Made by a program: the position numbers and the translations under genes | Notes under the pieces: generated by a model | What the model was told of the DNA's origin: nothing | The model's database searches: none | The model's input: the letters and a program-made list of their open reading frames with translations, nothing else | In this document: piece by piece, positions 1 to 64,000 of the stretch | How positions within the stretch are numbered: the stretch's first letter is position 1 | How the letters are laid out: each line of letters opens with the position of its first letter | Sequence record: PZ357121.2 | Length of the DNA stretch: 64,000 nucleotides | From: a phage | Direction: 5' to 3' (one strand)

Positions 1-72
1 ATAACAAAAGGCCATTGAGCAAAGTTACTTAATGCACATGACGGCCATTTGAAATTGCTTCTTATTTCTAAT

Positions 73-285
73 TCAGACATCTTTAACACTTATAATTTCA
101 ACATCGGCCCAATGACCGTAACTAGGCAGACGGTCTTCAATAGATAAACCACCGTCATTTTTAAGCATTTTAATTGTCTTGATAAACGGTTCATCCTGTG
201 GATGAATAGGCGAGCAGTCAGTCACACGATAAGTAACTTCAACCATTTCCGTGCCTAACAATTTCTGGATTAGTTTATTCAACAT
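73..285 (-). CDS. hypothetical protein (gene 30.x region)
   Basis: 70-aa ORF in the co-directional minus-strand early block; no recognisable domain. Confidence 0.45.
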   Translation of the reverse strand: MLNKLIQKLLGTEMVEVTYRVTDCSPIHPQDEPFIKTIKMLKNDGGLSIEDRLPSYGHWADVEIISVKDV

Positions 286-286
286 A

Positions 287-481
287 TTATCCTCGCTTTA
301 AACATTTGATTACAGACAGTTCACCACCCATGCGAACGTCTTCAGTTCCATCGACCCATAGGACGGTGTAGGCTTCTTTAATTTGAGTATTACCTAATTT
401 AAAAGCAGGTAGAACCTTTGAAATCATTCCAGGAATACCTATGCCTTTTAACTGGACCGTTTGCGATAAAAATAGTTGCAT
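287..481 (-). CDS. hypothetical protein
   Basis: 64-aa ORF tightly packed with neighbours on the same strand. Confidence 0.4.
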   Translation of the reverse strand: MQLFLSQTVQLKGIGIPGMISKVLPAFKLGNTQIKEAYTVLWVDGTEDVRMGGELSVIKCLKRG

Positions 482-801
482 TAGAACCTCATCTGGAAAC
501 CGTGTGATTTAACATTACCACCGTAGATGTCAGAGGTATTGACTTCACGGGCGACACTTGGGTCGATATTGACACCACGGTTGAGCTTAGTGATTGCCAG
601 GGTATCACGTCCATTAACAGTACGGAATTCTACCGGGCATACAACATCAGCATAAGCCTTAATAGATTCACGAGTAGGTTGTTTGTCAGCAGGAACATCT
701 TTACCCGCTTTAGAGAAAACAACTTCACAGAAATTTTTACGAGTATCAAAATAAGTGGTCATAAACATAATATTTTCCTCAAAGGAGGCCGAAGCCTCCA
801 T
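481..801 (-). CDS. hypothetical protein
   Basis: 106-aa ORF, stop/start junction with the upstream ORF; no domain recognised. Confidence 0.5.
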   Translation of the reverse strand: MEASASFEENIMFMTTYFDTRKNFCEVVFSKAGKDVPADKQPTRESIKAYADVVCPVEFRTVNGRDTLAITKLNRGVNIDPSVAREVNTSDIYGGNVKSHGFQMRF

Positions 802-809
802 TTTTAAGA

Positions 810-1175
810 TTAGATATCGAATTCGTTCAGAACTACATCAAAGATTGCTTCCAGGTGTTCAGGTTTAGCTCGATTGCTCAGGATGTGACGAATCCAAGTT
901 TTGACCAGAAGCTTACGATTAACACCGTTCCAGCAAGGATGGGTACCTAAATCACGTTGACGGAAATCGTCATCTAATGCAATTTTGAAGTTGGAACCTT
1001 CCATCGTGATTGAAACCGTGATGCCATTTTCAAATCGCATATAAACATAATTAGGAGCCATGCACTGCTCAATTTCACATACTGAACCATTTTTATGCTT
1101 CCACAAACAAACCATATCGATAGAACCAGCGATACCGTTAGAAACATATTTGCGTTCGAAGTTGGTGTAGTTCAT
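810..1175 (-). CDS. hypothetical protein
   Basis: 121-aa ORF immediately downstream of an early-type promoter (1204-1245). Confidence 0.55.
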   Translation of the reverse strand: MNYTNFERKYVSNGIAGSIDMVCLWKHKNGSVCEIEQCMAPNYVYMRFENGITVSITMEGSNFKIALDDDFRQRDLGTHPCWNGVNRKLLVKTWIRHILSNRAKPEHLEAIFDVVLNEFDI

Positions 1176-1203
1176 TTTATTCTCCAGATGTTTAAGTTGT
1201 TTG

Positions 1204-1245
1204 TTGGTACAGGTCTATAATAACAAAACCTGTACCAAAGTAAAC
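1204..1245 (-). promoter_or_regulatory. T4-type early promoter with flanking inverted repeat
   Basis: Minus strand reads GTTTAC (plus 1240-1245), 17-nt spacer, TATTAT (plus 1217-1222); inverted repeat ttggtacagg (1204-1213) / cctgtaccaa (1229-1238) brackets the -10. Confidence 0.5.
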
Positions 1246-1249
1246 ATTT

Positions 1250-1621
1250 TTATTTGATTTTTGTCCACTTAGCTGAATCAATAACACCTTTTGCTTTAAT
1301 CTTCTCGATTAATGACTCTGCACGATTTCTGGCATTTTCGTACCATACAACATCTTCAGAGTAACCAGTTTCTTCATCTTCGTAAGTTTTAGAACGAATA
1401 CAACCATAAACTGTAGAATTCAGACGGTAAATTTCACCAGTGAAAAAGTTTTCGATTTCGATATGATAACAAAAATCGTCTGAAGGGCCATCAGGAGTTG
1501 TACAATAAACTACATCACCTTGAACCGAACGAACCATCCACTGTAACTCGTTAACAACTTGAGATTTATATCCATCATGGTCACGGCATTTAATTGTAGC
1601 ATTTAAATTGATAGTGTTCAT
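1250..1621 (-). CDS. hypothetical protein
   Basis: 123-aa ORF; early-type promoter just upstream (1660-1691). Confidence 0.55.
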   Translation of the reverse strand: MNTINLNATIKCRDHDGYKSQVVNELQWMVRSVQGDVVYCTTPDGPSDDFCYHIEIENFFTGEIYRLNSTVYGCIRSKTYEDEETGYSEDVVWYENARNRAESLIEKIKAKGVIDSAKWTKIK

Positions 1622-1659
1622 TTTATTCTCCGGTTGTTTTATTGATTAGGTGGTACAAG

Positions 1660-1691
1660 TCTATAGTAACACATCCTACAGGAGAGTAAAC
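1660..1691 (-). promoter_or_regulatory. T4-type early promoter
   Basis: gtaaac at 1686-1691 (GTTTAC on minus), about 17 nt from a TACTAT-like -10 (plus tatagt 1663-1668). Confidence 0.4.
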
Positions 1692-1727
1692 ATCTTTTTA
1701 AACTTTTTCTGCCCTAAACGCACAAAA

Positions 1728-1745
1728 GGGAGACCGAAGTCTCCC
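1728..1745 (-). terminator. intrinsic terminator hairpin
   Basis: Perfect palindrome gggagaccgaagtctccc; on the minus strand it is followed by a T-run and lies just after the stop of the small gene 1751-1930. Confidence 0.6.
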
Positions 1746-1750
1746 TAAAA

Positions 1751-1930
1751 TTATGCAACAACCTTTCCAAAACGAGAAGCATCATCTCGAAGAACTGCAC
1801 GTGCTCTGCGCATGATCTTCTCAACGGTTTGATTAATACGAGAGTTCGACCCACGCTTGTATCCAGCGCGTTTAGAGGTACCATCAACTTTCTTTTCAAC
1901 TGCTTTCTTTGCTTTAGCTTGTTTTGCCAT
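1751..1930 (-). CDS. small highly basic protein (59 aa), absent from the ORF track
   Basis: ATG at 1930 with AAGAG upstream, 60 codons, stop at 1751-1753 directly followed by the terminator hairpin; translation MAKQAKAKKAVEKK...; the overlapping track ORF 1714-1899 is in another frame and probably spurious. Confidence 0.5.
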   Translation of the reverse strand: MAKQAKAKKAVEKKVDGTSKRAGYKRGSNSRINQTVEKIMRRARAVLRDDASRFGKVVA

Positions 1931-2295
1931 TATAAATTCTCTTTAAATGAAAATGCAGGACTTATTGACATTGCCTGCTCAAGCCCTCAAGGGGAACATA
2001 GGTTTTGGATATTTAACGACAGGATAACCATAAACCCGTCATCATACCTTATAGCTCTTATCTGTTGCACACCGTTAGCTTAAAGGTTCCGGGTTCGATT
2101 TCTCGAGGATAAGATATATACTGATGGATATATAGGCCTTGAGGCGTACTCCCGATTGGCCATCACCTCGGGGTAGCATGCACTTGCCGCTATAAGAATA
2201 ACATTCAAGAGGTACACCGTAAAACTGCCGGGGTCTTAAAACTATAATGATTCGCAAATCATTAATCAGACAGTTCGACGGCTCCTCGATTTAAC

Positions 2296-2544
2296 TTACT
2301 TCAGGGTAATAACAAAATGACGAACTGCTTTACGTGCGGCAGAAGCCAGAGGCTTAGCATATTTCAATTCATCTTTCTGGACCAGGATATCGCGAAGATC
2401 GGCTTGTGCTGGATTCAGATGTTTGAAATACTGTAAGATTTCAAGAGCTTCGGCTTCAACATCAATAGATGCACCGTAATTGTCATGGCCATTATTCCAT
2501 GCATGGCGTTGCAGTTCAAGAGCGTGTTGTAATTGTTTAATCAT
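2296..2544 (-). CDS. rIII: rIII lysis-inhibition accessory protein
   Basis: 82 aa, near-identical to T4 rIII as I recall it (MIKQLQHALELQR...VRHFVITLK); correct position upstream of gene 31. Confidence 0.9.
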   Translation of the reverse strand: MIKQLQHALELQRHAWNNGHDNYGASIDVEAEALEILQYFKHLNPAQADLRDILVQKDELKYAKPLASAARKAVRHFVITLK

Positions 2545-2668
2545 TTTAAATTCTCAATTCGAGATAATATTTAGTAGCCACGTTCTTCTGAATTTCACCT
2601 TCTTTCGACAAGTCTCTCAGTTGTAGGCTACCGCTTAGAAGAGTGTTCTCTTCATATAGTTATTTATA

Positions 2669-3001
2669 TCACTTATAAAGACACGGAATAGCTTTATAGT
2701 GGCATGTTACGAATTTCTGTTTAATTTCTTTAGGTTGTTTAAGACCTAAAGCCACAAATGGATGTGGAACATTTCGAATTTGTCCAACTGGTAGTGGAGT
2801 CAAATCACCGACTTCAACAAAACCTTCAGGAACATCAGGACCTACAGAATGAACTACACATAGTTCAGGAACTTCACCTTGAACACGTTTACCAATCACA
2901 AGTCCTGATTCTGTAACTTCTTCATCACCTGCTTGAGCGGGTTCAGAAACCAGAATGACATATTCACCAACAGCACGAATTGGGAGTTGTACTTCAGACA
3001 T
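2669..3001 (-). CDS. 31: gp31 co-chaperonin (GroES analogue for capsid folding)
   Basis: 110 aa, near-identical to T4 gp31 ([29 protein letters not shown]...). Confidence 0.95.
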
Positions 3002-3058
3002 CTTATTTCCTTGTTGTTTGACGATAGATTAATAATACCATACTATTCGTAAAGCATA

Positions 3059-3367
3059 TTACATAAGAAGCAAACGTTCTACAGGAGTACCATCAACCGA
3101 AATTACTTTATCAAGGCGGAAAGAACGCCACTGACCTAACTTGGTATCGAATGCTCGAACTGATTCACGAGGTTCATAACGAACTTCTGTTGCCGGATTG
3201 TTATTTTCATATTTGACTTCAAGTTCATCACGAGAAGCAAACATCGTGCGAACATCACCATTAGCCTTTTCAAATATAACACAATGAACGCCTACAGACA
3301 GAATAGTTTTAATACGTTCACGAAGAACCATAGTTTCTTGTTCAGTTAAAATCATATTATTCACCAC
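3059..3367 (-). CDS. hypothetical protein (31.1-like position)
   Basis: 102-aa ORF between gene 31 and cd, same strand. Confidence 0.55.
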   Translation of the reverse strand: MVNNMILTEQETMVLRERIKTILSVGVHCVIFEKANGDVRTMFASRDELEVKYENNNPATEVRYEPRESVRAFDTKLGQWRSFRLDKVISVDGTPVERLLLM

Positions 3368-3938
3368 AAAAGTTTCGGATTTGTTCCCAATTCAGAGAAC
3401 GAAGATTATTACGAGAGTACTGAATTACTTCAATACCGGCTTGTTTAAGAATGTCTGCCCAATTTTCAGGAGATCTGTCATATAACTCAGCGTATACAAC
3501 CTTTTTAATACCTGACTGCGTAATAGCTTTAGTGCAATCAGGACATGGAGAAAGCGTAGTATATAACGTAGCACCTTCAATAGAATTACCTTTACGAGCT
3601 GCAAATAAAATTGCATTCAATTCTGCATGGATTTCGTTATTAGCAGACCATGCACTATGAGCAGCCCGATGTTCTTTAGCCAAAACAAAATTATCTGCCC
3701 GTCCAAATGCTGTAGTACCTTCTTTATGACCAGCAACGATGACCGGGCTTGGTTTATTCTTCAACCAACCGTTTTCGGATGCATGTTCGCAACAGTTTGT
3801 ACCACCTGAAGGAGAGCCATTATAACCTGTAGAAATAATGCGTCCATCTTTTTCAATGACTGCGCCAACTTTCCATGAACAACATTTTGATTCTTGAGAA
3901 ATCAGATATGCAATCTGAAGGTATGTGCTAGCTTTCAT
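3357..3938 (-). CDS. cd: dCMP deaminase
   Basis: 193 aa with zinc-dependent cytidine/dCMP deaminase motifs HAE (HAELNAILFAARKG) and PCxxC (SPCPDCTKAI); T4 cd position. Confidence 0.9.
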   Translation of the reverse strand: MKASTYLQIAYLISQESKCCSWKVGAVIEKDGRIISTGYNGSPSGGTNCCEHASENGWLKNKPSPVIVAGHKEGTTAFGRADNFVLAKEHRAAHSAWSANNEIHAELNAILFAARKGNSIEGATLYTTLSPCPDCTKAITQSGIKKVVYAELYDRSPENWADILKQAGIEVIQYSRNNLRSLNWEQIRNFCGE

Positions 3939-4930
3939 TATTGAACCTTATTAATATAAGTTAACAGCTCTTTAGTTTGTTCCCAACTGATGCACGCATC
4001 GGTAATGGAAACGCCATAGGACATATTATCAGAAATTTTTTGATTTCCTTCATGTAGGAACGATTCTATCATAATTCCTTTGACCAAATCATTAGATGCT
4101 AAATTTTTACCAATACCAATTTGATTGCTATAATGCCCAGCAGCGTTTGCATGGCTACAGTCAACCATTACATAATGATTCAGACCTACTGCACTTGCTT
4201 TGTTAGAAGCTTCTTGAATATCAGAAGAATGATAGTTCGGGCCGTTAGTCCCACCACGCAATACGATATGCGTATTCTGATTACCTTCAGCTTCAACAAT
4301 GCCTACAGTACCATCGACGTCCATACCCATATACCGATGAGGCCAGGCGGCACTATACATCGCGTCTGTAGCTACTTTAATAGAACCATTGGTTGCGTTC
4401 TTGAAGCCTACGCACATCGGTAGACCTGAAGCAATTTCACGATGTGTCTGACTTTCAGTCGTACGGGCGCCAATAGCAACCCATGAGAAAATACCAGAAA
4501 GATACTTAATCGTGAATGGGTCTAATACTTCAGTTGCTAATGGAAGTCCCATACGTAGAAGTTTACGACACAATGTTCGTGCAACTATAAGACCGTGGTT
4601 CATATCAAAACTTCCGTCAAGATATGGATCATTTACAAGACCTTTCCAACCTACGGTAGTTCGAGGCTTTTCAAAATAAACGCGCATCACTAACAGAACA
4701 TTAGGAAGACGAGTTTGAAGTTCAGCCAGACGTTTGCCGTATTCAACAGCAGCAATAGGGTCATGAATTGAACAAGGACCTACAACAATAAGTTTGCGTG
4801 GGTCTTCACCATTCATAATCGAATTAACTTGTTCGCGATGAGAAGCCACTTGTGATGCGTAAGCTTCCGACAAAGGAATAATCTCAGCCAGTTCTTTTGG
4901 AGAAATAAGTTTTCCGACGACAGGTAACAT
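3938..4930 (-). CDS. 3-deoxy-D-arabino-heptulosonate-7-phosphate (DAHP) synthase, class I AroG/AroF-like
   Basis: 330 aa with strong AroG-like blocks: VVGPCSIHDP, MRVYFEKPRTTVGWKGLVNDP, WVAIGARTTESQTHRE, GFKN, IVLRGG; start has AAGGA RBS; not part of the T4 gene set. Confidence 0.85.
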   Translation of the reverse strand: MLPVVGKLISPKELAEIIPLSEAYASQVASHREQVNSIMNGEDPRKLIVVGPCSIHDPIAAVEYGKRLAELQTRLPNVLLVMRVYFEKPRTTVGWKGLVNDPYLDGSFDMNHGLIVARTLCRKLLRMGLPLATEVLDPFTIKYLSGIFSWVAIGARTTESQTHREIASGLPMCVGFKNATNGSIKVATDAMYSAAWPHRYMGMDVDGTVGIVEAEGNQNTHIVLRGGTNGPNYHSSDIQEASNKASAVGLNHYVMVDCSHANAAGHYSNQIGIGKNLASNDLVKGIMIESFLHEGNQKISDNMSYGVSITDACISWEQTKELLTYINKVQ

Positions 4931-5050
4931 AACAATCCTTAGGAGATATAAACAGATTCTGATTCAACAATACCTTTAACCGGATTAGACAGGCTAAGTT
5001 GGTAGTGCTCAGATTTATGACCATTCTCGATAGTAATGAGATAACTCTCA

Positions 5051-5287
5051 TTATAGTGTTCCGTATACTCGAGTTGCTTCAACAAGACCATCACTGCCTA
5101 ATTTAAGATTAGTAATTTGGTCACCATCTTTAGGATTAACGATTACGAGAAAAGAACGTGGAGATTCTTGAATAACTCGTAATGTTGCATCTTGGAAACG
5201 TTCAGACACTTTATTGATGAGTGCTTGAGCAAATTCTTTTACTTTAATCTGAAATTCGTGTACTGTAATTGGGTTTTCACTTAGCAT
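5051..5287 (-). CDS. hypothetical protein
   Basis: 78-aa ORF on the gene strand. Confidence 0.5.
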   Translation of the reverse strand: MLSENPITVHEFQIKVKEFAQALINKVSERFQDATLRVIQESPRSFLVIVNPKDGDQITNLKLGSDGLVEATRVYGTL

Positions 5288-5347
5288 TTCTATTTCCTCA
5301 TTTGTTGGTAGAGTTATAGTATCACAACTCCACCGTGTTGTAAACCA

Positions 5348-5623
5348 TTAAATTGCTTTGCATTCAATTTTTTGTGTACCGAAATTGATATCACATTGGA
5401 TAACTAAATCGCCGTCAAGATCAAATACCACTATGACGTGTGCAGACCCAGGGAGAAGAGTAATAGCAATAGAATCTACTTAGTCTGGGAGCAAAGCATT
5501 GAGTACATGAGTTAGTTGAGCATGAACTCTGAGTTCGGCTGCATTATCAAGCACTTCAAACATATTATTAGCAATAATCTGACTGAAGACTACCTTTACA
5601 ATTTCAGAATAAGTTGGGAACAT
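5348..5623 (-). pseudogene. small ORF interrupted by an in-frame TAA (possible pseudogene or read-through gene)
   Basis: ATG at 5623 with GAGGTAATT RBS, 46 codons to TAA at 5480-5482, then about 43 further sense codons in the same frame to a stop near 5348, ending right at an early-promoter gtaaac. Confidence 0.3.
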
Positions 5624-5630
5624 AATTACC

Positions 5631-5855
5631 TCAGTGTACAGTATTTACTTTAACTCGAACAACAAATCGCTCGGTCGGTTCACCTACAGGAACAAACTCT
5701 ACATGATATTCGCCTTTGTAACGAGTATTCAGATCATTACGAATTCCTGCGAGTTTGTTAATTAATGTAGGACTCATATTAAGTCCCACTAGTTTACGAA
5801 GCATTTTGTATGCTTCATCTTCGATTTCATGATGTTTATCGTACATAGTTTTCAT
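5631..5855 (-). CDS. hypothetical protein
   Basis: 74-aa ORF; its stop overlaps the RBS of the downstream small ORF. Confidence 0.5.
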   Translation of the reverse strand: MKTMYDKHHEIEDEAYKMLRKLVGLNMSPTLINKLAGIRNDLNTRYKGEYHVEFVPVGEPTERFVVRVKVNTVH

Positions 5856-6036
5856 TTAACCATTCAATTGCCTGGTCGACGTTATCAAATATACCGCCGT
5901 CTAAACGTTCTTCATGCTCATAGTCCAGCACATCAATACCGAACTGTCCATTTACTAAAGGCCGTACGCCGAAGAAAAAGCATTTACGTTTTTCAATTTC
6001 TTCGATTGTACGAAAAATCTTTTCGATATTATTCAT
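5836..6036 (-). CDS. hypothetical protein
   Basis: 66-aa ORF on the gene strand. Confidence 0.45.
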   Translation of the reverse strand: MNNIEKIFRTIEEIEKRKCFFFGVRPLVNGQFGIDVLDYEHEERLDGGIFDNVDQAIEWLNENYVR

Positions 6037-6763
6037 TAGTTTTCCATTTGCGGCCTAATTGCCAATCAGGATGGCTCAATCTAGGGTCGTTTTCATCTGT
6101 TGTAGAAGATTTCTTACCTGAAATATGGATAAGCCATTTTCTGGATTTAGCTGCTTTAGAATAGTTTTCTTTTGCCTCATCTGAACGAATCTTACCTTTA
6201 TTCGCTTTGGATATTTTATTACCCCATTCTATAATAGCTTCTTCGCTCATAAAATCTTTTACATTTTTACCGTACATAGGATTATTTTCGCCTTCAAATG
6301 AATTACCATTTTTAAGACGACTTTCTTTAGATTTAATCCCATGCCCTGGTAATTTCTTGCCTTTAATCCATGGCACGGCACCGTTTTTATATCTCTGTTT
6401 TTGTGTTTCTGAAATTTTTAATGAAGTTTCAGGACTGGAATTAACATTAATACGGTTTTCATTGATATAATCCCAGCCTCCTTCTCCGCCGGGTTTCAAA
6501 TTATAATTAGTATCCAATTTTATAAATTCTTTAGTTACTAATTCAGCTTCTAAATCATATGCTTCTTGTTTAGTTTCAAATATTTTTATGATTTCTTTAT
6601 TAAAAGAATCTTTACCATATTTTGATTCGGCATTTTTAAAAGCTGTACCGGAACCTAAATAAGAATCATTTTCTTTTAAGGTGGTCTTATGAACCCCTAT
6701 ATAAATTTTGTTGTTAACCAAACACGTGGTTTTATACACAGTGTATTTTTCCATTAGAATCAC
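6029..6763 (-). mobile_element. GIY-YIG homing endonuclease (Seg-like), free-standing
   Basis: N-terminal GIY-YIG module (KIYIGVHKT...YLGSG) followed by basic K/G-rich repeats typical of Seg DNA-binding tails; track start is GTG, probable true ATG at 6754 with GAGGTG RBS. Confidence 0.75.
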
Positions 6764-6772
6764 CTCTATAGA

Positions 6773-6780
6773 TATTTATA
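6773..6780 (-). promoter_or_regulatory. T4 late promoter (TATAAATA) for the GIY-YIG gene
   Basis: Plus tatttata = TATAAATA on minus, about 18 nt upstream of the ATG at 6754. Confidence 0.4.
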
Positions 6781-6801
6781 CTTAACTATGGAGATTTCTA
6801 A

Positions 6802-7888
<1,087 letters not shown>

Positions 7889-7889
<1 letters not shown>

Positions 7890-8191
7890 TATTTTATTCC
7901 TAAGAAAGCTTCAAGAATACGAATGTTGAGTTCGCGCCGGCCTTTATTAATTTCAGCAACGTTTTTATTAATTGACGTACTTCTAACGTTTGAAGAAATA
8001 AATTTAATCATATGACTTTTGAGTTGTTGCAAATCCAACCCTTTTTCTTTAGCAGCTTTACGAAGAGCTTTACCTGCTTCATCTAGTGCCTTTGCTGCAT
8101 CTTTGTCATAATTGACAAGTGACGACGTTCCACGGCAGATATCAATATACTCATCAGACCGTTTGATGTAATTCTCTAGTAATGTTTTCAT
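7889..8191 (-). CDS. hypothetical protein
   Basis: 100-aa ORF downstream of the promoter cassette at 8215-8249. Confidence 0.5.
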
Positions 8192-8214
8192 TTAGATTTC
8201 CTCAATTATCCATA

Positions 8215-8249
8215 GGAGCATTATACTCTGCTCCCGAGAGTTTGTAAAC
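8215..8249 (-). promoter_or_regulatory. early promoter with hairpin cassette
   Basis: Minus GTTTAC (plus 8244-8249), 18-nt spacer, TATAAT (plus 8220-8225); inverted repeat ggagca (8215-8220) / tgctcc (8229-8234) around the -10; near-identical copy at 37382-37417. Confidence 0.5.
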
Positions 8250-8473
8250 TATTTTACTAAAGATTCAATATACTCATGAAGAGCTTTAGTCGCTACTGCC
8301 CACTTATTCTGATATTCATTTTTCAGATTAGCACGAGACTGAACTAACAAGCGGTCATTAGTCGGAGGCAAAGATTCTAATCGTTGAATCTGGCGCCCAT
8401 AAATCATAGCCGCCATTTCAGATTCATAGATAAGCCCTTTAATGTATTCATGCTGTTCTTTAGTCATTGGCAT
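8249..8473 (-). CDS. hypothetical protein
   Basis: 74-aa ORF. Confidence 0.5.
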   Translation of the reverse strand: MPMTKEQHEYIKGLIYESEMAAMIYGRQIQRLESLPPTNDRLLVQSRANLKNEYQNKWAVATKALHEYIESLVK

Positions 8474-8754
8474 TTTTCCTCTTTTAAACCACTACGATAA
8501 TAACATAACATAGTCTTCTGGTCATGTATATATCTTTTTACGTCGTTTAACCAGATACGAAATTCTTGAGAGTCTTCAAATGGCATTCCAACCCACGGAT
8601 TACCATCAATAACCTTTACTTGCCATTTCTGGTTGTATTCTGAAATAGGCGTAGGCCATGAAGGATGTAAAGTTTCTTTAGGGCTTACTGGCACATCCTG
8701 AGTACATCCAACTAGGAGACCAATAGATAATACAGCCACAGTTAATTTAATCAT
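8464..8754 (-). CDS. putative lipoprotein
   Basis: N-terminal signal with lipobox-like LLVGC (MIKLTVAVLSIGLLVGCTQ). Confidence 0.5.
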   Translation of the reverse strand: MIKLTVAVLSIGLLVGCTQDVPVSPKETLHPSWPTPISEYNQKWQVKVIDGNPWVGMPFEDSQEFRIWLNDVKRYIHDQKTMLCYYRSGLKEEKCQ

Positions 8755-9107
8755 TCTGAGAGCTTCCTGAGGTCTTCTGCAAAGGAATCGAAGGACTTGT
8801 TGATTTGTTTTTCGACCAATCCTGGTTTACTTGCCACCACGTTCTTCTTCTTCGAATCCTTACGGAGCTTTTCATTTTCGGCCTTAAGTTGGTCAACTAA
8901 AACACGGTTCTTGTAAGTCATTTCTTCGATTGACCGATATTGAGCCTTGAAGTCGTCTAATACTTTAGCATTGTTTTTAGCGGTCTCTTTGACAGAAGCT
9001 AATTCAGTATTCAACGAATCAACTTTGTTGTTTAAGACAACTATTGTTACCGTAGAAACTAGAGCAAAAGCTGCTACTATAGCATAAATCGGATTTACTT
9101 TAAGCAT
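8751..9107 (-). CDS. membrane-anchored coiled-coil protein
   Basis: N-terminal hydrophobic helix (IYAIVAAFALVSTVTIVVL) followed by charged heptad-like sequence. Confidence 0.5.
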   Translation of the reverse strand: MLKVNPIYAIVAAFALVSTVTIVVLNNKVDSLNTELASVKETAKNNAKVLDDFKAQYRSIEEMTYKNRVLVDQLKAENEKLRKDSKKKNVVASKPGLVEKQINKSFDSFAEDLRKLSE

Positions 9108-9595
9108 GTTTTAATAATCTCAATGATTTCATCTCGGGATAATCTATTGATAAGAACGGTTTTCGGACCATCGCACTGGATTTTGTACGATTCAAACAAT
9201 ACACACAACTCTTCTGCTGTATGATACGGACTTGAGATTCCGAGACGGTTGAATTTGTCGGTAAGAGGATCGCAAATAATGTAGAATTTTATACCTGAGA
9301 TATGTACGTTTGGTTGACTAATATTAATGAACACATTGGCGTCATATTTAGTCAAATTGTTTTGAAGAAATTCTACCATGGCATTAACTGCTTCCGGCAT
9401 CGCTTCACGTTTCTCTTCGGTGTAACGTGTTGAATATTCCTTTTGCTTTAACTTCTTTTTAGCATTTTTCGCTAGAGTAACACGTAGGTCAGTAAGATAA
9501 CCAACTGCACGGCCTTTCTTAAAGACTCGGATTCCGTCTGTAGAATCACCAAATGCTGCCACAACCATATCGTTAGTAATCAATTGCATATTCAT
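9095..9595 (-). CDS. alc: Alc-like protein (host transcription elongation inhibitor), called by position and size
   Basis: Track ORF 9095-9658 overlaps an early promoter; ATG at 9595 (MNMQL...) with GAGGAG RBS gives 167 aa, the size and position of T4 alc between pseT and rnlA. Confidence 0.5.
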   Translation of the reverse strand: MNMQLITNDMVVAAFGDSTDGIRVFKKGRAVGYLTDLRVTLAKNAKKKLKQKEYSTRYTEEKREAMPEAVNAMVEFLQNNLTKYDANVFINISQPNVHISGIKFYIICDPLTDKFNRLGISSPYHTAEELCVLFESYKIQCDGPKTVLINRLSRDEIIEIIKTCLK

Positions 9596-9625
9596 AATTT
9601 TCTCCTCGTGTTGTTGATAAAAGCC

Positions 9626-9655
9626 ATAGTAACACCTTCCTTGGTGTTTGTAAAC
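9626..9655 (-). promoter_or_regulatory. T4-type early promoter
   Basis: Minus GTTTAC (plus 9650-9655), 18-nt spacer, TACTAT (plus 9626-9631). Confidence 0.45.
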
Positions 9656-9657
9656 CA

Positions 9658-10791
<1,134 letters not shown>

Positions 10792-10836
10792 TCAGTTAGT
10801 TTTTTAAATTGTACCACAATCCTTGTGGCATGTAAA

Positions 10837-11247
10837 CTACTTTTTCTTATGTTGGATATTCCAAGGCGGGTTGAACTTTTTGATAAAAAGCGGTTCTTCA
10901 AGGTCCATTGTTGCGATGGTCATTGAACCAAGTTCGTTGGTGACTGAAAGGTCAAAACATTGGCGGGCCCAGAATTCAACCTTTTTGCCTTGCATTAAGG
11001 CATCCAAAATCATAAGTGATTTTCTTGAATCTGAAGTCTGGTCTTTTCGATTTATGGCTGTTCGATAATAGTTAATGCGTTTCTTTAAATTCTTGGTTTT
11101 ACCAATATACACAAGTTCGTCATCTATAGCAATAGCGTATATGACATTTTTCTTATTAGGGACATCAACTGTTTTAATTGTTGCATCTTCTAATAGCTCC
11201 AATTCTGTATATTTAATAAAGGAATATTCGGCGGCAATATCTTTCAT
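10837..11247 (-). CDS. denA: endonuclease II (GIY-YIG family)
   Basis: 136 aa with GIY-YIG-like core (YAIAIDDELVYIGKTKNLKKRI); T4 denA size and position next to nrdB. Confidence 0.8.
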   Translation of the reverse strand: MKDIAAEYSFIKYTELELLEDATIKTVDVPNKKNVIYAIAIDDELVYIGKTKNLKKRINYYRTAINRKDQTSDSRKSLMILDALMQGKKVEFWARQCFDLSVTNELGSMTIATMDLEEPLFIKKFNPPWNIQHKKK

Positions 11248-11255
11248 AATAAAGT

Positions 11256-11269
11256 GGGACCGAAGTCCC
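11256..11269 (-). other. intergenic stem-loop between nrdB and denA
   Basis: gggaccgaagtccc palindrome with a CGAA/UUCG loop, 13 nt from the denA ATG region. Confidence 0.4.
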
Positions 11270-11273
11270 GTCC

Positions 11274-12413
11274 TTAGAAATATTTTTTGTATGAATTGAT
11301 TACATTTTGGTCTACATCATTATCAATTTGTGCGACAAGATAAGAACTGATTTCAACTTCCTGAGGAGCTGCTTGAACTAAATCAGAGTTCAGATATTCA
11401 CGAATCCAAGGATACGGATGCTTGGTCGGAGCATCAGTGATTGGGCATGGCAAACCACACTGTTTCATACGAGACACAGTCAAGTAATCAACAAAAGCAC
11501 ACATACTCTGCGTATTGATACCTGGGCATGTACCGTCTTTAAAGAGGTGTGCAGCCCATTCCTTCTCTTGTCTATTTACTTCCATAAAAATGTCAACTGC
11601 TTCTTGTTCACATTCTTTAGCAATTTGAACCCACTCATCACCATCAGTACCAGATTGAAGTTGACGGATAATGTACTGAGTACCCTTGAGGTGGAGTTGT
11701 TCGTCACGAGCAATGAACTTCATAATCTTTGCATTACCTTCCATAATTTCCATATTTTTATGGAAGTTGAAAGTACATGCAAATGATACGTAAAAACGAA
11801 TAGCTTCCAGAGCGTTGATTACATGCAGACAGAGGTAAAGAGAACGCATTAGTTCGTATTTAGCCTGTTTTACGCCTTCGCTAAACTCGTGATATTCTTC
11901 TAAAGCATTCTGGTAAAGGCGAGTCTTGACTAGAACATCATCGTAATATTTACCTATTGATTCAGCTCGTTTCATGATTGCTTCGTCTAATACAATTTCA
12001 TCAAATACCTTAGATGGATCCGTATAAAGATTTCGCATAATATGAGTATACGAACGAGAGTGAATAGTTTCACTGAATGTCCATGTTGCAACCCACGTAT
12101 CTAATGAAGGGTCGGAAATCAGTGCCATAAGTACCGCAGATGGGGCCCTGCCTTGGATAGAATCTAATAATGATTGATACTTAAGATTGTTTGTAAAGAT
12201 GTCCTGTTGGAACTGAGGAAGCTTATTGAACTGCGCAGAGTCCAACATCAAGTTTACCTCTTCGGGACGCCAGAAAAATGACAAGGATTTTTCTATAAGT
12301 TCTTCAAAAACTTTATGACGCTGAATATCATACCGTGCGAGGCCAAGACCAGAACCAAAGAACATTGGTTCATTCAAAACATCGACTTGTTGTGTGTTAA
12401 AAACTGTACTCAT
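11274..12413 (-). CDS. nrdB: ribonucleotide reductase small subunit
   Basis: 379 aa, uninterrupted; strong similarity to T4/E. coli NrdB. Confidence 0.95.
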   Translation of the reverse strand: MSTVFNTQQVDVLNEPMFFGSGLGLARYDIQRHKVFEELIEKSLSFFWRPEEVNLMLDSAQFNKLPQFQQDIFTNNLKYQSLLDSIQGRAPSAVLMALISDPSLDTWVATWTFSETIHSRSYTHIMRNLYTDPSKVFDEIVLDEAIMKRAESIGKYYDDVLVKTRLYQNALEEYHEFSEGVKQAKYELMRSLYLCLHVINALEAIRFYVSFACTFNFHKNMEIMEGNAKIMKFIARDEQLHLKGTQYIIRQLQSGTDGDEWVQIAKECEQEAVDIFMEVNRQEKEWAAHLFKDGTCPGINTQSMCAFVDYLTVSRMKQCGLPCPITDAPTKHPYPWIREYLNSDLVQAAPQEVEISSYLVAQIDNDVDQNVINSYKKYF

Positions 12414-12466
12414 TATATTTTCTCACTTAGTTTAACTCATCCATGAGTAAATTATAATCAAAAGTC

Positions 12467-13456
12467 TTAAAGCTTACAAGCAGAACAATCTTCAGCTTTA
12501 GGTGTTTCTAATTCATAGTCATCTGTACCTGACCCATCACGAGTGTTATGATAGTAGAGGTTTTTTCCGCCAAAGTACCAGAAGTAAAGTAGATCGTCAA
12601 GCATTACTGACATTGGTACTTTACCTTTCTCAAATACTGCAGGGTCATAGTAAGTATTAGCAGAAGCAGATTGGCACACCCATTTCAACATGATAGCAAC
12701 TTGGGTCAAATAAGGTTTATTACCTTTCTTAGCAAGTTTCCACGCATAGTCGTAAAGACTCATATTATGTTCGATATTAGGAACAACCTGTCGGAAGTTG
12801 CCTTCTTTAGATTCTTTAATACTTACTGGACCACGCGGGGGCTCAATCCCGTTTGTAGAGTTTGATACTTGGCTGCTTGACTCACAAGGCATGAGTGCAG
12901 ACAACGTTGAGTTACGAATTCCGTGTTCTTTGAGTTCAGCTCGAAGTTCTTCCCAGTCACAGACGTAGTTCGGGGCTGCGATTTGGTCAATCTTTTTATT
13001 GTACCAGTCGATAGGTAATTCGCCTCTAGACCATTTAGTGTCTGAATAATACTCGCAACATCCTTTTTCTTTGGCGAGTTTGATTGAAGCTTTGATAAGG
13101 CCATATTGCAATCTCTCAAACAATTCATGAGTCAAATCGTTAGCGTCTTCATACGAAGCAAAGTTAGAAGCTAACCATGCAGCATAGTTCGTAACACCAA
13201 TACCGAGGTTTCGACGCTTTTTAGCTTTTAAAGCTTCTGGAACCGGATAATCTTGATAGTCTAACAGGTTATCAAGTGCACGTACTTGTACTTCAGCAAG
13301 TTCATTAATTTTATCTTGGTCTTGCCAATCAAATTTATCAAGAACAAAGGCAGAAAGAGTGCAGAGGCCCACTTCACCTTTGTTTTCAATAACTTGTATT
13401 GTTGTATACTCATCATCTTCGTAAAATTCATCTACAAATTCATAATCAATATTCAT
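12467..13456 (-). CDS. nrdA: ribonucleotide reductase large subunit, C-terminal piece
   Basis: 329 aa aligning to the C-terminal third of NrdA (GLCTLSAF..., SALMPCESSSQVSNSTNGIEPPRG, C-terminal CSACKL); has its own ATG. Confidence 0.85.
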   Translation of the reverse strand: MNIDYEFVDEFYEDDEYTTIQVIENKGEVGLCTLSAFVLDKFDWQDQDKINELAEVQVRALDNLLDYQDYPVPEALKAKKRRNLGIGVTNYAAWLASNFASYEDANDLTHELFERLQYGLIKASIKLAKEKGCCEYYSDTKWSRGELPIDWYNKKIDQIAAPNYVCDWEELRAELKEHGIRNSTLSALMPCESSSQVSNSTNGIEPPRGPVSIKESKEGNFRQVVPNIEHNMSLYDYAWKLAKKGNKPYLTQVAIMLKWVCQSASANTYYDPAVFEKGKVPMSVMLDDLLYFWYFGGKNLYYHNTRDGSGTDDYELETPKAEDCSACKL

Positions 13457-14156
13457 TTAATTCTTCTACCTTTTTTCGAGATATTCCTAGAGCTTTAGAT
13501 GCTCGATGTATTGATTGATATTCTATACCGTTTATTTTTACAGCAATTAAGTTATGGGGTTTTAATCCCTTTGGATGAGGTTTACTGACGTATTCTTGAT
13601 TATCGTTTTCAGAGATATTATCAAGCTTTCGACACTTAAAGCCTTTATGTTGAGACCTTTTGCCTTTGCATACGGCCGACATTGCCGAAGCATTGAGTGA
13701 ATGTAGTTCGCAAAATTCTCTTAGGCCTTTATGGATTTCTTCATGACCGTCTGGGAAAGTAAATACCCAAGTTGTTTGAAGTTTTTCTCTATGCTCGTCA
13801 GTTACCGGAATACCTTTGTTCCAAGCTGGTTTGCCTTTATTATTTTCAGATACAGAAATAGCCAATTTTCTTCTAAGCCACCCATGGCGTTTATTGGTGT
13901 TCTTTCGTTCAATATTATCTTCAGAATAAACACACATCATATTAGCGGCAAATACCAATTTATAATTATCTGGATATATCTTTACTAATAATTGATGAGC
14001 TATGTAATGCTCTTCGGGTGTCAAATCTACCAGGTTTTCCTTTGTATCAGAACCACCAATACACAGAGGTATAATATGGTGTGATTCGGTATAGCAATCT
14101 AATTTTCTGTTCTTAGCTTTAGAAATAAGGTTATTGTAAATTTTAGAATAATCCAT
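13446..14156 (-). mobile_element. HNH homing endonuclease (MobE-like) inserted within nrdA
   Basis: 236 aa with HNH core (ESHHIIPLCIGGSDTKENLV...EEHYIAHQ) plus repeated NUMOD-like DNA-binding modules; ATG at 14156. Confidence 0.8.
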
Positions 14157-14201
14157 AACTTTTCCTCTTGTTATGGATTATTTATTAACGGTCTGTGTAC
14201 T

Positions 14202-15635
14202 TTATTTGCTTTGAATTATACCGCCAGGATTAGCTTCATAAAACTTAGCTACATCCGACTTCTTAATTTTGATTAAACGGGTTTGTTGGCTATTCACATC
14301 ATTAGTTGGAATAGCGATTTCACAACATAAGTTACTCTGACGAATTGGAGCTTTTTCACGAATAAATGGAGTGTAGTTATTCGTGTTATCAACGAATTGT
14401 GGATAAATTCGAGCAGTGCCAGAACGTTCAGTCATGAACAATTCAAAGAGTTCTAGTGCTTTGATTCTTTTCTTTCTGATTGTCGGGTCTTTTTCAGCTT
14501 TCTCATAAAGCTCACGGAATTTATCTTGATCTTCAAAGAACGAGTAGTATAGTTCGCCTGACATTTCGTGAGGGCTAAATAAAGTAATATAATCATTTTT
14601 ACCAAGGCGTTCCATCATAAGGTCATTAATCTGAATTCCGTAGTCCATATGTCGAATACGGTTTTCATCCACGCCTTTGTTATTTTTCAGAACTAATAGG
14701 TTCTCTACTTCTAAGTGCCACATCGGATAATACGCTGTAGCAGCACCACCACGAATACCACCTTGAGAACAAGATTTTACTGCAGTTTGGAAATGTTTCC
14801 AGAATGGAATAACACCTGTATGTCGAACTTCACCCATACCGATCTTAGAACCTTCTGCACGAAGCATACCAACGTTGATACCGATACCAGCTCGTTTAGA
14901 AATATATTCAATAATTGATGCTGAAGTTTTGTTAATAGATTTTAACGAATCACCGGCTTCAATAACTACACAACTAGAGAACTGGCGAGTTGGAGTACGA
15001 GCACCTGCCATAATTGGAGTAGGCAATGAAACTTGATGAGTAGAAACGGCATCATAAAAACGAATAATATGTTTCAAACGGTCATGAGTTTCGTTTTGGT
15101 GTAAGGCCATGCCAATAGCCATGATAGCAAACTGGGGAGTTTCATAAATCTTCCCAGTTGTTTTATCTTTAACTAGATATTTTTCTTTAAGCTGCATAGC
15201 ACCAGCATAAGTCAGGTCAAAGTCTCGTTCATGTTTAATCTGTGAATCGAGATAAATGATTTCTTCTGCTGAATATTGAGACAACAGCTCAGGGTCATAT
15301 TTGCCTTCATTAACACAATAAGAAATATGGTCGATAAAAGCAGGCGGTTCAAACTGCCCATATACATCTTTACGAAGTGCAAACATTAGCCCTTTGGCGG
15401 CGACATACTGATAATCAGGTTCTTCGACAGAAATCGAGTTAGCTGCAACTTTAATACAAATCTTCTGGATATCTTTGGTGCTCATCCCGTCGACAAGATG
15501 GGTCTTAATTTCTTCGTACAATTCATATGGGTCAATTTGTGTTCCTTCACACTGCCAAGTTAAGACTTGAATAATTTTCTGTGCATCAAAATTTTGGGAT
15601 ACACCTGAATTTTTCACTACTTTAAAATTATACAT
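14202..15635 (-). CDS. nrdA: ribonucleotide reductase large subunit, N-terminal piece
   Basis: 477 aa aligning to the NrdA N-terminus through the active-site block SNLCCEIAIPT, then ending in its own stop. Confidence 0.85.
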   Translation of the reverse strand: MYNFKVVKNSGVSQNFDAQKIIQVLTWQCEGTQIDPYELYEEIKTHLVDGMSTKDIQKICIKVAANSISVEEPDYQYVAAKGLMFALRKDVYGQFEPPAFIDHISYCVNEGKYDPELLSQYSAEEIIYLDSQIKHERDFDLTYAGAMQLKEKYLVKDKTTGKIYETPQFAIMAIGMALHQNETHDRLKHIIRFYDAVSTHQVSLPTPIMAGARTPTRQFSSCVVIEAGDSLKSINKTSASIIEYISKRAGIGINVGMLRAEGSKIGMGEVRHTGVIPFWKHFQTAVKSCSQGGIRGGAATAYYPMWHLEVENLLVLKNNKGVDENRIRHMDYGIQINDLMMERLGKNDYITLFSPHEMSGELYYSFFEDQDKFRELYEKAEKDPTIRKKRIKALELFELFMTERSGTARIYPQFVDNTNNYTPFIREKAPIRQSNLCCEIAIPTNDVNSQQTRLIKIKKSDVAKFYEANPGGIIQSK

Positions 15636-16275
15636 AATAATTCCATGTTGGATAATTTGATGATTTTAGACGGCGTCTAACCGTTTGGGTGCTCATAGAT
15701 AAAGCTATTGACGCTTCATTTAATGTATCATATATTACGTCGTTTATAATTACTTTCTTTGCAAATGGATTCTTAGCTCCTATCATAGCATTAGAAATAG
15801 CTTGCTTAGTTGATTCTTTTAATGGGACTCCTTTAGAAATTTTTGATTTAATTTTTATATTGTATTGTCCACGTTTTTTACCTAATAAAGAATTTCGTAT
15901 CTTTTCTTTAGTCTCTTCAGATTTAACATGTCCTAGTTTGGAACGAGATATTTTATCTTTTGTTTTTTGGTCTAATTTTCGCCCTTTAAGCAAATCAACC
16001 ATTTTTGCTCTAGCCCATCCAAATTCTTTATTATTTCTAGAACTCATTAAATTAACCGCGGTTGCTAAACCTAAATTGTTCGGATATATTTTTAATAAAA
16101 GAAGATGAGCCAAATAATGTTCTGAATATGTTAATTTAACTAGATTGTATGACTCATTGGTGCCACCTAAACATTTTGGGATTATATGATGCCATTCACC
16201 ATCTATATCTTCAAAATTTCTTTCTTTATTTACCAAGTTTTTATATATTTTTAAATAATCCATAATATAATCCAC
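15628..16275 (-). mobile_element. HNH homing endonuclease, free-standing, upstream of nrdA
   Basis: 215 aa with HNH core (WHHIIPKCLGGTNESYNLV...SEHYLAHL) and K-rich NUMOD-like repeats; track start is GTG, probable ATG at 16263. Confidence 0.75.
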
Positions 16276-16338
16276 TTTGTAGTATCAACGGGATAGTATT
16301 TATCCCGTTAATTTATTATACACTTTTAAACTGAAGCG

Positions 16339-16593
16339 TTAATTATTCTTAGCAATAATTTCTTTGTATTCTTTAGGAGTCAAAACTGTGATATCGAAAT
16401 AAACCAATGGTTCTTTTTCCATACCGTAACCACCACAAAATTCACGATATTCATAAATTCGTTCATGTGAATAACAAATGAATCGTTCACCTTTAACTGT
16501 GATTTCACTATTTGGTGAAGGGATATCTAGTTCGGTAGGATTTTTCATTTCAAAAATTGTGGTGCCATATGAATTAATAAAACGTAAAATCAT
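16339..16593 (-). CDS. hypothetical protein
   Basis: 84-aa ORF abutting td. Confidence 0.5.
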   Translation of the reverse strand: MILRFINSYGTTIFEMKNPTELDIPSPNSEITVKGERFICYSHERIYEYREFCGGYGMEKEPLVYFDITVLTPKEYKEIIAKNN

Positions 16594-18289
<1,696 letters not shown>

Positions 18290-18353
18290 TTTATTCTCCG
18301 CTTCACTTTTGATTTGATAGGGCTACTATAACATAGCCCTATCTTGTTATAAA

Positions 18354-18746
18354 CTACTTTTTAAAAGTTTTTTGCAAAAGTTTGATGATTTCGTCGACGT
18401 TGGTTTCATCTACGATACAATGGATTTTTGTTACACCTAAAGTTATACCTTCGTTAGTAGGTTGAGGCTTTACTAAATCTACCTCAGTAAAGTATTTGAA
18501 CTCGTCAGGATAAATCTCAAAATAAGTTTCAATTTCACCGCCGGCAGAGCATACAGTACCGTCTTCCATAGTTACACTTACTACATTTGGCGTATCGTCA
18601 TCATAATCAGGTTCCATTCCGTTTACAACAAAACTAGGCCCGTGGAGTTCAATCAATTTTAACATCTTAGCGTTATTGTGCGGCGCTTCTTGAACAAAGT
18701 CGTCTTTAAATAAAGGGTTAATGATATAAGATTTTCCGATTTCCAT
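18354..18746 (-). CDS. hypothetical protein
   Basis: 130-aa ORF with an early promoter upstream. Confidence 0.5.
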   Translation of the reverse strand: MEIGKSYIINPLFKDDFVQEAPHNNAKMLKLIELHGPSFVVNGMEPDYDDDTPNVVSVTMEDGTVCSAGGEIETYFEIYPDEFKYFTEVDLVKPQPTNEGITLGVTKIHCIVDETNVDEIIKLLQKTFKK

Positions 18747-18775
18747 TTTGATTTCCTCATGTTGTTGATAAGTCT

Positions 18776-18804
18776 ATATTAACACATCCAGGGAAGAAGT
18801 AAAC
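18776..18804 (-). promoter_or_regulatory. T4-type early promoter
   Basis: Minus GTTTAC (plus 18799-18804), 17-nt spacer, TAATAT (plus 18776-18781). Confidence 0.45.
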
Positions 18805-18829
18805 AGCTTTTTCGGCAATTTACAGATAC

Positions 18830-18853
18830 TCAAAAGGGAGACCGAAGTCTCCC
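18830..18853 (-). terminator. intrinsic terminator downstream of gene 32
   Basis: gggagaccgaagtctccc (18836-18853) followed on the minus strand by CTTTTG. Confidence 0.6.
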
Positions 18854-18859
18854 GATTTA

Positions 18860-19762
18860 TTATAGACCTGCTAACAGGTCATCGAGGTCACCATCATCAG
18901 AGGATGAGGTAGAGCTCATGAAGTCATCTTCAGTTTTTGCAGAACTAAAGGCTTCCATGTCTTTATCAAAATCGTCAAGGTCAGAAGCAACTTTATCTGC
19001 AACAGAAGCTGCTGCGGCTGCTGCACCACCAAGAGCGGCAGTACCAAGAACCTTAGCGAAAGATTCATTTAATTTTTCAAAGGATTTGAACTGGTCTTTA
19101 GCCGTCAAAGTGGTAAGGTCTACCATCTGGTCATATAGTTCTTTCTGGAATGCTTCATCATTAATACGAGGAATTTCAGATTGACCCAAGAATTTAGATT
19201 CGTCATAGTTGCTAAAACCAGAAACCTGCTTAGCTTTCAGAACGAAGTTAGCACCTTCAAACGGACAAGTAACATCAACTGGAGTTTCACCCATTTCGGT
19301 ATCAACTGCAATCATTGCATTGATTTTGTCCCAAATCTTTTTACCGAAACGATATTTAAATACTTTACCTTCGTTATCTGGAGCTTGAGGGTCTTTAACA
19401 ACCAGAATATTAGCCCAATAAGAAGTTTTACGTTTCAGTTGAGAATATTCAGCTTTGTTGGTATTGTACAGGTCATTTTTACTAATGTACTGACATACAG
19501 GACAAGAGTCGTAATCACCATGTGTAGAAGAGCAATTTTCAATATACCATTTACCATTTTTCTTGAAACCGTGGTTAACAAGAATTGCAAATGGTAGTGC
19601 ATCATCAGTTTTTGCTGGCAAGAAACGAATTACCGCTTGACCATTACCGGATGCATCTAGCTTCAGCTTCCATTCGCCTTTATCTTCTGAAGAGAAACCT
19701 TTGTTACCATTCAGTTTAGCCATTTGAGCAGCGAGGTCAGCAGTAGATTTACGTTTAAACAT
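18860..19762 (-). CDS. 32: single-stranded DNA-binding protein gp32
   Basis: 300 aa, strong similarity to T4 gp32 including the zinc-site residues (H...CPVCQY) and acidic C-terminus. Confidence 0.95.
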
Positions 19763-19879
19763 GGATTATTACCTTTTATTTAGATTATTTAATTATTTAC
19801 AGTTGGTTGCTACGACACTTATACCTCGTAGCTGGTATGATTTATTTATAAAGTAATTTTAACACACAAGAAATAAAGC

Positions 19880-20533
19880 TTAATACTTACATGATTTGAT
19901 TGTTTCTATGAACAATTTCTTAGCAGCATTTCCATCGATTTGAAGTATTTTTCGATATGCCTTTAATTTGGTAGAATAATTTTGCCAGACTAAGTTATCG
20001 GTGAGTTCGTCGTGCTTATCTATAATATTCAAAAATGAATCTAACAACAAGAAAGTCTCAAATGAAATTATATTGCTTTGTAGCAATTTGAATATGTAGC
20101 TTGACTGAACGTTGTTATTATAATCAAATATCTCTTGAAGCGCACTAACTTCAACTTTCTTACTGAAATAGTAGATGTTACGTACGTCTTCAGCAAACGA
20201 CTCTTTAGCTTGTTTGAGACGTCCAATATATTCCCTATAGAAAACTAATGCATCAGCGTCCGATATCTCACCAATCCATGCGTCTTGGTTAGCAACTAAG
20301 TTGCTTATGAATATCAAGGTGAGTTCCTTCAATTTATATTTCTCTGCTAGTTTTTCAAAGAAATATTTATCTCGGCGTTTTTGATACGCATTATCCGAAA
20401 CACGCATGCACCAGTTATATTTGATTACGTCATACCGACCATTAAAATGTTGTTTGCACATCAAGTATAGTTTGTATACCGATTTTCCGTTAATATAACG
20501 TTCTCCGTCAGGAGGCATGCGTATTTTAATCAT
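19880..20533 (-). CDS. 59: helicase loader gp59
   Basis: 217 aa, same length as T4 gp59 with high similarity (MIKIRMPPDGERYINGKSVYKLY...). Confidence 0.9.
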   Translation of the reverse strand: MIKIRMPPDGERYINGKSVYKLYLMCKQHFNGRYDVIKYNWCMRVSDNAYQKRRDKYFFEKLAEKYKLKELTLIFISNLVANQDAWIGEISDADALVFYREYIGRLKQAKESFAEDVRNIYYFSKKVEVSALQEIFDYNNNVQSSYIFKLLQSNIISFETFLLLDSFLNIIDKHDELTDNLVWQNYSTKLKAYRKILQIDGNAAKKLFIETIKSCKY

Positions 20534-20868
20534 AATAAGAAATCTAACGTATTAGTTTTTTCACCACGAGCAACTGATGGGCGAAGCATGTTTTCGTCAA
20601 TTGCTTCGCTTGTAATTTTTTCAACAATTCCTGTAGGAATAAATTTAGCAAATTGTGTTTCTGGAATAGAATTTTCTTCCAAGAAAGCAGTTGTTGCTTC
20701 TAAATAAGACATACCAAATTGTTCAACCATGGATTCGATAATGAATCCATTTTCTTGTCGGTCAAGCAATTTAGCGATATCATCTTTATCGTGTTTTACT
20801 GCTAATTCTTGTTCAGATAAACCGGCCTCATCAACCGGTTTAATATCACTTAGTGAAAACTGTGTCAT
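20530..20868 (-). CDS. 33: late transcription co-activator gp33
   Basis: 112 aa, T4 gp33 size and position, acidic protein. Confidence 0.8.
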   Translation of the reverse strand: MTQFSLSDIKPVDEAGLSEQELAVKHDKDDIAKLLDRQENGFIIESMVEQFGMSYLEATTAFLEENSIPETQFAKFIPTGIVEKITSEAIDENMLRPSVARGEKTNTLDFLL

Positions 20869-21133
20869 AAAGCTCGACTACCTCTTCGTTTTCAGCTTCA
20901 AATTGGTCACGTGCGTCTTTATGATAAAGAGCTAACAAACGATTAAACATTTTTCCATCGACGCCAAGCTCTTCTTTAGCACGAGTACGAATGTCTTTAA
21001 TCAGTTCATTATAACCAGAAATTTTAAGTTTGTTATCGGAAGCTTCCTTGACTAGTTTAGCCAGTTCTTCACCGTGCACATCTTGATTAAATTCAACTGC
21101 TTCTTTCTTAGCCATGTTTACCTCAGAATTCAT
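20846..21133 (-). CDS. dsbA: dsDNA-binding late transcription enhancer DsbA
   Basis: About 90 aa from MAKKEAVEF...; T4 dsbA position between 33 and rnh. Confidence 0.7.
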   Translation of the reverse strand: MNSEVNMAKKEAVEFNQDVHGEELAKLVKEASDNKLKISGYNELIKDIRTRAKEELGVDGKMFNRLLALYHKDARDQFEAENEEVVELYDTVFTK

Positions 21134-22040
21134 TAATTACACTTGTTAATTTAGAAAGACCAGATTTTACAAAATATGAATAAATCTTGCCTTTAGGTTG
21201 TTGTTTATATGAGTTATAATACTCTATAATGGTTGAAGCAATATTATCAGGGATATAATCAAAATCAATGAGAACCAAATTTTCTTGATACCGTTTATAT
21301 TCTTCTGCACTTAATAATACTTCAGCTTGAGAACGGTCATTGGCAATTGCTTCAATAATCGATGTTTTCATACTCGGAGTTCGTTCACCATCAACTCTGG
21401 TAAACCAGAAGTCGCCACGAACTCGAACAGATGCAACACCATCCTTACGGTCACCTTTAAGAATTTTAGTCATGCAATCAATTTCAGCAGAACCGTTCTT
21501 AATTTTAACCCATTTTTTCTGTGGTGGCGACCACTGTTTAACGTTAGGATATTTGTGTAATTGTGTAAAGTCGCCATCTGATGCAACAATACATACTTTA
21601 TGTCCAGCTAATGACAAATATTTAGTTAATACACCGATATGGTCATCCGCTTCATATTTGTCAATATCCATTACAACGTATGGCATGTATTTCTTAATCT
21701 CATCAACAACTTGATGGAGTGCAGTAAAATATCCTTCCCAATCCCACTTTGAAGCTTCACGATCGGTTTTACGATTTTTCTTGTAATAGTAAGCAAAGTC
21801 ACGACGCCAATAACCTGAAGTAGCATTATCCATACACAATACAAATTTTGTATAGCCTTGCTTACGGAACATCACTACGTTTTTACGAATTGAATTCAAG
21901 ATTACATGGCGAACCATTGGAACGGTAATTTTATCACCGTCTTCAAAGTTGTTTAATGCGGCTGCCAATGCAATGTTACTAAAGTCGGCAAGTGCAATAC
22001 CTTCTTTGTAATCTTCATCCAACATCATTTCTAAATCCAT
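21123..22040 (-). CDS. rnh: RNase H (5'-3' exonuclease, FEN-1 family)
   Basis: 305 aa, T4 rnh size and position. Confidence 0.85.
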   Translation of the reverse strand: MDLEMMLDEDYKEGIALADFSNIALAAALNNFEDGDKITVPMVRHVILNSIRKNVVMFRKQGYTKFVLCMDNATSGYWRRDFAYYYKKNRKTDREASKWDWEGYFTALHQVVDEIKKYMPYVVMDIDKYEADDHIGVLTKYLSLAGHKVCIVASDGDFTQLHKYPNVKQWSPPQKKWVKIKNGSAEIDCMTKILKGDRKDGVASVRVRGDFWFTRVDGERTPSMKTSIIEAIANDRSQAEVLLSAEEYKRYQENLVLIDFDYIPDNIASTIIEYYNSYKQQPKGKIYSYFVKSGLSKLTSVINEF

Positions 22041-22071
22041 ATGAACCTCTTGTTCAGTTAGTCAACTTGTC

Positions 22072-22102
22072 TATAGTAACACACTCATTTGAAAGCGTAA
22101 AC
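22072..22102 (-). promoter_or_regulatory. early promoter for rnh
   Basis: Minus GTTTAC (plus 22097-22102), 18-nt spacer, TACTAT; divergent from the late promoter of gene 34. Confidence 0.45.
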
Positions 22103-22105
22103 TGG

Positions 22106-22113
22106 TATAAATA
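22106..22113 (+). promoter_or_regulatory. T4 late promoter (TATAAATA) for gene 34
   Basis: tataaata about 30 nt upstream of the gene 34 ATG, with AAAGGAAAAA RBS between. Confidence 0.55.
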
Positions 22114-22143
22114 AGTATTATTGAAACAATAAAGGAAAAACGA

Positions 22144-25100
22144 ATGGCCGACATCAAACGTAAGTTCAGAGCCGAAGACGGTCTGGACGCCGGTGGCGAC
22201 AAGATTGTTAACGTAGCATTAGCCGACCGTACAGTAGGTACTGATGGCGTAAACGTTGACTTCCTGGTACAAGAAAACACCGTTCAAGTATATGATTCTA
22301 CGCGTGGATATAACAGAGGATTTGTTGTTCTTTATGACAATCGTTTATATCAAGCAATAAATGATATCGTGTCTCCTTCCGGGGCATTTAACCTTTTACA
22401 ATGGCGTGCAGTTCGTACCGATGCACAATGGATAACTGTCGCTTCTGGGACTTATCAACTTTCTTCAGGTGAATCGATTTCGGTTAACACTGGTGCCGGC
22501 AATGATATGGTTTTCACGTTGCCAAATACGCCGGTTGATGGTGATACTGTTGTTTTGGCTGATATTGGTGGAAGAACCGGGACAGTTAAAGTACAGATTA
22601 ACGCGTCTGTTCAGAGTATTTTAAACTTTAGAGGTGAACAAGTTCGTACAGTTTTAATGACGCGTCCGCGTTCACAACTATTGTTTGTGTTTAGTAATCG
22701 TTTGTGGCAGATGTATATTACCGATTATGGTAAAGAATCAATCACTGTTACACCTGCGTCACCATATCAAGCACAAGCAAATGATTTTATCGTTCGTCGT
22801 TTTACTAGTGCAGCACCAATCAACATTACACTTCCACGTAATGCTAACAATGGCGATATAATCAGCCTAGTCGATTTAGATGGATTAAACCCACTGTATC
22901 ATACAATTGTTAAAACATTTGATGATACAACGTCTATTGGTGAAGTCGGGACTCATATTGCCGAAGGCAGAAATGACTCTGACGCGTTTTTTGTTTTTGA
23001 TGCTGCAAGTAGTTTATGGCGTATATGGGAAGGCGACCAGAAATCGCGTCTTCGTATTATCCGTGCGGATTCAAATATTCGTCCAAATGAAGAAGTTCTT
23101 ATTTTTGGCACAAATAACGCTACAGCCGGAACTATTAATCTTACGCTGCCTTCCGGAATTTTGAGTGGTGACACTGTTAAAATTTCAATGAACTACATGC
23201 GTAAAGGCCAAACAGTAAAAATTAAAGCTGCCGAAGGTGATACAATTGCTTCTTCTGTTGCATTGCTTCAGTTCCCTAAACGTTCTGAATATCCACCTGA
23301 TGCTCAATGGGTCTCTGTTACTGAACTAGAATTCAATGGCACTACTTCATATGTTCCTGTATTAGAATTAGCGTATATCGAAGACACCGTTGCTGGTACA
23401 CGTTATTGGGTTGTTCAACAAAACGTCCCTACTGTAGAACGTGTTGATGCTGGAACTGATGCTACACGAGCTCGTTTAGGTGTTATTGCTCTTGCTACTC
23501 AAGCGCAAGCAAATGTTGATTTAGAGAATACTCCAGCTAAAGAAGTTGCTATTACTCCGGAAACATTGGCAAATCGTACAGCAACTGAAGCTCGACGTGG
23601 TATCGCTAAAATTGCCACAACAGCACAAGTTAACCAGAATTCCACAGCAACATTTGTAGATGATACTATTGTTACGCCTAAAAAACTAAATGAGCGTACA
23701 GCAACTGAAACTCGTCGTGGTCTTGCCGAAATTGCTACTCAGACCGAAACCGATGCTGGTCTTGATGACACAACGATTATTACACCTAAGAAATTGCAGA
23801 CACGTCAGGGCTCTGAAACACTATCTGGTATAGTTAAATATGTATCAACTACTTCTGCTACTCCTGCTGAAACTCGTGGTGCTGCAGGCACTAACGTTTA
23901 TAATAAAACCGTAAATAATTTAACTATTTCTCCTAAAGCCCTTGACCAATATAAAGCAACTTATGCTCAACAAGGTGCAGTAATTTTAGCTGTCGATAGT
24001 GAAGTAATTGCTGGTCAATCCCAAGCAGGTTATTCTCATGCTGTAGTAACTCCTGAAACACTACATAAGAAAACTTCTACTGATGGACGTATTGGTTTAA
24101 TTGAAATTGCTACGCAAGCAGAAACTAATGCTGGGACTGATTATACACGTGCAGTAACACCTAAGACGTTAAATGATAGGAAAGCTACGGAAGGATTATC
24201 CGGCATAGCCGAACTTGCTACGCAAGTCGAATTTGATACTGGAACTGATGATACTCGTATCTCGACTCCACTGAAAATTAAAACTCATTTTGATTCTTCT
24301 GACCGTACCAGTGTTAATTCTGATTCCGGACTTATTGAAGAAGGAACCTTGTGGAACCATTATACTCTTGATATTTCTAAAGCAAATGAAACACAACGTG
24401 GTACACTTCGCGTAGCGACTCAGGCAGAATCTAATGCAGGAACTTTAGATGATGTTCTTATTACTCCTAAAAAGCTTTTAGGGACTAAGTCCACTGAAAC
24501 GTCTGAAGGCGTAATTAAGGTTGCTACTCAGGCTGAAACTGTAACAGGAACTTCTGCTAATACCGCTGTATCGCCTAAGAATTTAAAATGGATTGTCCAG
24601 TCTGAACCAACATGGGCTGCTACTACAGCAATTCGTGGATTCGTTAAAACTTCATCTGGTTCTATTACATTCGTTGGTAATGATACAGTTGGTTCAACAC
24701 AACCTTTAGAATCATATGAAAAAAATAGCTATGCTATATCTCCATATGAATTAAACCGTGTACTTGCTAACTATTTGCCATTAAAAGCAAAAGCTGCTGA
24801 CGCAAATTTATTAGATGGCCTAGATTCATCTCAGTTCATTCGTAGGGACATTGCACAGACGGTTAATGGTTCACTAACCTTAACCCAACAAACGAATCTG
24901 AGTGCCCCTCTTGTATCATCTAGTACTGCTACGTTTGGTGGTTCGGTATCTGCTAATAGTACACTGACTATTTCTAACTCTGGAACAGCTACTCGTCTGA
25001 TTTTTGAGAAAGGACCTCAAACTGGAACTAATCCAGCACAGACGATGACTATCAGAGTTTGGGGAAATCAGTTTGGTGGCGGATCAGATACAACACGTTC

Positions 25101-26019
25101 TACTGTATTTGAAGTTGGTGATGAAACGTCTAATCATTTTTATTCTCAACGTAATAAAGATGGGAATATAGCGTTTAGCATTAATGGTACTGTGATGCCA
25201 ATAAACATTAATGCTTCCGGTTTGATGAATGTTAATGGCGTTGCAACATTCGGTCGTTCAGTTACTGCTAATGGCGAATTCATTAGTAAGTCTGCAAATG
25301 CTTTCAGAGCAATTAGTGGTGATTACGGATTCTTTATTCGTAATGACGCTGCTAATACCTATTTTATGCTCACTGCATCAGGCGATCAGACTGGCGGATT
25401 TAATGGATTACGTCCTTTAGCTATTAATAATGCATCCGGTCAAGTAACGATTGGTGAAGGCTTAATCATTGCCAAAGGTGCTACTATAAATTCAGATGGT
25501 TTGACTGTTAACTCTAGAATTCGTTCTCAGGGTACTAAAACATCTGACTTATATACTCGTGCGCCAACATCCGATACTGTAGGATTCTGGTCAATTGATA
25601 TTAATGATTCAGCCACTTATAACCAGTTCCCTGGTTATTTTAAAATGGTTGAAAAAACTAATGAAGTGTCTGGACTTCCATACTTAGAACGTGGCGAAGA
25701 AGTTAAATCTCCTGGTACATTGACTCAGTTTGGTAACACACTTGATTCGCTTTACCAAGATTGGATTACTTATCCAACAACTCCGGAAGCACGTACCACT
25801 CGCTGGACTCGTACATGGCAGAAAACTAAAAATTCTTGGTCAAGTTTTGTTCAAGTATTTGATGGGGGTAACCCTCCTCAGCCATCTGATATTGGTGCTT
25901 TACCTTCTGATAATGCAACAATCGGAAACTTGACAATAAGGGATTTCTTAAGGATTGGTAATGTCCGCGTTATTCCAGACCCTGTGAATAAATCTGTTAA
26001 ATTCGAGTGGATTGAATAA
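22144..26019 (+). CDS. 34: long tail fibre proximal subunit gp34
   Basis: 1291 aa (T4 gp34 about 1289 aa); internal reiterated fibre motif (IAxATQAET.AG.D) occurring about 8 times. Confidence 0.9.
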   Translation: MADIKRKFRAEDGLDAGGDKIVNVALADRTVGTDGVNVDFLVQENTVQVYDSTRGYNRGFVVLYDNRLYQAINDIVSPSGAFNLLQWRAVRTDAQWITVASGTYQLSSGESISVNTGAGNDMVFTLPNTPVDGDTVVLADIGGRTGTVKVQINASVQSILNFRGEQVRTVLMTRPRSQLLFVFSNRLWQMYITDYGKESITVTPASPYQAQANDFIVRRFTSAAPINITLPRNANNGDIISLVDLDGLNPLYHTIVKTFDDTTSIGEVGTHIAEGRNDSDAFFVFDAASSLWRIWEGDQKSRLRIIRADSNIRPNEEVLIFGTNNATAGTINLTLPSGILSGDTVKISMNYMRKGQTVKIKAAEGDTIASSVALLQFPKRSEYPPDAQWVSVTELEFNGTTSYVPVLELAYIEDTVAGTRYWVVQQNVPTVERVDAGTDATRARLGVIALATQAQANVDLENTPAKEVAITPETLANRTATEARRGIAKIATTAQVNQNSTATFVDDTIVTPKKLNERTATETRRGLAEIATQTETDAGLDDTTIITPKKLQTRQGSETLSGIVKYVSTTSATPAETRGAAGTNVYNKTVNNLTISPKALDQYKATYAQQGAVILAVDSEVIAGQSQAGYSHAVVTPETLHKKTSTDGRIGLIEIATQAETNAGTDYTRAVTPKTLNDRKATEGLSGIAELATQVEFDTGTDDTRISTPLKIKTHFDSSDRTSVNSDSGLIEEGTLWNHYTLDISKANETQRGTLRVATQAESNAGTLDDVLITPKKLLGTKSTETSEGVIKVATQAETVTGTSANTAVSPKNLKWIVQSEPTWAATTAIRGFVKTSSGSITFVGNDTVGSTQPLESYEKNSYAISPYELNRVLANYLPLKAKAADANLLDGLDSSQFIRRDIAQTVNGSLTLTQQTNLSAPLVSSSTATFGGSVSANSTLTISNSGTATRLIFEKGPQTGTNPAQTMTIRVWGNQFGGGSDTTRSTVFEVGDETSNHFYSQRNKDGNIAFSINGTVMPININASGLMNVNGVATFGRSVTANGEFISKSANAFRAISGDYGFFIRNDAANTYFMLTASGDQTGGFNGLRPLAINNASGQVTIGEGLIIAKGATINSDGLTVNSRIRSQGTKTSDLYTRAPTSDTVGFWSIDINDSATYNQFPGYFKMVEKTNEVSGLPYLERGEEVKSPGTLTQFGNTLDSLYQDWITYPTTPEARTTRWTRTWQKTKNSWSSFVQVFDGGNPPQPSDIGALPSDNATIGNLTIRDFLRIGNVRVIPDPVNKSVKFEWIE

Positions 26020-26027
26020 GAGGTATT

Positions 26028-27155
26028 ATGGAAAAATTTATGGCTAAGTTTGGACAAGGATATGTCCAAACGCCATTTTTATCGGAAAGCAATTCGGTAC
26101 GATTTAAATTAAGCATAGCGGGCTCTTGTCCGCTATCAACATCTCCTGCTTATATTAAGTTCCAAGATAATCCACTTGGGTCCCAGGTTTTTTCTGTTGG
26201 ATTAAACGTTCGTGTAATAAATCCTACAACAGGTGCAGTAGTTGAATCTAAGTCATATAATTTCTCTACTGAAAACGACGCCACGTCAAGTGCATTTGTT
26301 ACTTTCATGGACACATATGCTTCAAATTTTATATTTGCTCTTGTTACTAACGCTAAAACAAACTTTCCACCTGAAGTTCTTACATGGTTTAATAAAGCCG
26401 GAAGTTCTGCTATTCCATTAGCTCAACAAGTTTTAAATATAGTGGACATTTCTTATTCTGCGTTTTATATTTCTGGTAAGAATGCTATAGCACTAGAACA
26501 TATTAAGTATAGTAATAAGAAAACTTCAACCGACTATAGTACACCACTTGATGTTGTGTACGACACGATCGATGATATTGGTGCTACCGGCTTCCCTAGA
26601 CGTACGTACGAATCGACAGACACATTTTTATCTGCTGTTGGAGGTGCTAATAATGAAATTAAAAGGATGCCTACAACATCCATTATTACACCTCTCGCTG
26701 GGTATAAATTGAAGCCTGGAGATTTCCTTTATATGAAATTCCAACTAATGGCCGATGCCGATTTGTTAGCACAAGGGACGACACGACTTTCTATTCGTTT
26801 CTTTAAATCTCCTTCTACTTCACCTATTTCATTTAAGGATACAAACTTTGATGGGGCTGCAGGTGAATGGAAGATATATGAAGACTACATAGAAATTCCT
26901 GCTGGTGCTGACGGGTTCACGATTTATTGTTATCGTACAGCTCCAGTCGGGCAAGGTGGATTAAGAAACGTTATATTCACTGAAGTATCATGTAATGGAA
27001 GCGTTTCAAAACCTGCTGAGTTTGGTGTAAATGGTATTCGTGTAAATTATGTTTCAGAATCTTTAAGTGCTCCAGACATAATGACACTACCTACTCAATC
27101 TTCAACTGATACTGGTAAGGTATTTGGACAAGAATTTAAAGAAGCATCGGAATAA
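26028..27155 (+). CDS. 35: long tail fibre hinge protein gp35
   Basis: 375 aa, position and size as T4 gp35; start 8 nt after the gene 34 stop. Confidence 0.85.
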   Translation: MEKFMAKFGQGYVQTPFLSESNSVRFKLSIAGSCPLSTSPAYIKFQDNPLGSQVFSVGLNVRVINPTTGAVVESKSYNFSTENDATSSAFVTFMDTYASNFIFALVTNAKTNFPPEVLTWFNKAGSSAIPLAQQVLNIVDISYSAFYISGKNAIALEHIKYSNKKTSTDYSTPLDVVYDTIDDIGATGFPRRTYESTDTFLSAVGGANNEIKRMPTTSIITPLAGYKLKPGDFLYMKFQLMADADLLAQGTTRLSIRFFKSPSTSPISFKDTNFDGAAGEWKIYEDYIEIPAGADGFTIYCYRTAPVGQGGLRNVIFTEVSCNGSVSKPAEFGVNGIRVNYVSESLSAPDIMTLPTQSSTDTGKVFGQEFKEASE

Positions 27156-27160
27156 ATTTA

Positions 27161-27178
27161 GGGAGACTTCGGTCTCCC
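27161..27178 (+). terminator. intrinsic terminator after gene 35
   Basis: gggagacttcggtctccc followed by ATTTTTG on the plus strand. Confidence 0.6.
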
Positions 27179-27185
27179 ATTTTTG

Positions 27186-27193
27186 TATAAATA
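27186..27193 (+). promoter_or_regulatory. T4 late promoter (TATAAATA) for genes 36-37-38
   Basis: tataaata about 25 nt upstream of the gene 36 ATG. Confidence 0.55.
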
Positions 27194-27217
27194 TGGTATA
27201 CATATAAGGAGACAACT

Positions 27218-27883
27218 ATGGCCGATTTAAAAGCTGGTAGTACAACTGGCGGTGCTGTCATATGGCATCAAGGTAATTTCCCTTTAATGCCAGCAGGTGA
27301 TGACGTCCTGTATAAAACGTTTAAACTCTATTCAGAATATAATAAACCACAAGCGGCTGATAACGATTTCGTTTCTAAAGCTAATGGTGGTACGTATGCC
27401 GCTCGAGTAACATTTAATAATGGTGTGCAAGTACCTTATGCCGTAAATAACACAAATCAAAGTGGTATTTATCCTGGCAATGGCGATGCTGCTACTTTTG
27501 ATACAGCAAATATTGATATTGTTTCATGGTATGGCATTGGTTTTAAATCATCACAAGGATCTGCAGGTAGAACTGTTGTTGTTAACACTCGTACTGGTGA
27601 TATCAGCACTAAAGGTGGTATTTATGCAACTGGTCCTGTCCGTTCTAACGCTACTGCTCCGGTTGCAGCAAATGATCTCACAAGAAAAGATTATGTTGAT
27701 GGACGAATAAATATTGTTACGGATAACGCAAATTCCCGTGTATTGCGTAAAGGCGATACCATGACTGGTACTTTAACAGCACCAAACTTTTTCTCACAGA
27801 ATCCGGCGTCTGAGGCTAATCATGTTCCTCGTTTCGACCAGATTGTAATTAAAGATTCTGTTCAAGATTTCGGCTATTATTAA
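27218..27883 (+). CDS. 36: long tail fibre distal connector gp36
   Basis: 221 aa, same length as T4 gp36. Confidence 0.85.
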
Positions 27884-27891
27884 GAGGACTT

Positions 27892-30800
27892 ATGGCTACA
27901 TTAAAACAGATACAATTTAAAAGAAGCAAAGTAGCAGGAGTTAATCCTACTGCAGCACAATTAGCCGAAGGCGAATTAGCGATAAACTTAAAAGATCGAA
28001 CTCTTTTTACTAAAGATGACCTCGGTAATATTATTAGCCTAGGCTTTGCTAAGGGTGGGGATATTAACGGTAATGTAACTCAAACTGGTGATTATTTACA
28101 AAACGGCACGTATAATCTCAATGGAAATCAGTTTGTTTATGCAGGAAAATACATTGAATTTTTACCTAAAACCACTGGAAATGGCGCTTGGGCTAACCAA
28201 CATTCGAATAAAGCCCCTATCTTTACAGATTTAAGTTCAACTACTTCTGTTTCAGAATACCATCCGCTGATTAAACAACGCTATAAAGATGGAACTTTTT
28301 CTGCTGGTACATTAGTAAACGAAGGTAGTTTTAAATTCCATTATATTGATGAAACCGGGACTTCAAAATACTGGACTTTTAATCGAAACGGTAATTTTCA
28401 AGTTGATTCCGGAAGTTTATTAGTATCTAATGGATATTTAGTTACTCAAAGTAATATTGAAACTAAAGCTGGTTCTTTAATTGGTCCTAAAGTTATTACC
28501 AAAAATATCAATGTGAGCACTAAATCTTGGGACACTAATATTGATACTGCATATGATTTAGTTTCATTACCGACTTGGCAGTATACTCCAACCGAAACGG
28601 ATTTGGATACTAATGGTATAAACTACCTTCGTAAATTCCGCGGACATGTTTCTTCTGCTATTTTCCATGAAGTTGCTGATGCTCGTTCAGGTAAACCACA
28701 GAATATTTCGTATTGGACGGGACGTAATGCTGAAGTTTATCAATGGTCTTATACCACAGATGGGCGTATGTCTGTTGCTAATTCGATAGGTATAGGTCTT
28801 GCTGATGTTGGTGACCAAGGACGTTATCCATTGGTTTCGTTTGGTAAAGGTATTGCAATTGGTGACAATGATACTGGTATTAAATGGGTTCGTGACGGGG
28901 TTATCGATTTAGTTGCGAATGGTATTTCTGCCGGCACTATTCTTAATAACGGTATTAACAGTACTAAAAAATTGATGGTTGGTTATAGTCGAGATTCTGG
29001 TTCTACTTGGGATTACCCAAATAACAACCAAGCAATGTTTACTGCGCGTACCGATGTTGATGGTAATAATAACGGTGACGGTCAGACTCATATCGGTTAT
29101 AGCAGCAATTCTAAAATGTATCACTATTTCCGTGGTACAGGTCGTATGTCCGTTAGTATGGGCGATGGGCTTCTTGTTGAGCCGGGTATTTTAGATATTA
29201 AAACAGGTTCAAATACATTAAGTTTGCGTGCTGATGGTACCGTCGCTTCTGTTCAAACATTAAAGCTTAATAACGGATTATATTTTAATAGTGATGGAAC
29301 TAACGCTTCTCTAATTTTTAAAGCAGCTTCAGGTATTGATGGTACTAAGCAAATTTTGTGGGAAGGCGGTACCCGAGCGGGCCAGAATAAGAGTTATGTA
29401 ACTGTTAAAGCATGGGGTAATTCATTTAACGCCACCGGCGATAAAGCTCGCGAAACGGTTTTTGAAGTAGCTGATGGTCAAGGTTATTATTTTTATTCTC
29501 AACGCGTAGCTCCGAGCGGTTCCGAAACTACTGGTCCTGTTGTAACCCAGTTTGCGGGAGCTGTTAACGCTAGAGGAAGTATTATTACTGATGGAAGTTT
29601 TAAAGTTAATGGATTAAGCACTTTAGTCGGTAATGTTACTATGTCTAACGGTCTGTTTGTCCAAGGCGGTTCTTCTATTCTTGGACAAGCTAAATTTGGT
29701 GGAACGGCAGATGCATTAAGAATTTGGGATGCCGAATATGGTGCTATTTTCCGTCGTTCTGAAGATAAGCTTTATATTATTCCAACTCCGCGGAATGCTG
29801 GTGAAACAGGTGGCATTTCTAATTTACGTCCGTTCTATATTACATTAAGTAATGGTAAAGTTTCCATGGATCATGATGTAGATATCGGCGGCGGTAGATT
29901 TAAAGTAGATACAACCGGTACTACGGCTGGCCAACGTATTACAGTTAATACTGCCTCCGATGCTATTAGAATAAATGCCCCAACACAAGAATCTTCTAAC
30001 TTCATCCAAGGACGTAAAGCAGATGTTCCGAAATGGTATTTAGGTATTGGCGATGGCGGTAACATCGTTCGTATGCACAGTTACACCTACTCCCACGGTA
30101 TTGCATTAAACTCTGATACGGTTGATATAGCTAAACCTCTTAAAGTCGGTAATGCTCAATTCGGTACTGACGGTAATATCACTGGTGGTTCCGGTAATTT
30201 TGCTAACTTGAATACCACAATAAATAACCTTAAGACGGATATTGTCTCAAGTTATCCAATTGGTGCTCCGATTCCTTGGCCTACTGATACACCTCCTGAA
30301 GGTTATGCCATAATGGAAGGTCAAACATTTGATGCTGACTTGTATCCTAAGTTAGCTGCGGTGTATCCTTCTGGCGCTCTGCCTGATATGCGTGGTCAAA
30401 CTATCAAGGGTAAACCATCTGGTCGTGCTGTATTAAGTACAGAAGCAGACGGTGTTAAGTCACATAGCCATAGTGCAAGTGCATCAAACACAGATTTGGG
30501 TACTAAAAATACGTCAAGTTTTGATTACGGTAGCAAAACGACTTCAAGCTTTGATTATGGTACTAAGACCAGTAATACCACTGGTAACCATAACCATACA
30601 GTGAGCGGTAATACTAGTTCCGCCGGTGCGCACCAACACGCGCGTTCGGGTCCACAGGTCACTGCTGCATGGGCAGACGATTTGTTTAGAGACGGGGTTA
30701 CTACGATAGGTGCAAACTCATATGCTAAAATTAACTCAGGTATCACTGGTTCGACTTTAGCAACTAAGGTCGGTAAAACATCAAATGACGGTGCCCACAC

Positions 30801-31008
30801 CCATAGTTGGTCAGGAACTACTAGCTCTACGGGTAACCATGCTCATACGGTAGGTATTGGTGCTCATACCCATTCGGTAGGTATTGGTGCTCATTCTCAT
30901 ACTGTTGCAATTGGTTCCCATGGTCATACAATAACTGTAAATGCCACAGGAAATACAGAAAACACAGTTAAAAACGTTGCTTTTAACTATATCGTTCGTT
31001 TAGCATAA
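27892..31008 (+). CDS. 37: long tail fibre distal subunit / receptor-binding protein gp37
   Basis: 1038 aa; C-terminal His-x-His boxes (GNHNHTV, GAHTHS, GAHSHT, GSHGHT) like the iron-coordinating needle of T4 gp37. Confidence 0.9.
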
Positions 31009-31038
31009 GGAGAAGGGGCTTCGGTCCCTTTTTATAAT

Positions 31039-31590
31039 ATGAAACTCTATCACTATTATTTTGACACTAAAGAATTTTACAAAGAAGAAAATTATAAACC
31101 ATTAAAAGGCGTAGGATTTCCGGCTCATTCGTCACCAAAAAAACCTTTAGACCCTAAAGAAGGCTATGCTGTTATATTTGACGAACGCGAGCAAGAATGG
31201 GTATATGTTGAAGACCATCGTGGAAAAACAGTATGGACTTATGATAAGCAAAAAATTGTTATTGACACTCCAGGTACTCTTCAAAATGTTACTACAGAAG
31301 AACCTGGTGAATTTGACATTTGGACCGACGACGGGTGGAAGGAAGATGAAGCATATAAACGTGTAGTTCAACGTGATAAGAAAATTCATGAACTCTATAA
31401 ATTATTCAGTGTTTTAAGTTCTCTTATTGACGCAGAGGTTGCTAATAGAGAAGAAAAACGAAAATTTAAAGAGCTCAAAAAATTCTTTGCCCTTTTAGAA
31501 AAACATGAACATCTTGGCGGCGAATTCCCTAAATTCCCTGACCTTGAAAACAAATCTATTATCAAAGCGATTATAAATATCTTTAAGTAA
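31039..31590 (+). CDS. 38: tail fibre assembly chaperone gp38
   Basis: 183 aa, same length as T4 gp38 with a similar N-terminus (MKLYHYYFDTKEFYKEENYKP...). Confidence 0.85.
   Translation: MKLYHYYFDTKEFYKEENYKPLKGVGFPAHSSPKKPLDPKEGYAVIFDEREQEWVYVEDHRGKTVWTYDKQKIVIDTPGTLQNVTTEEPGEFDIWTDDGWKEDEAYKRVVQRDKKIHELYKLFSVLSSLIDAEVANREEKRKFKELKKFFALLEKHEHLGGEFPKFPDLENKSIIKAIINIFK
31572..31579 (+). promoter_or_regulatory. T4 late promoter (TATAAATA) for holin t
   Basis: tataaata inside the 3' end of gene 38, about 20 nt upstream of the t ATG with AAGGAGG RBS. Confidence 0.45.
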
Positions 31591-31599
31591 GGAGGTATT

Positions 31600-32259
31600 A
31601 TGGCAACACCAAAAGTATCATTTTCGCTTAGTGATATTCTATTTGGGTTGCTAGATCGTATTTTCAAAGATAACGCTACTGGAAAGGTTTTAATGTCCCG
31701 AGTAGCGGTAATTATTCTTTTGTTCCTAATGGCACTAATATGGTACAAAGGAAGTATTTTGCTGGATTATTATGTAAGAGCTAAGTATGATACTTATACT
31801 GAAATAATCCAAAAAGAACGAGCTTTACGTTTTGAATCTGCGGCTCTAGAACAACTGCAAATAGTTCATATCTCATCTGGTGCAGATTTTAGTGCTGTGT
31901 ATTCTTTCAGACCTAAAAACTTAAATTATTTCGTCGACCTTATAGCTTATGAAGGCAAACTACCTAGCACAATTTCTGAAAAGTCCCTTGGCGGATTCCC
32001 GGTGGATAAAACGGCCAATGAATATATAATTCATTTAAGTGGCCGTCATTTCTCATCTAAATCAGAATTTGCATTTTTGCCTACAAAATCTAAGACTGCT
32101 GAACTTTCTTATATGTATAGTTGTCCATACTTTAATTTGGATAACATCTATGCTGGAACTGTGACGATGTATTGGTATAAGGGGAGTAATATACTTGAGG
32201 AGGATCGCTTAGCGGCTATATGCAACCAAGCGGTCCGAATACTAGGAAGGGCTAAATAA
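31600..32259 (+). CDS. t: holin
   Basis: 219 aa, strong similarity to T4 holin T, single N-terminal TM segment. Confidence 0.95.
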   Translation: MATPKVSFSLSDILFGLLDRIFKDNATGKVLMSRVAVIILLFLMALIWYKGSILLDYYVRAKYDTYTEIIQKERALRFESAALEQLQIVHISSGADFSAVYSFRPKNLNYFVDLIAYEGKLPSTISEKSLGGFPVDKTANEYIIHLSGRHFSSKSEFAFLPTKSKTAELSYMYSCPYFNLDNIYAGTVTMYWYKGSNILEEDRLAAICNQAVRILGRAK

Positions 32260-32532
32260 TTAGTTGTTAGAATACATCGCTAAATGACGATAAATATTTT
32301 CAAAACCTTCATTGAATTCACTAATTAGTGTTTTCTTTTCTTCGGCAGTTAAATTTGTAATTAGTTTTCTAAACGAATTCTGATTTAGCTGCCGACCATC
32401 TTTTTTAATTCCAATCTCATTCAAGAATCCGATGAAACTTGCTCGGTCTTCAACAATATCTTCCCTAGAGAATTTAATCAAAATAGAAGCAATAGTAATA
32501 ATTTCACGTACGATTTCAATGTCTTTATTCAT
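32260..32532 (-). CDS. asiA: anti-sigma70 protein AsiA
   Basis: 90 aa, same length as and high similarity to T4 AsiA; convergent with t. Confidence 0.9.
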   Translation of the reverse strand: MNKDIEIVREIITIASILIKFSREDIVEDRASFIGFLNEIGIKKDGRQLNQNSFRKLITNLTAEEKKTLISEFNEGFENIYRHLAMYSNN

Positions 32533-32578
32533 AACGTTTTATTCATTCCATTTAGTTGATATGGATATAGTACCAATA

Positions 32579-32794
32579 TTAGTGTTGATTGTAAACGGCC
32601 TTTTCTACGCTTTTAACGTAATTGGTATAGTCTTCCTGTTCATACGAGTGTAAGGCCAAGAACGGAACTAATAGTTCATTATAGACTAAAGCCTCACGCT
32701 CACGTTCGGCCTCTACTACGTTCTGGAGATTATGACTCATATCGTTCCTTATAACTATCAATGTAGTCCTGTATGTCGAAGAATGACATTTCAT
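32579..32794 (-). CDS. hypothetical protein
   Basis: 71-aa ORF overlapping arn at its 5' end; true start may be the internal ATG near 32740. Confidence 0.4.
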   Translation of the reverse strand: MKCHSSTYRTTLIVIRNDMSHNLQNVVEAEREREALVYNELLVPFLALHSYEQEDYTNYVKSVEKAVYNQH

Positions 32795-33029
32795 ATTCTA
32801 GGGCATTAAGAGCCCGTTCTTCAGTATAGTCAGAACCAAAGACGATAGTGATTTCACCAGGCTTCATGTGATTGAAATCAACACTAAAAGGAATACGAGA
32901 ACATACTTCGTCTGCCATATCTGCAACAACACTACGATATACTTCTCGGTTAACCTGATAAAGCTCTGCAAGTTCTTCGCATCGAATAACAAGTTCAGTG
33001 GCAGGATTTTCTTTGATTTTAGTAAGCAT
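32730..33029 (-). CDS. arn: Arn-like acidic protein (anti-restriction DNA mimic), called by position
   Basis: 99 aa, strongly acidic, in the T4 arn position between asiA and motA. Confidence 0.5.
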   Translation of the reverse strand: MLTKIKENPATELVIRCEELAELYQVNREVYRSVVADMADEVCSRIPFSVDFNHMKPGEITIVFGSDYTEERALNALEYEMSFFDIQDYIDSYKERYES

Positions 33030-33103
33030 AGTCTTTACCCTTATGTTTTTGTTTACGTTTAGATTGAAGTTCTGATTTCTTCTTGTCCTTATGGACGGAA
33101 GCC

Positions 33104-33331
33104 TTATTGAAATCGTGTTTTGCTACAAGATTGTTCATAATGATTTATAACCTCATTTAAACATTTATCGGTAAAAGAAAACTTTTTAGCCACAGAACAT
33201 TCGATAATGTGCTCTTTCAAATCTTTAGAGTCGGTATATCCCATCTCAGTAATAAAGTGGCGAATTAAAGCTTTATTCTTATCATTAACAGAATTAAAAT
33301 AATCTACTTTAGAATCAATTATTCTCATCAT
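33104..33331 (-). CDS. hypothetical protein
   Basis: 75-aa ORF. Confidence 0.5.
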   Translation of the reverse strand: MMRIIDSKVDYFNSVNDKNKALIRHFITEMGYTDSKDLKEHIIECSVAKKFSFTDKCLNEVINHYEQSCSKTRFQ

Positions 33332-33596
33332 CTAATTTCCTTAATTGGTATTGCAACGAGCTAATAATTTCTTCGTTCATTTTAATATACATGTCACGCA
33401 AGAAAGGTTTTAACCCGTCACGAATAATTGCTAATGTATCACCTTTACATAAATTAACCAAATAAGGATGGTCTAAAGCGTCCCAACCAGGCTGGTTAGC
33501 ATACATACCATAGTTTTCTTCCATCATATGATTAAGACGTTTGATATCTTGGATACGTGATTCAATAGCATCTTTCTGGAGTTGTTTAATATTCAT
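33315..33596 (-). CDS. hypothetical protein
   Basis: 93-aa ORF. Confidence 0.5.
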   Translation of the reverse strand: MNIKQLQKDAIESRIQDIKRLNHMMEENYGMYANQPGWDALDHPYLVNLCKGDTLAIIRDGLKPFLRDMYIKMNEEIISSLQYQLRKLDDENN

Positions 33597-34057
33597 TAAT
33601 AAAGGTCCTCTGAATAAAGTTCTTTCTCACTTCCGCCACGTTCAATACGTACCTGTCCAGCATACGTTGCAATAATCATTGCTTCTTCGCGAGTCCAGTA
33701 ATTAGAGTATTGGTCGATAAAGCCTTGGTCGTCACCACAAACTTGTTGCGAGACTAATTGAGGACCAACTATATCAAGTACTTCAGCCATATCTTTAGAG
33801 TAATGACGAACTCCAGGAATAACCAGAGTTCCACCACTCTTCAATTTAAACCTATTAGCTGCACATACTATAACACGTTGAACTTTTTGGTCATTATTCC
33901 AATAGCACGTTTGCCAACAGATTTCAGGAACTTCATTCATTATATCATCAGCAGAATAATTATAACCGTAGGACTGGAATTTTTCTGCTAGACTTTCAGG
34001 GGTCTCACGAGACAAGGCCAAATCTAATAGCTCTAAACGTTCTTTAAATGATTTCAT
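33596..34057 (-). CDS. hypothetical protein
   Basis: 153-aa ORF, stop/start overlap with neighbours. Confidence 0.5.
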
Positions 34058-34398
34058 TTAAACCATTCCTTAATACGTTGCCAAATAGATTTTTGTGCTT
34101 GTTTATTTACACCAATCGAACGAATAACCGGTTGTGACTGCTGATATTCTTTATAATCTTCTTTATAGATTTCGTAAGCGGCATCAACAAATGAACTGAT
34201 CGCTGCCATAAAGTTTTTACGTATACCGCCAGGAGCTACTCCATTAGGGAATTCAGAATTTTCGCGAATAATTAAATATAACCCAGCTTTAACTTTAACT
34301 ATAGTTCCAAGATAAGCCCCGTGGTACCAAATATCCCATCCTTCCTGAGTAGGTTCTGCACATTTACGAAGTTCGTTAATAATATTCAGCTTATTCAT
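34054..34398 (-). CDS. hypothetical protein
   Basis: 114-aa ORF. Confidence 0.5.
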
Positions 34399-34408
34399 TA
34401 TGTATTCC

Positions 34409-35041
34409 TCACAGTACGTTAGTTACAAGGGTAATGATTTCTTTGGACACATTAGGGAAGTCAATGTAAGTATATTTACCACCGATCTTAATCTTAACAT
34501 CATTTTCAAGAGAAGTAAACAGCTTTGATTCAGTTTCTGACATGTTGTATGCAAAGATTCTAAGAGAACCATCTCGACGAATTTCGATCTGACGAATACC
34601 TAGAACTCGTTTTGCAAATCGAACTTCCAAGTTACTACGGTTTTCACCGATTTCTTTAACTTCAACTTTATCTTTAATATTTTCAAAAACAAAGTTTGCT
34701 AGTTCATGCATTTCAGGAGTAACTCCACGTGCTTTTCTGGTGTTACGTTTCTGAAGAAGTTCTGGAGCATTTTCTTGGGCAAAAAGGTCTGCAGCTTTTT
34801 GGATAATATCCATTGCTTCGCCTGTTGCTATAAGTCCATCACCAGATTTTTCGACTAAACCTTTCTTAATCAATACACCAATGTTAGAGTTAACAACCGA
34901 TGCATTGTATTCCGCTTCCAGAGCTTCACGGACATTGGCAGCAGTGGTGAAGTTGTTCTTAATGATATAAACCATTATTGCAGCAGTTTTTTCATTCAGA
35001 GCGTTTTCGGAAGCTTTGATGATGTAAGCAACTTTAGACAT
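34409..35041 (-). CDS. motA: middle-transcription activator MotA
   Basis: 210 aa (T4 MotA 211 aa), conserved N-terminus MSKVAYIIKAS... Confidence 0.8.
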   Translation of the reverse strand: MSKVAYIIKASENALNEKTAAIMVYIIKNNFTTAANVREALEAEYNASVVNSNIGVLIKKGLVEKSGDGLIATGEAMDIIQKAADLFAQENAPELLQKRNTRKARGVTPEMHELANFVFENIKDKVEVKEIGENRSNLEVRFAKRVLGIRQIEIRRDGSLRIFAYNMSETESKLFTSLENDVKIKIGGKYTYIDFPNVSKEIITLVTNVL

Positions 35042-35080
35042 TTTATTTCTCCAATTTGGTTGTTTTGTTTTGATAGGTCT

Positions 35081-35109
35081 ATAATATCATGTTTGAAGCA
35101 CATGTAAAC
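35081..35109 (-). promoter_or_regulatory. early promoter for motA
   Basis: Minus GTTTAC (plus 35104-35109), 17-nt spacer, TATTAT (plus 35081-35086). Confidence 0.45.
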
Positions 35110-35120
35110 TGTTTTGTGAG

Positions 35121-35152
35121 AAAAAAATGCACAAAAGGGAGCTTCGGCTCCC
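35121..35152 (-). terminator. intrinsic terminator downstream of gene 52
   Basis: gggagcttcggctccc (35137-35152) followed on the minus strand by TTTTGTGCATTTTTTT. Confidence 0.55.
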
Positions 35153-35228
35153 TAATCATGTTTGTCCAACCAATACAGCCAAATCACTAGTACAGCTATT
35201 GCACCGAGAAATCCTAAGGCTATGGCAC

Positions 35229-36554
35229 TCAAAGTGCCTCCAAGTCTTTAGTGTACTCTGTCACAACATCAGTAGACTTCCAATACTCATTTTCTTCTTT
35301 CTTAGCTTTAGCTTCTTCCGCTAGTTTACGTGCTTCGTCAGAAGTGATATGGAAGATGTTAAGGCCTACCAGTTTATCGACATGTTCTTTATACATTTCG
35401 ATTTGTGCTAGCTCTTCAGTCAAAGCTTTACGAGTCTTGCCCTGAATCACAATTTCGCCACTGATAACTTTTTTGATGAAGTGTGCCTTAGCAAAAGCCA
35501 GTTTAAATGCTTTTTCAGATTCAAGGATTTTGTTGTCAATACGTTTCTGAACGTAAGTCTTACGGACTTCAACAAAATCTTTGATTAAGTCCACTACATT
35601 ATCATAGACTGCTAATTTACCCTTTTCATTAATCACTGTGATGTTTTGTGAACGACGTTCGATGAGACTAAAATCTTTCATGATTTTTTCATGACGTAGC
35701 TCTTCATCATCAGGAAGCGAGTACTCTTTACGGAACTTCACCTTAAACCCAAAGCCGTGTTCACCGCAATCATCTTCCCATGAGATTAGACCTTTGTCTT
35801 CCAACGGGTCAAGAACCTTACTCACATACGTTTCACGGTCAAATTTATATGGGATTTCAGTTATCTGCATTTGAGTGCGAGATGTGAACTTATATGTTCC
35901 GTGAATCTCATAACGCCCATCAACTTCATGTACTTCACCACGGAATTCTGGGAATTCAACTTTTGGCTTAGTAACATTTTTACCTTGAAGAGCTTGTAAT
36001 ACAGCCTTTTTGACTGATTTAAAACTATGAGGCAGAATATTTGTTGCGTAACCGGTTGCAATACCAGAGACACCATTCAAAAGAACTGTCGGAATAATAG
36101 GAAGATAGAATTTTGGTGGAATGTGTTCTTTATCTTCATGAGCTGGAGCATATTCAGTATCTTTATATACGTTATAGAAATTTTTACTTACACGAGCAAA
36201 AATATAACGAGATGCTGCAGCTTTTTGGACTGTTCTAGAACCAAAGTTGCCTTGGCCATCTAACAGTGGATAGTTGTTGTTCCATGTGTTAGCCATCAAT
36301 GCACCTGCATCTTGTGCAGAGATTTCACCATGGTGATAACCTAAATCTGCAACACCGCCTGCAATTGACGCAAGTTTATGAAATTTTTCTTTATTACCAC
36401 GAGCCAAATCTAACGCACGATGAACCACAAAACGTTGAACCGGCTTAAATCCATCAATCATGTTTGGGATTGCACGGTTTTCAACGGTGTACATCGCATA
36501 TGCTAAGGCTTCGTTATCAATAATACTTTTTAGATTACGAGAATTCAATTGCAT
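35229..36554 (-). CDS. 52: DNA topoisomerase II medium subunit gp52
   Basis: 441 aa, GyrA-like N-terminus with active-site region (AMYTVENRAIPNMIDGFKPVQRF). Confidence 0.9.
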   Translation of the reverse strand: MQLNSRNLKSIIDNEALAYAMYTVENRAIPNMIDGFKPVQRFVVHRALDLARGNKEKFHKLASIAGGVADLGYHHGEISAQDAGALMANTWNNNYPLLDGQGNFGSRTVQKAAASRYIFARVSKNFYNVYKDTEYAPAHEDKEHIPPKFYLPIIPTVLLNGVSGIATGYATNILPHSFKSVKKAVLQALQGKNVTKPKVEFPEFRGEVHEVDGRYEIHGTYKFTSRTQMQITEIPYKFDRETYVSKVLDPLEDKGLISWEDDCGEHGFGFKVKFRKEYSLPDDEELRHEKIMKDFSLIERRSQNITVINEKGKLAVYDNVVDLIKDFVEVRKTYVQKRIDNKILESEKAFKLAFAKAHFIKKVISGEIVIQGKTRKALTEELAQIEMYKEHVDKLVGLNIFHITSDEARKLAEEAKAKKEENEYWKSTDVVTEYTKDLEAL

Positions 36555-36558
36555 ATTT

Positions 36559-36699
36559 TCACCATATTAATGAACGAATAACCATTATAACATCTGAAAT
36601 GAAAAGCACTACTTGGATTAGCCCAAACATCACACCGTAGTACAGAACCGTAAGCAAAAACAAGAGCCCGAAGGCTCCTGCTAAGATTTTCTTAATCAT
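36559..36699 (-). CDS. small hydrophobic peptide (46 aa), absent from the ORF track
   Basis: ATG at 36699 overlapping the stop of the upstream peptide (ATGA); single TM-like segment; stop 5 nt before the gene 52 ATG. Confidence 0.4.
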   Translation of the reverse strand: MIKKILAGAFGLLFLLTVLYYGVMFGLIQVVLFISDVIMVIRSLIW

Positions 36700-36845
36700 T
36701 GCTCGCCTTTTAATACGTTAAGAAGAGCTAAGACCGCTAAGGTACCTTGTGACACAGCCTGTTGAAATACTGTTGTTTCGCCTGTAACTAAAGTGTTAAC
36801 GAATAAAAACGACCAACACAGCAATGCAATAATCCATGCTACCAT
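36696..36845 (-). CDS. small hydrophobic peptide (49 aa), absent from the ORF track
   Basis: ATG at 36845 with GAGGTAATT RBS; predicted TM helix (MVAWIIALLCWSFLFVN); T4 has the 51-aa ac gene in this region. Confidence 0.4.
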   Translation of the reverse strand: MVAWIIALLCWSFLFVNTLVTGETTVFQQAVSQGTLAVLALLNVLKGEQ

Positions 36846-36897
36846 TTTAATTACCTCAAAAATAAATTAAAGGCCTAACTTAATAGGCCCGTATAAA

Positions 36898-37344
36898 TTA
36901 GTAACTCTGCAGAACGAATTTGAAATTATCTGCCAGAAGACGGTTCATTTCAGTGAGTGTTTGATATTCTGATGTATGATTGCGAGTGAATGCCAGAGCC
37001 AATTGTCCTTTACCATAACCAGTAGTCAGGGGTTTCATGTTCTTAGCTGCAACAAAGATTACATCATATTCAATATTGTTAGTGCCCATAGTACGGGCTA
37101 GTTGCGAACGGCCTTGACGAATGTGAGAAAGAATTGCATCCAACCCTTGTTTAGAACGTTGACGTCCTACAAAGAATCGTGCTGCTACTTGTCGCCAGTC
37201 AGATGAACCTTTAACAAAGAAGTAAAAACCTTCACGAGAACGAAACTCTTTAGAAACTTCAGAACCGTATTCGCCATTACGAACTACTGCAACAACTTCA
37301 CCGCCAACTGCCAGAAGGTCTTTACGAGTTAAATATTTGGACAT
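36898..37344 (-). CDS. ndd: nucleoid disruption protein Ndd
   Basis: 148 aa, high similarity to T4 Ndd as recalled (C-terminal ...[12 protein letters not shown]). Confidence 0.85.
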
Positions 37345-37381
37345 GCTAATTTCCTCAATTGATTAATGTTTTGTAATCCAT

Positions 37382-37417
37382 GAGAGCATTATACTCTGCT
37401 CTCAAGAGTTTGTACAA
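37382..37417 (-). promoter_or_regulatory. early promoter with hairpin cassette (second copy)
   Basis: gagagcattatactctgctctc; TATAAT on minus (plus 37388-37393) and TTGTAC -35; about 90 percent identical to the cassette at 8215-8249. Confidence 0.5.
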
Positions 37418-37419
37418 TT

Positions 37420-37620
37420 TTATTCGGTTATATCAGAACGTTCAAAAAGCTCTTCAACAGTTAAACATTCGGTGTCATCCTCAATAAAGAATCGGGTCCA
37501 ACACGTTGGGGCGATGCAGTTATGAGTTTGTCCGGCTATAGAAGCTACACGAATAAGCTGCTGACCATTATTCAGGACAAATTTTTCACCAATTTCAACA
37601 TCTTTAAAAAGCTTAGCCAT
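37420..37620 (-). CDS. hypothetical protein
   Basis: 66-aa ORF with two CxxC-like pairs. Confidence 0.5.
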   Translation of the reverse strand: MAKLFKDVEIGEKFVLNNGQQLIRVASIAGQTHNCIAPTCWTRFFIEDDTECLTVEELFERSDITE

Positions 37621-37680
37621 TTTGTATTCCTCGTGTTTTGATAGGACTACTATACCATAATCCTACCTTGATGTAAACAA

Positions 37681-37791
37681 TTAAATTACATTAAAATATG
37701 TCAAAGCCAACCATGTTCCAGTGAACGAACATGCGATGTAAAACCCCGTATCACAAATTGTTCTTAGTACAATAAGAAGTGCATTTTTCAT
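37681..37791 (-). CDS. small hydrophobic peptide (36 aa)
   Basis: ATG at 37791 with GAGGTA RBS, translationally coupled (ATGA) to the upstream 28-aa peptide. Confidence 0.35.
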   Translation of the reverse strand: MKNALLIVLRTICDTGFYIACSFTGTWLALTYFNVI

Positions 37792-37874
37792 AAGTACCTC
37801 AATACAATTGAAAATATTATACAAATCATAGGGATACTAAGCAACCATATTCCGATCCACATTTTAGAGCTCAT
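37788..37874 (-). CDS. small hydrophobic peptide (28 aa)
   Basis: ATG overlapping the stop of ORF 37871-38134; sequence MSSKMWIGIWLLSIPMICIIFSIVLRYL. Confidence 0.35.
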   Translation of the reverse strand: MSSKMWIGIWLLSIPMICIIFSIVLRYL

Positions 37875-38134
37875 ATCTCAACTTCCGCGAGTTCCATATA
37901 TCCTTTGTTGATAACCTCTTTAAGGTCTTTAGAAAGAATAACACTAAAATGGTCGTTCATATGTCCATTAACCAGACGAGTTATTTCGGCTTCAGATGAC
38001 ATATAAGGCACGTCTGAGTCCCAATGAGATAGACCCAAATGGGTATAAATCATCCCTTCGTCATCTGCAGTGTTGTACATTGAAACAAATTCGCCTGTTA
38101 CTTTATGTTTTGCGTAGAAAAATTTAAATTTCAT
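37871..38134 (-). CDS. hypothetical protein
   Basis: 87-aa ORF. Confidence 0.5.
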   Translation of the reverse strand: MKFKFFYAKHKVTGEFVSMYNTADDEGMIYTHLGLSHWDSDVPYMSSEAEITRLVNGHMNDHFSVILSKDLKEVINKGYMELAEVEI

Positions 38135-38202
38135 GATGTTATCCTCTTTTAGATAGGACTACTATATCATAGTCCTACTTAGTTGTAAACACTTTTATGA
38201 AA

Positions 38203-38823
38203 TTAAAGTTGAAGATACCACCCGTTGTAGTTGCTCTTGCGGACGATTTTCTTTAGGTCTTCATGGTCTCCCACGAACTTTATAGAATAAGAGAAGACGT
38301 CAGGTGAGGTTTCTTTGACATCTAATATAATAATGCAATCTGCGACTCGATGGTTCAAGAAGGGCCCTATGTTGATTCCGTTGCCGCCTGGATAATCACC
38401 ACTGTATCCTGTGGTAACAGAAATCCATTTAGAATCCATCTGATGTGTCTTGACTTCTACACGAATTCCACAATATTTGGGATGGGCCAACACGTCCCAT
38501 GCATACGTGTACGGGTCTTCTACGTCTTCAATACCTTTATTAACATATCCGTCTAGCCAATTTGCTACTACATACTCTGCAAAGACTGCAACCTTACAAC
38601 GTCGAACTACATCTTCTTTGTTTTGGTCTGGATTTTGGCTCAACGAATATCGAGCAGTGTCAGCAATCTTCACCTTCATTTCACTAGTCAAAAACTCATT
38701 CGACAGGATAAATGTCGGAAGACTCTTCAGTCTCAACAATCCCAAGTTCGTCTTTACCATAGATACCTCTGATGTGTAGTTCGCCAAAATAAATGCGGTC
38801 ACCTTCTTCAAGATATTCTGCAT
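38203..38823 (-). CDS. hypothetical protein in the denB position (possible nuclease)
   Basis: ORF in the position of T4 denB upstream of ndd; the track start is probably over-extended (internal ATG near 38679). Confidence 0.4.
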   Translation of the reverse strand: MQNILKKVTAFILANYTSEVSMVKTNLGLLRLKSLPTFILSNEFLTSEMKVKIADTARYSLSQNPDQNKEDVVRRCKVAVFAEYVVANWLDGYVNKGIEDVEDPYTYAWDVLAHPKYCGIRVEVKTHQMDSKWISVTTGYSGDYPGGNGINIGPFLNHRVADCIIILDVKETSPDVFSYSIKFVGDHEDLKKIVRKSNYNGWYLQL

Positions 38824-38983
38824 CTACCGGTGGGATTTCAATAACAACTTCGTCGCATTCTAACCAGCCGTAGTGTGCATCACCAGGATGTTTTACCAAT
38901 TTAGCACAATAAACTGATTTACACTTATGATGACCACGAAGATTAGCAATTTTGGATTCTGACACGTCAAATGGATGAATCAT
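38696..38983 (-). CDS. hypothetical protein
   Basis: Track ORF 38696-39022 runs into the rIIB terminator; ATG at 38983 with AGGGG RBS gives about 95 aa. Confidence 0.4.
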   Translation of the reverse strand: MIHPFDVSESKIANLRGHHKCKSVYCAKLVKHPGDAHYGWLECDEVVIEIPPVDAEYLEEGDRIYFGELHIRGIYGKDELGIVETEESSDIYPVE

Positions 38984-38994
38984 AATTACCCCTA

Positions 38995-39020
38995 AAGAAA
39001 AAAGGGGGACCGAAGTCCCC
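38995..39020 (-). terminator. intrinsic terminator downstream of rIIB
   Basis: ggggaccgaagtcccc followed on the minus strand by CTTTTTTTCTTT. Confidence 0.6.
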
Positions 39021-39025
39021 AATTA

Positions 39026-39973
39026 TTATTCTGCAAATAATTCAGTAACATCTGAAATTACTTCATAACGGCAAGTACGCATCTTAGCATCACCATAGTC
39101 AACTGGGATGGATACAACATCACGTGGATGAACTTTAACTTTCACAACTTTATCTGAGCTTGAACCAAAGTGGCGAATATAAGATTTAGCACAAACGTGG
39201 AGACCGCGAGAACAGGTTTGAGTATCATCGTCATTAACTCGAGTACGAGGCATTGAAACAACTTTACCTGGGGAGTTATCAAATGTACCACTATAGCAGT
39301 CTAAATAGTCCTTACGAACTACTTTCCATGCATAGAAATACCCATCTTCAGTGATTTCAATATCATTTGCAACCAAGAAGTCGAATAAACGTTGTACAGC
39401 TTTTTCGCTTGGGTTTTCTAACAGGTTTTCAAGGAACGGCAGATAGAATTTAAAGTCTTCACCTTTTTCCATGGAATCAATAATACGATTAACCAGTCCT
39501 GAACGAATTTCTATACCTTGATAAAATAAACTACCACCTTCAATAGTAACATTACCATCAACAAACTTACTAATAGCTTTCTTGATGTTAATAAGTTCGA
39601 CAGCTTTACTAAGGTTTCCTGCGACCAGATTAGCTTTAATTTCTTCAAAATTTGCATGACTTGATGGGGTCGCATTGTATGCTACGCGTCCTTCAATAAT
39701 TGAAATAAATTTAGATGACGCGTTCCATACGATTTCAGGACGATGTCCGCCGATAATAGGTTCATCATTTTCTGGAACTTCTTCGATTACATAAGAGGCA
39801 TCGTTTGCTTCAGGGACAACGCCTTCTGCTTTAAAATTCTTAACAATCTTACGAAGAGTATCTGTTGAAATGTCGAAGTAATCGGCAATTTCTTTACGAG
39901 TCCATTTGCCTGATTCAACCAGGCCGTAAGCTTCTAACTGTTCTTCTTGGGACAAGCATTTGATATTGTACAT
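39026..39973 (-). CDS. rIIB: rIIB
   Basis: 315 aa, high similarity to T4 rIIB (MYNIKCL..., C-terminal half nearly identical). Confidence 0.9.
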   Translation of the reverse strand: MYNIKCLSQEEQLEAYGLVESGKWTRKEIADYFDISTDTLRKIVKNFKAEGVVPEANDASYVIEEVPENDEPIIGGHRPEIVWNASSKFISIIEGRVAYNATPSSHANFEEIKANLVAGNLSKAVELINIKKAISKFVDGNVTIEGGSLFYQGIEIRSGLVNRIIDSMEKGEDFKFYLPFLENLLENPSEKAVQRLFDFLVANDIEITEDGYFYAWKVVRKDYLDCYSGTFDNSPGKVVSMPRTRVNDDDTQTCSRGLHVCAKSYIRHFGSSSDKVVKVKVHPRDVVSIPVDYGDAKMRTCRYEVISDVTELFAE

Positions 39974-39982
39974 AATGTTTCC

Positions 39983-42196
39983 TTATTTGGCCGCTTCCAC
40001 GGCCTTCATGAATTTAACGATTTGAGCGACCTGTTCTTTAGAAAGAGTACCACGTCGTCCCATGTATTCTGACACAATATGATAATTGGTTTCGAATTCA
40101 ATAACCATTTTATCATCATTATCGTAAGCATTATCTTTAAGCTTATCGAAAATTTTAGCACACAATTCTAACTTCCTGTTCAGGTCTCTGTTTTCAGCAC
40201 CTGCGAATCGATTCCATCCCCAACGATTATTTACTGTTGAGAGTTTTGCAAAATCTTTACTGATTTCTTTGTTTTTAGAGCTAAAATACTTACTAAGGAA
40301 GTTAAGCTCTTCATTACGAGTAATATGATTCAAATAAGGCTGTGCTCTACGACTTGGTGATACATACTCATCATAATCCACTTTATCGATTAGCGTAATA
40401 TAGTCATTAATTGATTTTTCGAACAAGCATTCTACTTCACCAAGTTTACGAACTTTCTTAGCAATCTGTGGACGAACTACAGTGAACTCTTTAATACCTG
40501 ACAAATCAGCAATACGAGTCAAGAAATTGGAGTCATAGTTCAACCAACCTTTATCTGCGTCAAGACATTCAGCGTTAGAACGATTACGAACTATAGCATA
40601 ACCTTGGATTTCATCTGCTTCACTTGCCGGAATAAAGAGGTCTTCTGATACCCAAACATCGTTTTCATTCTTAAAGAATCGATGAGCACTTGGCGATTTA
40701 GGACGAGGCTCATTAGTCCGTTTCCTGACTTCAATCCATGGCTTAACGATTTGTAAAAGCTCTGAAGTCTTGTACATGTTAATGTTGTCGCCATCAAAGA
40801 TAACTTTAAGGCGTTCCAGAAGTTTCATTGCATCTTCGTCTGTAGGGTCAACGAATAGTACGCTTTTACCAAAACCGCGTGGAACTTTACCAGTTAATTT
40901 AACCTCGTCTTTAGACATTTCAATTGAATTAAGAGCTCGCATTAATGGAACGCGTCCCTTAACGTCGTCAATAACGATTTCAACATTTTTAATGTTAATG
41001 CCAATCAGGCTGTTAATTGAAATGGTCGATGATGAGCTACCACTTTCACGAATACGACGAAGACGAGGGGATTCAACGATATCATATACGACGCCAAGAT
41101 TACACCACTCAGGCCCCATTTTAAAACGTTTGTACAACTCAGAATAAGTTAGTTGTTCTTTAGAGTATTTCAGTGATTCAATATTAGACCCGGCCTTTTC
41201 CATGTATTTACGAGCTGTATAGCCAAGAGAATCAATTTCACGGAACACATGACGTGGGTATTTACAATCAATCCATTTCTTAGAATCTTCAGCAAATAAT
41301 TTTGCATCGATTTCTGCAACACGTTTATGGATATTTGCTACTGTACGTTTATCAAATGACAATGCTTCACGAGACGGGGCGACATCTAGTTCACCCATAG
41401 GGAATTTAATATAAGCTGTAGTGCATCGCGTCATCATCCATGTTTGTTCTTTAATAACACTTCCGATTGGATATACAATACCACCGTAAACGGCCATGAT
41501 ATTACCACGTTCACCCCATGGAGCTTCCTTGGCCAAATATACATCGTCAAATTCAGGAAAGTATTTAATATCTTTAACACCACGAACTTCTGCAATATCA
41601 CCTAGAGGACGCATAACATATGCAATTTCAGATGCGAACTTTTCAAAATCTTCTGGGTTAACAGGCACAACTACTTCAACGCCAGTCCGGTCATCAGGAC
41701 CCATCTTATCTACGAAGGTCGGCTTAATCTGTGGACCACTGTCATCTTGATAAATTACATAACCACGAACTTCACCGTTGTGATAAGACGTAAGGTTAAA
41801 CGTATCGGTATATGCTAGTGGAGCTTTAGAGCCTAGTCCGAATCCACCAATGAAATCATTACTCGATGTTTTAGTTGAAGCAAAATATGAGTTATAGATT
41901 CCTGGCTCTTCGTCATTACCTCGAATGGTGAAATCACTCATACCAGGACCAAAGTCTCGAACTACAAAACGTGGGTCTAAACGACCTGGAGCCTGAACAA
42001 TAAACTTATCAGTGCAACCATTAAGAATTTGTCCATCGATACAGTTTGTGATTAATTCACGTACACAAGCCAATTCTTTGTTTGTATAAAGGTCATTAGA
42101 CAAAATCTTATAAACTTTACTATTGCCTTGAATAGTAAATGCTGTGCTCTTACCGCCTGAACCAATAATCGTTTCTTTAGCCGTTTCAATAATCAT
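39983..42196 (-). CDS. rIIA: rIIA
   Basis: 737 aa, N-terminus MIIETAKETIIGSGGKSTAF as in T4 rIIA. Confidence 0.9.
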   Translation of the reverse strand: MIIETAKETIIGSGGKSTAFTIQGNSKVYKILSNDLYTNKELACVRELITNCIDGQILNGCTDKFIVQAPGRLDPRFVVRDFGPGMSDFTIRGNDEEPGIYNSYFASTKTSSNDFIGGFGLGSKAPLAYTDTFNLTSYHNGEVRGYVIYQDDSGPQIKPTFVDKMGPDDRTGVEVVVPVNPEDFEKFASEIAYVMRPLGDIAEVRGVKDIKYFPEFDDVYLAKEAPWGERGNIMAVYGGIVYPIGSVIKEQTWMMTRCTTAYIKFPMGELDVAPSREALSFDKRTVANIHKRVAEIDAKLFAEDSKKWIDCKYPRHVFREIDSLGYTARKYMEKAGSNIESLKYSKEQLTYSELYKRFKMGPEWCNLGVVYDIVESPRLRRIRESGSSSSTISINSLIGINIKNVEIVIDDVKGRVPLMRALNSIEMSKDEVKLTGKVPRGFGKSVLFVDPTDEDAMKLLERLKVIFDGDNINMYKTSELLQIVKPWIEVRKRTNEPRPKSPSAHRFFKNENDVWVSEDLFIPASEADEIQGYAIVRNRSNAECLDADKGWLNYDSNFLTRIADLSGIKEFTVVRPQIAKKVRKLGEVECLFEKSINDYITLIDKVDYDEYVSPSRRAQPYLNHITRNEELNFLSKYFSSKNKEISKDFAKLSTVNNRWGWNRFAGAENRDLNRKLELCAKIFDKLKDNAYDNDDKMVIEFETNYHIVSEYMGRRGTLSKEQVAQIVKFMKAVEAAK

Positions 42197-42208
42197 ATTT
42201 TTCTCTCA

Positions 42209-42409
42209 TCACAAGTTACGTTTAAAAATTTCTGCTACTTCAAGAAGTTCTTCTTTAGTAGCTGTATCGGTTTGTATTTTATATCGAATTTCCTTAAAGC
42301 GTTCTTTAAAGGCTTCGGCTGATTCGATATCAAAAAATCTTTGGATAAGCCGGAATTCCCGGAGCACTGCTTTATCAAAAAGTTCCAAGTCCACGTTATA
42401 TGTTCTCAT
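42209..42409 (-). CDS. hypothetical protein (rIIA.1 position)
   Basis: 66-aa ORF immediately upstream of rIIA. Confidence 0.55.
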   Translation of the reverse strand: MRTYNVDLELFDKAVLREFRLIQRFFDIESAEAFKERFKEIRYKIQTDTATKEELLEVAEIFKRNL

Positions 42410-42501
42410 AATATTCTCTTCAGTAGATTCCTAGGGCACTATTACTAAAGACCATATAATCTATCATCTTATGTGTAATAGTGCCTCAGGCGATTCAGGA
42501 T

Positions 42502-43602
42502 TTACGCTGTGAAGATTTTATCCCACATCGCAACAACTGCATCTCGATTATACTTCTTCCATACTGCTTCAGCACGTTTAACTCGAGCTTCGTATGTGTC
42601 AGTGAATTCTAATACAGCTTTTGTGTAAAGCGCAACTACTTCTTTCTTAGGAGTAGAGGAATCAATTTCTACACGCACAGTATCTGGGTCGTATTCGAAT
42701 GTCGCATGAGGATAATCCTTAAAAACTAACTGGATTACAGGGACACCTTTAGAGATGGCTTCAATAGAACTATTCTCTACCGTACCTGTGTCAGGACACG
42801 TATTAATAAGTGCTTTAGCTGTTTTAAGACGTTCCATGATTTCACTGTGTGGAGCATCAATAATAACAGGATACTTAGCCGGTGGTGCCCATTTGCTTGG
42901 ACAGTATCCTGCACCATTTTCGCCTAGTGCTTTAATAGCTTCAAGAGCAACATCAGTACGACGCATTTTAGTGTCATAACGTTGTGCACTAATAATCAGA
43001 TCAGTCGCCGGGAGAACTTCTGGCTTTTCAGTCAAACAAATAACCGGATAATCTTCGGCTTCAAACAACGGATTTGCTCGCCAATAATCATAATCAATTT
43101 TGTCAGTCAGACCTGAAGTCATATAACAATATTTGCGTTCAAATTCACGGAAGGCTTTAGTAGGAGCATAACTCTTACCACCATTCTTATGAATTTGAAT
43201 AGTTTGGTCCCAAATTTGAACAATGCCACGAGATACCGGTTCAAATGGTGTTGCCATAAAATTCTTATGAACTTTAGAGAGACCTACGTCTTTAATTGCC
43301 TGAACGGTTAGTTTAGTCGGTTCCATAGTAACAACAAAATCGTATTCATGGATGCCGGCTAGTTCAACAATCTTACGAGCCATAGTATAACTCATACCTA
43401 GACTGAATTTAGTCAGATGACCAACAGGATGGTGTGTAACTTTCCAGTCACCAAACGTGTCATTATCAAAGCCGATATAATCAATATCAGCACCGATGGA
43501 CACAAGATATTTCAACACATTTAAATGTACTGCTTCAAGGCCACCTTGTACACGGTCAGGATTAAATGGGACTGCACGAGATGGGATAAACATAACTTTC
43601 AT
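42502..43602 (-). CDS. GT-B fold glycosyltransferase, candidate DNA sugar-modification enzyme
   Basis: 366 aa; C-terminal nucleotide-sugar-binding block resembling the GT4 E-x7-E motif (TGTVENSSIEAISKGVPVIQ); not a T4 alpha-gt or beta-gt homologue by eye; lies between rIIA.1 and gene 39. Confidence 0.65.
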   Translation of the reverse strand: MKVMFIPSRAVPFNPDRVQGGLEAVHLNVLKYLVSIGADIDYIGFDNDTFGDWKVTHHPVGHLTKFSLGMSYTMARKIVELAGIHEYDFVVTMEPTKLTVQAIKDVGLSKVHKNFMATPFEPVSRGIVQIWDQTIQIHKNGGKSYAPTKAFREFERKYCYMTSGLTDKIDYDYWRANPLFEAEDYPVICLTEKPEVLPATDLIISAQRYDTKMRRTDVALEAIKALGENGAGYCPSKWAPPAKYPVIIDAPHSEIMERLKTAKALINTCPDTGTVENSSIEAISKGVPVIQLVFKDYPHATFEYDPDTVRVEIDSSTPKKEVVALYTKAVLEFTDTYEARVKRAEAVWKKYNRDAVVAMWDKIFTA

Positions 43603-43644
43603 AATTAAGCCTTATTAAAATTAAAATGAAGCTCCCGAAGGAGC

Positions 43645-45462
43645 TTAGGACATCCATTCTTTACGAAGTTCTGAATCATCACCCAACAACATTTCAAAGA
43701 GTTCTTTCCAATTTTCAGGAAGTTTAACTACGTCGTACACAGGATTCTGAATCATTTCACGATATTCTGACTTTTCAAGGGAGCCCAATCCCTTGATGTA
43801 TCGAATACTATGCTTAGGCAGTGTATCTTTAACTTCTTCATACTCAGCTACAGTATAAAACCATTTTTGAGTTTTGCCAATTTGTGCAATAATTACAGGC
43901 GTTTTAACAAAGCGAATACGTCCTTGTTCGAACAATTCGGGCCAATTACTAAAGAAAGCAAGCAAAGCCGGATAAATACTTCCAAGACCATCATGATCGG
44001 CATCGGTCATAATTGCAATATTACGATAGTTCGTATTCTCTGCCTTTTCACCAAGAATAAGACCTGTGATAGCACAGATATCAAAGAGCTCTTTGTTCTT
44101 CATCATATCAGCATATGACATACCCCAGCTATTCATCACCTTACCACGTAATGGGAATCCACCGTGTAGTTCACGGTCACGAACATCAATGAGATAACCA
44201 ATTGCCGAATCACCTTCTGTTAAAAACAATGTCGTATCTGCATCTTTACCACATTGGTTAGCTTTAATATGCTTATGAACCTTAGCTTTAGTTGCCTTTT
44301 TAGCTGCTTTAGTTTCTGCAGCCTTTTCTGCTGCCAATTTACGAGCTAATGCTGCTTCAACAATAGGCATAATCAAGGCTTCGTTTTTAAGAAGTGCCTG
44401 AGCAATTTTCTTAGCATCTAATTGGATATGATTACGAATATCGCCATACGTTGACGTTAAACGTTCTTTAGTCTGAGAATCAAAACGCATGTTGCTCATG
44501 TCTCTAATAAACATCAACATTGTGAGACATTCTTTAACACGAGCTTTAGTGACTTCAATACCCTTATATTTCTTTTTAATGCCGGGCAAAAGATGTTCGC
44601 AGATATCATCCATTACACATTCAACATGATGACCACCATTTTTAGTATGGATGTTATTCACATAAGTTAAATGACGGAAGCCATCTGGTGATGTTGTGAA
44701 TGCTATAGAGACTTTATCATTTTCTTGAATGATGTTATCTTCGCCAAATTGTTTAGCAAATCGTTTAAAATTACCATCAACCTTTTTACCATTAAATGTG
44801 AACTTGATATCAGGATAAACGACTGCCAATGTTTGAAGACGGTCTAAAGTAATATCTAAATAAATTTGAGATAAATTATGCTCTTCAAATGAAGAGAAAT
44901 CAGGAGTGAAGATTACTTTAGTGCCTTTACCTTTAGATTTCTTAGAAGACCACGATTTGTTTTCCATTCCGTTTGAACAGTTAACAGTGATTTCATTTTC
45001 GCCATCTGACGTTATGCCTGTAAACAACGTAGAGAAGATATTAGTTAAACTACTCCCGACGCCGTTCATACCACCAGTCTTGCGTTCAGAGTCATCACCA
45101 AAGTTACCGCCGGCCTTTGGAATAGTCCAGGCTGCTACAGGCCCAGGAATTTGTTCACCTGTTTGGTCGGTAACTAAACCTTGAGGAATACCACGTCCGT
45201 TATCTTCCACCGAAACTTGATTATTTTTAATTTGCACATCAATTTTATTTGCAAACTTAAATGATGTACGAATAGCTTCATCAACCGAGTTGTCAATAAT
45301 CTCATCGATTAATTTAACCAGACCAGGAACATATTCAACTTGTTGATATTTACCAAACAAAAAACGCTCGTGGGCTTCTTTGGCCGAAGAACCAATATAC
45401 ATGCCACTACGTTTCTTAATATGTTCTACATCTGACAATACCTTAATTTCATTTTTAATCAT
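43645..45462 (-). CDS. 39: DNA topoisomerase II large subunit, fused gp39 + gp60 equivalent
   Basis: 605 aa continuous ORF with GyrB-like ATPase and Toprim regions; the length corresponds to T4 gp39 plus gp60 in one polypeptide. Confidence 0.9.
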   Translation of the reverse strand: MIKNEIKVLSDVEHIKKRSGMYIGSSAKEAHERFLFGKYQQVEYVPGLVKLIDEIIDNSVDEAIRTSFKFANKIDVQIKNNQVSVEDNGRGIPQGLVTDQTGEQIPGPVAAWTIPKAGGNFGDDSERKTGGMNGVGSSLTNIFSTLFTGITSDGENEITVNCSNGMENKSWSSKKSKGKGTKVIFTPDFSSFEEHNLSQIYLDITLDRLQTLAVVYPDIKFTFNGKKVDGNFKRFAKQFGEDNIIQENDKVSIAFTTSPDGFRHLTYVNNIHTKNGGHHVECVMDDICEHLLPGIKKKYKGIEVTKARVKECLTMLMFIRDMSNMRFDSQTKERLTSTYGDIRNHIQLDAKKIAQALLKNEALIMPIVEAALARKLAAEKAAETKAAKKATKAKVHKHIKANQCGKDADTTLFLTEGDSAIGYLIDVRDRELHGGFPLRGKVMNSWGMSYADMMKNKELFDICAITGLILGEKAENTNYRNIAIMTDADHDGLGSIYPALLAFFSNWPELFEQGRIRFVKTPVIIAQIGKTQKWFYTVAEYEEVKDTLPKHSIRYIKGLGSLEKSEYREMIQNPVYDVVKLPENWKELFEMLLGDDSELRKEWMS

Positions 45463-45505
45463 GTTGTCTCCTCGTTATGAAGGTATTCTATCATCCGAAA
45501 TCTAA

Positions 45506-45527
45506 AGCAAAAAGGGCCGAAGCCCTT
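45506..45527 (-). terminator. terminator-like hairpin upstream of gene 39
   Basis: aagggccgaagccctt followed on the minus strand by a short T-run; overlaps the stop of ORF 45526-45948. Confidence 0.45.
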
Positions 45528-45948
45528 ATTTAAATTTAATTTTCTGAAGTGCATCAATTGCAGCCAAACGCCCTTGTTCACTTTTAACTGTAATGACCAC
45601 ATCGCCTGATACGATCACCGAACCATCAACAAATTCTATAGAGCCTTTTTTGAAATCGACAGCTGTATCTGGTTCCGGAACTTCTTCAAAGAATTTAAAT
45701 TCTGCACCATAAAGCAGAATATCACCTTGCATACTAATGATTGTACGCCCAGGTCCATCGGTTTCAGCGGCAATCATTGAAACACCGTAACCAATCATCT
45801 CTTCTACAATAAAATCTCTTGATAATAAAACTGTATGCAGAGTAGTGTTAAGACGTTTACCAGTTGTATTAAGAATTCTCAAGAAATTATCTTCTTGACC
45901 TTTGATAATACGATATTTCTTACCAACTTCAAAACCTTTAAAAGCCAT
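45526..45948 (-). CDS. hypothetical protein
   Basis: 140-aa ORF. Confidence 0.5.
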   Translation of the reverse strand: MAFKGFEVGKKYRIIKGQEDNFLRILNTTGKRLNTTLHTVLLSRDFIVEEMIGYGVSMIAAETDGPGRTIISMQGDILLYGAEFKFFEEVPEPDTAVDFKKGSIEFVDGSVIVSGDVVITVKSEQGRLAAIDALQKIKFK

Positions 45949-45950
45949 AA

Positions 45951-46130
45951 TTAACCCTTCTTAAGTAAGTCGTAAAAACCACCGTTCACATGTTTAGGAG
46001 CAGAAACCCGACGAGTAGACAGACGATGACATTCAGGGCAAACATCGTTTTCTCGTTCAGAAATTCTTTTAATTTTTTCATATTCATGACCACAATCTTC
46101 AGATTGGCATTTATAGTCGTATAACGGCAT
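45951..46130 (-). CDS. zinc-ribbon protein (FmdB-like CxxC...CxxC), 59 aa, absent from the ORF track
   Basis: Minus ORF MPLYDYKCQSEDCGHEYEKIKRISERENDVCPECHRLSTRRVSAP...; two CxxC pairs about 22 residues apart. Confidence 0.5.
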   Translation of the reverse strand: MPLYDYKCQSEDCGHEYEKIKRISERENDVCPECHRLSTRRVSAPKHVNGGFYDLLKKG

Positions 46131-46132
46131 TA

Positions 46133-46561
46133 TTATTCCTTAAAATGTGCTTTCAACATTTGATACAAAGACCATGCCTGGTCATTATTTTCGATAGTAA
46201 TCGTCATCACAGGAAATTCAGACAATTCGCCAAGTTCACCAGAATCTTGCTCTTCAGACGCTTGATATGGATTTTCCACTTCATCAAAAAACTCTGCTTC
46301 GTTCGTGGAGAGCCAGATAAAGTTTTCATCAAGGATATCACCGCCTGTGGCGTATCCAACAGTGCCAGTAGATGTCACAATTTTAGTAGGACGTCCAAGA
46401 TGGTCAACATCTAATACTTTAAACGGTTCCATGCCAAGACGTCGTGCATAAATCCCATTATCAGTGTGGTCTTTAATAAACTCTTCTTGGGCACGTTTAT
46501 CTATAAATTGATACCATGAGTTAACGCGGAATTTATTAGCCATTAGTAAGTTTCCTTCCAA
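46133..46561 (-). CDS. hypothetical protein
   Basis: 142-aa ORF; likely true start at the ATG overlapping the upstream stop (46543). Confidence 0.5.
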
Positions 46562-46815
46562 TAAGTTGTACCATTTTCAGTGATTTCACGGAAGATACCA
46601 TAGATAGGCATTTTGTCACCGAGTTTTTCATAAACGTAAACCACTTCGGTGTAGCATAAAAATTCAGTCCAGTTTTTCTGTACAACAACTAAATCAGGAT
46701 TAAACAGAACATCTTCAAACTCATCGATGTTTGAATCAGTGGTTACGTTTTTAATGATTTGACGTTTCATAATATTCTCCTCTTGTTTTGATAGGTCTAT
46801 AGTATCATAGGCCAT
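46543..46815 (-). CDS. hypothetical protein
   Basis: 90-aa ORF downstream of an early promoter. Confidence 0.5.
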
Positions 46816-46827
46816 AGTTGTTGTACA

Positions 46828-47409
46828 TCATTTTAGCAAAATAAAATCAACTTGTTCTGCCAATGAACGTCTAAACATTAATTGACAACTTCCGAGGATG
46901 AAATCAGGTGCTTCATAGACCGCGATGTAGTATCCTTTAGCTTTCAAAAGTTCAACATCCACCTGGTCATCAAACCATGCATAAACCGCGTCAACACTTT
47001 CAAATCCAAAATAGAACCCTTGGGCCCAATCTTCACTCAATTCAAATGTGTGCTCAATTCTATAGTATCTTAAGATATTTTGTTCAAGGAGTTTGTCTTC
47101 ATTTACTGTAGGACGATTAGGGACATTATAGTTGTCACCGTGATGGTAGAAGTTACCTGAGATTATTCCATGTTTATCAAGGAACTCCCATGTTTCTTCA
47201 GAGTTGTCGGTGCCCGACCAACCGTATGGCGAACGAGGTTCTTTATTCCAAGAGGTTTCCCAAATTCTGACGGCTTTACCATCTTCGATAGCAATTCCTG
47301 GTAATGATTCACGTTGAGTACAAAAACTACGTTCTACGCGGTAAACTAACATATTATTCTCCTCTGGTTGATATGGGTATAATATCAAAACCAGAGGAGA
47401 AGTAAACAA
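46828..47409 (-). CDS. hypothetical protein
   Basis: Track ORF overlaps an early promoter; probable ATG at 47352 (MLVYRVERS...) with GAGGAG RBS gives about 174 aa. Confidence 0.5.
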   Translation of the reverse strand: MFTSPLVLILYPYQPEENNMLVYRVERSFCTQRESLPGIAIEDGKAVRIWETSWNKEPRSPYGWSGTDNSEETWEFLDKHGIISGNFYHHGDNYNVPNRPTVNEDKLLEQNILRYYRIEHTFELSEDWAQGFYFGFESVDAVYAWFDDQVDVELLKAKGYYIAVYEAPDFILGSCQLMFRRSLAEQVDFILLK

Positions 47410-47411
47410 CT

Positions 47412-47831
47412 TTATGCGAAAGCAGCTGGGGTATATTTTTTAATTTGGAATTCAGGAACTACCATGAACTGACCAGCGAAAACGATGTTATAAAGCTTAA
47501 CACCATCTTCTACCCAACGGTCGCTGATAAATCCGGCGATTTGCTTAGTTTTCCACGGTGTTCCATCAGTTGCCGCAGCAATAGTGAATTCATGGTCTTT
47601 TTCAACAGAAACTGATCTGCATAGTCCCCATTTGAACGCTTTTTCTTCTGGTTCAATGAACTGGCTTGAGACGTAGCCAATATTACCATTAGCATCACGA
47701 ACTTTAACTTGGTTACGACCAAAAACCGGATCACTCACAGAAATAACTTCAACCAACTTCCCGGCAACTTTAGAGCGAGAAGCAACAGATACATATACGT
47801 AATCACCTGTAGAGAGATTTACAATATTCAT
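47412..47831 (-). CDS. MotB-like protein, paralogue of the adjacent gene
   Basis: 139 aa; shares motifs with ORF 47841-48338 (VSxASRSKxAGKLVEV, KLYNIVFxGxFxVV). Confidence 0.55.
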   Translation of the reverse strand: MNIVNLSTGDYVYVSVASRSKVAGKLVEVISVSDPVFGRNQVKVRDANGNIGYVSSQFIEPEEKAFKWGLCRSVSVEKDHEFTIAAATDGTPWKTKQIAGFISDRWVEDGVKLYNIVFAGQFMVVPEFQIKKYTPAAFA

Positions 47832-47840
47832 AATAATTCC

Positions 47841-48338
47841 TTAAGCTTTATGAGGAGACACATAGCGAGTGATTTCAGATTCTTTAACAACTCGGAAGTC
47901 ACCTAAGAATACGATATTGTATAACTTTTCACCATCTTCAACCCATTGGTCACTAATGAAGCCACACATAGTATCAGTTTTGCTTGGATAACCGTATTCG
48001 TCGATGTAATCAAATTCTTTATCGGTTATAAATTCAACGCCTTTGCAAAGAGCCCATTTGAACTGTGTAGTAGGCTCAACGATATCGCTTGAAGCAAAGT
48101 GTGCAGGTGCAACTTCTTCGCTTGAAGCAAATTGGACTCGTATATGTTTTTCCAGGAATTTAGGACTTACGTAAGCATACTGGGCATCTTGTCCGCCAAA
48201 ACTGGGCATGATTCGAACTTTAACTTCTTTAATACGTCCCATGCCATTTGTGCGAAGTCCGACAACTTCAACCAGACGACCTGCGGCTTTAGACCGGGAT
48301 GCAGTTGATACACGCTTAATTTCACCAATAGTAATCAT
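47841..48338 (-). CDS. motB: MotB (modifier of transcription)
   Basis: 165 aa (T4 MotB 162 aa), N-terminus MITIGEIKRVS...; directly upstream of dexA as in T4. Confidence 0.65.
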   Translation of the reverse strand: MITIGEIKRVSTASRSKAAGRLVEVVGLRTNGMGRIKEVKVRIMPSFGGQDAQYAYVSPKFLEKHIRVQFASSEEVAPAHFASSDIVEPTTQFKWALCKGVEFITDKEFDYIDEYGYPSKTDTMCGFISDQWVEDGEKLYNIVFLGDFRVVKESEITRYVSPHKA

Positions 48339-48404
48339 AATTTTTTCTCTCTTTGTTTAAGTTGAATTCATTATACTCCATCCATCCTTGGATGTAAACT
48401 GATT

Positions 48405-49082
48405 TTATCGCTGTTTTACACTTAACGGGTCAGGATTCTCAGGGACATCTTCAAGGCCAAGCGCATAACGCTGAGCATATTTTAACATCAAAATATCTTT
48501 AGCACAATCATGAATACTATCATGGGCAACGAATCCTTTTAGCGTACCCATCGGTAATGGACACATACTTAATCCTCGTGTCAACGAGTAAGCTTCGATT
48601 GCCGTACGAATATCGCGTTGAGCCCAGAATTTAACCGGTTCTAATTTATCAGTATCAATCTCTGGTTCAAGAACACCTTCATCACGATAGAGGTCACGAA
48701 TCAAATCGACCAAGATCGGGAAGTCAAAGCTCATACCACGGCACCACATCTGTGATTTCCATTGGTCAACTTTATTAGCTCGGCAATAGTCTAAAAAGAT
48801 TTTAATGCCTTCAAGCGTAGTGACGTCGTCTTCAGACGGAGCCAAGTTTTTACGTGCTTCAGCCGATTGTTCTTTCCACCATTTCATAGTGGATTTAGCG
48901 AAAACTCGCTTCCCTTTCTGAGAAGCTAAATTAAATTTAATTCGCTTACCTCGTTGAACAAGTTCTTCAAATGATTCAACAACTTCAGGGTCGGAATTAT
49001 ATGCAATAACCGCAAGGTCAATAACAGCCGCTTTTGATGTATTGCCGAATGTTTCAAAATCTATAATAACATCAGTGCTCAT
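48405..49082 (-). CDS. dexA: exonuclease A
   Basis: 225 aa (T4 DexA 227 aa), DnaQ-like exonuclease in the T4 position. Confidence 0.8.
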   Translation of the reverse strand: MSTDVIIDFETFGNTSKAAVIDLAVIAYNSDPEVVESFEELVQRGKRIKFNLASQKGKRVFAKSTMKWWKEQSAEARKNLAPSEDDVTTLEGIKIFLDYCRANKVDQWKSQMWCRGMSFDFPILVDLIRDLYRDEGVLEPEIDTDKLEPVKFWAQRDIRTAIEAYSLTRGLSMCPLPMGTLKGFVAHDSIHDCAKDILMLKYAQRYALGLEDVPENPDPLSVKQR

Positions 49083-49091
49083 AATTTTCTC

Positions 49092-50405
49092 TCAAATAAA
49101 ATGGACGTCAAACCGACCACGAGTTGTGCCGACATACAATAACTGTTTAGCTAATTCTGAATCGGCGTAATGGATACACGGTGTATAAACAAAGGCCGTG
49201 TCAACAGACATACCCTGGGCCTTATGGAAGGTCGATACTGGTAGTGCCTTCACCTTAGTGAACATACGTTTAGCATCCCAGAATTCGCTCCATGGGGCTT
49301 TACCACCTTTATTCCAAAATTTGTATGTTTCTGCGGTCTTAGCCAAAAACAAATTGAATTTATAAAGCTCTTCTTCAGAAGAAATAACCTTTATATCTTC
49401 GCGGATGTATTCTTCATCATCCCCATATGTTTCTACTGTAAGATTCCAGTATCGTATCATATATTCGCCTGAAACACCACGTGCTTTAACGAATGTAGAC
49501 GTTTCTACAGCATCTCGAATACGAACGAATTGACCGTTATTGAAAAGCATTTCGGTCATATTTTTACCATCTAGCTTATATGTCTTAGTAAATGGCTCTT
49601 GTAGAACAATGACTTCGTCTTTAATAAATGGTTTTTCTGTTTCAAGAAGTTTTCGGCGAATAATTGAATTTAACTTGTTCACCGACTTATTTGTGAATGC
49701 CATCATTCGATTTTCGAAAAGGTCTTCAGGAGTTTTAACGACGTTAAAATAGTTCATCATATACGATTTAAGGTCTGTATATCCGTGAACACCATGTCCA
49801 TCAACTACTTTATCATAAATCCATTTGCCATTACGAATATCAGTCGCAACATCAATAATCGGTGCATTGCTACGTTTAACTTCTGTAAGGTTGCATTGCA
49901 CGAAGTCTTTGTGGGTGAAGAAAGGACTTAGATACGCAGTTGATTCACCTGGGTCTACCGGACGAATCTGACATCGGTCGCCGATTCCAATTACTGTACA
50001 CCATTTAGGGATACTAGCTAACATTATTTTAAACAGAGAACGGTCGCACATTGACGCTTCATCAAATAACAGTACACGGCACAAGGCTAAGTCAGGAACC
50101 TTTTTCTGTTCAAACAATACGTTTTCTTCGTATGTAGTTGGGTTGATTTTAAGAATGCTATGAATAGTCGATGCTTCTTGACCCGCAAGTTTGCTTAGAA
50201 CCTTTTTAGCAGCATGTGTAGGGGCTGCTAAAATAATACCTGATTCTCCGGAAGAAATAAGGGCTTCAACGATGAATCTAGTAAGGGTTGTTTTACCTGT
50301 ACCAGCAGGCCCATTAATAGTTACGTGATGTTTCTTTTCTTTAATAGCGTTCATAACAACGTTGAAGGCGTTTTTCTGACCTTCAGTCAAATCATCAAAT
50401 GTCAT
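49092..50405 (-). CDS. dda: Dda DNA helicase (SF1B)
   Basis: 437 aa, Walker A GPAGTGKTT, high similarity to T4 Dda over full length. Confidence 0.95.
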   Translation of the reverse strand: MTFDDLTEGQKNAFNVVMNAIKEKKHHVTINGPAGTGKTTLTRFIVEALISSGESGIILAAPTHAAKKVLSKLAGQEASTIHSILKINPTTYEENVLFEQKKVPDLALCRVLLFDEASMCDRSLFKIMLASIPKWCTVIGIGDRCQIRPVDPGESTAYLSPFFTHKDFVQCNLTEVKRSNAPIIDVATDIRNGKWIYDKVVDGHGVHGYTDLKSYMMNYFNVVKTPEDLFENRMMAFTNKSVNKLNSIIRRKLLETEKPFIKDEVIVLQEPFTKTYKLDGKNMTEMLFNNGQFVRIRDAVETSTFVKARGVSGEYMIRYWNLTVETYGDDEEYIREDIKVISSEEELYKFNLFLAKTAETYKFWNKGGKAPWSEFWDAKRMFTKVKALPVSTFHKAQGMSVDTAFVYTPCIHYADSELAKQLLYVGTTRGRFDVHFI

Positions 50406-50713
50406 CGTAAAGTCCCTGCAATTGGAATACTAACAATACGGCCTGTATCCAGGATTCGTTGATACAATTTTTGCGTCTCCGCATCTAGTTTAATGTGTTT
50501 CATTTCAAGCTTATTAAACCAGAACTTACGCGGAGTTTCGACCATTCTTAGAACTCCCATTTTTAAATCTGTTTTATACTGTGTTTTCAAAGTATCGAAA
50601 ACTTTATCTGCAATATCCTTTCTAAAAAATACTGCAGGACGATGCTCATCAAGTGGAACCGGGACAGTAAATCCTTCCATATCTCGATAAACTATTGCAT
50701 ATACATAAACCAT
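50402..50713 (-). CDS. hypothetical protein (dda.1 position)
   Basis: 103-aa ORF with 4-nt overlap onto dda. Confidence 0.5.
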   Translation of the reverse strand: MVYVYAIVYRDMEGFTVPVPLDEHRPAVFFRKDIADKVFDTLKTQYKTDLKMGVLRMVETPRKFWFNKLEMKHIKLDAETQKLYQRILDTGRIVSIPIAGTLR

Positions 50714-50715
50714 AA

Positions 50716-51462
50716 TTAACCTTTAATCAGTTGGAATAATGATGCGCTAAGTGGTAAGCCACGTTTCAATTTTAATTTACCAATGAAACCAATCTTTTCA
50801 AAACGTTGCAGACCTTGGATAACTTTATCATATGTATCGAAAAGCGATTCAGCGTCAGTTAATTTAGTTTTAGTTTTCCAGTCAGAGCCTTTAAGAAGAA
50901 CGTTGAGTTTAGTAAGTTCATGGCCTTCTGCTTGATGTGAGCCATTAATGCGTGCTTTCAAAGCAACAATTCTAAGTTTAGATTCGTTAGATAAAGGTTG
51001 ATTTTTCATCATGTTCGCCATATGCTTAACACGATTTTCACGTTTTGCTCGGATTTTTAAAATAGTGCCATAAACCTTTTTAATTTGGGCCCATTTCTTC
51101 TCGTCGAGATTAAGTTTCTCTACTTTACGGACAGAAGGATTAGCGATACGTCTTGCAATGGCATCACGTTTCTCAATAAGTTCTTCTAATGTTAAATCAG
51201 AACGAGCCGTGTTATATTTTTTCTTAACTGGGATAACATTACCTTTAATGTAGCCGATATCGTTATTAAAACGTTCTAAGGATAATTTCTCACCTTCAAC
51301 AGAGTTATTGAAAGATTCACCTGAGTAAGCGCAGACCTTTTGATCAAGAATGTTTTTAAGGTAATTAAAGTCTAAGTTAAAATCCTTAGAGCGTCTCTTC
51401 GCAGAAGCTCTGGTGTGGTCAAGACGACGATTGATTTTGTTAATTTTATTATTTGATAACAT
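50716..51462 (-). CDS. srd: Srd-like protein, called by position and size
   Basis: 248-aa basic protein between dda.1 and mod, matching the T4 srd locus. Confidence 0.5.
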   Translation of the reverse strand: MLSNNKINKINRRLDHTRASAKRRSKDFNLDFNYLKNILDQKVCAYSGESFNNSVEGEKLSLERFNNDIGYIKGNVIPVKKKYNTARSDLTLEELIEKRDAIARRIANPSVRKVEKLNLDEKKWAQIKKVYGTILKIRAKRENRVKHMANMMKNQPLSNESKLRIVALKARINGSHQAEGHELTKLNVLLKGSDWKTKTKLTDAESLFDTYDKVIQGLQRFEKIGFIGKLKLKRGLPLSASLFQLIKG

Positions 51463-51615
51463 AATATTTTCCTCTGTCTTACGGACGTTAAGGTCATTTA
51501 GCTGATAAGCTTATAATATCATGCCCTCAGGTAGTGTACACTCTTTTTTCATAAAATGCTTTAATTTTTTATGTGTTATAATGGTTCTGAATTCCATCCG
51601 GTTATTCCAATCCAG

Positions 51616-52224
51616 TCAGTAACCAACAATAGACAGATTCCAGATTGTATAACGTCCATCTTGAATAATAGAATCTACACGCAGTGTAGTCCCTATAGGG
51701 AGCATAAATTCACATTCGTCAGATATAAGTCTAGCATTAGACCGTCTTGTCGCTTCAGGGAAAGCTCCATTGAACTCACAAGATGGCGCAGCCAGAATCA
51801 TGTTAAGCATATGTTCACGGAAGTTGAAAGCAAATGGTGCATCTTTGATGCAGAACATAGTAAATGTTCCGTAAAAATTATACGAAGCAAAGTTACGTGC
51901 TACACCGAACACTGGGCTGAAGCTCATTACTCTGTCAAATTTAATAATACTACCAATGCCTTTATCATCGAGTGTGGCCATAGTTTTCTTAGAGATTCCA
52001 CGATACATTGTCTCAGGAACAGAAGACGTCCAATTTCTACGAACGATTGAACTTAACTCCTGTTGAATACAGTCTGGCTTGTTTTCCATACATTGCCATA
52101 GTACACTTTGTTCAATGTCGCTGAATTGACTATCAATTTCGTACTGCAATACATCTTGATATTCGGGGTTTTGAGCACGACGAACCATTTCTTCAATTTC
52201 ACACTCATTATACGGCATAAACAT
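51616..52224 (-). CDS. ADP-ribosyltransferase ModA/ModB family
   Basis: 202 aa with R-S-E-type elements (YRGIS, SFSP, ECEF) in the T4 modA/modB position; only one copy seen here. Confidence 0.6.
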   Translation of the reverse strand: MFMPYNECEIEEMVRRAQNPEYQDVLQYEIDSQFSDIEQSVLWQCMENKPDCIQQELSSIVRRNWTSSVPETMYRGISKKTMATLDDKGIGSIIKFDRVMSFSPVFGVARNFASYNFYGTFTMFCIKDAPFAFNFREHMLNMILAAPSCEFNGAFPEATRRSNARLISDECEFMLPIGTTLRVDSIIQDGRYTIWNLSIVGY

Positions 52225-52571
52225 TTAGGTTTCTCCTCTGGTTGATAAAAGTATAGTATCATCGTCGGTAGAGTTTGTACACTAAAAATTCAATATTTTC
52301 AAATGAATGATTTTGTTAGGTATTCGCGTTCTTGAAGTTCAGATTGACATGTCATGATAGACCTCCATTTAAAGATAAGCCTATCATAACACGAGAGGAG
52401 GGAATGTAAACTACTTTTTAAGCTTTCCTACTAAAGGTCCTGATGGACCTGGTTGTTCTAACATGAATAATGATGCTTTAAAAAGCAATGCCAACCCTTT
52501 CACCATTCGATACCATGCCTCAAAGTCTTTTTCCTTGATTTCTAGTAAGAATTTCTCTTTAAATTTCTCTT

Positions 52572-52760
52572 TCATTTCCAAGGACTCCATGGTGGAGGGT
52601 CGTCATAATAAGAGGCAAGGTCTTTCAGGGCTTCAACAGGTAAACTAAAGCCGTGACGTTGTATAATACTATCTAGTTCATCAACAAGTTCACTACGATG
52701 CACTTTAGGAGCCTCAACTTCGGGCTCATCAAACATACTCATCAAGTCCATATTATTCAC
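52572..52760 (-). CDS. hypothetical protein
   Basis: 62-aa acidic ORF. Confidence 0.4.
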   Translation of the reverse strand: MNNMDLMSMFDEPEVEAPKVHRSELVDELDSIIQRHGFSLPVEALKDLASYYDDPPPWSPWK

Positions 52761-53217
52761 CGAGATAAAAACTAGCAGGTTCAGAGAATGTTTCTAGTGC
52801 TACACCTTTTGTCTTAAAAAATTTCCAAATAGCCCGTTGCAAGTGGATTAAATCTGCTAATGATGTAATAAAGTATTTTTTGGCAAAATACTTATGGTCT
52901 CGCTTTTCAAACAAGTCTAAACGCTTTTCAGGATTCACATAAACTGCATTTTCCGTGGATTCATAACCTAAGTCCTTTATGCCTTCTTCAAGACTAAACG
53001 GAGAATTTTTAGAATGAGTAATAGCTCCAACTCGCTCTACACGAATTTTGTAACCTTTAGGAATCTGCAATTTACAGAATTCTTCTACGATATATTGCGG
53101 ATTATTTAGACTTTTGTTAATGAGAATAGCTATTTCTAGTGGAGTCTTATCTTCTACTGGTATATGTTTAAACGACTTGGCTTCAAGCAAATACATTTTA
53201 AATAACATAGCATCCAT
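52753..53217 (-). CDS. hypothetical protein (mrh-region)
   Basis: 154-aa ORF. Confidence 0.5.
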   Translation of the reverse strand: MDAMLFKMYLLEAKSFKHIPVEDKTPLEIAILINKSLNNPQYIVEEFCKLQIPKGYKIRVERVGAITHSKNSPFSLEEGIKDLGYESTENAVYVNPEKRLDLFEKRDHKYFAKKYFITSLADLIHLQRAIWKFFKTKGVALETFSEPASFYLGE

Positions 53218-53392
53218 TATAATTTCCTCGATGGTTCACCCATATAAAGTTTTACAATACGTTCGCCTTCATCTTCGATGAGCTTCTCTTCGTGTTTCTG
53301 GAATTCTTTAGCCATATTCTCTTCAAGAACATCCAGCCAATCTTCTGGTTCGACTCCATCATTCCAGCTTTTAAACCATTTTACTATTTTGT

Positions 53393-53716
53393 TCATTCAC
53401 AGCTTCCTGAGCTTGAACCACAATCAGAATAACTTGACCCAGAATCACCAGGCCAAGACGATACATATGAATGATTATAATCGGAAGAGCTTGAAGCATT
53501 AACCTGTTTTGTTTTTGGACGAACAACTTCTTCCATCATTCCGTCACCGTTATATTCCCAACTTTTTTCATGTGTATCAGGAATAGGCATCATACCTTCG
53601 CCTGGATTAACAGCAAACAACTTCTTCAGCATCGTAAGCATTAATTGTTCCTCGAACAAAACGAACACCACCATCATCCCAACGAATTTCGGCATTAAAT
53701 TTGACGTCTTCACCAT
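53393..53716 (-). CDS. hypothetical Ser-rich protein
   Basis: ORF with a C-terminal S/G/C-rich tail; track start probably over-extended (internal ATG near 53641). Confidence 0.4.
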   Translation of the reverse strand: MVKTSNLMPKFVGMMVVFVLFEEQLMLTMLKKLFAVNPGEGMMPIPDTHEKSWEYNGDGMMEEVVRPKTKQVNASSSSDYNHSYVSSWPGDSGSSYSDCGSSSGSCE

Positions 53717-53834
53717 CCATCATGAATGAGTGTACGACTACATCATCATAGTATCCAAGACCGTATTTCAACGAAACTTCTTGAGCAATCAAAGCCCCTA
53801 ATGTGTTATTAGGTTTAATCCAACGATTTAACAT
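53607..53834 (-). CDS. hypothetical protein
   Basis: Track ORF 53607-53903 begins with TTG; ATG at 53834 (MLNRWIKP...) with GAGGAG RBS gives 75 aa. Confidence 0.45.
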   Translation of the reverse strand: MLNRWIKPNNTLGALIAQEVSLKYGLGYYDDVVVHSFMMDGEDVKFNAEIRWDDGGVRFVRGTINAYDAEEVVCC

Positions 53835-53901
53835 ATTGTTCTCCTCTTGAGTAAGTAAGAATATCTTAACACAGTTTTTAGTGGTTGTAAACTGTAGAAA
53901 C

Positions 53902-53932
53902 AAAAAAAAAAAGGAATCCCGAAGGATTCCTT
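53902..53932 (-). terminator. intrinsic terminator downstream of soc
   Basis: aaggaatcccgaaggattcctt followed on the minus strand by a run of about 10 T. Confidence 0.65.
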
Positions 53933-53939
53933 AAATTAT

Positions 53940-54176
53940 TTAACCACTTACTGGTGTAGGGGTAAACATTGCAGCGTTCTTAGTTTTCCAGGCAGCCGCA
54001 TCAGAAACTACAGTAGAATAAGCTGCCTTTTCTGATGGAAAGATTTGGTAATGAGAATCTGCAATCCGATGTTCGTTTGAATAAATCTCAAACGGCACAG
54101 AAACTTCCATACCTTTAACTTCTTTGCCTTCACCAGCAGGATGCGTAAAGGTTTTGATGTTTACATAACCACCCAT
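53940..54176 (-). CDS. soc: small outer capsid protein Soc
   Basis: 78 aa, similar to T4 Soc (GYVNIKTF..., HYQIFPSEKAAYSTV). Confidence 0.85.
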   Translation of the reverse strand: MGGYVNIKTFTHPAGEGKEVKGMEVSVPFEIYSNEHRIADSHYQIFPSEKAAYSTVVSDAAAWKTKNAAMFTPTPVSG

Positions 54177-54207
54177 AATTAACTCCTTTGTTGTTTAATT
54201 ACAGGTG

Positions 54208-54215
54208 TATTTATA
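54208..54215 (-). promoter_or_regulatory. T4 late promoter (TATAAATA) for soc
   Basis: TATAAATA on minus about 30 nt upstream of the soc ATG. Confidence 0.5.
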
Positions 54216-54221
54216 ACTTAA

Positions 54222-54743
54222 TCAGTAACCATTATCCTGGCGTTCAAAGTTGTGTTGGTTTTTCAAGTAGTAAAGTTTAAAGATTTCTTCAGCGGAAAGA
54301 CCCAGACCTTGGAACATGTTCAGGACAAAGTGCAGAATATCAATCATCTCGAATTTAATTTCAAGCTGGTCTTCAGGAGACAGTTCATCGATACGACGAT
54401 TTCGATATTCAGCATGTTGAGCTTTCCACGGCTTCCATACAGAGCTAGCGGCTTTTTCACCATTGCTCATACCACCAAGTGAAGTCAACAGTTCACGGAA
54501 TTCATCATCAATATAATCTTTCTGATTACGCAGCCAATCAACAACATCACCAGCAGTGGCTAATTCATCGGGATGTTTGTTATGTTCAGGCTTGTCATTT
54601 GCCAGACGAACCTGTAAAGATTTCTGCATATCAAGCATTACCTGCAGAGGGTCTTTATCTTCGTGAATCAGAGCATTAAAATAAGCTTCTTCTGCTTTAT
54701 CAACACCAGAAATAAGTTGTGAACATTCGTTAAAGTGCGCCAT
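54222..54743 (-). CDS. 56: dCTPase / dUTPase gp56
   Basis: ATG at 54743 (MAHFNE... as in T4 gp56) with AAGGAAAAA RBS; the track ORF extends 5 codons further to 54758. Confidence 0.9.
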   Translation of the reverse strand: MAHFNECSQLISGVDKAEEAYFNALIHEDKDPLQVMLDMQKSLQVRLANDKPEHNKHPDELATAGDVVDWLRNQKDYIDDEFRELLTSLGGMSNGEKAASSVWKPWKAQHAEYRNRRIDELSPEDQLEIKFEMIDILHFVLNMFQGLGLSAEEIFKLYYLKNQHNFERQDNGY

Positions 54744-54833
54744 TATTTTTCCTTTCAATTCAGTATAAGAGAGTTTAATTCTAACATTAATTTTATAAAG
54801 CGTAATAAATAATAAGGTAACTAAGGAGATATT

Positions 54834-55031
54834 ATGTTTAAACTTCCATCGTTAATCAACGCTATTAAAGGCAATAAAAAGAAAACTGCTATCGCTGCAA
54901 TAGTTGTAGGTGGCATTATTTCGTGGAACTTCGGGATTGCGCCATTGTTAGTTGCCCATGGTGTTATGGTTCCTTCTGTTCCATTGGATACTGTAGTTGA
55001 TTTGGCCTTTGCTATTATAGGGCTTGTTTAA
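54834..55031 (+). CDS. small membrane protein on the opposite strand
   Basis: 65 aa with strong AAGGAG RBS and two hydrophobic segments; convergent with gene 61. Confidence 0.4.
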   Translation: MFKLPSLINAIKGNKKKTAIAAIVVGGIISWNFGIAPLLVAHGVMVPSVPLDTVVDLAFAIIGLV

Positions 55032-56050
55032 ATCTTAGAATAACGAGATAATCTCATTTTAGCATGCAACCCACTTGAAATATTCTGTTTCATATATTCT
55101 AAAATTTCTTGTGGTGTTGCATTTTCTTTCATTACCATATCATTCACATCCTTTGATCTCCACGGAGCTCGGTCCCAGAACATGACACGTTCGCCTGCAT
55201 CAACTAATCGCTTCATGCGAGCTATAGTATCTGGATGCCTAGGTTCATTATCCATTACCCATACCCTACGTTCTTTAAATGGTACCACATCTAAATCTAT
55301 TGAGCCGCCTGTAATAGCGATTGCATTGGGTATGAATAAACTATCAATAGGGCCTTCCATTACCCAGACGTCTCCTTCCTTAACACGTTCAACACCATAA
55401 ATTTTTGTTGCAGACTCAAACGCTTTAATAGTGATATATTTCTGAGGAGCATCTTTACGAAGTGCACGTCCTTGGAATGACTCAGCCTTCCCATCTTTAT
55501 TAAAAATAGGAATCACTAAACGTGGTTCGGGAATCTCTTTCTTATACGTACCAGGTTGAATCTTGTTGACCAATTTAGGCCATTCTAATGTGAACCATAG
55601 TCTATTCCATGATTCTTTAGGAATACACCGAGACTTAACATATTTCACAATAGGATGCTCTTCTGGCAGTTTGTCCAGGCGAGAACAAGACGGCAAAGAA
55701 TTTATAGTCTTTTTCTCTGGCTCCGGCTTAGCTTCAGGAACCTTTTCAATCTTTGGTTCCATTCTAGCTTTTTCTTTACGAACTTCCATTAGATATTCGC
55801 GATAAAGCTCTTCATCATATTCTTTTAAGTATCCGGAAATTGTATTGTGGTATTGGCAGTTATAGCAATGTACATTACCAGGAGTACCGCCATAATACCA
55901 ACCGCGAGCTTTCATTGCATCTGTCTGGGAGTCGCCACAAACTGGACATCGAAATGTTAATTTAAATGTGCTTGAATTATTGATTTGTCTAAAACGAGGT
56001 AGGTGAGAAAACGCACGATAAGCAAATTCATTATCTATCCATTCAGCCAT
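55028..56050 (-). CDS. 61: DNA primase gp61
   Basis: 340 aa (T4 gp61 342 aa), N-terminal zinc ribbon CPVCGDS...CYNC and Toprim region. Confidence 0.9.
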   Translation of the reverse strand: MAEWIDNEFAYRAFSHLPRFRQINNSSTFKLTFRCPVCGDSQTDAMKARGWYYGGTPGNVHCYNCQYHNTISGYLKEYDEELYREYLMEVRKEKARMEPKIEKVPEAKPEPEKKTINSLPSCSRLDKLPEEHPIVKYVKSRCIPKESWNRLWFTLEWPKLVNKIQPGTYKKEIPEPRLVIPIFNKDGKAESFQGRALRKDAPQKYITIKAFESATKIYGVERVKEGDVWVMEGPIDSLFIPNAIAITGGSIDLDVVPFKERRVWVMDNEPRHPDTIARMKRLVDAGERVMFWDRAPWRSKDVNDMVMKENATPQEILEYMKQNISSGLHAKMRLSRYSKI

Positions 56051-56089
56051 AGTATTCTCCAGAGGCCTTAAATTAATAAGGCCATCATA

Positions 56090-56584
56090 TCACAACTTAT
56101 TAATATTTACTTTAATTCGCTTTCTTTTCTTGGAAGGAATTTGTTCTGGACCTTTATTTACTACTGCACCTGTAGTTGTTCCTGATGCAATAGCTTGAGG
56201 GTTGCCACCTGAATCACCAGCAACCATATCCTCAAATAAAGGGAGTTCTTTAAATATTTCTTTCTGCTGTTCTTCCGTAATGTTATAGCGTGAAGCTACA
56301 GCACTCCAGGCAGACATCATTGAGGCCATTCCATTAAGACCTGGAACAGTGCTCATCATTCGCTTCATTGAACGAACTGAAGCATGAAAAGGTGTATAAG
56401 CCGCTTTCTCTTCAGGAGTGGAAGGGCGTTTAAGAACACTTCCACGTTCATCGATGATTTTGGCTTCGTATGCTTTCCATTCGGTAAAAGGTTTTTGCAT
56501 TAGTCGAATAAACTTATATGCATAAACAGAATCTATTGCAGTGTTAATAATACCCATAGGTACCTCCTGAGTATATTTAATCAA
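56090..56584 (-). CDS. hypothetical protein
   Basis: 164-aa ORF upstream of primase. Confidence 0.5.
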   Translation of the reverse strand: MIKYTQEVPMGIINTAIDSVYAYKFIRLMQKPFTEWKAYEAKIIDERGSVLKRPSTPEEKAAYTPFHASVRSMKRMMSTVPGLNGMASMMSAWSAVASRYNITEEQQKEIFKELPLFEDMVAGDSGGNPQAIASGTTTGAVVNKGPEQIPSKKRKRIKVNINKL

Positions 56585-56774
56585 TTACAAAGATTGCTTT
56601 GTCACCATTTATATCTGTGACTTCATACGTAGTGCCTTCATACTGTGGAATATTCCAAATTACACCATCATTAGCTTTTACGCTAATATGGCATTGGTGT
56701 TTTGAAACAACTTCATAATCTTCAAAACTTGTAAAAACACTAATTTTAGAACCCGTGCAAATTGCAGTAGTCAT
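56577..56774 (-). CDS. hypothetical protein
   Basis: 65-aa ORF. Confidence 0.45.
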   Translation of the reverse strand: MTTAICTGSKISVFTSFEDYEVVSKHQCHISVKANDGVIWNIPQYEGTTYEVTDINGDKAIFVID

Positions 56775-56775
56775 T

Positions 56776-57435
56776 TTAACCTCGATTCATAAATGCATTA
56801 AATATTTGGTCATCAACAGAAATTTCTAATTCGACTTCAATTGCTTCAGCCTTTTCTTCAGGTGGTAATTCGTATCCACACACTACAATTTTTTCATCGA
56901 TATCAAAATATACAGAAGCAATATGATTAATGTTATTTTCGGTTAAGTCTAAATCAACATCAACATCTTTTTGACCTACACTTAAAGGATAACTAATACG
57001 GGTTATTTTATTATCTTTAACAAAGAGTCCGCCAACATACTCTGTACTACGTTTGAAGTTTACACGTTTCCGAAATGAAAGATATGATGCATCTTTACCG
57101 TGAGCTCGGCTCATAGGACATAATGAATAGCTAGAATAAGAGATGTCAAATCCTACGCCTTCAATATGAGCCAACGTGTCATGAGTAAACCAATTATAAT
57201 CATATGCCAAATCCATTATATTGTAATATGTGAAAGGCACAGGATTAACATCATATGTTGTACCTTTAAAATCTGCCCAGGCAACGATTTCATTATCTTT
57301 AACAATTACAAAAATTACACCAATATGGTATCCGTTATTATTTTCATTCGGCGTTATATTATAACATTGTGCATTAGGAAATTTACCATATTTAAATGGT
57401 GCGTTTTTGTGCATGTAATAAATCATATTATTCAC
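56776..57435 (-). CDS. hypothetical protein
   Basis: 219-aa ORF (61.2-like position next to sp). Confidence 0.5.
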   Translation of the reverse strand: MNNMIYYMHKNAPFKYGKFPNAQCYNITPNENNNGYHIGVIFVIVKDNEIVAWADFKGTTYDVNPVPFTYYNIMDLAYDYNWFTHDTLAHIEGVGFDISYSSYSLCPMSRAHGKDASYLSFRKRVNFKRSTEYVGGLFVKDNKITRISYPLSVGQKDVDVDLDLTENNINHIASVYFDIDEKIVVCGYELPPEEKAEAIEVELEISVDDQIFNAFMNRG

Positions 57436-57721
57436 CTGTGATTTCGGTTACGATATCTTTGTTATCGAAATTAGGGTCACAATACAAAACATAGTTGTAC
57501 TGCATGATACCGCCAGACTTAAGTTGTTCAACAACTTTATTAACCATATTAGGACGGTCTCGTTTAGTGATGTTCATGATATCAGAGAAGATTTGTTGTT
57601 CAACATCTTCTTGATTTGCAGTCATTGACCACTCACAGAGGTCTTTATCATAACCTGCTGTAACTGGAGCCGGTGCACATGATACTGCAAGTAAGATTGC
57701 TGCCAATGATAACTTTTTCAT
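57428..57721 (-). CDS. sp: Spackle periplasmic protein
   Basis: 97 aa with signal peptide and strong similarity to T4 Sp (GYDKDLCEWSMTA...QYNYVLYCD). Confidence 0.85.
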   Translation of the reverse strand: MKKLSLAAILLAVSCAPAPVTAGYDKDLCEWSMTANQEDVEQQIFSDIMNITKRDRPNMVNKVVEQLKSGGIMQYNYVLYCDPNFDNKDIVTEITGE

Positions 57722-57784
57722 TTTAACTCCTTAGTTGATTTGATAGGACTACTATACTATAGTCCATTTATAATGTAAACAACT

Positions 57785-58033
57785 TTATTCTTTTTCGCGA
57801 ATAATAATTACTTGTTGAGGCTGCTGAGCAGATTTCTTTTCGGCAACGATAGACCAAATTAAAGTTCCAATCCAACCAATCATCGTCCAGTTAAAGAGTA
57901 AAGATACAAAGAAGATTGCCGTTGTGCTTTTTGTGCCACGAATAAGTGCGATTACCCAAGGCAACATGTAAATGATGATTGAACCAATACCTGCGATTAA
58001 AACTGCTACTGAACTAGCCACGAATAATTCCAT
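57785..58033 (-). CDS. small membrane protein
   Basis: 82 aa with two or three hydrophobic helices. Confidence 0.5.
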   Translation of the reverse strand: MELFVASSVAVLIAGIGSIIIYMLPWVIALIRGTKSTTAIFFVSLLFNWTMIGWIGTLIWSIVAEKKSAQQPQQVIIIREKE

Positions 58034-58094
58034 GTTAATTTCCTCTTGATTTGTTATGTTTATAGTATCTTATTTTAACTTTGGTGTAAACCAA

Positions 58095-58463
58095 TTAATT
58101 AAATTTGTTTAAACGTTCAATACACTGGACGTAGTTATTTGCGATTTGTTTCTGGGTAGGCTCTTTACCAGTTGTTTCAACATAGCGAATGAATGCGATT
58201 TCAGTAGCCTGTAAGCAATGTTCTTTAACGCGCTGTTCTTTTGACATAGCTACAGTATCGGAATCACGATAACGTTGAGCATGAGCATCAGCTTGAATCA
58301 TTCGATTACCTACAGTAACCGGGTCTTCCACTTCAACTTTAGGTTGTTCATACTGTTTAACATTCGGATTGTAAATCAGTTGGCCGACGTTATTAGGAAT
58401 AAAGCCATGGGCACCACATCCGGTTAATCCAAATACCATTGCTAAAGCGATTAATTTTTTCAT
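58095..58463 (-). CDS. putative lipoprotein
   Basis: Signal peptide with lipobox LTGC (MKKLIALAMVFGLTGCG). Confidence 0.5.
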   Translation of the reverse strand: MKKLIALAMVFGLTGCGAHGFIPNNVGQLIYNPNVKQYEQPKVEVEDPVTVGNRMIQADAHAQRYRDSDTVAMSKEQRVKEHCLQATEIAFIRYVETTGKEPTQKQIANNYVQCIERLNKFN

Positions 58464-58523
58464 TTCAATTTCCTCTGTAGTTGATAGAAAGATAGTAACA
58501 CAGTATGTGGGGCTTGTAAACAG

Positions 58524-58781
58524 TTATTTTAAACTTTTGCGAAATTTGCGTTTTTCTTGACGAATCTGTCGTTTAGTCGGACGTACAGCAAATTTAACGA
58601 AGTCCACTTTGCCGTGTGGAAACTTTTCAGATGCTTCACAGTCCATCATTAGTTCCCATCCTTCCAGAATAAGAGCTTTCCATTGTGTAGTTGATGCAAA
58701 TTCGTATGTTGATGGTTTAAACACAGTTGAATACATATTATCCTCTGAAATCAGCTTCGAAAACTTTCTCGTCATTAACAA
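58524..58781 (-). CDS. hypothetical protein
   Basis: 85-aa ORF overlapping the 3' end of dmd; start uncertain. Confidence 0.4.
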   Translation of the reverse strand: MLMTRKFSKLISEDNMYSTVFKPSTYEFASTTQWKALILEGWELMMDCEASEKFPHGKVDFVKFAVRPTKRQIRQEKRKFRKSLK

Positions 58782-58929
58782 ATGCTTTAACTAATGCGTT
58801 GTTCACTTCAGCAAGTTGTACCGCAACCCACTCGATTTCTTCACGGTCGCCTGATAACATGATATCTTTAGTGAACGTATTATCATTTTTAAACCAGCCA
58901 ATAAAAGTAACTTTAGTTAATTTGCTCAT
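58738..58929 (-). CDS. dmd: Dmd antitoxin (inhibitor of host RnlA/LsoA toxins)
   Basis: ATG at 58929 with GAGGAAAT RBS gives 63 aa (MSKLTKVTFIGWFKNDNTFTKDI...ALVKAFVNDEKV), resembling T4 Dmd as I recall it. Confidence 0.7.
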   Translation of the reverse strand: MSKLTKVTFIGWFKNDNTFTKDIMLSGDREEIEWVAVQLAEVNNALVKAFVNDEKVFEADFRG

Positions 58930-59243
58930 ATTTCCTCGCAAAATGCCCATTCAGCGTGATAAACTGTAGCACCTTTAGTATTATTCATTTGAACTACATC
59001 TACCGGAGAAATTACTCGATAGAGACGTGGTTCACCTCCATAAGAGCGTGCTGCTCGTCCTGCATAAATCTTTGCTAAACCGATATCTTCGGTAAAGAAT
59101 ACACGATCCAAGTTTTTCTTACGTCCTGTTTCAGACAGAACTCCTGTTTCTTCAGGAGGACAAAGCATGTTTTCGATGTTAGCTGAACTACTTGAACCGT
59201 GATAAAAAATCTTAAATTCTGCTTTACAATCGATGGTTTTCAT
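58926..59243 (-). CDS. hypothetical protein translationally coupled to dmd
   Basis: 105 aa; its stop overlaps the dmd ATG (ATGA); contains FYHGSS and a downstream E-rich segment. Confidence 0.5.
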   Translation of the reverse strand: MKTIDCKAEFKIFYHGSSSSANIENMLCPPEETGVLSETGRKKNLDRVFFTEDIGLAKIYAGRAARSYGGEPRLYRVISPVDVVQMNNTKGATVYHAEWAFCEEI

Positions 59244-59298
59244 TTTGTTCTCCAGTAGTTGATAGGTCTATAATAACACAACTACTGGAGAAGTAAAC

Positions 59299-59673
59299 TT
59301 AAAAACGTAATTTAGATATATCTGCGTTGATTTCGTTTTGGTTTGCGTCGTATGCAATTAAACGAACCGCTTTAGATGGGTCATTCAATGCATAGAAATG
59401 ATGGAACATTGCTCGAACGATATCACCATTTACGAGTTCTACCTGGACAGGAGAACCTTTTTCGAGTTGGAAATGTTCATAAGCTTTGATGGTTCGCAGA
59501 TAATCAAGTTTTTGATTTCCGGCTCCAACAATTTGTACGATACGTTTGCCCATGTTTTCCATACGAGATACAATAGTTTTAGGAGCAAGAATAACGTAGG
59601 TTGCCAGCGGAGAAACTACTTCAACAGTTGTGTTTTCGGTGATTGCAGTAAAAATTGCTTGAGACATATTCAT
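59299..59673 (-). CDS. hypothetical protein
   Basis: 124-aa ORF downstream of gene 41. Confidence 0.5.
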   Translation of the reverse strand: MNMSQAIFTAITENTTVEVVSPLATYVILAPKTIVSRMENMGKRIVQIVGAGNQKLDYLRTIKAYEHFQLEKGSPVQVELVNGDIVRAMFHHFYALNDPSKAVRLIAYDANQNEINADISKLRF

Positions 59674-59738
59674 AATGTTTTCCTCTTGGTTTGTGTAAGT
59701 ACATCATATCATGCCTAGAGGAAGATGTAAACCCCGAA

Positions 59739-59757
59739 AGGAGACCGAAGGTCTCCT
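59739..59757. terminator. GC-rich hairpin (possible bidirectional terminator) after gene 41
   Basis: aggagaccgaaggtctcct; T-run on the plus side and U-rich tract on the minus side. Confidence 0.45.
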
Positions 59758-59762
59758 TTTTA

Positions 59763-61205
59763 TTAAAATTTTAACTCATTGGCTAAGCTATCTAGGTCAG
59801 CACGTGTTGCTTTGGCTTTACCTACGCGTTCCGTACGATTCACCTCTGCCTGACGCATCTGAGCACCTGCGTTTTCATTTACTGTGTTAGGTGTGTTCAT
59901 GCCTTCTTGCTCAATCTCAATCCATTTCTGGTTGCCTTTGCGTACACCCATAAGGAATTTATTCCACTTATTTTTATCACCATATCGTGATTTGATTTGT
60001 TTGATAAGTTGTTGTTCAGCTTGTGCAAGTTCTTCGGTTTCAATTACAGCCAACATGAAATCTGCCGTTGCTGGTAAACCTGCTGATTCTGCAATATCAC
60101 TCATGTTCATATCCGAAGCATCCCATGCTGCACGTCCTACTTGAGCTGCAGTCCATAGAACTGTTTCAGATTCTACTGCTAATGCACGAAGTTCTTCTGC
60201 GATAGCTTTAACTAATGTGTAGCTATTTTCAGTGTAAACTCTGATACGACAAGACCCACAAATACCTAAGTAATCAACCATGATTACAGACGGCACAAAG
60301 TTCTTCTTAAGTTTTAACTCATTAAGCAATGCACGGAATGTATTAGCATTAGCTCCACCAGTAGGATACTGCTTAACTACTAAACGTCCTAATGTGGATT
60401 TTGAACGCCATTTTTCCATCTTGGCTTTATATTCAGCATAAGATACGTTACCATCATCGATATCGTCGAGCGATACGTCAAGCATGTTTGCATCTATACG
60501 CTTAGCACAAACTTCTTCAGCCATTTCCATAGAAATATAAAGAACATTATGACCTGTTTGAAGATAATCTGCAGCAAGTGAACAAAGGCCTAAAGATTTA
60601 CCAACGTTAACGCCTGCCATTAAAACGTTTAGTGTACCGGTTTCAGCACCACCTTTAGTGATTTTATTCAGAATGTTTAATTTGAACGGGACCTTACGTG
60701 CTTTGTTCAGATAAGAAAGCCAGCGTGCTTCATAGTCTTCCATCCAGTCGTGTCCAACATAACTATCAAACGAAATTGAAAGTGCTTGACGCATAATATC
60801 AGGAATAGCTCCTACGTCAGGCATTTTCTTGTTACGTTGTTCTGGAGGTAGTTCAGCATTAGACTGAATCTCAATGATTTTGGACGTAGCGTTATACATC
60901 GCTTTTTGCTGGACATATTTCTCAGTTTCTTTAACCAACCATTCGTGGTCTTCAGGAGTATCAGCCAATTTTTCAATTAGGTCTGAAGTTCCTTTATATT
61001 CGGCTTCAGTTAAAGAACTGTTATCTAAAGCCACCTTTAACGCATTGATAGATGGCATTGCATTATATTCGTTAACGTGGCTCTTTATAATTTTAAAGAC
61101 GTTTTTTGCCGGTCCACGCTCAAAATACTCAGAATCCATATAAGGCCAGACCTTAGAAAAATAAGCCTGGTCATATACTAGATGAGACAAAATAATTTCT
61201 ACCAC
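59763..61205 (-). CDS. 41: replicative DNA helicase gp41 (DnaB family)
   Basis: 480 aa, high similarity to T4 gp41 over full length, Walker A GVNVGKS. Confidence 0.95.
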   Translation of the reverse strand: MVEIILSHLVYDQAYFSKVWPYMDSEYFERGPAKNVFKIIKSHVNEYNAMPSINALKVALDNSSLTEAEYKGTSDLIEKLADTPEDHEWLVKETEKYVQQKAMYNATSKIIEIQSNAELPPEQRNKKMPDVGAIPDIMRQALSISFDSYVGHDWMEDYEARWLSYLNKARKVPFKLNILNKITKGGAETGTLNVLMAGVNVGKSLGLCSLAADYLQTGHNVLYISMEMAEEVCAKRIDANMLDVSLDDIDDGNVSYAEYKAKMEKWRSKSTLGRLVVKQYPTGGANANTFRALLNELKLKKNFVPSVIMVDYLGICGSCRIRVYTENSYTLVKAIAEELRALAVESETVLWTAAQVGRAAWDASDMNMSDIAESAGLPATADFMLAVIETEELAQAEQQLIKQIKSRYGDKNKWNKFLMGVRKGNQKWIEIEQEGMNTPNTVNENAGAQMRQAEVNRTERVGKAKATRADLDSLANELKF

Positions 61206-61214
61206 GATAACTCC

Positions 61215-61577
61215 TTAAAAGAATTTAAATTTTTTCTTGGTCCGTTCATTAAAAGCTTGTTGTACTTGCATTGTAACACATTTTTCAACATGTGGTGCAA
61301 GTTCTGCTTTTCTGTCCTGGTCAAGAACTGCAAAGTCCATTACGATTTTACCATCAACCCAGTCTAGTTTTGTAATATAGACTATATGATGAGAACCATC
61401 TTCAAGTGTAATCAGAATCTCTTGAATGACATTTTCCATTGCTGAACGGATAATTTTAAGAGATTCATTAAACACTCGTTCTTTGCGAATGTCTTCCCCT
61501 TCCGAAGAAGGGGATTCATCAACGATTTCTAGATTTAAATCATCGAGATTATTCATCGAAATCTTCCATTTCGTCAA
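61215..61577 (-). CDS. 40: gp40 head assembly protein
   Basis: T4 gp40-like from MNNLDDLNLEI...; true start probably the internal ATG near 61556. Confidence 0.65.
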   Translation of the reverse strand: MTKWKISMNNLDDLNLEIVDESPSSEGEDIRKERVFNESLKIIRSAMENVIQEILITLEDGSHHIVYITKLDWVDGKIVMDFAVLDQDRKAELAPHVEKCVTMQVQQAFNERTKKKFKFF

Positions 61578-62721
61578 GGTCGTTTTCTATATCTGCTGCA
61601 GACGGAGCATCAGAAGTTTTAACCGGAACTTTAGTTGTTGCTTTGCAATTAATAAGGTCGTTAACAGCGTCATCAACTTCTTTAATAGAAGAGATAGCAC
61701 CTAGTTTATATTTAGTTTCAATTGCATCTCGGAAAGGTTTGTGTTTAAACAACGGTCCCCAGAATTCTACACAATCAGTAGCTTTAGCACGCCATGATTT
61801 TTCTTCACGAATCATTTCGCCTGTTTCTTCGTCAAGGAATTCTCGAGCATACCACCCGGCTTTAGGCTTAACTACAAAACCAATTTCAGTTGCCATTTCT
61901 AACAAGCCACTGAATGGGTCAATACCACCATCGAAATTAACCGTGATTGGGAAAGTAGATTTTTCTTTAACGGTGCGAGATTTTTCTGCTTTCAACGTGA
62001 AGTCATAACCGGTCAATTCTGTACCTTCTTTAACCTGACGTTTAGAGATAAAGAATACAGTGTTAGCAGAGTAAAGAATACCTGTACCACCACCCATAAT
62101 CTCTTTAGGATACAATCCGCCGATTTCCATTGCTGTATGGTTGATTGCAACACATGGAATATCTTTAATAGTCAGATAAGGAGTCACAATGCGGAACAGA
62201 GATTTAAGTGCCTTAGCACGAGACATATCACCTACAACTTTCTCGTTCAATGCATCTTCAGTTTCTTTCTTAGATGCAGTATTACCGATTGAATCGATAA
62301 AGATAATAACTTTATCACCGCGTTCAATCGCGTCAAGCTGATTAGTCATATCAACTTTAAGTTGTTCGACAGATTGAATCGGAGTATGAACTACACGGTC
62401 TAAATCAACACCCATTGAACGAAAATAAGATTCTGAAGCACCAAATTCCGAATCATAGAACAAACAAATTGCATCTTTATATTTCTTCATATATGCTGCA
62501 ACCATGGTCAGTCCAAACAACGTTTTAAAGTGTTTAGAAGGAGCAGCAAAAATAGTTAAGCCTGATTGCAACCCAGCATTCAGTGCACCACCTAATGCAA
62601 TATTCAACATCGGAATACGAGTAGGGACTTCATCACGATTATTAAACAGCTTAGACTTAGTCAAGTCTGCAGTCATTTTAGAAGTAGAAGCTTTAATCAG
62701 ACGAGATTTTAAATCAGACAT
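61549..62721 (-). CDS. uvsX: UvsX recombinase (RecA family)
   Basis: 390 aa (T4 UvsX 391 aa), near-identical blocks (MSDLKSRLIKASTSK..., FDGGIDPFSGLL...). Confidence 0.95.
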   Translation of the reverse strand: MSDLKSRLIKASTSKMTADLTKSKLFNNRDEVPTRIPMLNIALGGALNAGLQSGLTIFAAPSKHFKTLFGLTMVAAYMKKYKDAICLFYDSEFGASESYFRSMGVDLDRVVHTPIQSVEQLKVDMTNQLDAIERGDKVIIFIDSIGNTASKKETEDALNEKVVGDMSRAKALKSLFRIVTPYLTIKDIPCVAINHTAMEIGGLYPKEIMGGGTGILYSANTVFFISKRQVKEGTELTGYDFTLKAEKSRTVKEKSTFPITVNFDGGIDPFSGLLEMATEIGFVVKPKAGWYAREFLDEETGEMIREEKSWRAKATDCVEFWGPLFKHKPFRDAIETKYKLGAISSIKEVDDAVNDLINCKATTKVPVKTSDAPSAADIENDLDEMEDFDE

Positions 62722-62820
62722 TGTATTTTTCCATAGGCATCATTATATTTTACTCATGTTTAAAAGATAAGACGATTATATACTAAGGGTTATACAGCAT
62801 TTAAAACTTTAAACAGGCTC

Positions 62821-63369
62821 TTAACGAGCCCATTTGATAATTTCTGTAATCAAATTATTACGTTCGCTTGCATTAAATCCTATAACTTTGTTAGCACCAT
62901 CATGATTAAGTAATTGATACGTTTGGATTTCGTTATGAATTGCAAACTCTTCAAAATACGAAATGACTGTATTAAACCTGAATGAAGACAAAGTAATAAG
63001 GTCGTCTTCAAAACTTTCAGTCATTTCGTTACGTGTTAAAATAATTGTGAACACATCATGGTTTTGGCAAAGACGAACATAATCCTGTTCATAAACGTCA
63101 AGAACCGAGTCCGCATCTTGTCGAATACGTCCATAAACCCAGTTACTAATATATCCACGGTCTAACAGATAAATCTTAGTAGGGTCTAAATAATTCAACA
63201 TCGTTTCGAAACAGCCAACTTCATTTCGAGACTTAACATCGAAACGTCCATCAACTGTTCGTTTAGGGAAATCAATCTTTACATATCTTTCACTAATTTC
63301 CATTATGTCATTAATGAAAGTTGTTTTACCAGCATTATCCGGGCCATCTACTAAAATAATTTTAGCCAT
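62821..63369 (-). CDS. P-loop kinase-like protein (unknown substrate)
   Basis: 182 aa with Walker A at the N-terminus (IILVDGPDNAGKTTF) and a downstream LLDRGY block reminiscent of small nucleotide/sugar kinases; sits where T4 carries beta-gt. Confidence 0.55.
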   Translation of the reverse strand: MAKIILVDGPDNAGKTTFINDIMEISERYVKIDFPKRTVDGRFDVKSRNEVGCFETMLNYLDPTKIYLLDRGYISNWVYGRIRQDADSVLDVYEQDYVRLCQNHDVFTIILTRNEMTESFEDDLITLSSFRFNTVISYFEEFAIHNEIQTYQLLNHDGANKVIGFNASERNNLITEIIKWAR

Positions 63370-63370
63370 T

Positions 63371-64000
63371 TTATTCCTCGATTACGACATCTTCATATTT
63401 AGGTATATTATACGGCGAAGAAATTAAAGCATTAAAGTAGATGAACTCGCCAAGACCTGGATGGAATACTTCTTCAGGATTTTCGAAGTATTGAATCTTC
63501 GGACGTCCTTTAAGAATTTGATAGTACTCAGTTTTAGTTGGTTTAAAAATTCGAATCAGCGCTTCTTCAGGATACTTATTTCTGTCGAAGCTATTATTTG
63601 GATCGGTTATATAAAGCGGTTGACCTAATTGAATTGCACATTCAACCACTTGTTCAAAACGATAGCACGGGTCACTAATTCGAAATGGATGAAAAATACC
63701 ATCTAGATGAATAGGAGCCAAATCACCTACAAGACGCTGCATGATGGAAGGACGTATAACTTTCTGCGTTACGATAATCTTATTACCATCTGCACCTGCG
63801 TTAACCAGCACTTCTTTTTGACGTTCATTCAACACAGTAGTTTGAAGTGAACGATTAACAGACAACATGTCGGTTTTTAAGAATTCGTCAATATAAAAAC
63901 GTGGTTTATTAGGGTCTGCAGTGATATTGAAATTGAATTCTACGTCAAAATTGCCGTCATATCCAGTGATATCTGTGATTAGAAAATCACAATCATAATA
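63371..64000 (-). CDS. partial CDS of unknown function, 5' end beyond the window
   Basis: The reading frame stays open upstream of the track ATG (63868) to the window edge, so at least 209 codons; not recognisably beta-gt or dCMP hydroxymethylase by eye. Confidence 0.45.
   Translation of the reverse strand, partial: YYDCDFLITDITGYDGNFDVEFNFNITADPNKPRFYIDEFLKTDMLSVNRSLQTTVLNERQKEVLVNAGADGNKIIVTQKVIRPSIMQRLVGDLAPIHLDGIFHPFRISDPCYRFEQVVECAIQLGQPLYITDPNNSFDRNKYPEEALIRIFKPTKTEYYQILKGRPKIQYFENPEEVFHPGLGEFIYFNALISSPYNIPKYEDVVIEE

Follow-up and report, generated by a model that had tools for sequence, protein, structure and literature searches.

In phage T4 the genes between ndd and gene 52 are arranged in the order ndd–stp–ac–52.1–52, with products of 26 aa (Stp), 51 aa (Ac), and 46 aa (gp52.1). 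T4 Stp is a 26-residue activator of the PrrC anticodon nuclease. Deletion or mutation of T4 ac, including the G38R substitution, confers resistance to acriflavine, and expression of Ac makes E. coli sensitive to acriflavine and ampicillin (bioRxiv 10.1101/2025.06.30.662393). The same 2025 preprint proposes that Ac, located in the inner membrane, hampers AcrAB-TolC (bioRxiv 10.1101/2025.06.30.662393), an idea that recurs as an assumption in PMC13250531. The ac gene has served as a forward-mutation target, with resistance arising from frameshift or substitution mutations (PMC4120765, citing Wang & Ripley 1998). In T4 the RNAs of ac and 52.1 belong to the early class, and Ac and gp52.1 were undetected by mass spectrometry; gene 52 RNA is likewise early, with its protein classed as middle (PMC9697503 supplement). 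A viable GT7-like deletion (T4 165,257-168,510) removes ac, stp, ndd, and the first two-thirds of 52.1 (PMC9712115), so ac and 52.1 have no essential role in T4. In a literature search for gp52.1 and DUF7396 we found no function and no DUF7396 paper, and a search for an acridine or acriflavine phenotype in any Mosigvirus likewise found none.

The window analyzed here is the whole 64,000-nucleotide stretch of sequence record PZ357121.2, and it derives from a T4-like phage of the genus Mosigvirus. Over the 601 bases surrounding the two small ORFs described below, its sequence matches those of the Mosigvirus phages ST0, DCP548, and ZQ3 at 100% identity and about 140 further records at 95-99%. Every gene of this region is encoded on the minus strand, with ndd, ORF49, 52.1 (ORF46), and gene 52, in that order, read as one unit. 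The genes and the signals that join them are:

38203-38823, minus strand: denB-like gene, with several small ORFs between it and ndd
36898-37344, minus strand: ndd, nucleoid disruption protein (Pfam Phage_T4_Ndd, E=4.9e-89), the most upstream gene of the unit
36853-36857, minus strand: Shine-Dalgarno sequence GAGGT within GAGGTAATT, 7 nt 5' of the ORF49 ATG (direct sequence reading)
36696-36845, minus strand: ORF49, 49 aa, product MVAWIIALLCWSFLFVNTLVTGETTVFQQAVSQGTLAVLALLNVLKGEQ
36696-36699, minus strand: ATGA stop/start overlap of the ORF49 TGA and the ORF46 ATG (direct sequence reading)
36559-36699, minus strand: ORF46, 46 aa, product MIKKILAGAFGLLFLLTVLYYGVMFGLIQVVLFISDVIMVIRSLIW
36552-36563, minus strand: junction of the 52.1 stop and gene 52 start, TGG TGA AAAT ATG, with 4 nt from stop to start (direct sequence reading)
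35229-36554, minus strand: gene 52, DNA topoisomerase II medium subunit (Pfam DNA_topoisoIV, E=2.7e-77), the downstream gene of the unit

We consider it quite likely that ORF49 and ORF46 correspond, in this Mosigvirus, to two early genes known from T4, one of ac type and the other 52.1, with the gene organization included. Both genes are already catalogued (phrog_2501, phrog_3595, DUF7396), and the names ac-like and 52.1 are transferable. Protein identities between the window and T4 are 89% for gp52, 72% for gp52.1, 60% for Ndd, and 37% for Ac. An earlier sequence-only reading of this DNA had described ORFs of 49 and 46 codons linked by an ATGA overlap, the first with a strong ribosome binding site, and both signals are present as listed above. 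It also had the ORFs filling an unannotated gap of about 340 nt; the gap is indeed 343 nt and is occupied by ORF49 and ORF46 (with a spacer of 52 nt between ndd and ORF49), but it is not unannotated in relatives, as RefSeq HX01 annotates both ORFs. Several Mosigvirus records likewise annotate both and some only one; these are two real small genes that are sometimes missed by annotation pipelines. Ribosomes leaving the ORF49 frame would be expected to pass to the next, such that both peptides would be made together, and the GGTGA in the last codons of ORF46 (TGG-TGA-AAAT-ATG) is a possible Shine-Dalgarno sequence for gene 52.

ORF46 shares 72% identity with T4 gp52.1 over all 46 residues. Its match to the Pfam family PF24129 (DUF7396) scores 79.3 bits (gathering cutoff 27), with residues 1-46 aligned to profile positions 1-46, and it matches phrog_3595 with E=1.7e-22. 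A tblastn search finds homologues of 52.1 in 918 phage records, with full-length matches in 904. For a closer comparison, ORFs were extracted from 10 annotated and 22 IMG/VR loci, the 32 loci counted for 52.1 including the window. In all 32 the gene is 46 codons long, its start ATGATTAA and the stop of the preceding ORF overlap, and its TGG-stop end is separated from the downstream gene 52 ATG by 4-8 nt. The form of the upstream overlap varies, being ATGA in the window, TAATG in other Mosigviruses, and AATGATTAA in most others. The motifs MIKK, LYYG, VLFISD, and SL.W are invariant in gp52.1. An AlphaFold2 model of ORF46 is a single helix of 44 residues (2-45; pLDDT 97), and since hydropathy is high throughout, one long tilted helix and a tight hairpin are both compatible. 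On homology and modeling we assign ORF46 as an orthologue of T4 gp52.1, an almost wholly hydrophobic 46-residue predicted helix.

ORF49 is more diverged. It matches T4 Ac with 37% identity over 35 aa (BLASTP, E=2e-7; 32% in a separate comparison) and phrog_2501 with E=2.9e-22, and is 45-53% identical to the relatives in RB68, Aplg8, and TH41, which carry the 'GETSV' motif described below. Profile searches retrieve the Mosigvirus proteins together with T4-, T6-, and RB-type Ac, and relatives of intermediate sequence carry the ac annotation; the ORF49 homologue is annotated Ac in HX01 and AV117 and 'acridine resistance protein' in many records. Full-length tblastn matches of the Ac type occur in 229 phage records, and the family is confined to T4-like phages, with 13 clusters at the 50% identity level in a set of 1.84 billion representatives. 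The invariant columns of the family are W11, T18, V26, Q29, and Q33 in ORF49 numbering, and ORF49 has the conserved W…T…(turn)…SV..Q..AQG motif with the polar turn TGETxV..Q..xQG; ORF49 residue G34 is aligned to T4 Ac Gly38, the site of G38R. Searches of Pfam and NCBIfam gave no match to ORF49, the Pfam set searched being one without the PF26944 model, which is present only as a precomputed tag on close ORF49 relatives.

The AlphaFold2 model of ORF49, built from a 31-sequence alignment (pLDDT 82.5), has helices at residues 2-21 and 27-45 joined by TGETT, and a Foldseek search of the PDB with this model returned only generic helical hairpins (best E=3.9). Hydropathy is consistent with the AlphaFold2 models of both ORFs. 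From its motifs and model, ORF49 is assigned to the Ac family as a predicted inner-membrane helical hairpin of about 50 aa. The single membrane-spanning segment earlier proposed for each peptide is too simple a description: ORF49 is predicted as a two-helix hairpin, and hydrophobicity extends along almost all of ORF46, which is modeled as one helix. The earlier view of two translationally coupled peptide genes in the region of T4 ac, by comparison, is supported, both being genuine small membrane-protein genes.

Across the loci compared, which span several Tevenvirinae genera, the gene immediately upstream of 52.1 is a variable membrane-peptide gene. One type is the T4-type Ac (…CIDASSVFSQALAQG…). 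A second, the 'GETSV' type (…TGETSVFxQAxAQG…), is found in RB68, as copy 1 in Aplg8, in Gaprivervirus, Dhakavirus, and Jiaodavirus, and in this Mosigvirus. A third, the 'VWxPGP' family of 46-55 aa, is unrelated to Ac, and some Jiaodavirus-like loci have the 57-aa membrane protein at this position. Families of 57-aa and 53-aa membrane peptides from Dhaka-, Gapriver-, and Jiaodaviruses have no match in the window. In Aplg8 the GETSV-type and T4-type genes lie in tandem, so the subtypes may be paralogues with different targets. The Mosigvirus Ac-family protein belongs to a subtype apart from that of T4, and the acridine and AcrAB-TolC story should consequently not be assumed to be transferable.

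The coding evidence was assessed from synonymous and non-synonymous differences counted by the Nei-Gojobori method. Between the window and T4, 52.1 has 24 synonymous and 19 non-synonymous differences (pS=0.74, which is saturated, and pN=0.18), and comparisons with other genera give comparable values (pS 0.7-0.8, pN about 0.18). For the Ac type there are 14 synonymous versus 4 non-synonymous differences within Mosigvirus (pN/pS about 0.1), and pN/pS is 0.4-0.7 against other genera, where pS is saturated. These counts point to purifying selection on each frame. The length of the ORFs carries no significance by itself, because the window has many longer spurious ORFs; what exceeds chance is their conservation and codon-level selection. 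Conservation of the reading frames in relatives had been set beforehand as one check on the sequence-only reading, and both frames are conserved.

Within the 5' part of 52.1 there is an RNA hairpin, and further transcription signals flank the small genes:

37416-37388, minus strand: early-promoter-like site TGTACA-17-TATAAT, upstream of ndd
36858-36890, minus strand: terminator-like hairpin GGGCCUA-UUAAGU-UAGGCCU with tail UUAAUUUAUUUUU, in the ndd–ORF49 spacer (terminator scan)
36649-36682, minus strand: stem-loop AGCAGGAGCC-UUCG-GGCUCUUGUU followed by UUUGCUUACG, at 52.1 codons ~6-17 (terminator scan)

The 52.1 hairpin has a 10-bp GC-rich stem and a UUCG loop, and is terminator-like, with the U-rich tail directly after the stem. 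Its fold energy is -16.3 kcal/mol (z=-2.3 versus dinucleotide shuffles). When the peptide was held constant and each lineage was recoded synonymously 1000 times using the phage's own codon usage, none of the 1000 recodings of the window was as stable as the natural sequence (z -4.8). The corresponding values are z -4.5 for T4, -4.2 for TH41, and -4.0 for JS98, and -2.95, -2.5, -2.4, -2.0, and -1.7 for the lineages L008, L030, L032, L027, and L009, respectively. The test was calibrated on 116 windows from six genes of the region (mean z -0.08, sd 1.16), among which z falls below -3 only at the 5' end of ORF46. The hairpin stem in 52.1 is thus under selection in every lineage tested.

The sequences of these hairpins are unrelated, and yet folding of the first 75 nt of 52.1 gives a GC-rich stem-loop at nt 18-54 in every lineage. 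In T4 it consists of two shorter stems (GGGCUA-UUCAU-UAGCCC and UGCUGCU-UUAUU-GGUAGCA); that of Jiaodavirus is GGCGGCAA-UGA-UUGCCGCC and that of L030 is UAGCCAUC-CUUGU-GAUGGCUA. Among 15 T4-like sequences, six of the seven pairs of the second stem vary and all 105 of the 105 cells are paired, with one swap between CG and UA that occurs through Ala->Ile and Val->Ile changes. Stem pairing is 99.5% as observed versus 97.7% in shuffles, a control that is only slightly lower because most other stem changes are wobble-tolerant transitions; the covariation support is modest. A 'terminator' is annotated at this site in NBG1 (Mosigvirus) and G4507 (Tequatrovirus), in records that do not annotate 52.1. 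Codon selection for the U-tract after the hairpin was considered and rejected, its U content being that of recodings encoding the same peptide (Leu/Phe/Ile codons). As the U-tail is dictated by the peptide, it is the stem that is selected, and a terminator role stays putative. An Rfam scan of positions 36300-37100 (E<=1) matched no family, and a literature search for Term-seq or RNA 3'-end data from T4-like phages found none.

The hairpin in the ndd–ORF49 spacer (36890-36871 plus a U-rich tail) has a fold energy of -11.4 kcal/mol and a z of only -1.3 versus shuffles; it occupies the place of T4 stp, and the NBG1 record annotates a 'terminator' there. No promoter-like site was found between ndd and gene 52 in the window, and the MotA-type middle-promoter pattern (TGCTTNA-N10-13-TANNNT) has 0 matches from ndd to gene 52. 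T4 has a MotA-type pattern within 52.1, and this is not conserved among relatives. Given that the ndd–52 interval of the window has no promoter-like site, transcription of gene 52 probably reads through both hairpins.

Several other explanations of the two ORFs need to be weighed. That they are chance, untranslated frames in an intergenic spacer could be argued from the many ORFs this short in the non-coding frames of the window and from T4 homologues that go unseen in the proteome (PMC9697503 supplement). The frames, lengths, and coupling are nonetheless kept across genera between which synonymous change is saturated, there are matches to Pfam and PHROG families, and the T4 ac phenotype arises from mutations within the 51-codon ORF; the comparative sequence data already refute this explanation, and we give it a vanishingly small probability. 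Position is what would favor an Stp-like role, in which the small phage peptides would activate or oppose an anticodon nuclease or a restriction system of the host, as T4 stp shares the ndd–52 interval and stp is a small peptide gene there in many T-even phages. Stp is hydrophilic and basic, however, whereas ORF49 and ORF46 are hydrophobic and have no sequence similarity to it; moreover, when the whole window is searched by tblastn with the T4 and JS98 Stp sequences, the best matches have E values of about 0.4-1, which is noise, and lie away from both ORFs, and in the loci compared stp, where present, is an extra gene upstream of the Ac-type gene. A Stp-like role is already refuted at the level of homology and seems to us very improbable. 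Of the T4 counterparts proposed earlier, ac and stp, the former holds for ORF49 and the latter does not, the second counterpart being 52.1.

More substantial is the idea that the 52.1 frame serves chiefly as a regulatory leader of gene 52, with the peptide secondary, in which case transcription and translation of gene 52 would need ribosomes crossing 52.1 and its hairpin. Codon selection on the hairpin in all lineages tested (four at z -4.0 to -4.8 and five at -1.7 to -3.0) agrees with this, as do its marking as a terminator by other annotators, the 52.1 stop that invariably adjoins the gene 52 start, the lack of a promoter-like site between ndd and gene 52, and the early RNA and middle protein of T4 gene 52 (PMC9697503 supplement). 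Set against these are a U-tract no richer than the amino-acid sequence dictates and a strongly conserved peptide, especially in residues 19-46 outside the hairpin (where LYYG, VLFISD, and SL.W are invariant), with pN far below pS; a pure leader ORF is not expected to conserve sequence in this way, and we judge a mainly regulatory frame unlikely. A leader reading is compatible with a peptide function. A membrane role apart from drug efflux (in membrane potential, superinfection exclusion, or lysis timing), with acridine sensitivity as a side effect, appears somewhat less doubtful while still improbable. Acridines are synthetic, so sensitivity to them cannot be a selected trait; the stretch from ndd to 52 acts as a cassette in which genera swap tiny membrane-peptide genes that are unrelated to one another (Ac types, a 53-55-aa 'VWxPGP' type, and a 57-61-aa type), such swapping is typical of accessory host-interaction loci, and Ac proteins are restricted to T4-like phages. 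No homology of holin, Imm, Sp, or Rex type supports this role, though, as searches of Pfam, PHROGs, and NCBIfam give only the Ac and gp52.1 families and the best Foldseek match in the PDB has E=3.9.

We return to the reading of ORF49 and ORF46 as the ac-type gene and 52.1. By homology with T4 Ac, the ORF49 peptide would, early in infection, enter the inner membrane of the host and raise the cell content of cationic intercalators such as acriflavine. Interference with AcrAB-TolC is a possible mechanism by analogy with the T4 proposal, and we put it forward tentatively, at less than even chances. We infer the acridine and efflux function of ORF49 by transfer from T4, a step that the difference in subtype weakens. 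The sequence-only reading had also suggested that the peptides are candidate host-interaction factors, which is reasonable for ORF49 as a member of the Ac family.

For gp52.1, being constant in a swappable cassette and always coupled to the upstream gene leads us to propose a membrane partner role. That it acts in the membrane with the coupled upstream peptide is an unlikely suggestion, and a heteromer of the two would be purely conjectural. The RNA hairpin in the 5' coding region of 52.1 probably attenuates or otherwise tunes gene 52 expression, and this codon-selected element could be tested cheaply as a candidate regulator of a gene for a topoisomerase subunit. Both roles could be combined, such that across the Tevenvirinae 52.1 would be dual-purpose, providing a translation-sensitive attenuator hairpin for gene 52 and a constant membrane partner for the swappable peptides; ribosomes arriving from the upstream peptide gene would then melt the hairpin and allow read-through into gene 52. 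We regard this combination as speculative and its probability as low.

Comparison with described small proteins places these assignments in context. E. coli AcrZ is a 49-aa single helix that binds AcrB and aids efflux; ORF49 resembles it as an inner-membrane peptide of about 50 aa, a functional analogy only, whereas Ac is proposed to impair efflux. If the preprint proposal is right, Ac would act on AcrAB-TolC, as AcrZ does. A sequence relationship to AcrZ was considered and rejected, with BLASTP against AcrZ giving no match to either peptide even at E<=100.

ORF49 is closer to T4 Ac, with which it shares size, the predicted two-helix hairpin, the turn and second-helix motif SV..Q..AQG with the glycine altered in G38R, the early-gene context, and a position directly upstream of and overlapping 52.1. 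It differs in having only 32-37% identity, in its turn (TGET(T/S)V of the second subtype, as opposed to CIDASSV in T4 Ac), and in its overlap with 52.1, which is the 4-nt ATGA rather than the 8-nt AATGATTAA of T4. ORF46 and T4 gp52.1 differ at residues 7-18 (AGAFGLLFLLTV versus GYSLALAALLVA) and in the hairpin sequence, but the hairpin lies at the same codons, and length, invariant motifs, and the 4-nt spacing to gene 52 are all shared. With homologues in 918 phage records, and always coupled on both sides, gp52.1 is among the most constant of the tiny T-even genes.

Across the compared loci L005-L032, ndd and gene 52 flank an interval that forms a swappable cassette of tiny genes for membrane peptides, in which 52.1 is the only constant gene. 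The other possible occupants are stp, the two Ac subtypes, and two further peptide families, one of 53-55 aa with the motif VWxPGP and one of 57-61 aa with the motif FERxCKxxGxYK. Features of the interval and its surroundings, in the window and in the loci of T4 (L004) and phage Aplg8 (L007), are as follows:

Window 36858-36890, minus strand: terminator-like hairpin with a U-run, directly 3' of ndd
Window 36649-36682, minus strand: GC-rich stem-loop within 52.1, codons ~6-17
Window 35136-35153: GC-rich, perfectly palindromic hairpin AGGGAGC-TTCG-GCTCCCT
Window 35108-35081, minus strand: early-promoter-like site
Window 37681-37874, minus strand: two overlapping tiny hydrophobic ORFs of 28 and 47 aa
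L004, nt 18-54 of 52.1: GC-rich stem-loop
L004 3790-3812, minus strand: MotA-box-type middle-promoter match TGCTTTA-N10-TATATT, within 52.1
L007 883-1038 and 1049-1207: tandem Ac-family gene pair

The slot that encodes stp in T4 and many relatives is filled in the window by the terminator-like hairpin, and the Shine-Dalgarno sequence of ORF49, the GETSV-type Ac gene, lies directly 3' of it. Stp-like peptides were also seen by tblastn in small siphovirus genomes distant from the T-even phages, with 92-96% identity over 25 aa (Raoultella phage RP180, NC_048181, 44.9 kb; vB_EcoS-Ro145clw, MG852086, 42 kb), and many Salmonella siphoviruses gave weaker matches.

The Aplg8 pair consists of one GETSV-type and one T4-type Ac gene, and because both types sit there in tandem, the two subtypes are probably paralogues; their targets may differ.

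The GC-rich stem-loop of 52.1 is present in all Tevenvirinae lineages examined, at codons matching those of the window in loci L008, L009, L027 and L030. Its sequence varies from lineage to lineage, and synonymous recodings are much less stable than the native stem-loop (z of -1.7 to -4.8 across lineages). Some GenBank records without a 52.1 CDS label it a 'terminator'. The T4 MotA-box-type match lies upstream of gene 52; an equivalent is absent from the window, and the match is not kept in RB68 or Aplg8. Gene 52 and the motA-like gene flank the palindromic window hairpin, which lies just upstream of the early-promoter-like site.

The overlapping 28-aa and 47-aa ORFs, too, encode predicted membrane peptides of this cluster, and match gp199 and gp200 (ndd.2/ndd.2a-like) of the Mosigvirus relative HX01, where the counterpart of the 47-aa ORF is called at 36 aa.

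Follow-up and report, generated by a model that had tools for sequence, protein, structure and literature searches.

Two very short reading frames of 28 and 36 codons, here called ORF A and ORF B, overlap end to start in a 64,000-nucleotide stretch of phage DNA (sequence record PZ357121.2; hereafter the window), and they raise the question of whether frames of this size are genes at all and, if so, where they belong and what their products might do. The explanation that best accounts for the whole of the evidence, and which we hold to be likely, is that both are real genes for microproteins, coupled in translation and situated in the denB-ndd early region of an RB69-like Mosigvirus. Neither is new, for each frame has been predicted as a gene before: NCBI lists a peptide identical to ORF A as bas46_0096 and bas47_0098, and one identical to ORF B, with gene calls on 116 contigs, under JS09_0184 and many other names. 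Their layout reproduces that of ndd.6 and ndd.5 in phage T4, where ndd.6 has been annotated since the T4 genome.

The window is that of a Mosigvirus, that is, an RB69-like T-even phage; about 150 Mosigvirus genomes are 97-99% identical to it over the mini-ORF stretch. Around the pair the gene order is that of T4 (rIIB-denB-ORF270c-[A-B]-ndd.1-ndd-ac-52.1-52), and the two frames lie in the denB-ndd hyperplastic early region (table 1). Every gene of this neighbourhood is on the minus strand. The open frame of ORF B extends to 47 aa in the ORF listing if started at an upstream TTG. Neither ORF A nor ORF B has a family in Pfam, and a search of Rfam over positions 36400-39100 returned no family match, a lone chance match to TarB falling far below threshold.

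Table 1.— Features of the mini-ORF neighbourhood, with positions in the window.
Feature	Coordinates	Strand	Product or sequence	Assignment or basis
rIIA	39983-42196	(-)		
rIIB	39026-39973	(-)		
denB	within 38203-38823	(-)		
Upstream PeSL-type early promoter with embedded stem-loop	38154..38189	(-)		Upstream of ORF270c-A-B; promoter scan, fold
-35 of upstream PeSL	38189-38184	(-)	TTTACA	
-10 of upstream PeSL	38166-38161	(-)	TATAGT	
Palindrome of upstream PeSL	38177-38154	(-)	TAGGACTA..TAGTCCTA	
RB69 ORF270c-family gene	37871..38134	(-)	87 aa, soluble	phrog_2390; stop overlaps ORF A start
ORF A	37874..37788	(-)	28 aa, MSSKMWIGIWLLSIPMICIIFSIVLRYL	T4 ndd.6 ortholog (by sequence), phrog_8851
Shine-Dalgarno for ORF B	37800..37795	(-)	GAGGTA	Embedded in last codons of ORF A
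ORF B	37791..37681	(-)	36 aa from ATG, MKNALLIVLRTICDTGFYIACSFTGTWLALTYFNVI	phrog_18561; T4 ndd.5 position
Second PeSL-type element	37642..37677	(-)		Closes the unit; predicted promoter of ndd.1; promoter match 37677-37649
ndd.1 homolog	37420..37620	(-)	66 aa	phrog_2183; next gene downstream of ORF B
ndd	36898-37344	(-)		
ac	36696-36845	(-)		phrog_2501
52.1	36559-36699	(-)		phrog_3595, Pfam DUF7396
Gene 52	35229-36554	(-)		

The junctions can be read directly. As the first-pass annotation had described, the ATG of ORF A (37874-37872) overlaps the TGA of ORF270c (37873-37871), and the ATG of ORF B (37791-37789) overlaps the TGA of ORF A (37790-37788), each in the form ATGA. The GAGGTA ribosome-binding site that it had named is also present, ahead of ORF B, with 3 nt (CTT) between the hexamer and the ATG and 5 nt after its GAGG core. 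This Shine-Dalgarno (SD) sequence is kept in 20 of the 21 Mosigvirus sequences sampled, the exception being phage F2, which reads GAGATA. Architecture of this kind is in itself statistically ordinary: a scan of the whole window finds small, hydrophobic, ATGA-overlapping ORFs on the non-coding plus strand as well, so that the layout alone does not go beyond chance, and it is conservation in relatives that makes the pair more than a chance arrangement.

That conservation is strongest for ORF A. Against the PHROG profiles, ORF A matches the Ndd.6 family phrog_8851 with E 3.7e-11, its residues 1-28 falling on profile positions 1-28, while T4 Ndd.6 itself scores E 1.6e-17. The T4 peptide (MSSLWWCFVWLISIPVICLTFTFVMRLL; T4p275, UniProt P39248, entered as an [quoted passage not shown]) is likewise of 28 aa and is identical to ORF A at 15 of 28 residues (54%; Smith-Waterman z 10.6), sharing M1, S2, S3, W6, W10, S13-I14-P15, I17-C18 and F21. 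Both genes stand downstream of denB in an early-promoter context, and both have ATGA overlaps with the upstream frame and with the following mini-ORF; ORF A follows a full-length ORF270c, whereas T4 ndd.6 follows an 8-codon remnant. With the 28-aa peptide as query, tblastn returns hundreds of T-even genomes, matched where ndd.6 lies. The ORF is present in at least six genera (Mosigvirus, Tequatrovirus, Gaprivervirus, Dhakavirus, Gelderlandvirus and Kanagawavirus) and also in IMG/VR contigs. ORF A has the core MSS(K)xW...W..(S/C)IPxIC..F and the length of 27-29 aa that mark Ndd.6 peptides, and it lies where they lie, in the denB-ndd interval, on the early strand and downstream of a predicted early promoter. 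Judged by these comparisons, ORF A is the ortholog of T4 ndd.6, an assignment that we consider strongly supported. A Cys at position 7, frequent elsewhere, is missing from the Mosigvirus copy.

Selection acts on ORF A as on a coding sequence. Counted by simple nearest-codon parsimony without a tree, over 21 Mosigvirus genomes that form a small and phylogenetically non-independent sample, substitution events in ORF A number 5 synonymous and 2 nonsynonymous (omega ~0.09, binomial p 0.003); the wrong frames give omega 0.6-1.7, and pairwise estimates agree. The same counts in the neighbours are 21 synonymous and 9 nonsynonymous for ORF270c (omega ~0.10, p 3.3e-9) and 16 and 5 for ndd.1 (omega ~0.08, p 1.3e-7). 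Across genera, where pS approaches saturation, ORF A has a pooled pN/pS of 0.34 and its two wrong frames have 1.14 and 1.86; between Mosigvirus and the other genera the peptide is 54-61% identical while the DNA is only 53-64% identical. Frame-disrupting variants of ndd.6 were seen in one Tequatrovirus contig (L034) and in Yersinia phage P8; these could be homopolymer sequencing errors or a sign of dispensability. Overall, ORF A is very likely a real gene.

The contrary proposal, that neither frame codes and that both are chance ORFs in T-rich sequence, conserved through RNA structure or through promoter and terminator elements, could appeal to the ordinary layout with its antisense look-alikes, to a terminator-like hairpin predicted inside ORF B (37733-37712), and to T4 proteomics, in which neither Ndd.5 nor Ndd.6 was detected by mass spectrometry (PMC9697503 Table S2), a result that is expected for hydrophobic peptides of 28-32 aa, yet negative. 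Against it, substitutions concentrate at synonymous sites only in the annotated frames, the ORF A peptide is retained across genera in which its synonymous sites are near saturation, and its N-terminus is kept even where the start codon changes from ATG to TTG (see below). In addition, Rfam gave no match, and the hairpin was rejected as the cause of ORF B conservation, since a synonymous TGT-to-TGC change breaks its stem in some genomes. For ORF A a non-coding origin is already disfavoured, and for the pair as a whole we regard it as extremely improbable.

What kind of product ORF A specifies can be predicted with some clarity. Its best 19-residue Kyte-Doolittle window reaches 2.62, which is clearly transmembrane-like, and the peptide is predicted to be essentially one transmembrane helix, running from W6 to L25 with short polar ends. 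The first-pass annotation had called both products hydrophobic, and this stands for ORF A, whereas ORF B, at 1.56, is borderline. In an alignment of seven Ndd.6 sequences M1, S3, W6, W10, I14, P15 and C18 are invariant, and in twelve distinct sequences from several genera M1, S2, S3, W6, W10, I14, P15 and C18 are, the invariance of S2 and S3 being qualified by the Kanagawavirus peptide, which is gapped at position 2/3 in the seven-sequence alignment. Conservation along the peptide is periodic, with a peak at 90-100 degrees per residue (shuffle p 0.014); this helical periodicity would place W6, W10, I14-P15 and C18 on one face of the helix.

In Mosigvirus and in T4 alike the SD of ndd.6 itself is weak, consisting of GAG only, which leads us to infer termination-reinitiation: ORF A is probably translated by ribosomes that have just finished ORF270c. 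In Gaprivervirus, Dhakavirus and additional T-even contigs of similar sequence, the start codon of ndd.6 is a TTG, overlapping the TGA that ends the upstream ORF270c homolog (...GAG GTG ATA TTT TGA / TTG AGC AGC AAA...), with a strong GGAGGTG ahead. Since the N-terminus SSK.W is kept despite the change from ATG to TTG, the start site of ndd.6 is fixed and the coupling through a 4-nt overlap is conserved. Mosigvirus, Tequatrovirus, Gaprivervirus and Dhakavirus share this overlap of the ndd.6 start with the stop of the ORF270c homolog, and the coupling architecture is in our view strongly supported. The full layout, an 87-aa ORF270c homolog, ATGA, ndd.6, ATGA and ndd.5, is present in Tequatrovirus genomes such as PYps35T. 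In T4, codons 1-79 of the ORF270c homolog have been deleted between two AAATGAAA repeats, leaving an 8-codon ORF (MKIAEIEL*) that has kept the SD of the longer gene and still joins ndd.6 through ATGA. Gelderlandvirus is an exception (e.g. SEA1), with ndd.6 directly after the promoter, an SD of its own (GAGGTAAT) and no ORF270c, and in Kanagawavirus ndd.6 is coupled to an unrelated upstream ORF. Some Tequatrovirus contigs carry upstream ORFs of 120 aa, which were considered as a different gene and rejected: they are the ORF270c homolog of 87 aa once more, read from an earlier in-frame ATG situated over the promoter.

Such a persistent junction invites the idea that the coupling ensures joint synthesis of two partners, with Ndd.6 anchoring the ORF270c-family protein in the membrane or serving as its partner subunit. 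Conservation of the 4-nt overlap in four genera, even with a TTG start, would fit this, as would one assembled Tequatrovirus contig (P0014) in which one extra G at the junction fuses ORF270c and Ndd.6 in frame. However, that fusion was seen once, in an assembly from a single SRA run, and may be an error, while T4 has deleted 79 of the 87 codons of its ORF270c homolog with ndd.6 intact, SEA1 has ndd.6 without ORF270c, and the upstream ORF of Kanagawavirus is a different one altogether; the structural model of ORF270c, for its part, is confident but has no informative structural neighbour. We find a partnership of this kind quite unlikely.

ORF B presents a different picture. It matches phrog_18561 over its full length (E 1.4e-29) and no other PHROG, tblastn finds it in 153 phage records, all of Mosigvirus type, and phmmer against 1.84 billion representative proteins recovers only its own cluster. 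Its similarity to Ndd.5, Ndd.2, Ndd.2a, Ndd.3, Ndd.4, Stp, Ac and gp52.1 does not rise above that of shuffled controls. By sequence, then, ORF B is an orphan restricted to Mosigvirus that occupies the slot of T4 ndd.5. The resemblance to T4 ndd.5 (T4p274, 32 aa, phrog_5011) is one of place and form: both are second cistrons after ndd.6, entered through ATGA, beginning with MK, hydrophobic, served by a GAGGT SD inside the 3' end of ndd.6 (GAGGTT at the equivalent place in T4), and followed directly by an early promoter. The two nevertheless belong to different PHROG families, and their Smith-Waterman z is 0.8. Thus, with no sequence similarity between them, ORF B is a positional analog of Ndd.5 and not a demonstrable homolog. 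In Gaprivervirus, Dhakavirus, Gelderlandvirus and Kanagawavirus there is no second ORF, and the next promoter comes directly after ndd.6.

Constraint on ORF B is detectable but loose. The parsimony counts over the same 21 genomes give 10 synonymous and 11 nonsynonymous events (9 nonsynonymous without the disrupted F2 copy), with omega ~0.33 and binomial p 0.011, against omega 0.5 (p 0.11) and 2.0 in the wrong frames; variant proteins are over-represented in the sample, a bias that works against the detection of constraint. Replacements are conservative (L/I, I/V, R/K, T/S, I/F) and fall in residues 6-16, residues 17-36 being nearly invariant, with T26S and F33L alone. Preservation of the frames in related genomes, on which the first-pass annotation had staked its claim, holds for ORF A across several genera and for ORF B in about 150 of 153 Mosigvirus records, among them p000y, whose 3-nt deletion stays in frame. 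The three others carry homopolymer frameshifts: in PECP20 and KAW3E185 the length changes lie within the ACGGGGTTTT run, and in F2 an A5 has become A6 just after the ATG, in addition to the altered SD. These may be sequencing errors or real losses.

Could ORF A be real, then, and ORF B yield no functional protein, being a young or decaying frame left behind by cassette exchange, or one of which the act of translation alone matters, for example because ribosomes passing over it protect the early message in its 3' part, as far as the PeSL (promoter/stem-loop) hairpin? Much in the record of ORF B is compatible with this: it is an orphan of one genus, unrelated to Ndd.5 or any neighbouring peptide, in a position that holds no second ORF in four other genera; its omega of ~0.3 is 3-4 times that of its neighbours; its frame is disrupted in three isolates, in one of which the SD is mutated too; its hydropathy is borderline; and exchange mediated by PeSLs has been documented at the ndd.4/.5 slot (PMC4122927). 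Yet start, SD, ATGA overlap and stop are all kept in 20 of 21 sampled genomes, the one in-frame deletion preserves the frame, nonsynonymous events fall below the neutral expectation in spite of the variant-enriched sample and do so in no wrong frame, and the C-terminal 20 residues hardly vary. On balance we think a non-functional ORF B unlikely, if the most serious of the alternatives considered here, and we retain the reading in which both members of the pair are genes: ORF B is a probable one, the less secure of the two and under the weakest constraint among the four genes compared.

The unit to which the pair belongs is delimited on both sides by PeSL elements. Of all sigma-70-type matches on the minus strand, these two rank highest (TTTACA-17-TATAGT, 10/12, with extended TG), and both fit the T4/PST consensus TTTACW-N17-TAYWAT (consensus from PMC4122927). 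Their hairpins are of 10-11 bp without a U-tract, with a predicted RNA folding energy of -13.5 kcal/mol for the upstream element and of -15.1 kcal/mol (z -3.1) for the second, and the composite pattern occurs 4 times in the window against 0 expected. An early promoter consensus together with a stem-loop is hence found on either side of the unit, and the early-promoter context of the pair is strongly supported. PeSLs have been proposed to mediate the shuffling of cassettes in hyperplastic regions, and ndd.4/.5 was named as one such exchanged cassette (Comeau, Arbiol & Krisch 2014; PMC4122927). ORF270c-A-B resembles the PeSL-flanked cassettes of T4-like phages (Arbiol 2010; PMC4122927) in lying between two near-identical elements in a hyperplastic region, with a gene content between the elements that varies among genera; it differs from them in that, besides the PeSLs, the junction between ndd.6 and the second ORF, inside the cassette, is a variable boundary. 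In the record of Mosigvirus phage SA35RD the equivalent stem-loops are labelled as rho-independent terminators.

On this arrangement, we suggest that the upstream PeSL promoter would transcribe ORF270c-A-B as one early message, of which ORF A and ORF B would be the second and third cistrons, coupled in translation, so that both peptides would be made in the first minutes of infection. For the T4 counterparts, transcripts of ndd.5 and ndd.6 were both classed as early (PMC9697503 Table S2). ORF B would then be an accessory peptide of more recent origin and under looser constraint, placed where cassettes are readily exchanged.

Another pair of small frames, at 36559-36845, had been put forward as sharing the same architecture, and from this recurrence a family of small membrane peptides had been proposed. 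That pair consists of two annotated T4-family genes, Ac and gp52.1. The likeness is partial: the second ATG does overlap the stop of the first frame, but the first ATG does not overlap an upstream stop, Ac starting about 50 nt after the stop of ndd with a GAGGTA of its own. The proposed family does not survive comparison, for the four mini-ORFs fall into four PHROGs (8851, 18561, 2501 and 3595), align pairwise no better than shuffled sequences (z < 1.3), and include only one, gp52.1, that matches DUF7396. Four unrelated families mean that what recurs is architecture and not homology; "family" holds only in the sense of a recurring gene style of T-even early regions, recognised since the T4 genome was annotated.

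As to function, both peptides would be expected to insert into the inner membrane. Small transmembrane regulators of bacteria such as AcrZ, MgtS, PmrR and KdpF are single-helix peptides of fewer than 50 aa. The T4 products Ac and gp52.1 are, like Ndd.6, built on this plan, and the conserved face of the Ndd.6 helix is what one would expect if the helix docked on another protein of the membrane; neither these regulators nor Ac and gp52.1 bear any sequence relationship to it. It is thus plausible that Ndd.6 is a single transmembrane helix that binds a specific membrane partner, of host or phage, through its conserved face. When 185,579 species genomes of bacteria and archaea were scanned for Ndd.6-like peptides, no relative could be confirmed; neither a prophage source nor imitation of a small host protein is therefore supported.

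Experiments in T4 bear on how much the phage depends on these peptides. A genome-wide CRISPRi-ART screen scored knockdown of ndd.5 and of ndd.6 as "Not Fit", that is, without fitness cost (PMC11879866 supplement), and both genes lie inside the viable deletion saDelta9, in which phage are produced at about half the wild-type rate and the T4 stimulation of phospholipid synthesis is abolished (PMC6071114); the same source describes the products of ndd.1-ndd.6 as unknown. By analogy with their T4 counterparts, neither mini-ORF gene appears to be needed in the laboratory. In the literature searched, neither ndd.5 nor ndd.6 has been the subject of functional work, the HIDEN-SEQ preprint is silent on both, and nothing of relevance turned up on ribosome profiling of T4. 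Ndd.6 may accordingly be pictured as an accessory factor of host takeover, of benefit in some hosts or conditions only. A more specific version, in which the W6-W10-I14/P15-C18 face docks early on a specific host inner-membrane protein and Ndd.6 then acts, possibly with the second peptide, either as the 52.1-denB determinant of phospholipid stimulation or as a host-range or defence factor in non-laboratory hosts, is speculative, and we give it a low probability. Even so, a conserved early microprotein, predicted to be transmembrane and encoded in a region whose deletion alters host lipid synthesis, is a reasonable target for study.

The main import of the locus is one of annotation hygiene, and current understanding stands. 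Length thresholds do miss both frames, as the first-pass annotation had supposed: the RB69 reference record leaves the ORF A/ORF B interval unannotated, and the exact ORF A peptide is called on 2-3 contigs only, while tblastn finds it identical in 91 phage records. Because the RB69 reference and most Mosigvirus records omit the 28-aa gene, comparative and functional screens that rely on annotation are blind to Ndd.6. Labels, where present, can also mislead. The database description "outer membrane protein", attached to Ndd.6 and Ndd.5, finds no support in the sequence: ORF A does not have the length of a beta-barrel, and the lipobox [LVI][ASTVI][GAS]C is absent, its sole Cys (C18) being preceded by P-M-I within a single hydrophobic helix.

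Upstream of ndd.6, the T4 ortholog of the 28-aa mini-ORF A, wild-type T4 carries an unannotated eight-codon ORF (MKIAEIEL followed by a stop; NC_000866, record 166993-167019). As comparison with positions 541-804 of the Tequatrovirus PYps35T shows, it is the remnant of the 87-aa ORF270c-family gene found in other Tequatroviruses: codons 1-79 of the T4 homolog have been deleted between two AAATGAAA repeats, and what is left still has the Shine-Dalgarno sequence, an initiation codon and the ATGA overlap with ndd.6. On a Logan contig from SRR25011005 (L050, 701-1048), one additional G where the two genes meet (GAGATTGGAACTATGAGT) places Ndd.6 in the reading frame of the ORF270c homolog, giving a fused product of 115 aa (P0014). 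This fusion occurs only once, on that contig, and is either natural or an assembly error. The ndd.6 gene itself is frameshifted in two records. An additional G in GAGG produces an 83-aa read-through in one Tequatrovirus isolate genome (L034, 1201-1452), and one T is missing near the 3' end in Yersinia phage vB_YenM_P8 (L018, about 901-975). Both changes sit at homopolymers and may be either real or sequencing errors.

Within the 36-aa mini-ORF B, a terminator-like hairpin is predicted (37712-37733, minus strand; CATGTTC-N8-GAACATG); it is probably fortuitous, since a synonymous TGT-to-TGC change disrupts its stem in some Mosigvirus genomes. A composite of an early promoter and an embedded palindrome, defined by the pattern TTTACA-N6-TAGGAYTA-N8-TAGTCCTA, is found in four copies in the window, against none expected by chance. 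The four look like the PeSL elements (early promoter with stem-loop) of T4-like phages, which have been proposed to mediate cassette shuffling. The spaces that separate larger genes on the coding strand hold three additional predicted ORFs shorter than 60 aa (see table).

Composite elements and additional small ORFs in the window
Feature	Position	Strand	Basis or setting
Composite promoter/palindrome	38154-38189	minus	pattern match
Composite promoter/palindrome	37642-37677	minus	pattern match
Composite promoter/palindrome	57744-57779	minus	pattern match
Composite promoter/palindrome	18318-18353	minus	pattern match
Predicted 33-aa ORF, C-terminus hydrophobic	45986-46087	minus	gap between larger genes
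Predicted 31-aa ORF, hydrophobic	54821-54916	minus	gap between larger genes
Predicted 59-aa ORF, non-hydrophobic; ATG overlaps upstream stop	53217-53396	minus	gap between larger genes

The start of denB is annotated inconsistently across Mosigvirus records: the gene is given 158 aa (477 nt) in RB69 but 185 aa (558 nt) in others, while in the window its frame is open for 206 aa (38203-38823, minus strand), the long version overlapping an ORF272c-like gene (38696-39022, minus strand). Furthermore, the names "naphthalene 1,2-dioxygenase" and "clamp loader small subunit" are given in several GenBank records (the L018, L047 and L048 tables) to small genes that are ndd, ndd.1-like or ndd.4-like, evidently automated mis-annotations.

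Follow-up and report, generated by a model that had tools for sequence, protein, structure and literature searches.

A candidate second DNA arabinosyltransferase of the RB69 type between rIIA.1 and the fused topoisomerase gene of a Mosigvirus

What is the function of the 366-residue protein encoded between rIIA.1 and the topoisomerase gene of this phage, and, if it transfers a sugar, what is its acceptor? An original prediction, made from the letters of the 64,000-nucleotide stretch of phage DNA examined here (PZ357121.2; the window), described it as an unassigned GT-B glycosyltransferase and proposed that it modifies DNA, for example as an arabinosyltransferase acting on 5-hydroxymethylcytosine (hmC). 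With arabinofuranosyl (Araf)-5-hydroxycytosine in its DNA, Mosigvirus is protected against restriction enzymes, CRISPR-Cas, and DNA glycosylases, and the length of the sugar chain alters which defences still detect the DNA. The modification also affects the host range in phage therapy and leaves genomes that are hard to cut and to nanopore-sequence. It is useful to know which gene sets the chain length.

The transferase gene and its surroundings

The gene and the features adjoining it are located as follows.

39983..42196, minus strand: rIIA (ORF; synteny with the RB69 and T4 annotation)
42209..42409, minus strand: rIIA.1, downstream of the transferase gene (Pfam T4_RIIA1, E 3.7e-30)
42502..43602, minus strand: transferase gene, encoding a 366-aa GT-B glycosyltransferase orthologous to RB69 ORF003c/gp3 (ORF with ATG start, homology, and fold)
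43610..43613, minus strand: AAGG, a Shine-Dalgarno-like motif located 7 nt ahead of the transferase ATG (read from the sequence)
43629..43646, minus strand: hairpin with a 7-bp stem and a TTCG loop, AAGCTCC-TTCG-GGAGCTT (terminator-like scan and inverted-repeat search)
43645..45462, minus strand: gene 60+39, fused topoisomerase II large subunit of 605 aa (Pfam DNA_gyraseB, HATPase_c, and TOPRIM_C; RB69 '60plus39')
45485..45509, minus strand: TGCTTTAGATTTCGGATGATAGAAT, a MotA-box-like site resembling a middle promoter, immediately upstream of gene 60+39 (pattern search)

The 366-aa reading frame claimed for this position was found to be real, running from an ATG start on the minus strand and filling the slot between rIIA.1 and gene 60+39. 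The same gene order was present in the RB69 annotation, and rIIB follows rIIA downstream. Gene 39 is a single fused ORF here, as had been described and as in RB69. The difference from T4 was also described correctly, since the T4 order is rIIA.1, 60, 60.1, mobA, and 39, with no gene intervening between rIIA.1 and 60. The GC content of the transferase gene was 39–40%, which is similar to that of its surroundings.

A tblastn search of phage records gave 98.9% identity over 366/366 aa between the window protein and RB69 ORF003c (gp3, NP_861693.1). This is the same protein that the original prediction had mentioned as a candidate transferase at this junction in RB69. The two sequences differ at four residues, none of which is invariant in the family. 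The protein also matched PHROG 8302 over positions 1–366/366 with an E-value of 1.3e-221. Homologues were detected in 212 of 50,697 phage records by tblastn with the transferase. They comprise approximately 156 records of Escherichia/Shigella (Mosigvirus-type) phages carrying a full-length homologue of 95–99.6% identity, 55 records of Acinetobacter phages carrying a full-length homologue of approximately 42% identity at two matching places each, and one 'Tegunavirus' record. Such full-length homologues in both the Mosigvirus-type and the Acinetobacter phages indicate that the ORF is no chance reading frame. The surrounding 14 kb was approximately 97% identical to the Mosigvirus genomes PNJ-6, DCP548, and ST0, which, together with the 98.9% identity to ORF003c, identified the window as part of an RB69-like Mosigvirus. 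The exact sequence of the window protein was absent from the protein collection searched.

Gene 60+39 lies upstream of the transferase gene, and the two are separated by a 42-bp spacer, in which neither a MotA-box-like nor a sigma-70-like site was found. The site at 45485..45509 is the probable source of a transcript running into the transferase gene, which would then be co-transcribed with gene 60+39; the MotA-box-like pattern was matched 15 times across the window, where 3.7 matches would be expected. The hairpin overlaps the stop codon of gene 60+39 and is located 26 nt ahead of the transferase start, where it may act as a terminator or as an RNA-stability element. By analogy with T4, in which alpha-gt and beta-gt are early genes, the transferase gene would be expressed along with the topoisomerase gene ahead of replication.

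Fold, invariant residues, and annotation

A profile search of PDB sequences matched the entries 9IQZ and 9IR0 with an E-value of 2e-196. Their PDB titles, retrieved via Foldseek, are 'phage HY126 glycosyltransferase' (9IQZ) and the same protein 'with UDP' (9IR0), and both were released on 2025-07-16. Six differences between the HY126 chain and the window protein were counted in the alignment (approximately 98% identity), and none of them falls on a family-invariant residue. The HY126 structures are reportedly those of He et al. (2026, Nat Chem Biol). The next Foldseek matches were PimA, tetrahydrobiopterin glucosyltransferase, BshA, WaaG, PglA, and sucrose-phosphate synthase, all with a probability of 1.00 at 10–17% identity. 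An AlphaFold model of the transferase reached a pLDDT of 63.5, with a shallow alignment behind it and residues 108–187 poorly modelled. Judged from the Foldseek matches and the solved structure of the HY126 protein, the transferase is assigned a GT-B fold of GT4-type architecture, which bears out the fold that had been claimed for it. UDP binding is predicted for the window protein from the title of the HY126 complex. The original prediction had called for profile and structure searches, and those performed here returned the GT4-type folds but no Pfam glycosyltransferase family. Pairwise similarity to the T4 enzymes was also not detected (BLASTP E 3.5 for alpha-gt and E 3.1 for beta-gt), in agreement with the earlier view by eye that the protein is a homologue of neither.

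Residues G20, G142, R208, R214, N267, T268, T274, E281, and the stretch G286-V-P-V were invariant across the gp3 family down to 20% identity. The sequence block that had been quoted as a nucleotide-sugar-binding site, TGTVENSSIEAISKGVPVIQ, corresponds to residues 272–291. When the EX7E motif of GT4 enzymes was checked, E281 was found to be invariant and to be followed by A-x-x-x-G-V-P, as in these enzymes. The upstream glutamate is E276, which precedes E281 by five residues versus the canonical eight and is missing in the most distant member, P0015. Thomas et al. 2018 aligned G20, R207, and E281 of ORF003c with residues of T4 alpha-gt that bind phosphate and ribose (PMC6024577). R208 is the invariant arginine in our alignment, and the R207 of that study is the residue adjacent to it.

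The description of this protein as unassigned holds for the databases. No Pfam family was obtained for it at E-values up to 1, with Glycos_transf_1 and Glyco_trans_4 both unmatched, and an NCBIfam scan also gave no family. PHROG 8302 is labelled 'unknown function', and the GenBank label is mostly 'hypothetical protein'; the names 'DNA alpha-glucosyltransferase' and 'phosphatidylinositol mannosyltransferase' also appear in public records. The description does not hold for the literature, in which the protein has been a candidate arabinosyltransferase since 2018, when Thomas et al. detected arabinose in RB69 DNA and put forward ORF003c as the RB69 arabinosyltransferase by using custom HMMs and HHpred (PMC6024577). 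The transferase is already known in the sense that an RB69-type arabinosyltransferase was proposed earlier and that a near-identical protein is structurally solved. The practical value of the assignment made here is mainly the correction of annotation.

The proposed place of the enzyme in DNA arabinosylation

The modified base of Mosigvirus DNA is 5-hydroxycytosine, on which the sugar is attached via an ether oxygen at C5 (PMC13326640, PMC13390438). The idea of an arabinosyl-type DNA sugar transferase was right, and the protein is the RB69 ORF003c orthologue, but the base named in the original prediction, hmC, was not. Lee et al. 2026 described a thymidylate-synthase homologue that makes 5-hydroxy-dCMP, and reported that RB69 DNA contains both mono- and di-arabinosyl 5-hydroxy-dC, the di form being beta-D-Araf-(1-3)-alpha-D-Araf-5-hydroxy-dC (PMC13326640). 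In their proposal, the first sugar is added by gp46:47, and gp3 is listed as 'beta-arabinosyltransferase 2' (PMC13326640). The DNA of Bas46 and Bas47 is also doubly arabinosylated (PMC12923530). The following genes of this pathway were located in the window.

54222..54743, minus strand: gene 56 dCTPase, which clears dCTP and thereby restricts the cytosine entering DNA to the modified form (97% identical to RB69 gp56; Pfam dUTPase_2)
62821..63369, minus strand: nucleotide kinase of the arabinosylation cluster, homologue of RB69 ORF045c (ORF; length and position as for ORF045c)
63371..64000, minus strand: proposed first arabinosyltransferase (RB69 gp46:47), of which the C-terminal 209 aa are present before the window end cuts it (reading frame and homologues)

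The gene 56 dCTPase was thus present in the window, as had been claimed. The name nucleotide kinase is that given to RB69 ORF045c (PMC13326640, Table 1). The frame at 63371..64000 runs unbroken across the position at which RB69 ORF047c and ORF046c join. The transferase gene therefore co-occurs in the window with the kinase, a part of the first transferase, and the dCTPase, the remaining cluster being located beyond the window end, and it lies approximately 20 kb from the arabinosylation cluster.

A pathway scheme was drawn from the literature on RB69, NP, Bas46/47, and HY126, while orthology, fold class, genomic context, and phyletic pattern were established in the present analysis. In this scheme, dCTP would be removed by the dCTPase, and the thymidylate-synthase homologue would generate 5-hydroxy-dCMP, which takes the place of C in the DNA. 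The first transferase, gp46:47, would join alpha-D-arabinofuranose to the 5-oxygen, and the gp3-type enzyme would move a second arabinofuranose from UDP-Araf to O3 of the first sugar, so that beta-D-Araf-(1-3)-alpha-D-Araf-5-hydroxy-dC would be the end product. The extended sugar chain may constitute an extra steric shield against DNA-targeting defences. The transferase named Aat by Mahler et al. is presumably the Bas46 counterpart of this protein, judging from an indirect citation. As far as the work of Mahler et al. 2025 is related in PMC13216743, deletion of the Aat arabinosyltransferase in the Mosigvirus Bas46 led to sensitivity to a plasmid-borne defence.

The distribution of the two transferases was compared among the phage records. 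Homologues of the first transferase, for which its C-terminal 209 aa served as the query, were detected in 343 records, including those of Klebsiella, Enterobacter, Serratia, Yersinia, Proteus, Pectobacterium, and Shewanella phages. The gp3 family was limited to the Mosigvirus types, the Acinetobacter phages, and the one 'Tegunavirus' record. Within the Mosigvirus and Acinetobacter groups, the counts of the gp3 family were close to those of the first transferase, nearly one-to-one. Since the groups match, the comparison of 343 with 212 records leaves at least 130 that carry the first transferase without gp3. The two proteins are unrelated in sequence (E 1.3). The number of arabinoses per cytosine and the number of gp3-family copies were as follows.

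Thanatos: one arabinose per cytosine; no gp3-family copy (Shewanella phages are absent from the gp3 matches and are among the first-transferase matches)
RB69, NP, and Bas46/47: two arabinoses per cytosine; one gp3-family copy
DLP3: three arabinoses per cytosine; two gp3-family copies (Maestro-type phages likewise have two)

Thanatos was reported to be mono-arabinosylated and to possess a single arabinosyltransferase that is syntenic to gp46:47 (PMC13326640). In Maestro, the gene order was isomerase, bifunctional kinase/uridylyltransferase, phosphatase, thymidylate-synthase homologue, first transferase, kinase, 078, and 077, with the roles assigned by order and size against the DLP3 cluster, as most of the record labels are 'hypothetical'. 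The gp3-family paralogues of this phage are hence located directly after the kinase, within the arabinosylation cluster. These phyletic and synteny results agree with, and support, a second-sugar role for gp3.

The order of action originally proposed in 2018 was different, in that the gp3-type protein was regarded as the first, base-proximal transferase, which places arabinose straight onto the hydroxylated cytosine. That proposal drew on a remote HMM similarity to T4 alpha-gt (PMC6024577), and proteins of the gp46:47 type are without shown in-vitro activity on 5-hydroxycytosine (5hoC) DNA (PMC13326640). We consider it unlikely, because the records with a gp46:47-type gene and without the gp3 family include the mono-arabinosylated Thanatos, and because the gp3-family paralogues of DLP3 use DNA that is already arabinosylated (PMC13326640). 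Furthermore, it is the gp46:47-type gene, not gp3, that adjoins the 5-hydroxy-dCMP synthase gene in both the Mosigvirus and the Acinetobacter phages.

The DLP3 enzymes were characterized in vitro, where gp76 and gp77 jointly extended the arabinosylated cytosines of RB69 DNA by a third Araf taken from UDP-Araf, giving a three-sugar chain in which the third sugar is 1-5 linked (PMC13326640). They were active as a pair only, and no single transferase was active on 5hoC DNA (PMC13326640). This pairwise action would also fit a role in which the window protein is required for di-arabinosylation without being its sole catalyst, namely through a complex with the first transferase in which its presence is obligatory. 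Such a role appears very unlikely, as the invariant nucleotide-binding residues and the UDP complex of the HY126 protein point to a working active site, and as the single family member of Mosigvirus has no paralogue to pair with. The Mosigvirus protein was 41–43% identical to both Maestro paralogues, which were 56% identical to each other, and a neighbour-joining tree placed the Acinetobacter duplication later than the divergence of this lineage from that of Mosigvirus. The Mosigvirus gene is therefore co-orthologous to both paralogues and is not specifically 'gp77-like', so that sequence does not tell whether its product corresponds to the 'second' or to the 'third' transferase in particular.

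Taken as a whole, we assign a probability of roughly 0.8 to the reading that the gene encodes the Mosigvirus gp3 orthologue, a UDP-sugar-dependent GT-B enzyme that acts on phage DNA and adds the second arabinose. The transferase most likely lengthens the chain, with the bond between base and sugar made by the unrelated gp46:47, and the second addition would be catalysed by the window protein itself.

The breadth of the family was examined with a family profile, which was run in full with HMMER against 1.84 billion representative proteins and matched 11 clusters (50% identity level), of which just one was marginal (E 5e-4); a word-indexed homologue search gave 5 clusters. Bacterial relatives were not found among these representatives, and with 11 clusters only, a sequence bridge to bacterial glycosyltransferases could not be built. 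This bears on whether the target of the transferase might be something other than DNA, for instance a phage protein or an envelope lipid or LPS of the host, in which case the association with DNA arabinosylation would be coincidental. Apart from the phage protein itself, the closest folds do belong to glycosyltransferases that act on lipids, LPS, or small molecules (PimA, WaaG, and BshA), and the gene stands at a distance from the arabinosylation cluster, but the identity of those matches reflects only the shared GT-B/GT4 architecture. A non-DNA target is highly improbable for so tiny a family, which is restricted to phage groups possessing the arabinosylation cluster in nearly matching numbers, and whose Acinetobacter phage homologues are encoded within that cluster and are active on DNA in vitro (PMC13326640).

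With DNA retained as the acceptor, a broader and more tentative idea is that the gp3 family is a very small, phage-only GT-B clade specialised in extending sugar chains on DNA, which we regard as possible but doubtful. If it were true, the Mosigvirus gene, placed approximately 20 kb away from the core genes of the pathway, could represent an 'upgrade module', either relocated or acquired separately, by which mono-arabinosylated DNA becomes di-arabinosylated. The metagenomic members P0007–P0010 (35–39% identity), of which P0008 and P0009 had no close match among sequenced phages, would then point to undescribed phages whose DNA is poly-glycosylated.

Comparison with known systems

The closest counterparts are RB69 ORF003c and the HY126 glycosyltransferase, which occupy the same position between rIIA.1 and 60+39 and have the same accompanying genes as the window. 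DLP3 gp76 and gp77 (Maestro 077 and 078) belong to the same family, with 41–43% identity over the full length and the same invariant residues. They are, however, two paralogues inside the arabinosylation cluster, whereas Mosigvirus possesses a single gene at the rIIA/topoisomerase junction.

The T4 enzymes alpha-gt and beta-gt resemble the window protein in being phage GT-B glycosyltransferases that use a UDP-sugar, act on a modified cytosine in DNA, and are encoded in the T4-like early/middle gene region. The likeness of alpha-gt to ORF003c is found only at the profile (HHpred) level (Thomas et al. 2018, PMC6024577). Both T4 enzymes place glucose on 5-hydroxymethylcytosine, in contrast to the arabinofuranose on 5-hydroxycytosine described in the literature on RB69 and NP, and their acceptor is a hydroxyl of the base, whereas that proposed for gp3 is a hydroxyl of the sugar. 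The retaining GT-B enzymes of the GT4 type (PimA, BshA, WaaG, and sucrose-phosphate synthase) share 10–17% identity with the window protein, for which DNA is the proposed acceptor, and, unlike it, they have the first glutamate of EX7E at the canonical spacing. In T2 and T6, a beta-alpha-glucosyltransferase adds a second glucose to form gentiobiosyl-hmC. This enzyme is a functional analogue of the transferase proposed here, as it likewise acts after a first transferase and elongates the sugar on a cytosine already glycosylated, though with another sugar, base, and linkage.

Distribution and labelling of the gp3 family

The gp3 family, to which the proposed second arabinosyltransferase of the window belongs, was searched for in the phage collection, where a match was also detected in one record whose organism name starts with "Tegunavirus", apparently at <60% identity. 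Yersinia phage TG1 carries the first transferase and was not among the gp3-family matches in this collection. A HMMER search gave four divergent members of metagenomic origin (P0007–P0010), which share 35–39% identity with the window protein. For two of them, P0008 and P0009, a close match was not found among sequenced phage isolates, which suggests that phages with extended DNA glycosylation exist that are as yet unsampled. Orthologues are labelled inconsistently across the public records of HX01 (NC_018855.1), 308Ecol101PP (OR062945.1), and the Acinetobacter phages Lazarus, Kimel, and DLP1-3, where they appear as "DNA alpha-glucosyltransferase", [quoted passage not shown], or "hypothetical protein". 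The first transferase of HX01 is labelled "RNA polymerase binding protein".

Transferase loci of the window, JK45, and RB69

The stop codon of the transferase gene is separated from the start of rIIA.1 by a 92-bp spacer, most of which is taken up by the following repeat:

42430-42445 and 42475-42490: arms of a 16-nt inverted repeat, 88% complementary, with 29 nt between them

In Shigella phage JK45 (MK962757.1, locus 1501-3104), a complete transferase gene is followed by the same 92-bp spacer and then by a second annotated ORF, which repeats the last 136 codons of the transferase gene. The repeat arose either by partial tandem duplication or as an artefact of assembly. The JK45 record is filed under Tequatrovirus, and its region 1501-3104 is Mosigvirus-like.

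When the window (43602-54222) was compared with the RB69 locus (3620-15451), the coordinate offset was ~1.2 kb smaller at gene 56 than at the transferase gene, indicating that the window phage lacks some of the small RB69 ORFs located there or carries shorter versions of them. At 63371-64000 (minus strand), the frame of the first arabinosyltransferase runs continuously across the point where the RB69 record is split into ORF047c and ORF046c. The split has been attributed in the literature to a sequencing error, and the continuous frame agrees with this.

Middle-promoter-like sites and hairpins

The MotA-box-like middle-promoter pattern TGCTTNA-N11-13-TANNNT occurs at 15 sites in the whole window against 3.7 expected, and one of these lies within the first transferase gene at its 3′ end and is located upstream of the gene for the kinase. 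Examples are as follows:

63407-63431, minus strand: MotA-box-like site
53474-53498, minus strand: MotA-box-like site
24359-24384, minus strand: MotA-box-like site

Directly upstream of the MotA-box-like site that precedes gene 60+39, a second hairpin was located:

45512-45527: GC-rich hairpin, AAGGGC-TTCG-GCCCTT, in which TTCG forms the loop

This hairpin is identical in type to the one preceding the transferase gene.

What the first reader, a model, noticed from the sequence alone, without database searches (positions are those of the whole stretch)
47412..48338. Tandem duplication of a MotB-like gene
Two adjacent ORFs (139 and 165 aa) share several motifs (VSxASRSKxAGKLVEV near the N-terminus, KLYNIVFxGxFxVV near the C-terminus) but differ in their middle regions, suggesting duplication and divergence of a DNA-binding transcription modifier.
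Basis: seen in the sequence. Interest (0 to 1): 0.45.

Follow-up and report, generated by a model that had tools for sequence, protein, structure and literature searches.

The report
Two adjacent MotB genes in phage

Summary
Confirmed and ordinary. The two minus-strand ORFs (165 aa, 47841-48338; 139 aa, 47412-47831) are true paralogs: 41% identity, E 5e-30, and both pass Pfam PF17613 (motB). The window comes from a Mosigvirus (RB69-like) T-even phage.

The 165-aa gene is the ortholog of T4 motB (45% identity). The 139-aa gene, here called motB', is a separate conserved lineage. It has no ~26-residue disordered linker and a shorter N-terminal hairpin.

The duplication is old. The copies share 55% nucleotide identity and synonymous sites are saturated. 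Both copies are under purifying selection (dN/dS 0.13-0.25).

The pair occurs in about 200 sequenced phages, including some Tequatroviruses (RB10, teqhad). RB69's second copy is annotated 'RB69ORF010c similar to motB' and is mentioned by Patterson-West et al. 2021.

Extra details found here:
- motB.1 is missing from this window through recombination between repeated early promoters.
- The MotB linker carries a polymorphic 33-nt duplication.
- Metagenome contigs hold single hybrid genes (MotB N-terminal domain fused to MotB' C-terminal domain).

Function is inferred from T4 MotB, which binds DNA non-specifically and remodels H-NS-DNA complexes. What the second copy adds is untested.

The parts
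48370..48398 (-). Predicted early sigma-70-type promoter (TTTACA-17 nt-TATAAT) in the 66-nt dexA-motB spacer. It is a single hybrid copy of a promoter repeat that flanks motB.1 in relatives.
   Evidence: The promoter scan scores 11 of 12. The 29-nt repeat occurs once in the window, with none in 100 shuffles. The alignment with GADS24, FL18 and NHEP36 shows two copies flanking motB.1 in GADS24/FL18 and one chimeric copy here. Promoter activity is inferred, not shown.
47841..48338 (-). motB ortholog, 165 aa: N-terminal KOW/SH3-like beta domain (~1-63), disordered linker (~64-91), C-terminal beta domain (~92-165).
48072..48134 (-). Two 30-nt copies of a direct repeat spaced 33 nt apart, inside the linker-coding part of motB. 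They encode the repeated (Q/H)FASS(E/D) segment, and the copy number differs between strains.
   Evidence: the repeat finder family D2, 77% identity, spacing 33. Tandem Repeats Finder missed it. MotB is 165 aa here and in GADS24, 154 aa in NHEP36 and FL18, and 151 aa in RB69.
47832..47840 (-). 9-nt spacer between the two genes. On the coding strand it reads TAA GGAATTATT ATG, so a Shine-Dalgarno-like AAGGA overlaps the motB stop codon.
   Evidence: Read directly from the sequence. The same 9-nt spacing is annotated in GADS24, FL18, RB10 and teqhad; NHEP36 has a 12-nt spacer. No promoter-like or terminator-like site was found on this strand between the genes. Co-transcription and coupling are inferred.
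47412..47831 (-). motB' (second MotB paralog), 139 aa: the same two domains, no flexible linker, and a 6-residue shorter hairpin in the N-terminal domain.
   Evidence: PF17613 at 1.5e-20 and PHROG 1671 at 1.5e-50. 36% identity to T4 MotB and 41% to the neighbouring copy. AF2 model: pLDDT 86.6, pTM 0.73, no disordered segment. 208 phage records hold a copy at 80% identity or more. dN/dS 0.07-0.28. Monophyletic in 100% of bootstraps.
48405..49082 (-). Context: dexA exonuclease A, immediately upstream in the direction of transcription.
   Evidence: PF16473 at 4.1e-20 and PHROG 255 at 9e-82; annotated as exonuclease A in relatives.
46828..47352 (-). Context: motB.2 homolog (174 aa from the ATG at 47352), unrelated in sequence to MotB. 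It has its own promoter-like site at 47379-47406.
   Evidence: PHROG 1106 at 9.8e-47. 34% identity to T4 MotB.2. Promoter-like TTTACT-16 nt-TATTAT. Relatives annotate the 174-aa form.
46543..46815 (-). Context: cef (modifier of suppressor tRNAs), the downstream boundary of the variable motB block.
   Evidence: PF24050 at 3.9e-34 and PHROG 1354.

Best explanation
The locus holds an ancient, stably inherited pair of MotB paralogs in the early 'dexA-cef' host-takeover region of a Mosigvirus (RB69-like) T-even phage. The upstream 165-aa gene is the ortholog of T4 motB. The downstream 139-aa gene (motB') is a second lineage of the same two-domain protein that has lost the flexible inter-domain linker.

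Most likely, both genes are transcribed together right after infection from the strong sigma-70-type early promoter in the dexA-motB spacer, and motB' is translated 9 nt behind motB. By homology with T4 MotB, both proteins should coat DNA non-specifically through their small beta-barrel domains and disturb H-NS/StpA-DNA complexes, which makes the host a better factory.

Both copies are kept under purifying selection and differ in linker, charge and N-terminal-domain loop, so the best-supported reading is subfunctionalisation rather than redundancy: two DNA-coating proteins with different geometry or partners.

Shown here: homology, family membership, architecture of the predicted folds, conservation, selection, distribution, synteny. 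Inferred: promoter use, co-expression, DNA binding, H-NS effect, division of labour.
For: - Homology and family.
- Orthology of the 165-aa copy to T4 MotB (45%, E 2e-41) against 36% for the 139-aa copy.
- Mosigvirus origin and synteny (dda-dexA-[motB.1]-motB-motB'-motB.2-cef): compared with T4.
- Old duplication: 55% nucleotide identity, longest shared word 13 nt, pS 0.71.
- Purifying selection on both copies at similar depth: window against RB10 gives dS 0.54 with dN/dS 0.25 for motB, and dS 0.59 with dN/dS 0.14 for motB'.
- Distribution: 208 records with motB' at 80% or more and 202 with Mosigvirus-type motB at 60% or more, out of about 775 MotB-bearing phage records. The same pair sits in Tequatrovirus RB10 and teqhad.
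- Promoter.
- Function of T4 MotB (DNA binding, toxicity, 2-fold burst effect, altered H-NS footprints, 75 host genes up-regulated): PMC6070864 and PMC7827196.
Against: - No experiment exists on either Mosigvirus protein.
- T4 MotB is strongly basic (pI 9.23, which its authors linked to nucleic-acid binding). The window proteins are near neutral: pI 6.3 for MotB (basic N-terminal domain at 10.4, acidic C-terminal domain at 4.7) and 7.8 for MotB'. Equally tight non-specific DNA binding therefore cannot be assumed.
- The promoter is a consensus match only, and the scan found no more promoter-like sites in the region than in shuffles (14 against 13.0).
- Single-gene hybrids and single-copy phages such as T4 show that one copy can suffice.
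- Subfunctionalisation is an inference from conservation, not from any functional difference seen.
Confidence: 0.75

Rival explanations
1. The second copy did not arise by duplication in place. A divergent MotB homolog from another T-even lineage was inserted next to the resident motB by recombination in this hyperplastic region.
For: In the N-terminal-domain tree all MotB orthologs (T4, Dhakavirus, Gaprivervirus, Mosigvirus types) group together and exclude MotB' in 92% of bootstraps. The region demonstrably shuffles cassettes: the motB.1 presence/absence between promoter repeats, motB.2 on the other side of the pair compared with T4, and mosaic MotB proteins such as P0127 and Shf125875.
Against: No phage was found in which a MotB'-type gene is the only or the founding MotB. 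MotB' always sits directly behind a Mosigvirus-type motB with the same short spacer. The C-terminal-domain tree joins MotB' with Mosigvirus MotB in 50% of bootstraps, which fits duplication in place followed by fast change of the N-terminal domain.
Confidence: 0.2
2. motB' is a redundant or decaying spare copy with no function of its own (dosage only, or on its way to loss).
For: T4 and most Tequatroviruses, Dhakaviruses and Gapriverviruses manage with one motB. Hybrid single genes exist. The motB region is dispensable in T4 under laboratory conditions (PMC6070864).
Against: The ORF is intact at a constant length of 139 aa in about 200 phage records, at 83-99% identity. dN/dS is 0.13-0.14 across dS of about 0.6. 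The AF2 model is confident (pLDDT 86.6). Its derived features (no linker, shorter hairpin) are fixed across the clade.
Confidence: 0.1
3. MotB' acts as a partner or modulator of MotB, for example as a hetero-oligomer on DNA or by tempering MotB toxicity, rather than as an independent DNA-coating protein.
For: The two genes are tightly linked and probably translationally coupled (9-nt spacer) and are inherited and transferred together (similar dS for both genes between Mosigvirus and RB10). T4 MotB is highly toxic and binds cooperatively (PMC6070864, PMC7827196).
Against: Hybrids that keep only one N-terminal and one C-terminal domain are viable enough to appear in several samples.
Confidence: 0.15

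Closest known systems
Bacteriophage T4 MotB (gene motB, 162 aa; Pfam PF17613)
   Same: Same family, same two-domain layout (KOW/SH3-like N-terminal domain with the SRSKxAG motif; C-terminal beta domain with the WVEDG-KLYN-VF motif), and the same early-region neighbourhood between dexA and cef. The 165-aa gene is its ortholog (45% identity).
   Different: T4 has one motB and no motB'. T4 MotB is basic (pI 9.23), while the window proteins have pI 6.3 and 7.8. The linker sequence differs. All functional data come from T4 only.
RB69 motB (NP_861701) plus RB69ORF010c 'similar to motB' (NP_861700), and equivalent pairs in other Mosigviruses and in RB51/Sf24/RB10-type Tequatroviruses
   Same: The same tandem pair in the same order and orientation. 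RB69 MotB (P0054) is 81% identical to the window's 165-aa protein, and MotB' homologs are 83-94% identical. Patterson-West et al. 2021 state that RB69 has two copies of motB and list NP_861700 in their supplement.
   Different: According to that paper RB69 also has motB.1 and a 29-aa fragment; this window lacks motB.1. The window's MotB carries an extra 11-residue linker repeat and more (165 against 151 aa).
T4 MotB.1 (Category 2-4 proteins of Patterson-West 2021; LSm-like N-terminal domain, Kim et al. 2025)
   Same: It shares the C-terminal domain core (WVTDQWIEDGVELLNVVH...). The window proteins match it at E about 1e-8 to 1e-10 over about 30-60 residues and touch PHROG 2333. It is likewise a neighbour of motB.
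   Different: Its N-terminal domain is different (LSm-like, no SRSK motif). Neither window protein belongs to it, and the motB.1 gene itself is absent here although present in close relatives (GADS24, FL18).
PeSL-mediated modular shuffling in T4-type phages (Arbiol et al. 2010; Comeau et al. 2014)
   Same: A gene (motB.1) is flanked by two copies of an early-promoter motif in some genomes and replaced by a single chimeric motif in others. This is the topology described for RB49/phi1 ORF192. The promoter fits the TTTACW-N17-TAYWAT consensus given for the PST/T4 pair.
   Different: No separate terminator stem-loop was found. There is only a 6-bp hairpin inside the promoter spacer, no better than shuffles (z -1.27). 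This concerns the neighbour motB.1, not the origin of the motB/motB' pair.

Membership tests
MotB family (Pfam PF17613 / PHROG 1671) | Sequence match to the family profile above the curated threshold | tested here: met
   165 aa: 128.5 bits, E 2.8e-37, profile positions 2-157 of 162. 139 aa: 74.1 bits, E 1.5e-20, in two stretches. The cut-off is 25 bits. PHROG 1671: 6.7e-64 and 1.5e-50.
MotB family (Pfam PF17613 / PHROG 1671) | Two-domain architecture: N-terminal KOW/SH3-like beta domain plus a C-terminal five-stranded beta domain (predicted OB-fold in PMC7827196) | tested here: met
MotB family (Pfam PF17613 / PHROG 1671) | Location in the early dda-dexA...cef-goF-39 block of Tevenvirinae | tested here: met
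   Window order on the minus strand: dda, dexA, motB, motB', motB.2 homolog, cef, goF-like. The same block occurs in T4, Dhakavirus, RB10 and teqhad.
MotB family (Pfam PF17613 / PHROG 1671) | Early expression from a host-type (sigma-70) early promoter | tested here: inconclusive
   There is a TTTACA-17-TATAAT match of 11/12 at 48370-48398. It is a consensus match only, and the region as a whole has no excess of promoter-like sites over shuffles.
MotB family (Pfam PF17613 / PHROG 1671) | Tight non-specific DNA binding, co-purification with H-NS/StpA, toxicity in E. coli | not testable with these tools
   These properties are known only for T4 MotB (PMC6070864, PMC7827196). The lower pI of the window proteins (6.3 and 7.8 against 9.23) is a caution, not a test.
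MotB.1 subfamily (MotB-type C-terminal domain with LSm-like N-terminal domain) | N-terminal domain of MotB.1 type (no SRSK/KOW motif) joined to the WVTDQWIEDGVELLNVVH-type C-terminal domain | tested here: not met
   Both window proteins carry the MotB-type N-terminal domain (VSxASRSKxAGxLVEV) and align to T4 MotB.1 only over about 30-70 C-terminal residues. The true MotB.1 ortholog, 164 aa in GADS24, is absent from the window.
Tandem gene duplication (paralog pair) | Adjacent, same orientation, homologous over the full length | tested here: met
   9-nt spacer, both on the minus strand. The BLASTP alignment covers residues 6-133 of 139 and 2-159 of 165, E 5e-30.
Tandem gene duplication (paralog pair) | Origin by duplication in place rather than insertion of a foreign homolog | tested here: inconclusive
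   Domain-wise NJ bootstraps. N-terminal domain: MotB orthologs exclude MotB' in 92%. C-terminal domain: MotB' joins Mosigvirus MotB in 50%. There is no flanking repeat signature, and synonymous sites are saturated.
PeSL-type cassette shuffling (applies to the motB.1 presence/absence next to the pair) | Gene flanked by two early-promoter motifs in one genome, single chimeric motif in the genome that lacks it | tested here: met
   Alignment A1: GADS24 and FL18 have the repeat on both sides of motB.1. The window and NHEP36 have one copy whose -35 side matches the dexA-proximal repeat and whose spacer, -10 and downstream leader match the motB-proximal repeat.
PeSL-type cassette shuffling (applies to the motB.1 presence/absence next to the pair) | Stem-loop terminator as part of the repeated motif | tested here: inconclusive
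   Only a 6-bp hairpin (CAUCCA/UGGAUG) lies within the promoter spacer. Folding energy z -1.27, with 22 of 200 shuffles as good. No terminator-like site was called there.

The most novel reading that the evidence does not exclude
MotB' is not a spare MotB but a functionally distinct, linker-less nucleoid-binding protein. It would divide labour with MotB, for example one copy acting on host H-NS/StpA-coated DNA and the other on the phage's own modified DNA, or the two forming a mixed coat. The hybrids and single-copy states seen in nature would then be repeated collapses of this two-protein system. This would make the RB69 group a natural experiment for separating the roles of the MotB N-terminal domain, linker and C-terminal domain.
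Probability: 0.3. Interest if true: 0.4.

Novelty: already known. Interest (0 to 1): 0.2.

Why it matters
MotB is one of the few T4 early 'host-takeover' proteins with a proposed mechanism, which is interference with H-NS-organised DNA. Its domain functions remain unknown. A conserved natural pair that differs chiefly in linker, charge and one N-terminal-domain loop, together with natural domain-swap hybrids, gives ready-made material for structure-function work. It also shows how T-even hyperplastic regions gain, lose and fuse genes. As a discovery it adds little: the two copies are already annotated in RB69 and many relatives and are mentioned in the literature.

Tried and rejected
1. T4 MotB as a collapsed MotB::MotB' hybrid. 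A blastn hit joined the 3' end of T4 motB to the 3' end of RB10 motB' (78% over 223 nt). This was rejected: over the last 39 residues T4 MotB matches Dhakavirus/Gaprivervirus MotB at 28-29/39 but MotB' only at 22-23/39, and the DNA hit is carried by the shared downstream flank.
2. Recent gene conversion between the copies. Rejected: the longest identical DNA word is 13 nt, and only 35 of 64 degenerate identical residues use the same codon.
3. Hybrids as assembly artefacts. Unlikely, because the paralogs share no long exact words and P0029 was found on 5 contigs, the 3 shown coming from three different sequencing runs. P0028 and P0031 rest on one contig each.
4. PDB sequence search gave no relative with a solved structure; the best hit was E 0.56 to a ribosomal protein.
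5. Tandem Repeats Finder found nothing in the locus. The linker duplication came only from the repeat finder.
6. Rfam found no RNA family in 44000-52000.
7. The first single-sequence homolog search reached only close relatives. The exhaustive HMM search showed the family is tiny: 34 clusters at 50% identity among 1.84 billion proteins.
9. The two PHROG 622 (GoF-like) genes nearby were tested as another paralog pair. BLASTP gave only E 0.025 over 20 residues, so this was not pursued.

Full report
**Observation.** Two complete ORFs lie on the minus strand at 47841-48338 (165 aa) and 47412-47831 (139 aa), 9 nt apart. BLASTP aligns them almost end to end: 65/159 identical (41%), E 5e-30, with two gap blocks in the middle. 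Both proteins pass Pfam's curated threshold for PF17613 'motB' (128.5 and 74.1 bits against 25) and match PHROG 1671 'MotB-like transcriptional regulator'. tblastn with MotB, MotB.1 and MotB.2 proteins finds only these two MotB-type loci in the 64-kb window.

**Where the window comes from.** The 2.7-kb stretch is 95-98% identical to many Mosigvirus (RB69-like) coliphages such as GADS24, JN02, FL18 and HX01. On the minus strand the order is:
- dda helicase (49092-50405)
- dexA exonuclease (48405-49082)
- the 165-aa gene
- the 139-aa gene
- a 174-aa homolog of T4 motB.2 (46828-47352)
- cef (46543-46815)
- a goF-like gene

T4 has dexA-motB.2-motB.1-motB-cef, so the block is the same early, dispensable region with its genes rearranged.

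**Which copy is which.** The 165-aa protein is the ortholog of T4 MotB (45% identity, E 2e-41). The 139-aa protein is more distant from T4 MotB (36%) and from its neighbour (41%). I call it MotB'. A 164-aa gene that GADS24 and FL18 carry between dexA and motB is the ortholog of T4 MotB.1 (47%). It shares only the C-terminal core with MotB and is absent from this window.

**Age and selection.**
- The paralogs share 55% nucleotide identity over aligned codons.
- Their longest common DNA word is 13 nt.
- Only 35 of 64 identical, degenerate residues use the same codon.
- Synonymous differences are saturated (pS 0.71).

There is therefore no recent duplication or gene conversion. Between this window and Tequatrovirus RB10, motB has dS 0.54 with dN/dS 0.25, and motB' has dS 0.59 with dN/dS 0.14. 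Within Mosigviruses dN/dS is 0.07-0.28. Both genes are kept by purifying selection and appear to have travelled together.

**Distribution.**
- tblastn against 50,697 phage records finds 208 records with a MotB' copy at 80% identity or more. None fall between 60 and 80%, and 570 fall below 60%; the latter are hits to ordinary MotB.
- Mosigvirus-type MotB at 60% or more is in 202 records.
- The pair also occurs, in the T4-like order dexA-motB.2-motB.1-motB-motB'-ORF89-cef, in Tequatroviruses RB10 (species RB3) and teqhad.
- T4, Dhakaviruses and Klebsiella phage F48 show one MotB.
- The whole family is tiny: 34 clusters at 50% identity among 1.84 billion proteins.

**Phylogeny.** Domain-wise NJ trees with 100 bootstraps give the following.
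- MotB' is monophyletic in 100% of replicates.
- In the N-terminal domain, all MotB orthologs group to the exclusion of MotB' in 92%.
- In the C-terminal domain, MotB' joins Mosigvirus MotB in only 50%.

So the split is old. Whether it was a duplication in place followed by rapid change of the N-terminal domain, or an older event with losses or transfer, is not resolved.

**Structure.** The AF2 models were built with 38-41 family sequences.
- 165-aa protein: a beta-rich N-terminal domain (about 1-63), a disordered linker (66-89, pLDDT below 50) and a five-stranded C-terminal domain (pLDDT about 90); mean pLDDT 77.5.
- 139-aa protein: the same two domains with no disordered segment; pLDDT 86.6, pTM 0.73.

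**Expression signals.** The 66-nt dexA-motB spacer holds TTTACA-17 nt-TATAAT (11/12; 48370-48398, minus strand). This fits the T4-type early-promoter consensus quoted by Comeau et al.. No promoter-like or terminator-like site lies between motB and motB' on that strand. The spacer reads TAA-GGAATTATT-ATG, so a Shine-Dalgarno-like AAGGA overlaps the motB stop. Co-transcription and coupled translation are therefore likely but inferred. A second promoter-like site (47379-47406) precedes the motB.2 homolog.

**Likely function.** T4 MotB is an abundant early protein that:
- binds modified and unmodified DNA tightly and non-specifically;
- is toxic to E. coli;
- doubles burst size;
- changes H-NS footprints at proV;
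- up-regulates 75 host genes when over-expressed, about a third of them H-NS-repressed.

It does not measurably change the T4 transcriptome (PMC6070864, PMC7827196). By homology the two window proteins should do the same kind of thing. One caution applies. T4 MotB has pI 9.23, whereas the window's MotB has pI 6.3 (N-terminal domain 10.4, C-terminal domain 4.7) and MotB' has pI 7.8. Because both copies are conserved yet differ in linker, charge and one loop, division of labour is the best reading. It is an inference.

**Dynamics of the locus.**
1. *motB.1 presence/absence.* In GADS24 and FL18 the early-promoter motif TTTACAxCCAAGGATGGxTGGAGTATAAT occurs on both sides of motB.1. In this window and NHEP36 there is a single copy. 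Its -35 side matches the dexA-proximal repeat, and its spacer, -10 and leader match the motB-proximal repeat (unique in the window). This is the topology of PeSL-mediated cassette excision or insertion described for RB49/phi1 (PMC2839356). No convincing stem-loop accompanies it here.
2. *Linker duplication.* The linker-coding part of motB holds a 33-nt-spaced direct duplication (48072-48134). This explains the length polymorphism: 165 aa here and in GADS24, 154 aa in NHEP36 and FL18, 151 aa in RB69.
3. *Natural hybrids.* Metagenome assemblies contain single hybrid genes.
   - P0028 joins the Mosigvirus MotB N-terminal domain and linker to the MotB' C-terminal domain. It sits alone between motB.1 and cef.
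   - P0029 joins a T4-type N-terminal domain to a MotB' C-terminal domain. It was found on five contigs; the three shown come from three different sequencing runs.
   - P0031 switches at the WVEDG motif.

   These look like collapses of the pair by recombination between the paralogs.

**What is already known.** The second copy is annotated in RB69 as 'RB69ORF010c similar to motB' (NP_861700) and is listed in the supplement of Patterson-West et al. 2021 together with its RB51, Sf24, Shf125875 and SHSML-52-1 equivalents. [quoted passage not shown] Current GenBank records label both genes 'MotB-like transcriptional regulator'.

**Verdict.** The finding is a correct reading of a known arrangement. 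Novelty: already known. Interest is low (0.2). The modest residual value lies in the unexplored function of the linker-less copy and in the natural hybrids as tools for dissecting MotB.

Noticed in passing
window 48339-48404 (promoter repeat 48370-48398, minus strand); L001 3310-4040; L003 3280-4010: motB.1 is missing from this window. Close relatives carry it between two copies of a 29-nt early-promoter repeat, and the window has one hybrid copy. This is a PeSL-like cassette loss or gain.
   Followed up: yes
window 48072-48101 and 48105-48134: A direct duplication spaced 33 nt apart inside the MotB linker encodes the repeated (Q/H)FASS(E/D) segment. Copy number varies between strains, giving MotB of 165, 154 or 151 aa.
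   Followed up: partly
L010 1373-1894; L011 4001-4492; L012 2199-2690; L013 37-528; L014 555-1073: Metagenome contigs carry single hybrid genes (MotB N-terminal domain fused to MotB' C-terminal domain, or a switch at the WVEDG motif) in place of the pair. This suggests repeated collapse by recombination between the paralogs.
   Followed up: partly
window 46828-47409: The mechanical ORF list gives 193 aa from a TTG, which runs through a promoter-like site (47379-47406). The likely start is the ATG at 47352 (174 aa), as annotated in relatives. This motB.2 homolog lies downstream of the motB pair here but upstream of motB.1 in T4.
   Followed up: partly
L001 2842-3402; L003 2842-3369; L002 2845-3351: GenBank MotB annotations in GADS24, FL18 and NHEP36 (186, 175 and 168 aa) start upstream of the real ATG and read through the early promoter (MLYIQGWMEYNEFNLNKERK...).
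   Followed up: partly
window 46133-46561 and 45526-45948: Two genes that both match PHROG 622 (GoF-like) flank the small zinc-ribbon gene (45951-46130). Their direct similarity is marginal (BLASTP E 0.025), so any common origin is remote.
   Followed up: partly
L004 3487-3656 (T4 motB-cef gap): The T4 intergenic gap contains an 18-codon remnant (89% identity) of the 89-aa ORF that follows motB' in RB10 and teqhad. T4 therefore appears to have lost sequence here.
   Followed up: partly
window 47412-48338 (proteins): The charge differs sharply from T4 MotB (pI 9.23). The window's MotB has pI 6.3, with a basic N-terminal domain (10.4) and an acidic C-terminal domain (4.7). MotB' has pI 7.8, and the RB10 copies are both about 5.4.
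   Followed up: no

Follow-up and report, generated by a model that had tools for sequence, protein, structure and literature searches.

A predicted minimal Arr-like ADP-ribosyltransferase encoded upstream of dmd in an RB69-type phage

The gene that directly precedes dmd in an RB69-type phage probably encodes an early, free-standing and minimal Arr-like ADP-ribosyltransferase (ART) that would modify a conserved host target, and its position next to dmd would be a lineage-specific feature of a variable early region. According to this reading, the 105-aa protein, which comprises the core fold only, would act as a NAD+-dependent enzyme of the diphtheria-toxin/PARP-like (H-Y-E) side of the ARTs. 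It would be made from the first cistron of a short early unit consisting of ART, dmd and 61.4 and provided with its own promoter, and, with NAD+ as donor, it would ADP-ribosylate a component that is conserved among its hosts (Enterobacteria, Acinetobacter, Aeromonas and Vibrio).

The window, as we call the whole stretch of 64,000 nucleotides of phage DNA that was analysed (sequence record PZ357121.2), represents an RB69-type Mosigvirus. The 1.26 kb around the 105-aa open reading frame (ORF) share 99.3% identity with Escherichia phage JS09 and 97.9% with RB69, and the minus strand carries, in this order, gene 41 (helicase), a 124-aa ORF, the 105-aa ORF, dmd, 61.4, imm.1, imm and sp. The ART coding sequence extends over positions 58926..59243 (minus strand) from an ATG start, and its product, which opens with MKTIDCKAEFKIFYHGSSSS, has the same sequence as RB69ORF040c (AAP75942.1), recorded on 157 contigs. 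An end-to-end match to PHROG 2110 (E 6.9e-60), 140 homologues in the protein collection with 60-98% identity, and copies in 610 phage records confirm that the ORF is real. Both features which the earlier note had pointed out in the product can be read from the sequence, namely FYHGSS (residues 13-18) and acidic residues further on, at E52-D53 (FFTEDIG) and E103-E104 (CEEI). Its description there as an unknown protein holds only partly, since the identical RB69ORF040c is on record, and UniRef and GenBank list some orthologues under the name ADP-ribosyltransferase. The start-site annotation of this ORF varies in public records, with a product of 80 aa in Bas46 and Bas47, by which the H-G-S motif would be lost, and of 149 aa in Shigella phage Shf125875. 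Within the ORF, one terminator-like site was found (59158..59141), while 1.4 would be expected by chance.

The second cistron (58738..58929, minus strand) is indeed dmd, as had been proposed from the letters, because its 63-aa product matches Pfam Dmd (PF17587; E 1.4e-20, 73.8 bits with a cut-off of 27) and PHROG 2102, also Dmd (E 1.4e-32). The overlap of the two genes is read directly from the sequence: the plus strand has tcat at 58926-58929, which gives ATGA on the minus strand, with the TGA of ART at 58928..58926 and the ATG of dmd at 58929..58927. The GAGG Shine-Dalgarno sequence of dmd itself falls within the 3′ end of the ART gene. Next in order comes the 61.4 homologue (DUF7279; 58524..58736, minus strand), assigned by Pfam DUF7279 (E 5e-20) and by the RB69 annotation. 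On the other side, the 124-aa RB69ORF041c (59299-59673, minus strand; PHROG 10668) sits between gene 41 and ART. It has no Pfam or NCBIfam match, it was present, among the loci examined, in those of Mosigvirus only, and it has a promoter-like site of its own at 59731..59703.

The assignment to the ART superfamily relies on predicted structure and on profiles built from many relatives. The query alone gave no match in Pfam, NCBIfam or the PDB sequences, and nothing was found when a close-family profile was compared with the PDB. An AlphaFold2 model of the protein, built from 42 homologues, reached a pLDDT of 89.2 and a pTM of 0.80 and displays the split beta-sheet core fold of ARTs, so that the whole protein corresponds to the ART lobe. 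The best structural matches of the model are an RNA 2′-phosphotransferase (Tpt1) and Arr, both NAD-using enzymes, and PARPs, pertussis-like toxins, DarT, ParT and RES were ranked below them. Foldseek gave the same picture, with KptA and Arr as its top two matches. Among viral structures, a phage protein with a name taken from Arr (E 2.9e-8) came first of all matches outside the family of the query. The earlier note had found H-G-S reminiscent of NAD- or RNA-phosphate-utilising transferases, and the NAD-using transferase is well supported by the ART fold, by Tpt1 and Arr as top matches and by the preserved NAD-binding motif. The structure prediction and Foldseek search proposed there yielded a confident model and matches to the ART fold with the conserved H-G-[ST].

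A family-profile search of 1.84 billion representative proteins recovered 229 relatives. The broad-family profile made from 45 of them matches the Arr-ms structures 2hw2 and 9iaf with an E-value of 2.7e-4, and 20 of these 45 members match Pfam Arr-ms (PF12120) individually, the best at 1.4e-10. With the NCBIfam model rifampin_ARR (NF033144) relatives reach 25-26 bits, far below its cut-off of 130, and the query gives no score. Judged by these profile matches, the 105-aa protein belongs to the ART superfamily as a divergent sister of the Arr proteins, and not as an orthologue of Arr.

Motif conservation was counted over 66 broad-family sequences whose identity to the query is otherwise 27-54%. 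The [FY]-H-G-[ST] NAD-binding motif, assigned by homology, is formed by F13-Y14-H15-G16-S17-S18 at the end of strand beta-1 (59190..59207, minus strand). H15 and G16 are present in all 66 sequences, residue 17 is S or T in all of them, and the profile alignment places H15-G16-[ST]17 on H19-G20-T21 of Arr-ms. The second segment, E38-T-G-R41-K-K43-N44, represents a conserved E-x-G-R-K-K-N loop (59112..59132, minus strand), recognized by its conservation (E38 in 66, R41 in 65, K43 in 55 and N44 in 56 of the 66) and by the alignment of E38-x-G-R41 with E40-A-G-R43 of Arr-ms. The third one is an aromatic pair conserved from F49 to Y60 (F-x-T...Y; 59064..59099, minus strand), where F49 occurs in 65, T51 in 63 and Y60 in all 66 sequences. 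In diphtheria toxin (Y54/Y65) and PARP1 (Y896/Y907), the tyrosines that clamp nicotinamide are arranged with Y-x10-Y spacing. F49 and Y60 are 11 residues apart, and F49 is aligned with Y49 of Arr-ms, a replacement of the classical Tyr with Phe. According to these positions, the family appears to be a variant of the H-Y-E class with the signature H-[F]-x10-Y.

The acidic residue expected in the C-terminal half is the part of the active site that departs from this picture. Across the 66 broad-family sequences, no conserved catalytic acid was found in this half, and E38 is the only acid conserved universally. The expected equivalent of Arr D84 is position 87, an extrapolation by two residues from where the profile alignment stops, and it holds N in 38, S in 10 and Q in 6 of the 66 sequences. 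The glutamate E103 of the 'CEE' tail was considered as a catalytic Glu for the whole family and rejected, as 38 sequences have I, V or L there, 13 have E and 5 have D; within the close T4-like phage group E103 is invariant. Without a conserved C-terminal acid, the phage ART could catalyse weakly or in an atypical way, or act as a mere binder. Catalysis by the 105-aa protein appears likely but not certain.

Arr (PF12120; 2hw2, 9iaf) is the nearest characterised relative by sequence, and this, together with the very small size of the protein, its lack of a target-recognition extension and the absence of a conserved catalytic acid where it would be expected, could speak for an Arr-like modifier of small molecules. 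Such a protein would act on a hydroxyl of a metabolite, an antibiotic or a nucleotide immune signal, or would bind NAD+ or an ADP-ribose derivative without any transfer. We regard this as very unlikely, in view of the rifampin_ARR scores given above and of several differences from Arr. While Arr has 143 residues, the phage family lacks its C-terminal stretch of about 40; Tyr49 of Arr is replaced with Phe, and the position of Asp84 is not conserved in the phage proteins. Arr is found in the context of antibiotic resistance, whereas the phage ART is found among early genes or in polyvalent proteins, a genomic context that points to no ligand and gives no hint of antibiotic resistance.

The structural likeness to Tpt1 brings in a different possibility, that of a nucleic-acid enzyme resembling Tpt1/KptA or DarT, which would remove 2′-phosphates from RNA or ADP-ribosylate RNA or DNA ends. 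Its substrate could possibly be RNA cut by host ribonuclease toxins, making it a functional partner of Dmd. Members of the Tpt1 family share an Arg-His-Arg-Arg catalytic tetrad and an N-terminal RNA-binding lobe. This winged-helix lobe is absent from the phage protein, the whole of which is ART core, and the residue before the catalytic His, Arg in Tpt1/KptA, is Tyr, Phe or Trp at position 14 of the phage family and never Arg. In addition, the sequence-level link leads to Arr, while a search of the PDB gave no such match between the phage ART and Tpt1 chains, and the protein is nearly neutral, with 13 K/R and 14 D/E as counted from its sequence. For these reasons, a nucleic-acid enzyme of this kind seems improbable, and the Arr-like ART with a host target is preferred.

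Comparison with other phage-borne ARTs further delimits the family. The anti-CRISPR ART AcrIF11 shares 20% identity with the phage ART over 74 aligned residues, with no relation at the sequence level. The ART-PolyVal domain often stands beside domain relatives of our protein in giant proteins, but the 105-aa protein is free-standing and belongs to a different family, having no match to PF18760. Alt, ModA and ModB of T4 are likewise ARTs of T4-like phages, with host RNA polymerase, translation factors and others as targets. They belong to the R-S-E clade and have 200-680 aa, in contrast to the phage ART described here, which is of the H-[FY] type, has 105 aa and is absent from T4. The genes for ModA and ModB follow ART on its own strand at a distance of about 7 kb (in JS09, locus L072, 10024-11271), which places at least three ARTs in the early region of this phage type.

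The distribution of the gene reaches far beyond the relatives of RB69. A tblastn search detected it in the 610 records mentioned above out of 50,697 phage records, 216 of them from phages of Escherichia, 116 of Klebsiella, 68 of Acinetobacter and 62 of Aeromonas, the remaining ones being from Enterobacter, Shigella, Cronobacter, Vibrio and Citrobacter phages. Compared with the window, identity of ART and of the gp41 helicase amounts to 85-89% and 67-68% in Dhakavirus, about 70% and about 61% in Slopekvirus, 70-73% and 59% in Acinetobacter phages, and 65-68% and 45% in the 230-kb Aeromonas phages. By these identities, ART is conserved equally with the replicative helicase, or more than it. Such conservation suggests that its target is important and conserved too. 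T4 and its close relatives, in which gp41 is 85% identical, have no copy of ART, and in T4 gene 41 is directly followed by dmd. One deviating copy was observed in RB43 (AY967407.1; locus L058, 2932-3249), where an extra base near codon 23 (GAAAG[G]CATG, just after that codon) separates the reading frame of the H-G-S motif from that of the remaining protein; this copy is either a pseudogene or the product of a sequencing error.

Many relatives of the ART domain differ from it in their setting, as they are not free-standing. They are found inside proteins of 1,955-3,924 aa or form the C-terminal part of proteins of 400-1,000 aa, together with ART-PolyVal, NUDIX, minor-tail, lambda-type portal plus 2H/Acb1 phosphoesterase, DUF7178 and GNAT plus Toprim domains. 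Polyvalent and ejected proteins are generally read as collections of effectors which enter the host with the DNA, a view also taken in a 2022 survey (PMC9503650). The presence of ART-domain relatives in them therefore supports an offensive effector role of the domain, which we infer for the free-standing protein as well.

In regard to the partnership with Dmd, a prediction already exists. Iyer, Burroughs, Anantharaman and Aravind (2022; PMC9503650) predicted the p0068-family ART and Dmd of enterophages to be a toxin-antitoxin pair, assigned p0068-like ARTs to the H-Y-[EDQ] clade and noted that phages of Escherichia and Shigella have them immediately next to dmd. From this description, the pair is almost certainly the one studied here. 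In such a phage-borne type II system ART would be the toxin and Dmd its cognate antitoxin, an arrangement compatible with the tight coupling of ART to an antitoxin-like protein and with short overlapping ORFs downstream of ART in several other lineages. A Dmd-like ORF is, however, present within 3 kb of ART in only 10 of the 66 IMG/VR ART loci, immediately downstream in 9, and all 10 are from the closest relatives, so that the adjacency does not extend beyond Mosigvirus, Dhakavirus and their near relatives. Klebsiella, Acinetobacter and Aeromonas phages, with ARTs of 63-73% identity, gave no match to the Dmd of the window in tblastn at E-values up to 1e-3, a search whose weakest matches had 45-57% identity. 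Elsewhere, ART is followed by a predicted lipoprotein of 96-117 aa, a membrane peptide of 55-60 aa, unrelated proteins of 81, 124 or 157 aa, or no gene on that strand, and in the three host groups just named the genes that follow ART are unrelated ones, many of them for secreted or membrane proteins. The downstream ORFs of other lineages were also considered as alternative antitoxins and set aside, as they are mutually unrelated and several have signal peptides or membrane helices.

Distribution and allele pairing also weigh against a dedicated pair. Dmd was found by tblastn in 798 phage records, of which 566 hold a T4-type allele with less than 60% identity to the Dmd of the window; about 566 Dmd records, T4 included, appear from these searches to be without ART. 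The host genera of the 610 ART records and the 798 Dmd records are mostly non-overlapping: most phages with Dmd have no ART, and most phages with ART have no detected Dmd. In six pairs of the two proteins, ART identity ranges from 78 to 100% and Dmd identity from 51 to 94%. Between JS98 and another Dhakavirus contig ART is identical, while Dmd is only 56% identical. In the Mosigvirus LF82-4 (PV660448.1; locus L073, 1182-1704), an RB69-type ART (99%) stands beside a Dmd with 54% identity to that of the window, which is roughly the distance of T4 Dmd, and a 1-nt gap replaces the overlap of the two genes. Such a combination implies recombination exactly at the ART/dmd junction. A cognate toxin and antitoxin should be inherited together and vary together, and neither was seen, which argues against ART and Dmd as an obligate pair. 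We accordingly consider the toxin-antitoxin reading unlikely, and the adjacency is best read as the result of variation among the early genes that follow gene 41, a dedicated two-protein system being disfavoured.

Two further observations concern the neighbourhood of these genes. Some JS98-like contigs carry a second Dmd-related ORF of 110-113 aa directly after dmd (locus L014, 3532-3873, and locus L018, 3498-3830; jackhmmer E about 1e-15). In Slopekvirus and Aeromonas phages, a conserved protein of 252-306 aa, belonging to PHROGs 7439 and 7204, which cross-match, is encoded directly upstream of ART, as exemplified by KP15_201 (locus L003, 1093-1968) and ORF162c of Aeromonas phage 25 (locus L005, 1181-1939). 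This protein may be a steadier neighbour of ART than dmd.

The expression signals upstream of the gene are consistent with early expression of ART and dmd together. A predicted promoter of the sigma-70/T4-early type, TTTACT-16 nt-TATTAT with TG before the -10 box, was located by consensus scan at 59270..59297 (minus strand). GTTTAC is typical of T4 early promoters, and GTTTAC...TG-n-TA(T/C)TAT is likewise present upstream of ART orthologues in JS98, TG1, PM2 and others. The next promoter-like site downstream was found only at 58520..58492, and the early unit would therefore probably comprise ART, dmd and 61.4. It is plausible that ART and dmd are co-transcribed from one early-type promoter in this phage.

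The predicted promoter is overlaid with a hairpin with 14 perfect base pairs, predicted by RNA folding at 59248..59292 (minus strand) with an energy of -21.5 kcal/mol (z -4.8; none of 200 shuffled sequences folds as well). Its 5′ arm covers the -35 box and the spacer, the -10 box is in the loop, and the 3′ arm holds the GGAG Shine-Dalgarno sequence of ART (59250-59253). A transcript from the predicted promoter, with a start at about 59262-59264, would lack the 5′ arm and would be translatable, while in RNA reading through from gene 41 the hairpin would sequester the ribosome-binding site of ART and block translation. Genes e, soc and I-TevI of T4 have the same hairpin design. Shorter pairing between an anti-Shine-Dalgarno and the Shine-Dalgarno sequence is found in JS98, TG1 and other ART loci, often just past a terminator that follows gene 41, and its changes are apparently matched, with TCTCC/GGAGA as against TCCTC/GAGGA. 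A regulatory role of the hairpin may be deduced from these features.

Related to this, the earlier note went from coupled expression with dmd to a countermeasure against host defence. Its first part, co-transcription, is plausible, while the second step is weak. In a 38-kb stretch of JS09, seven of about 61 same-strand junctions, as counted by eye, have 4-base overlaps, and these include functionally unrelated pairs such as dda/dda.1 and 46/46.1. The ATGA overlap is consequently common in the genome and offers poor ground for a shared anti-defence role, to which the lineage-limited adjacency and the swapping of Dmd alleles can be added. ART may nevertheless have an anti-defence role. In one version of it, which we find quite improbable, ART would be an enzymatic partner of Dmd in anti-defence, rather than a factor that modifies proteins for host takeover, and would act on a non-protein substrate, either by ADP-ribosylating RNA ends left by host RNase toxins or by modifying or sequestering a NAD-derived immune signal. 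If this were true, ART and dmd would constitute a two-pronged countermeasure, and no smaller ART than this family, with its new class of substrate, would be known. The reading favoured here is still that of an effector directed at a conserved host component.

Neither the ART annotation nor its pairing with Dmd is new. The ART assignment can be found in databases and in the 2022 survey, and the pairing was predicted in the latter. Several members of the same UniRef 90%-identity cluster and one NCBI homologue bear the name ADP-ribosyltransferase, and so do some GenBank/RefSeq phage records, among them that of the identical protein in HX01. Literature searches found no experimental work on RB69ORF040c or on Arr-like phage ARTs. 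The HIDEN-SEQ study covers T4 and Bas37 and makes no mention of Mosigvirus, Bas46 or Bas47, and the screen of early proteins of Mosigvirus AV110 for toxicity included only genes with T4 homologues, its authors stating that Mosigvirus-specific early genes were missed. The absence of ART from T4 may explain why it has not been studied.

Alt, ModA and ModB of T4 are the model for the reprogramming of a host by a phage, and the 105-aa protein would be a fourth ART next to them, unrelated and much smaller. It occurs in no fewer than 610 sequenced T4-like phages, with hosts in Escherichia, Klebsiella, Acinetobacter, Aeromonas and Vibrio. Since this phage ART is abundant, highly conserved and missing from T4, it represents a good experimental lead, and its value lies in experimental follow-up. 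Once identified, the target of this ART would reveal a new step of host takeover or a new enzymatic anti-defence activity, and would also decide on the second role, that of an internal antitoxin, proposed for Dmd in 2022.
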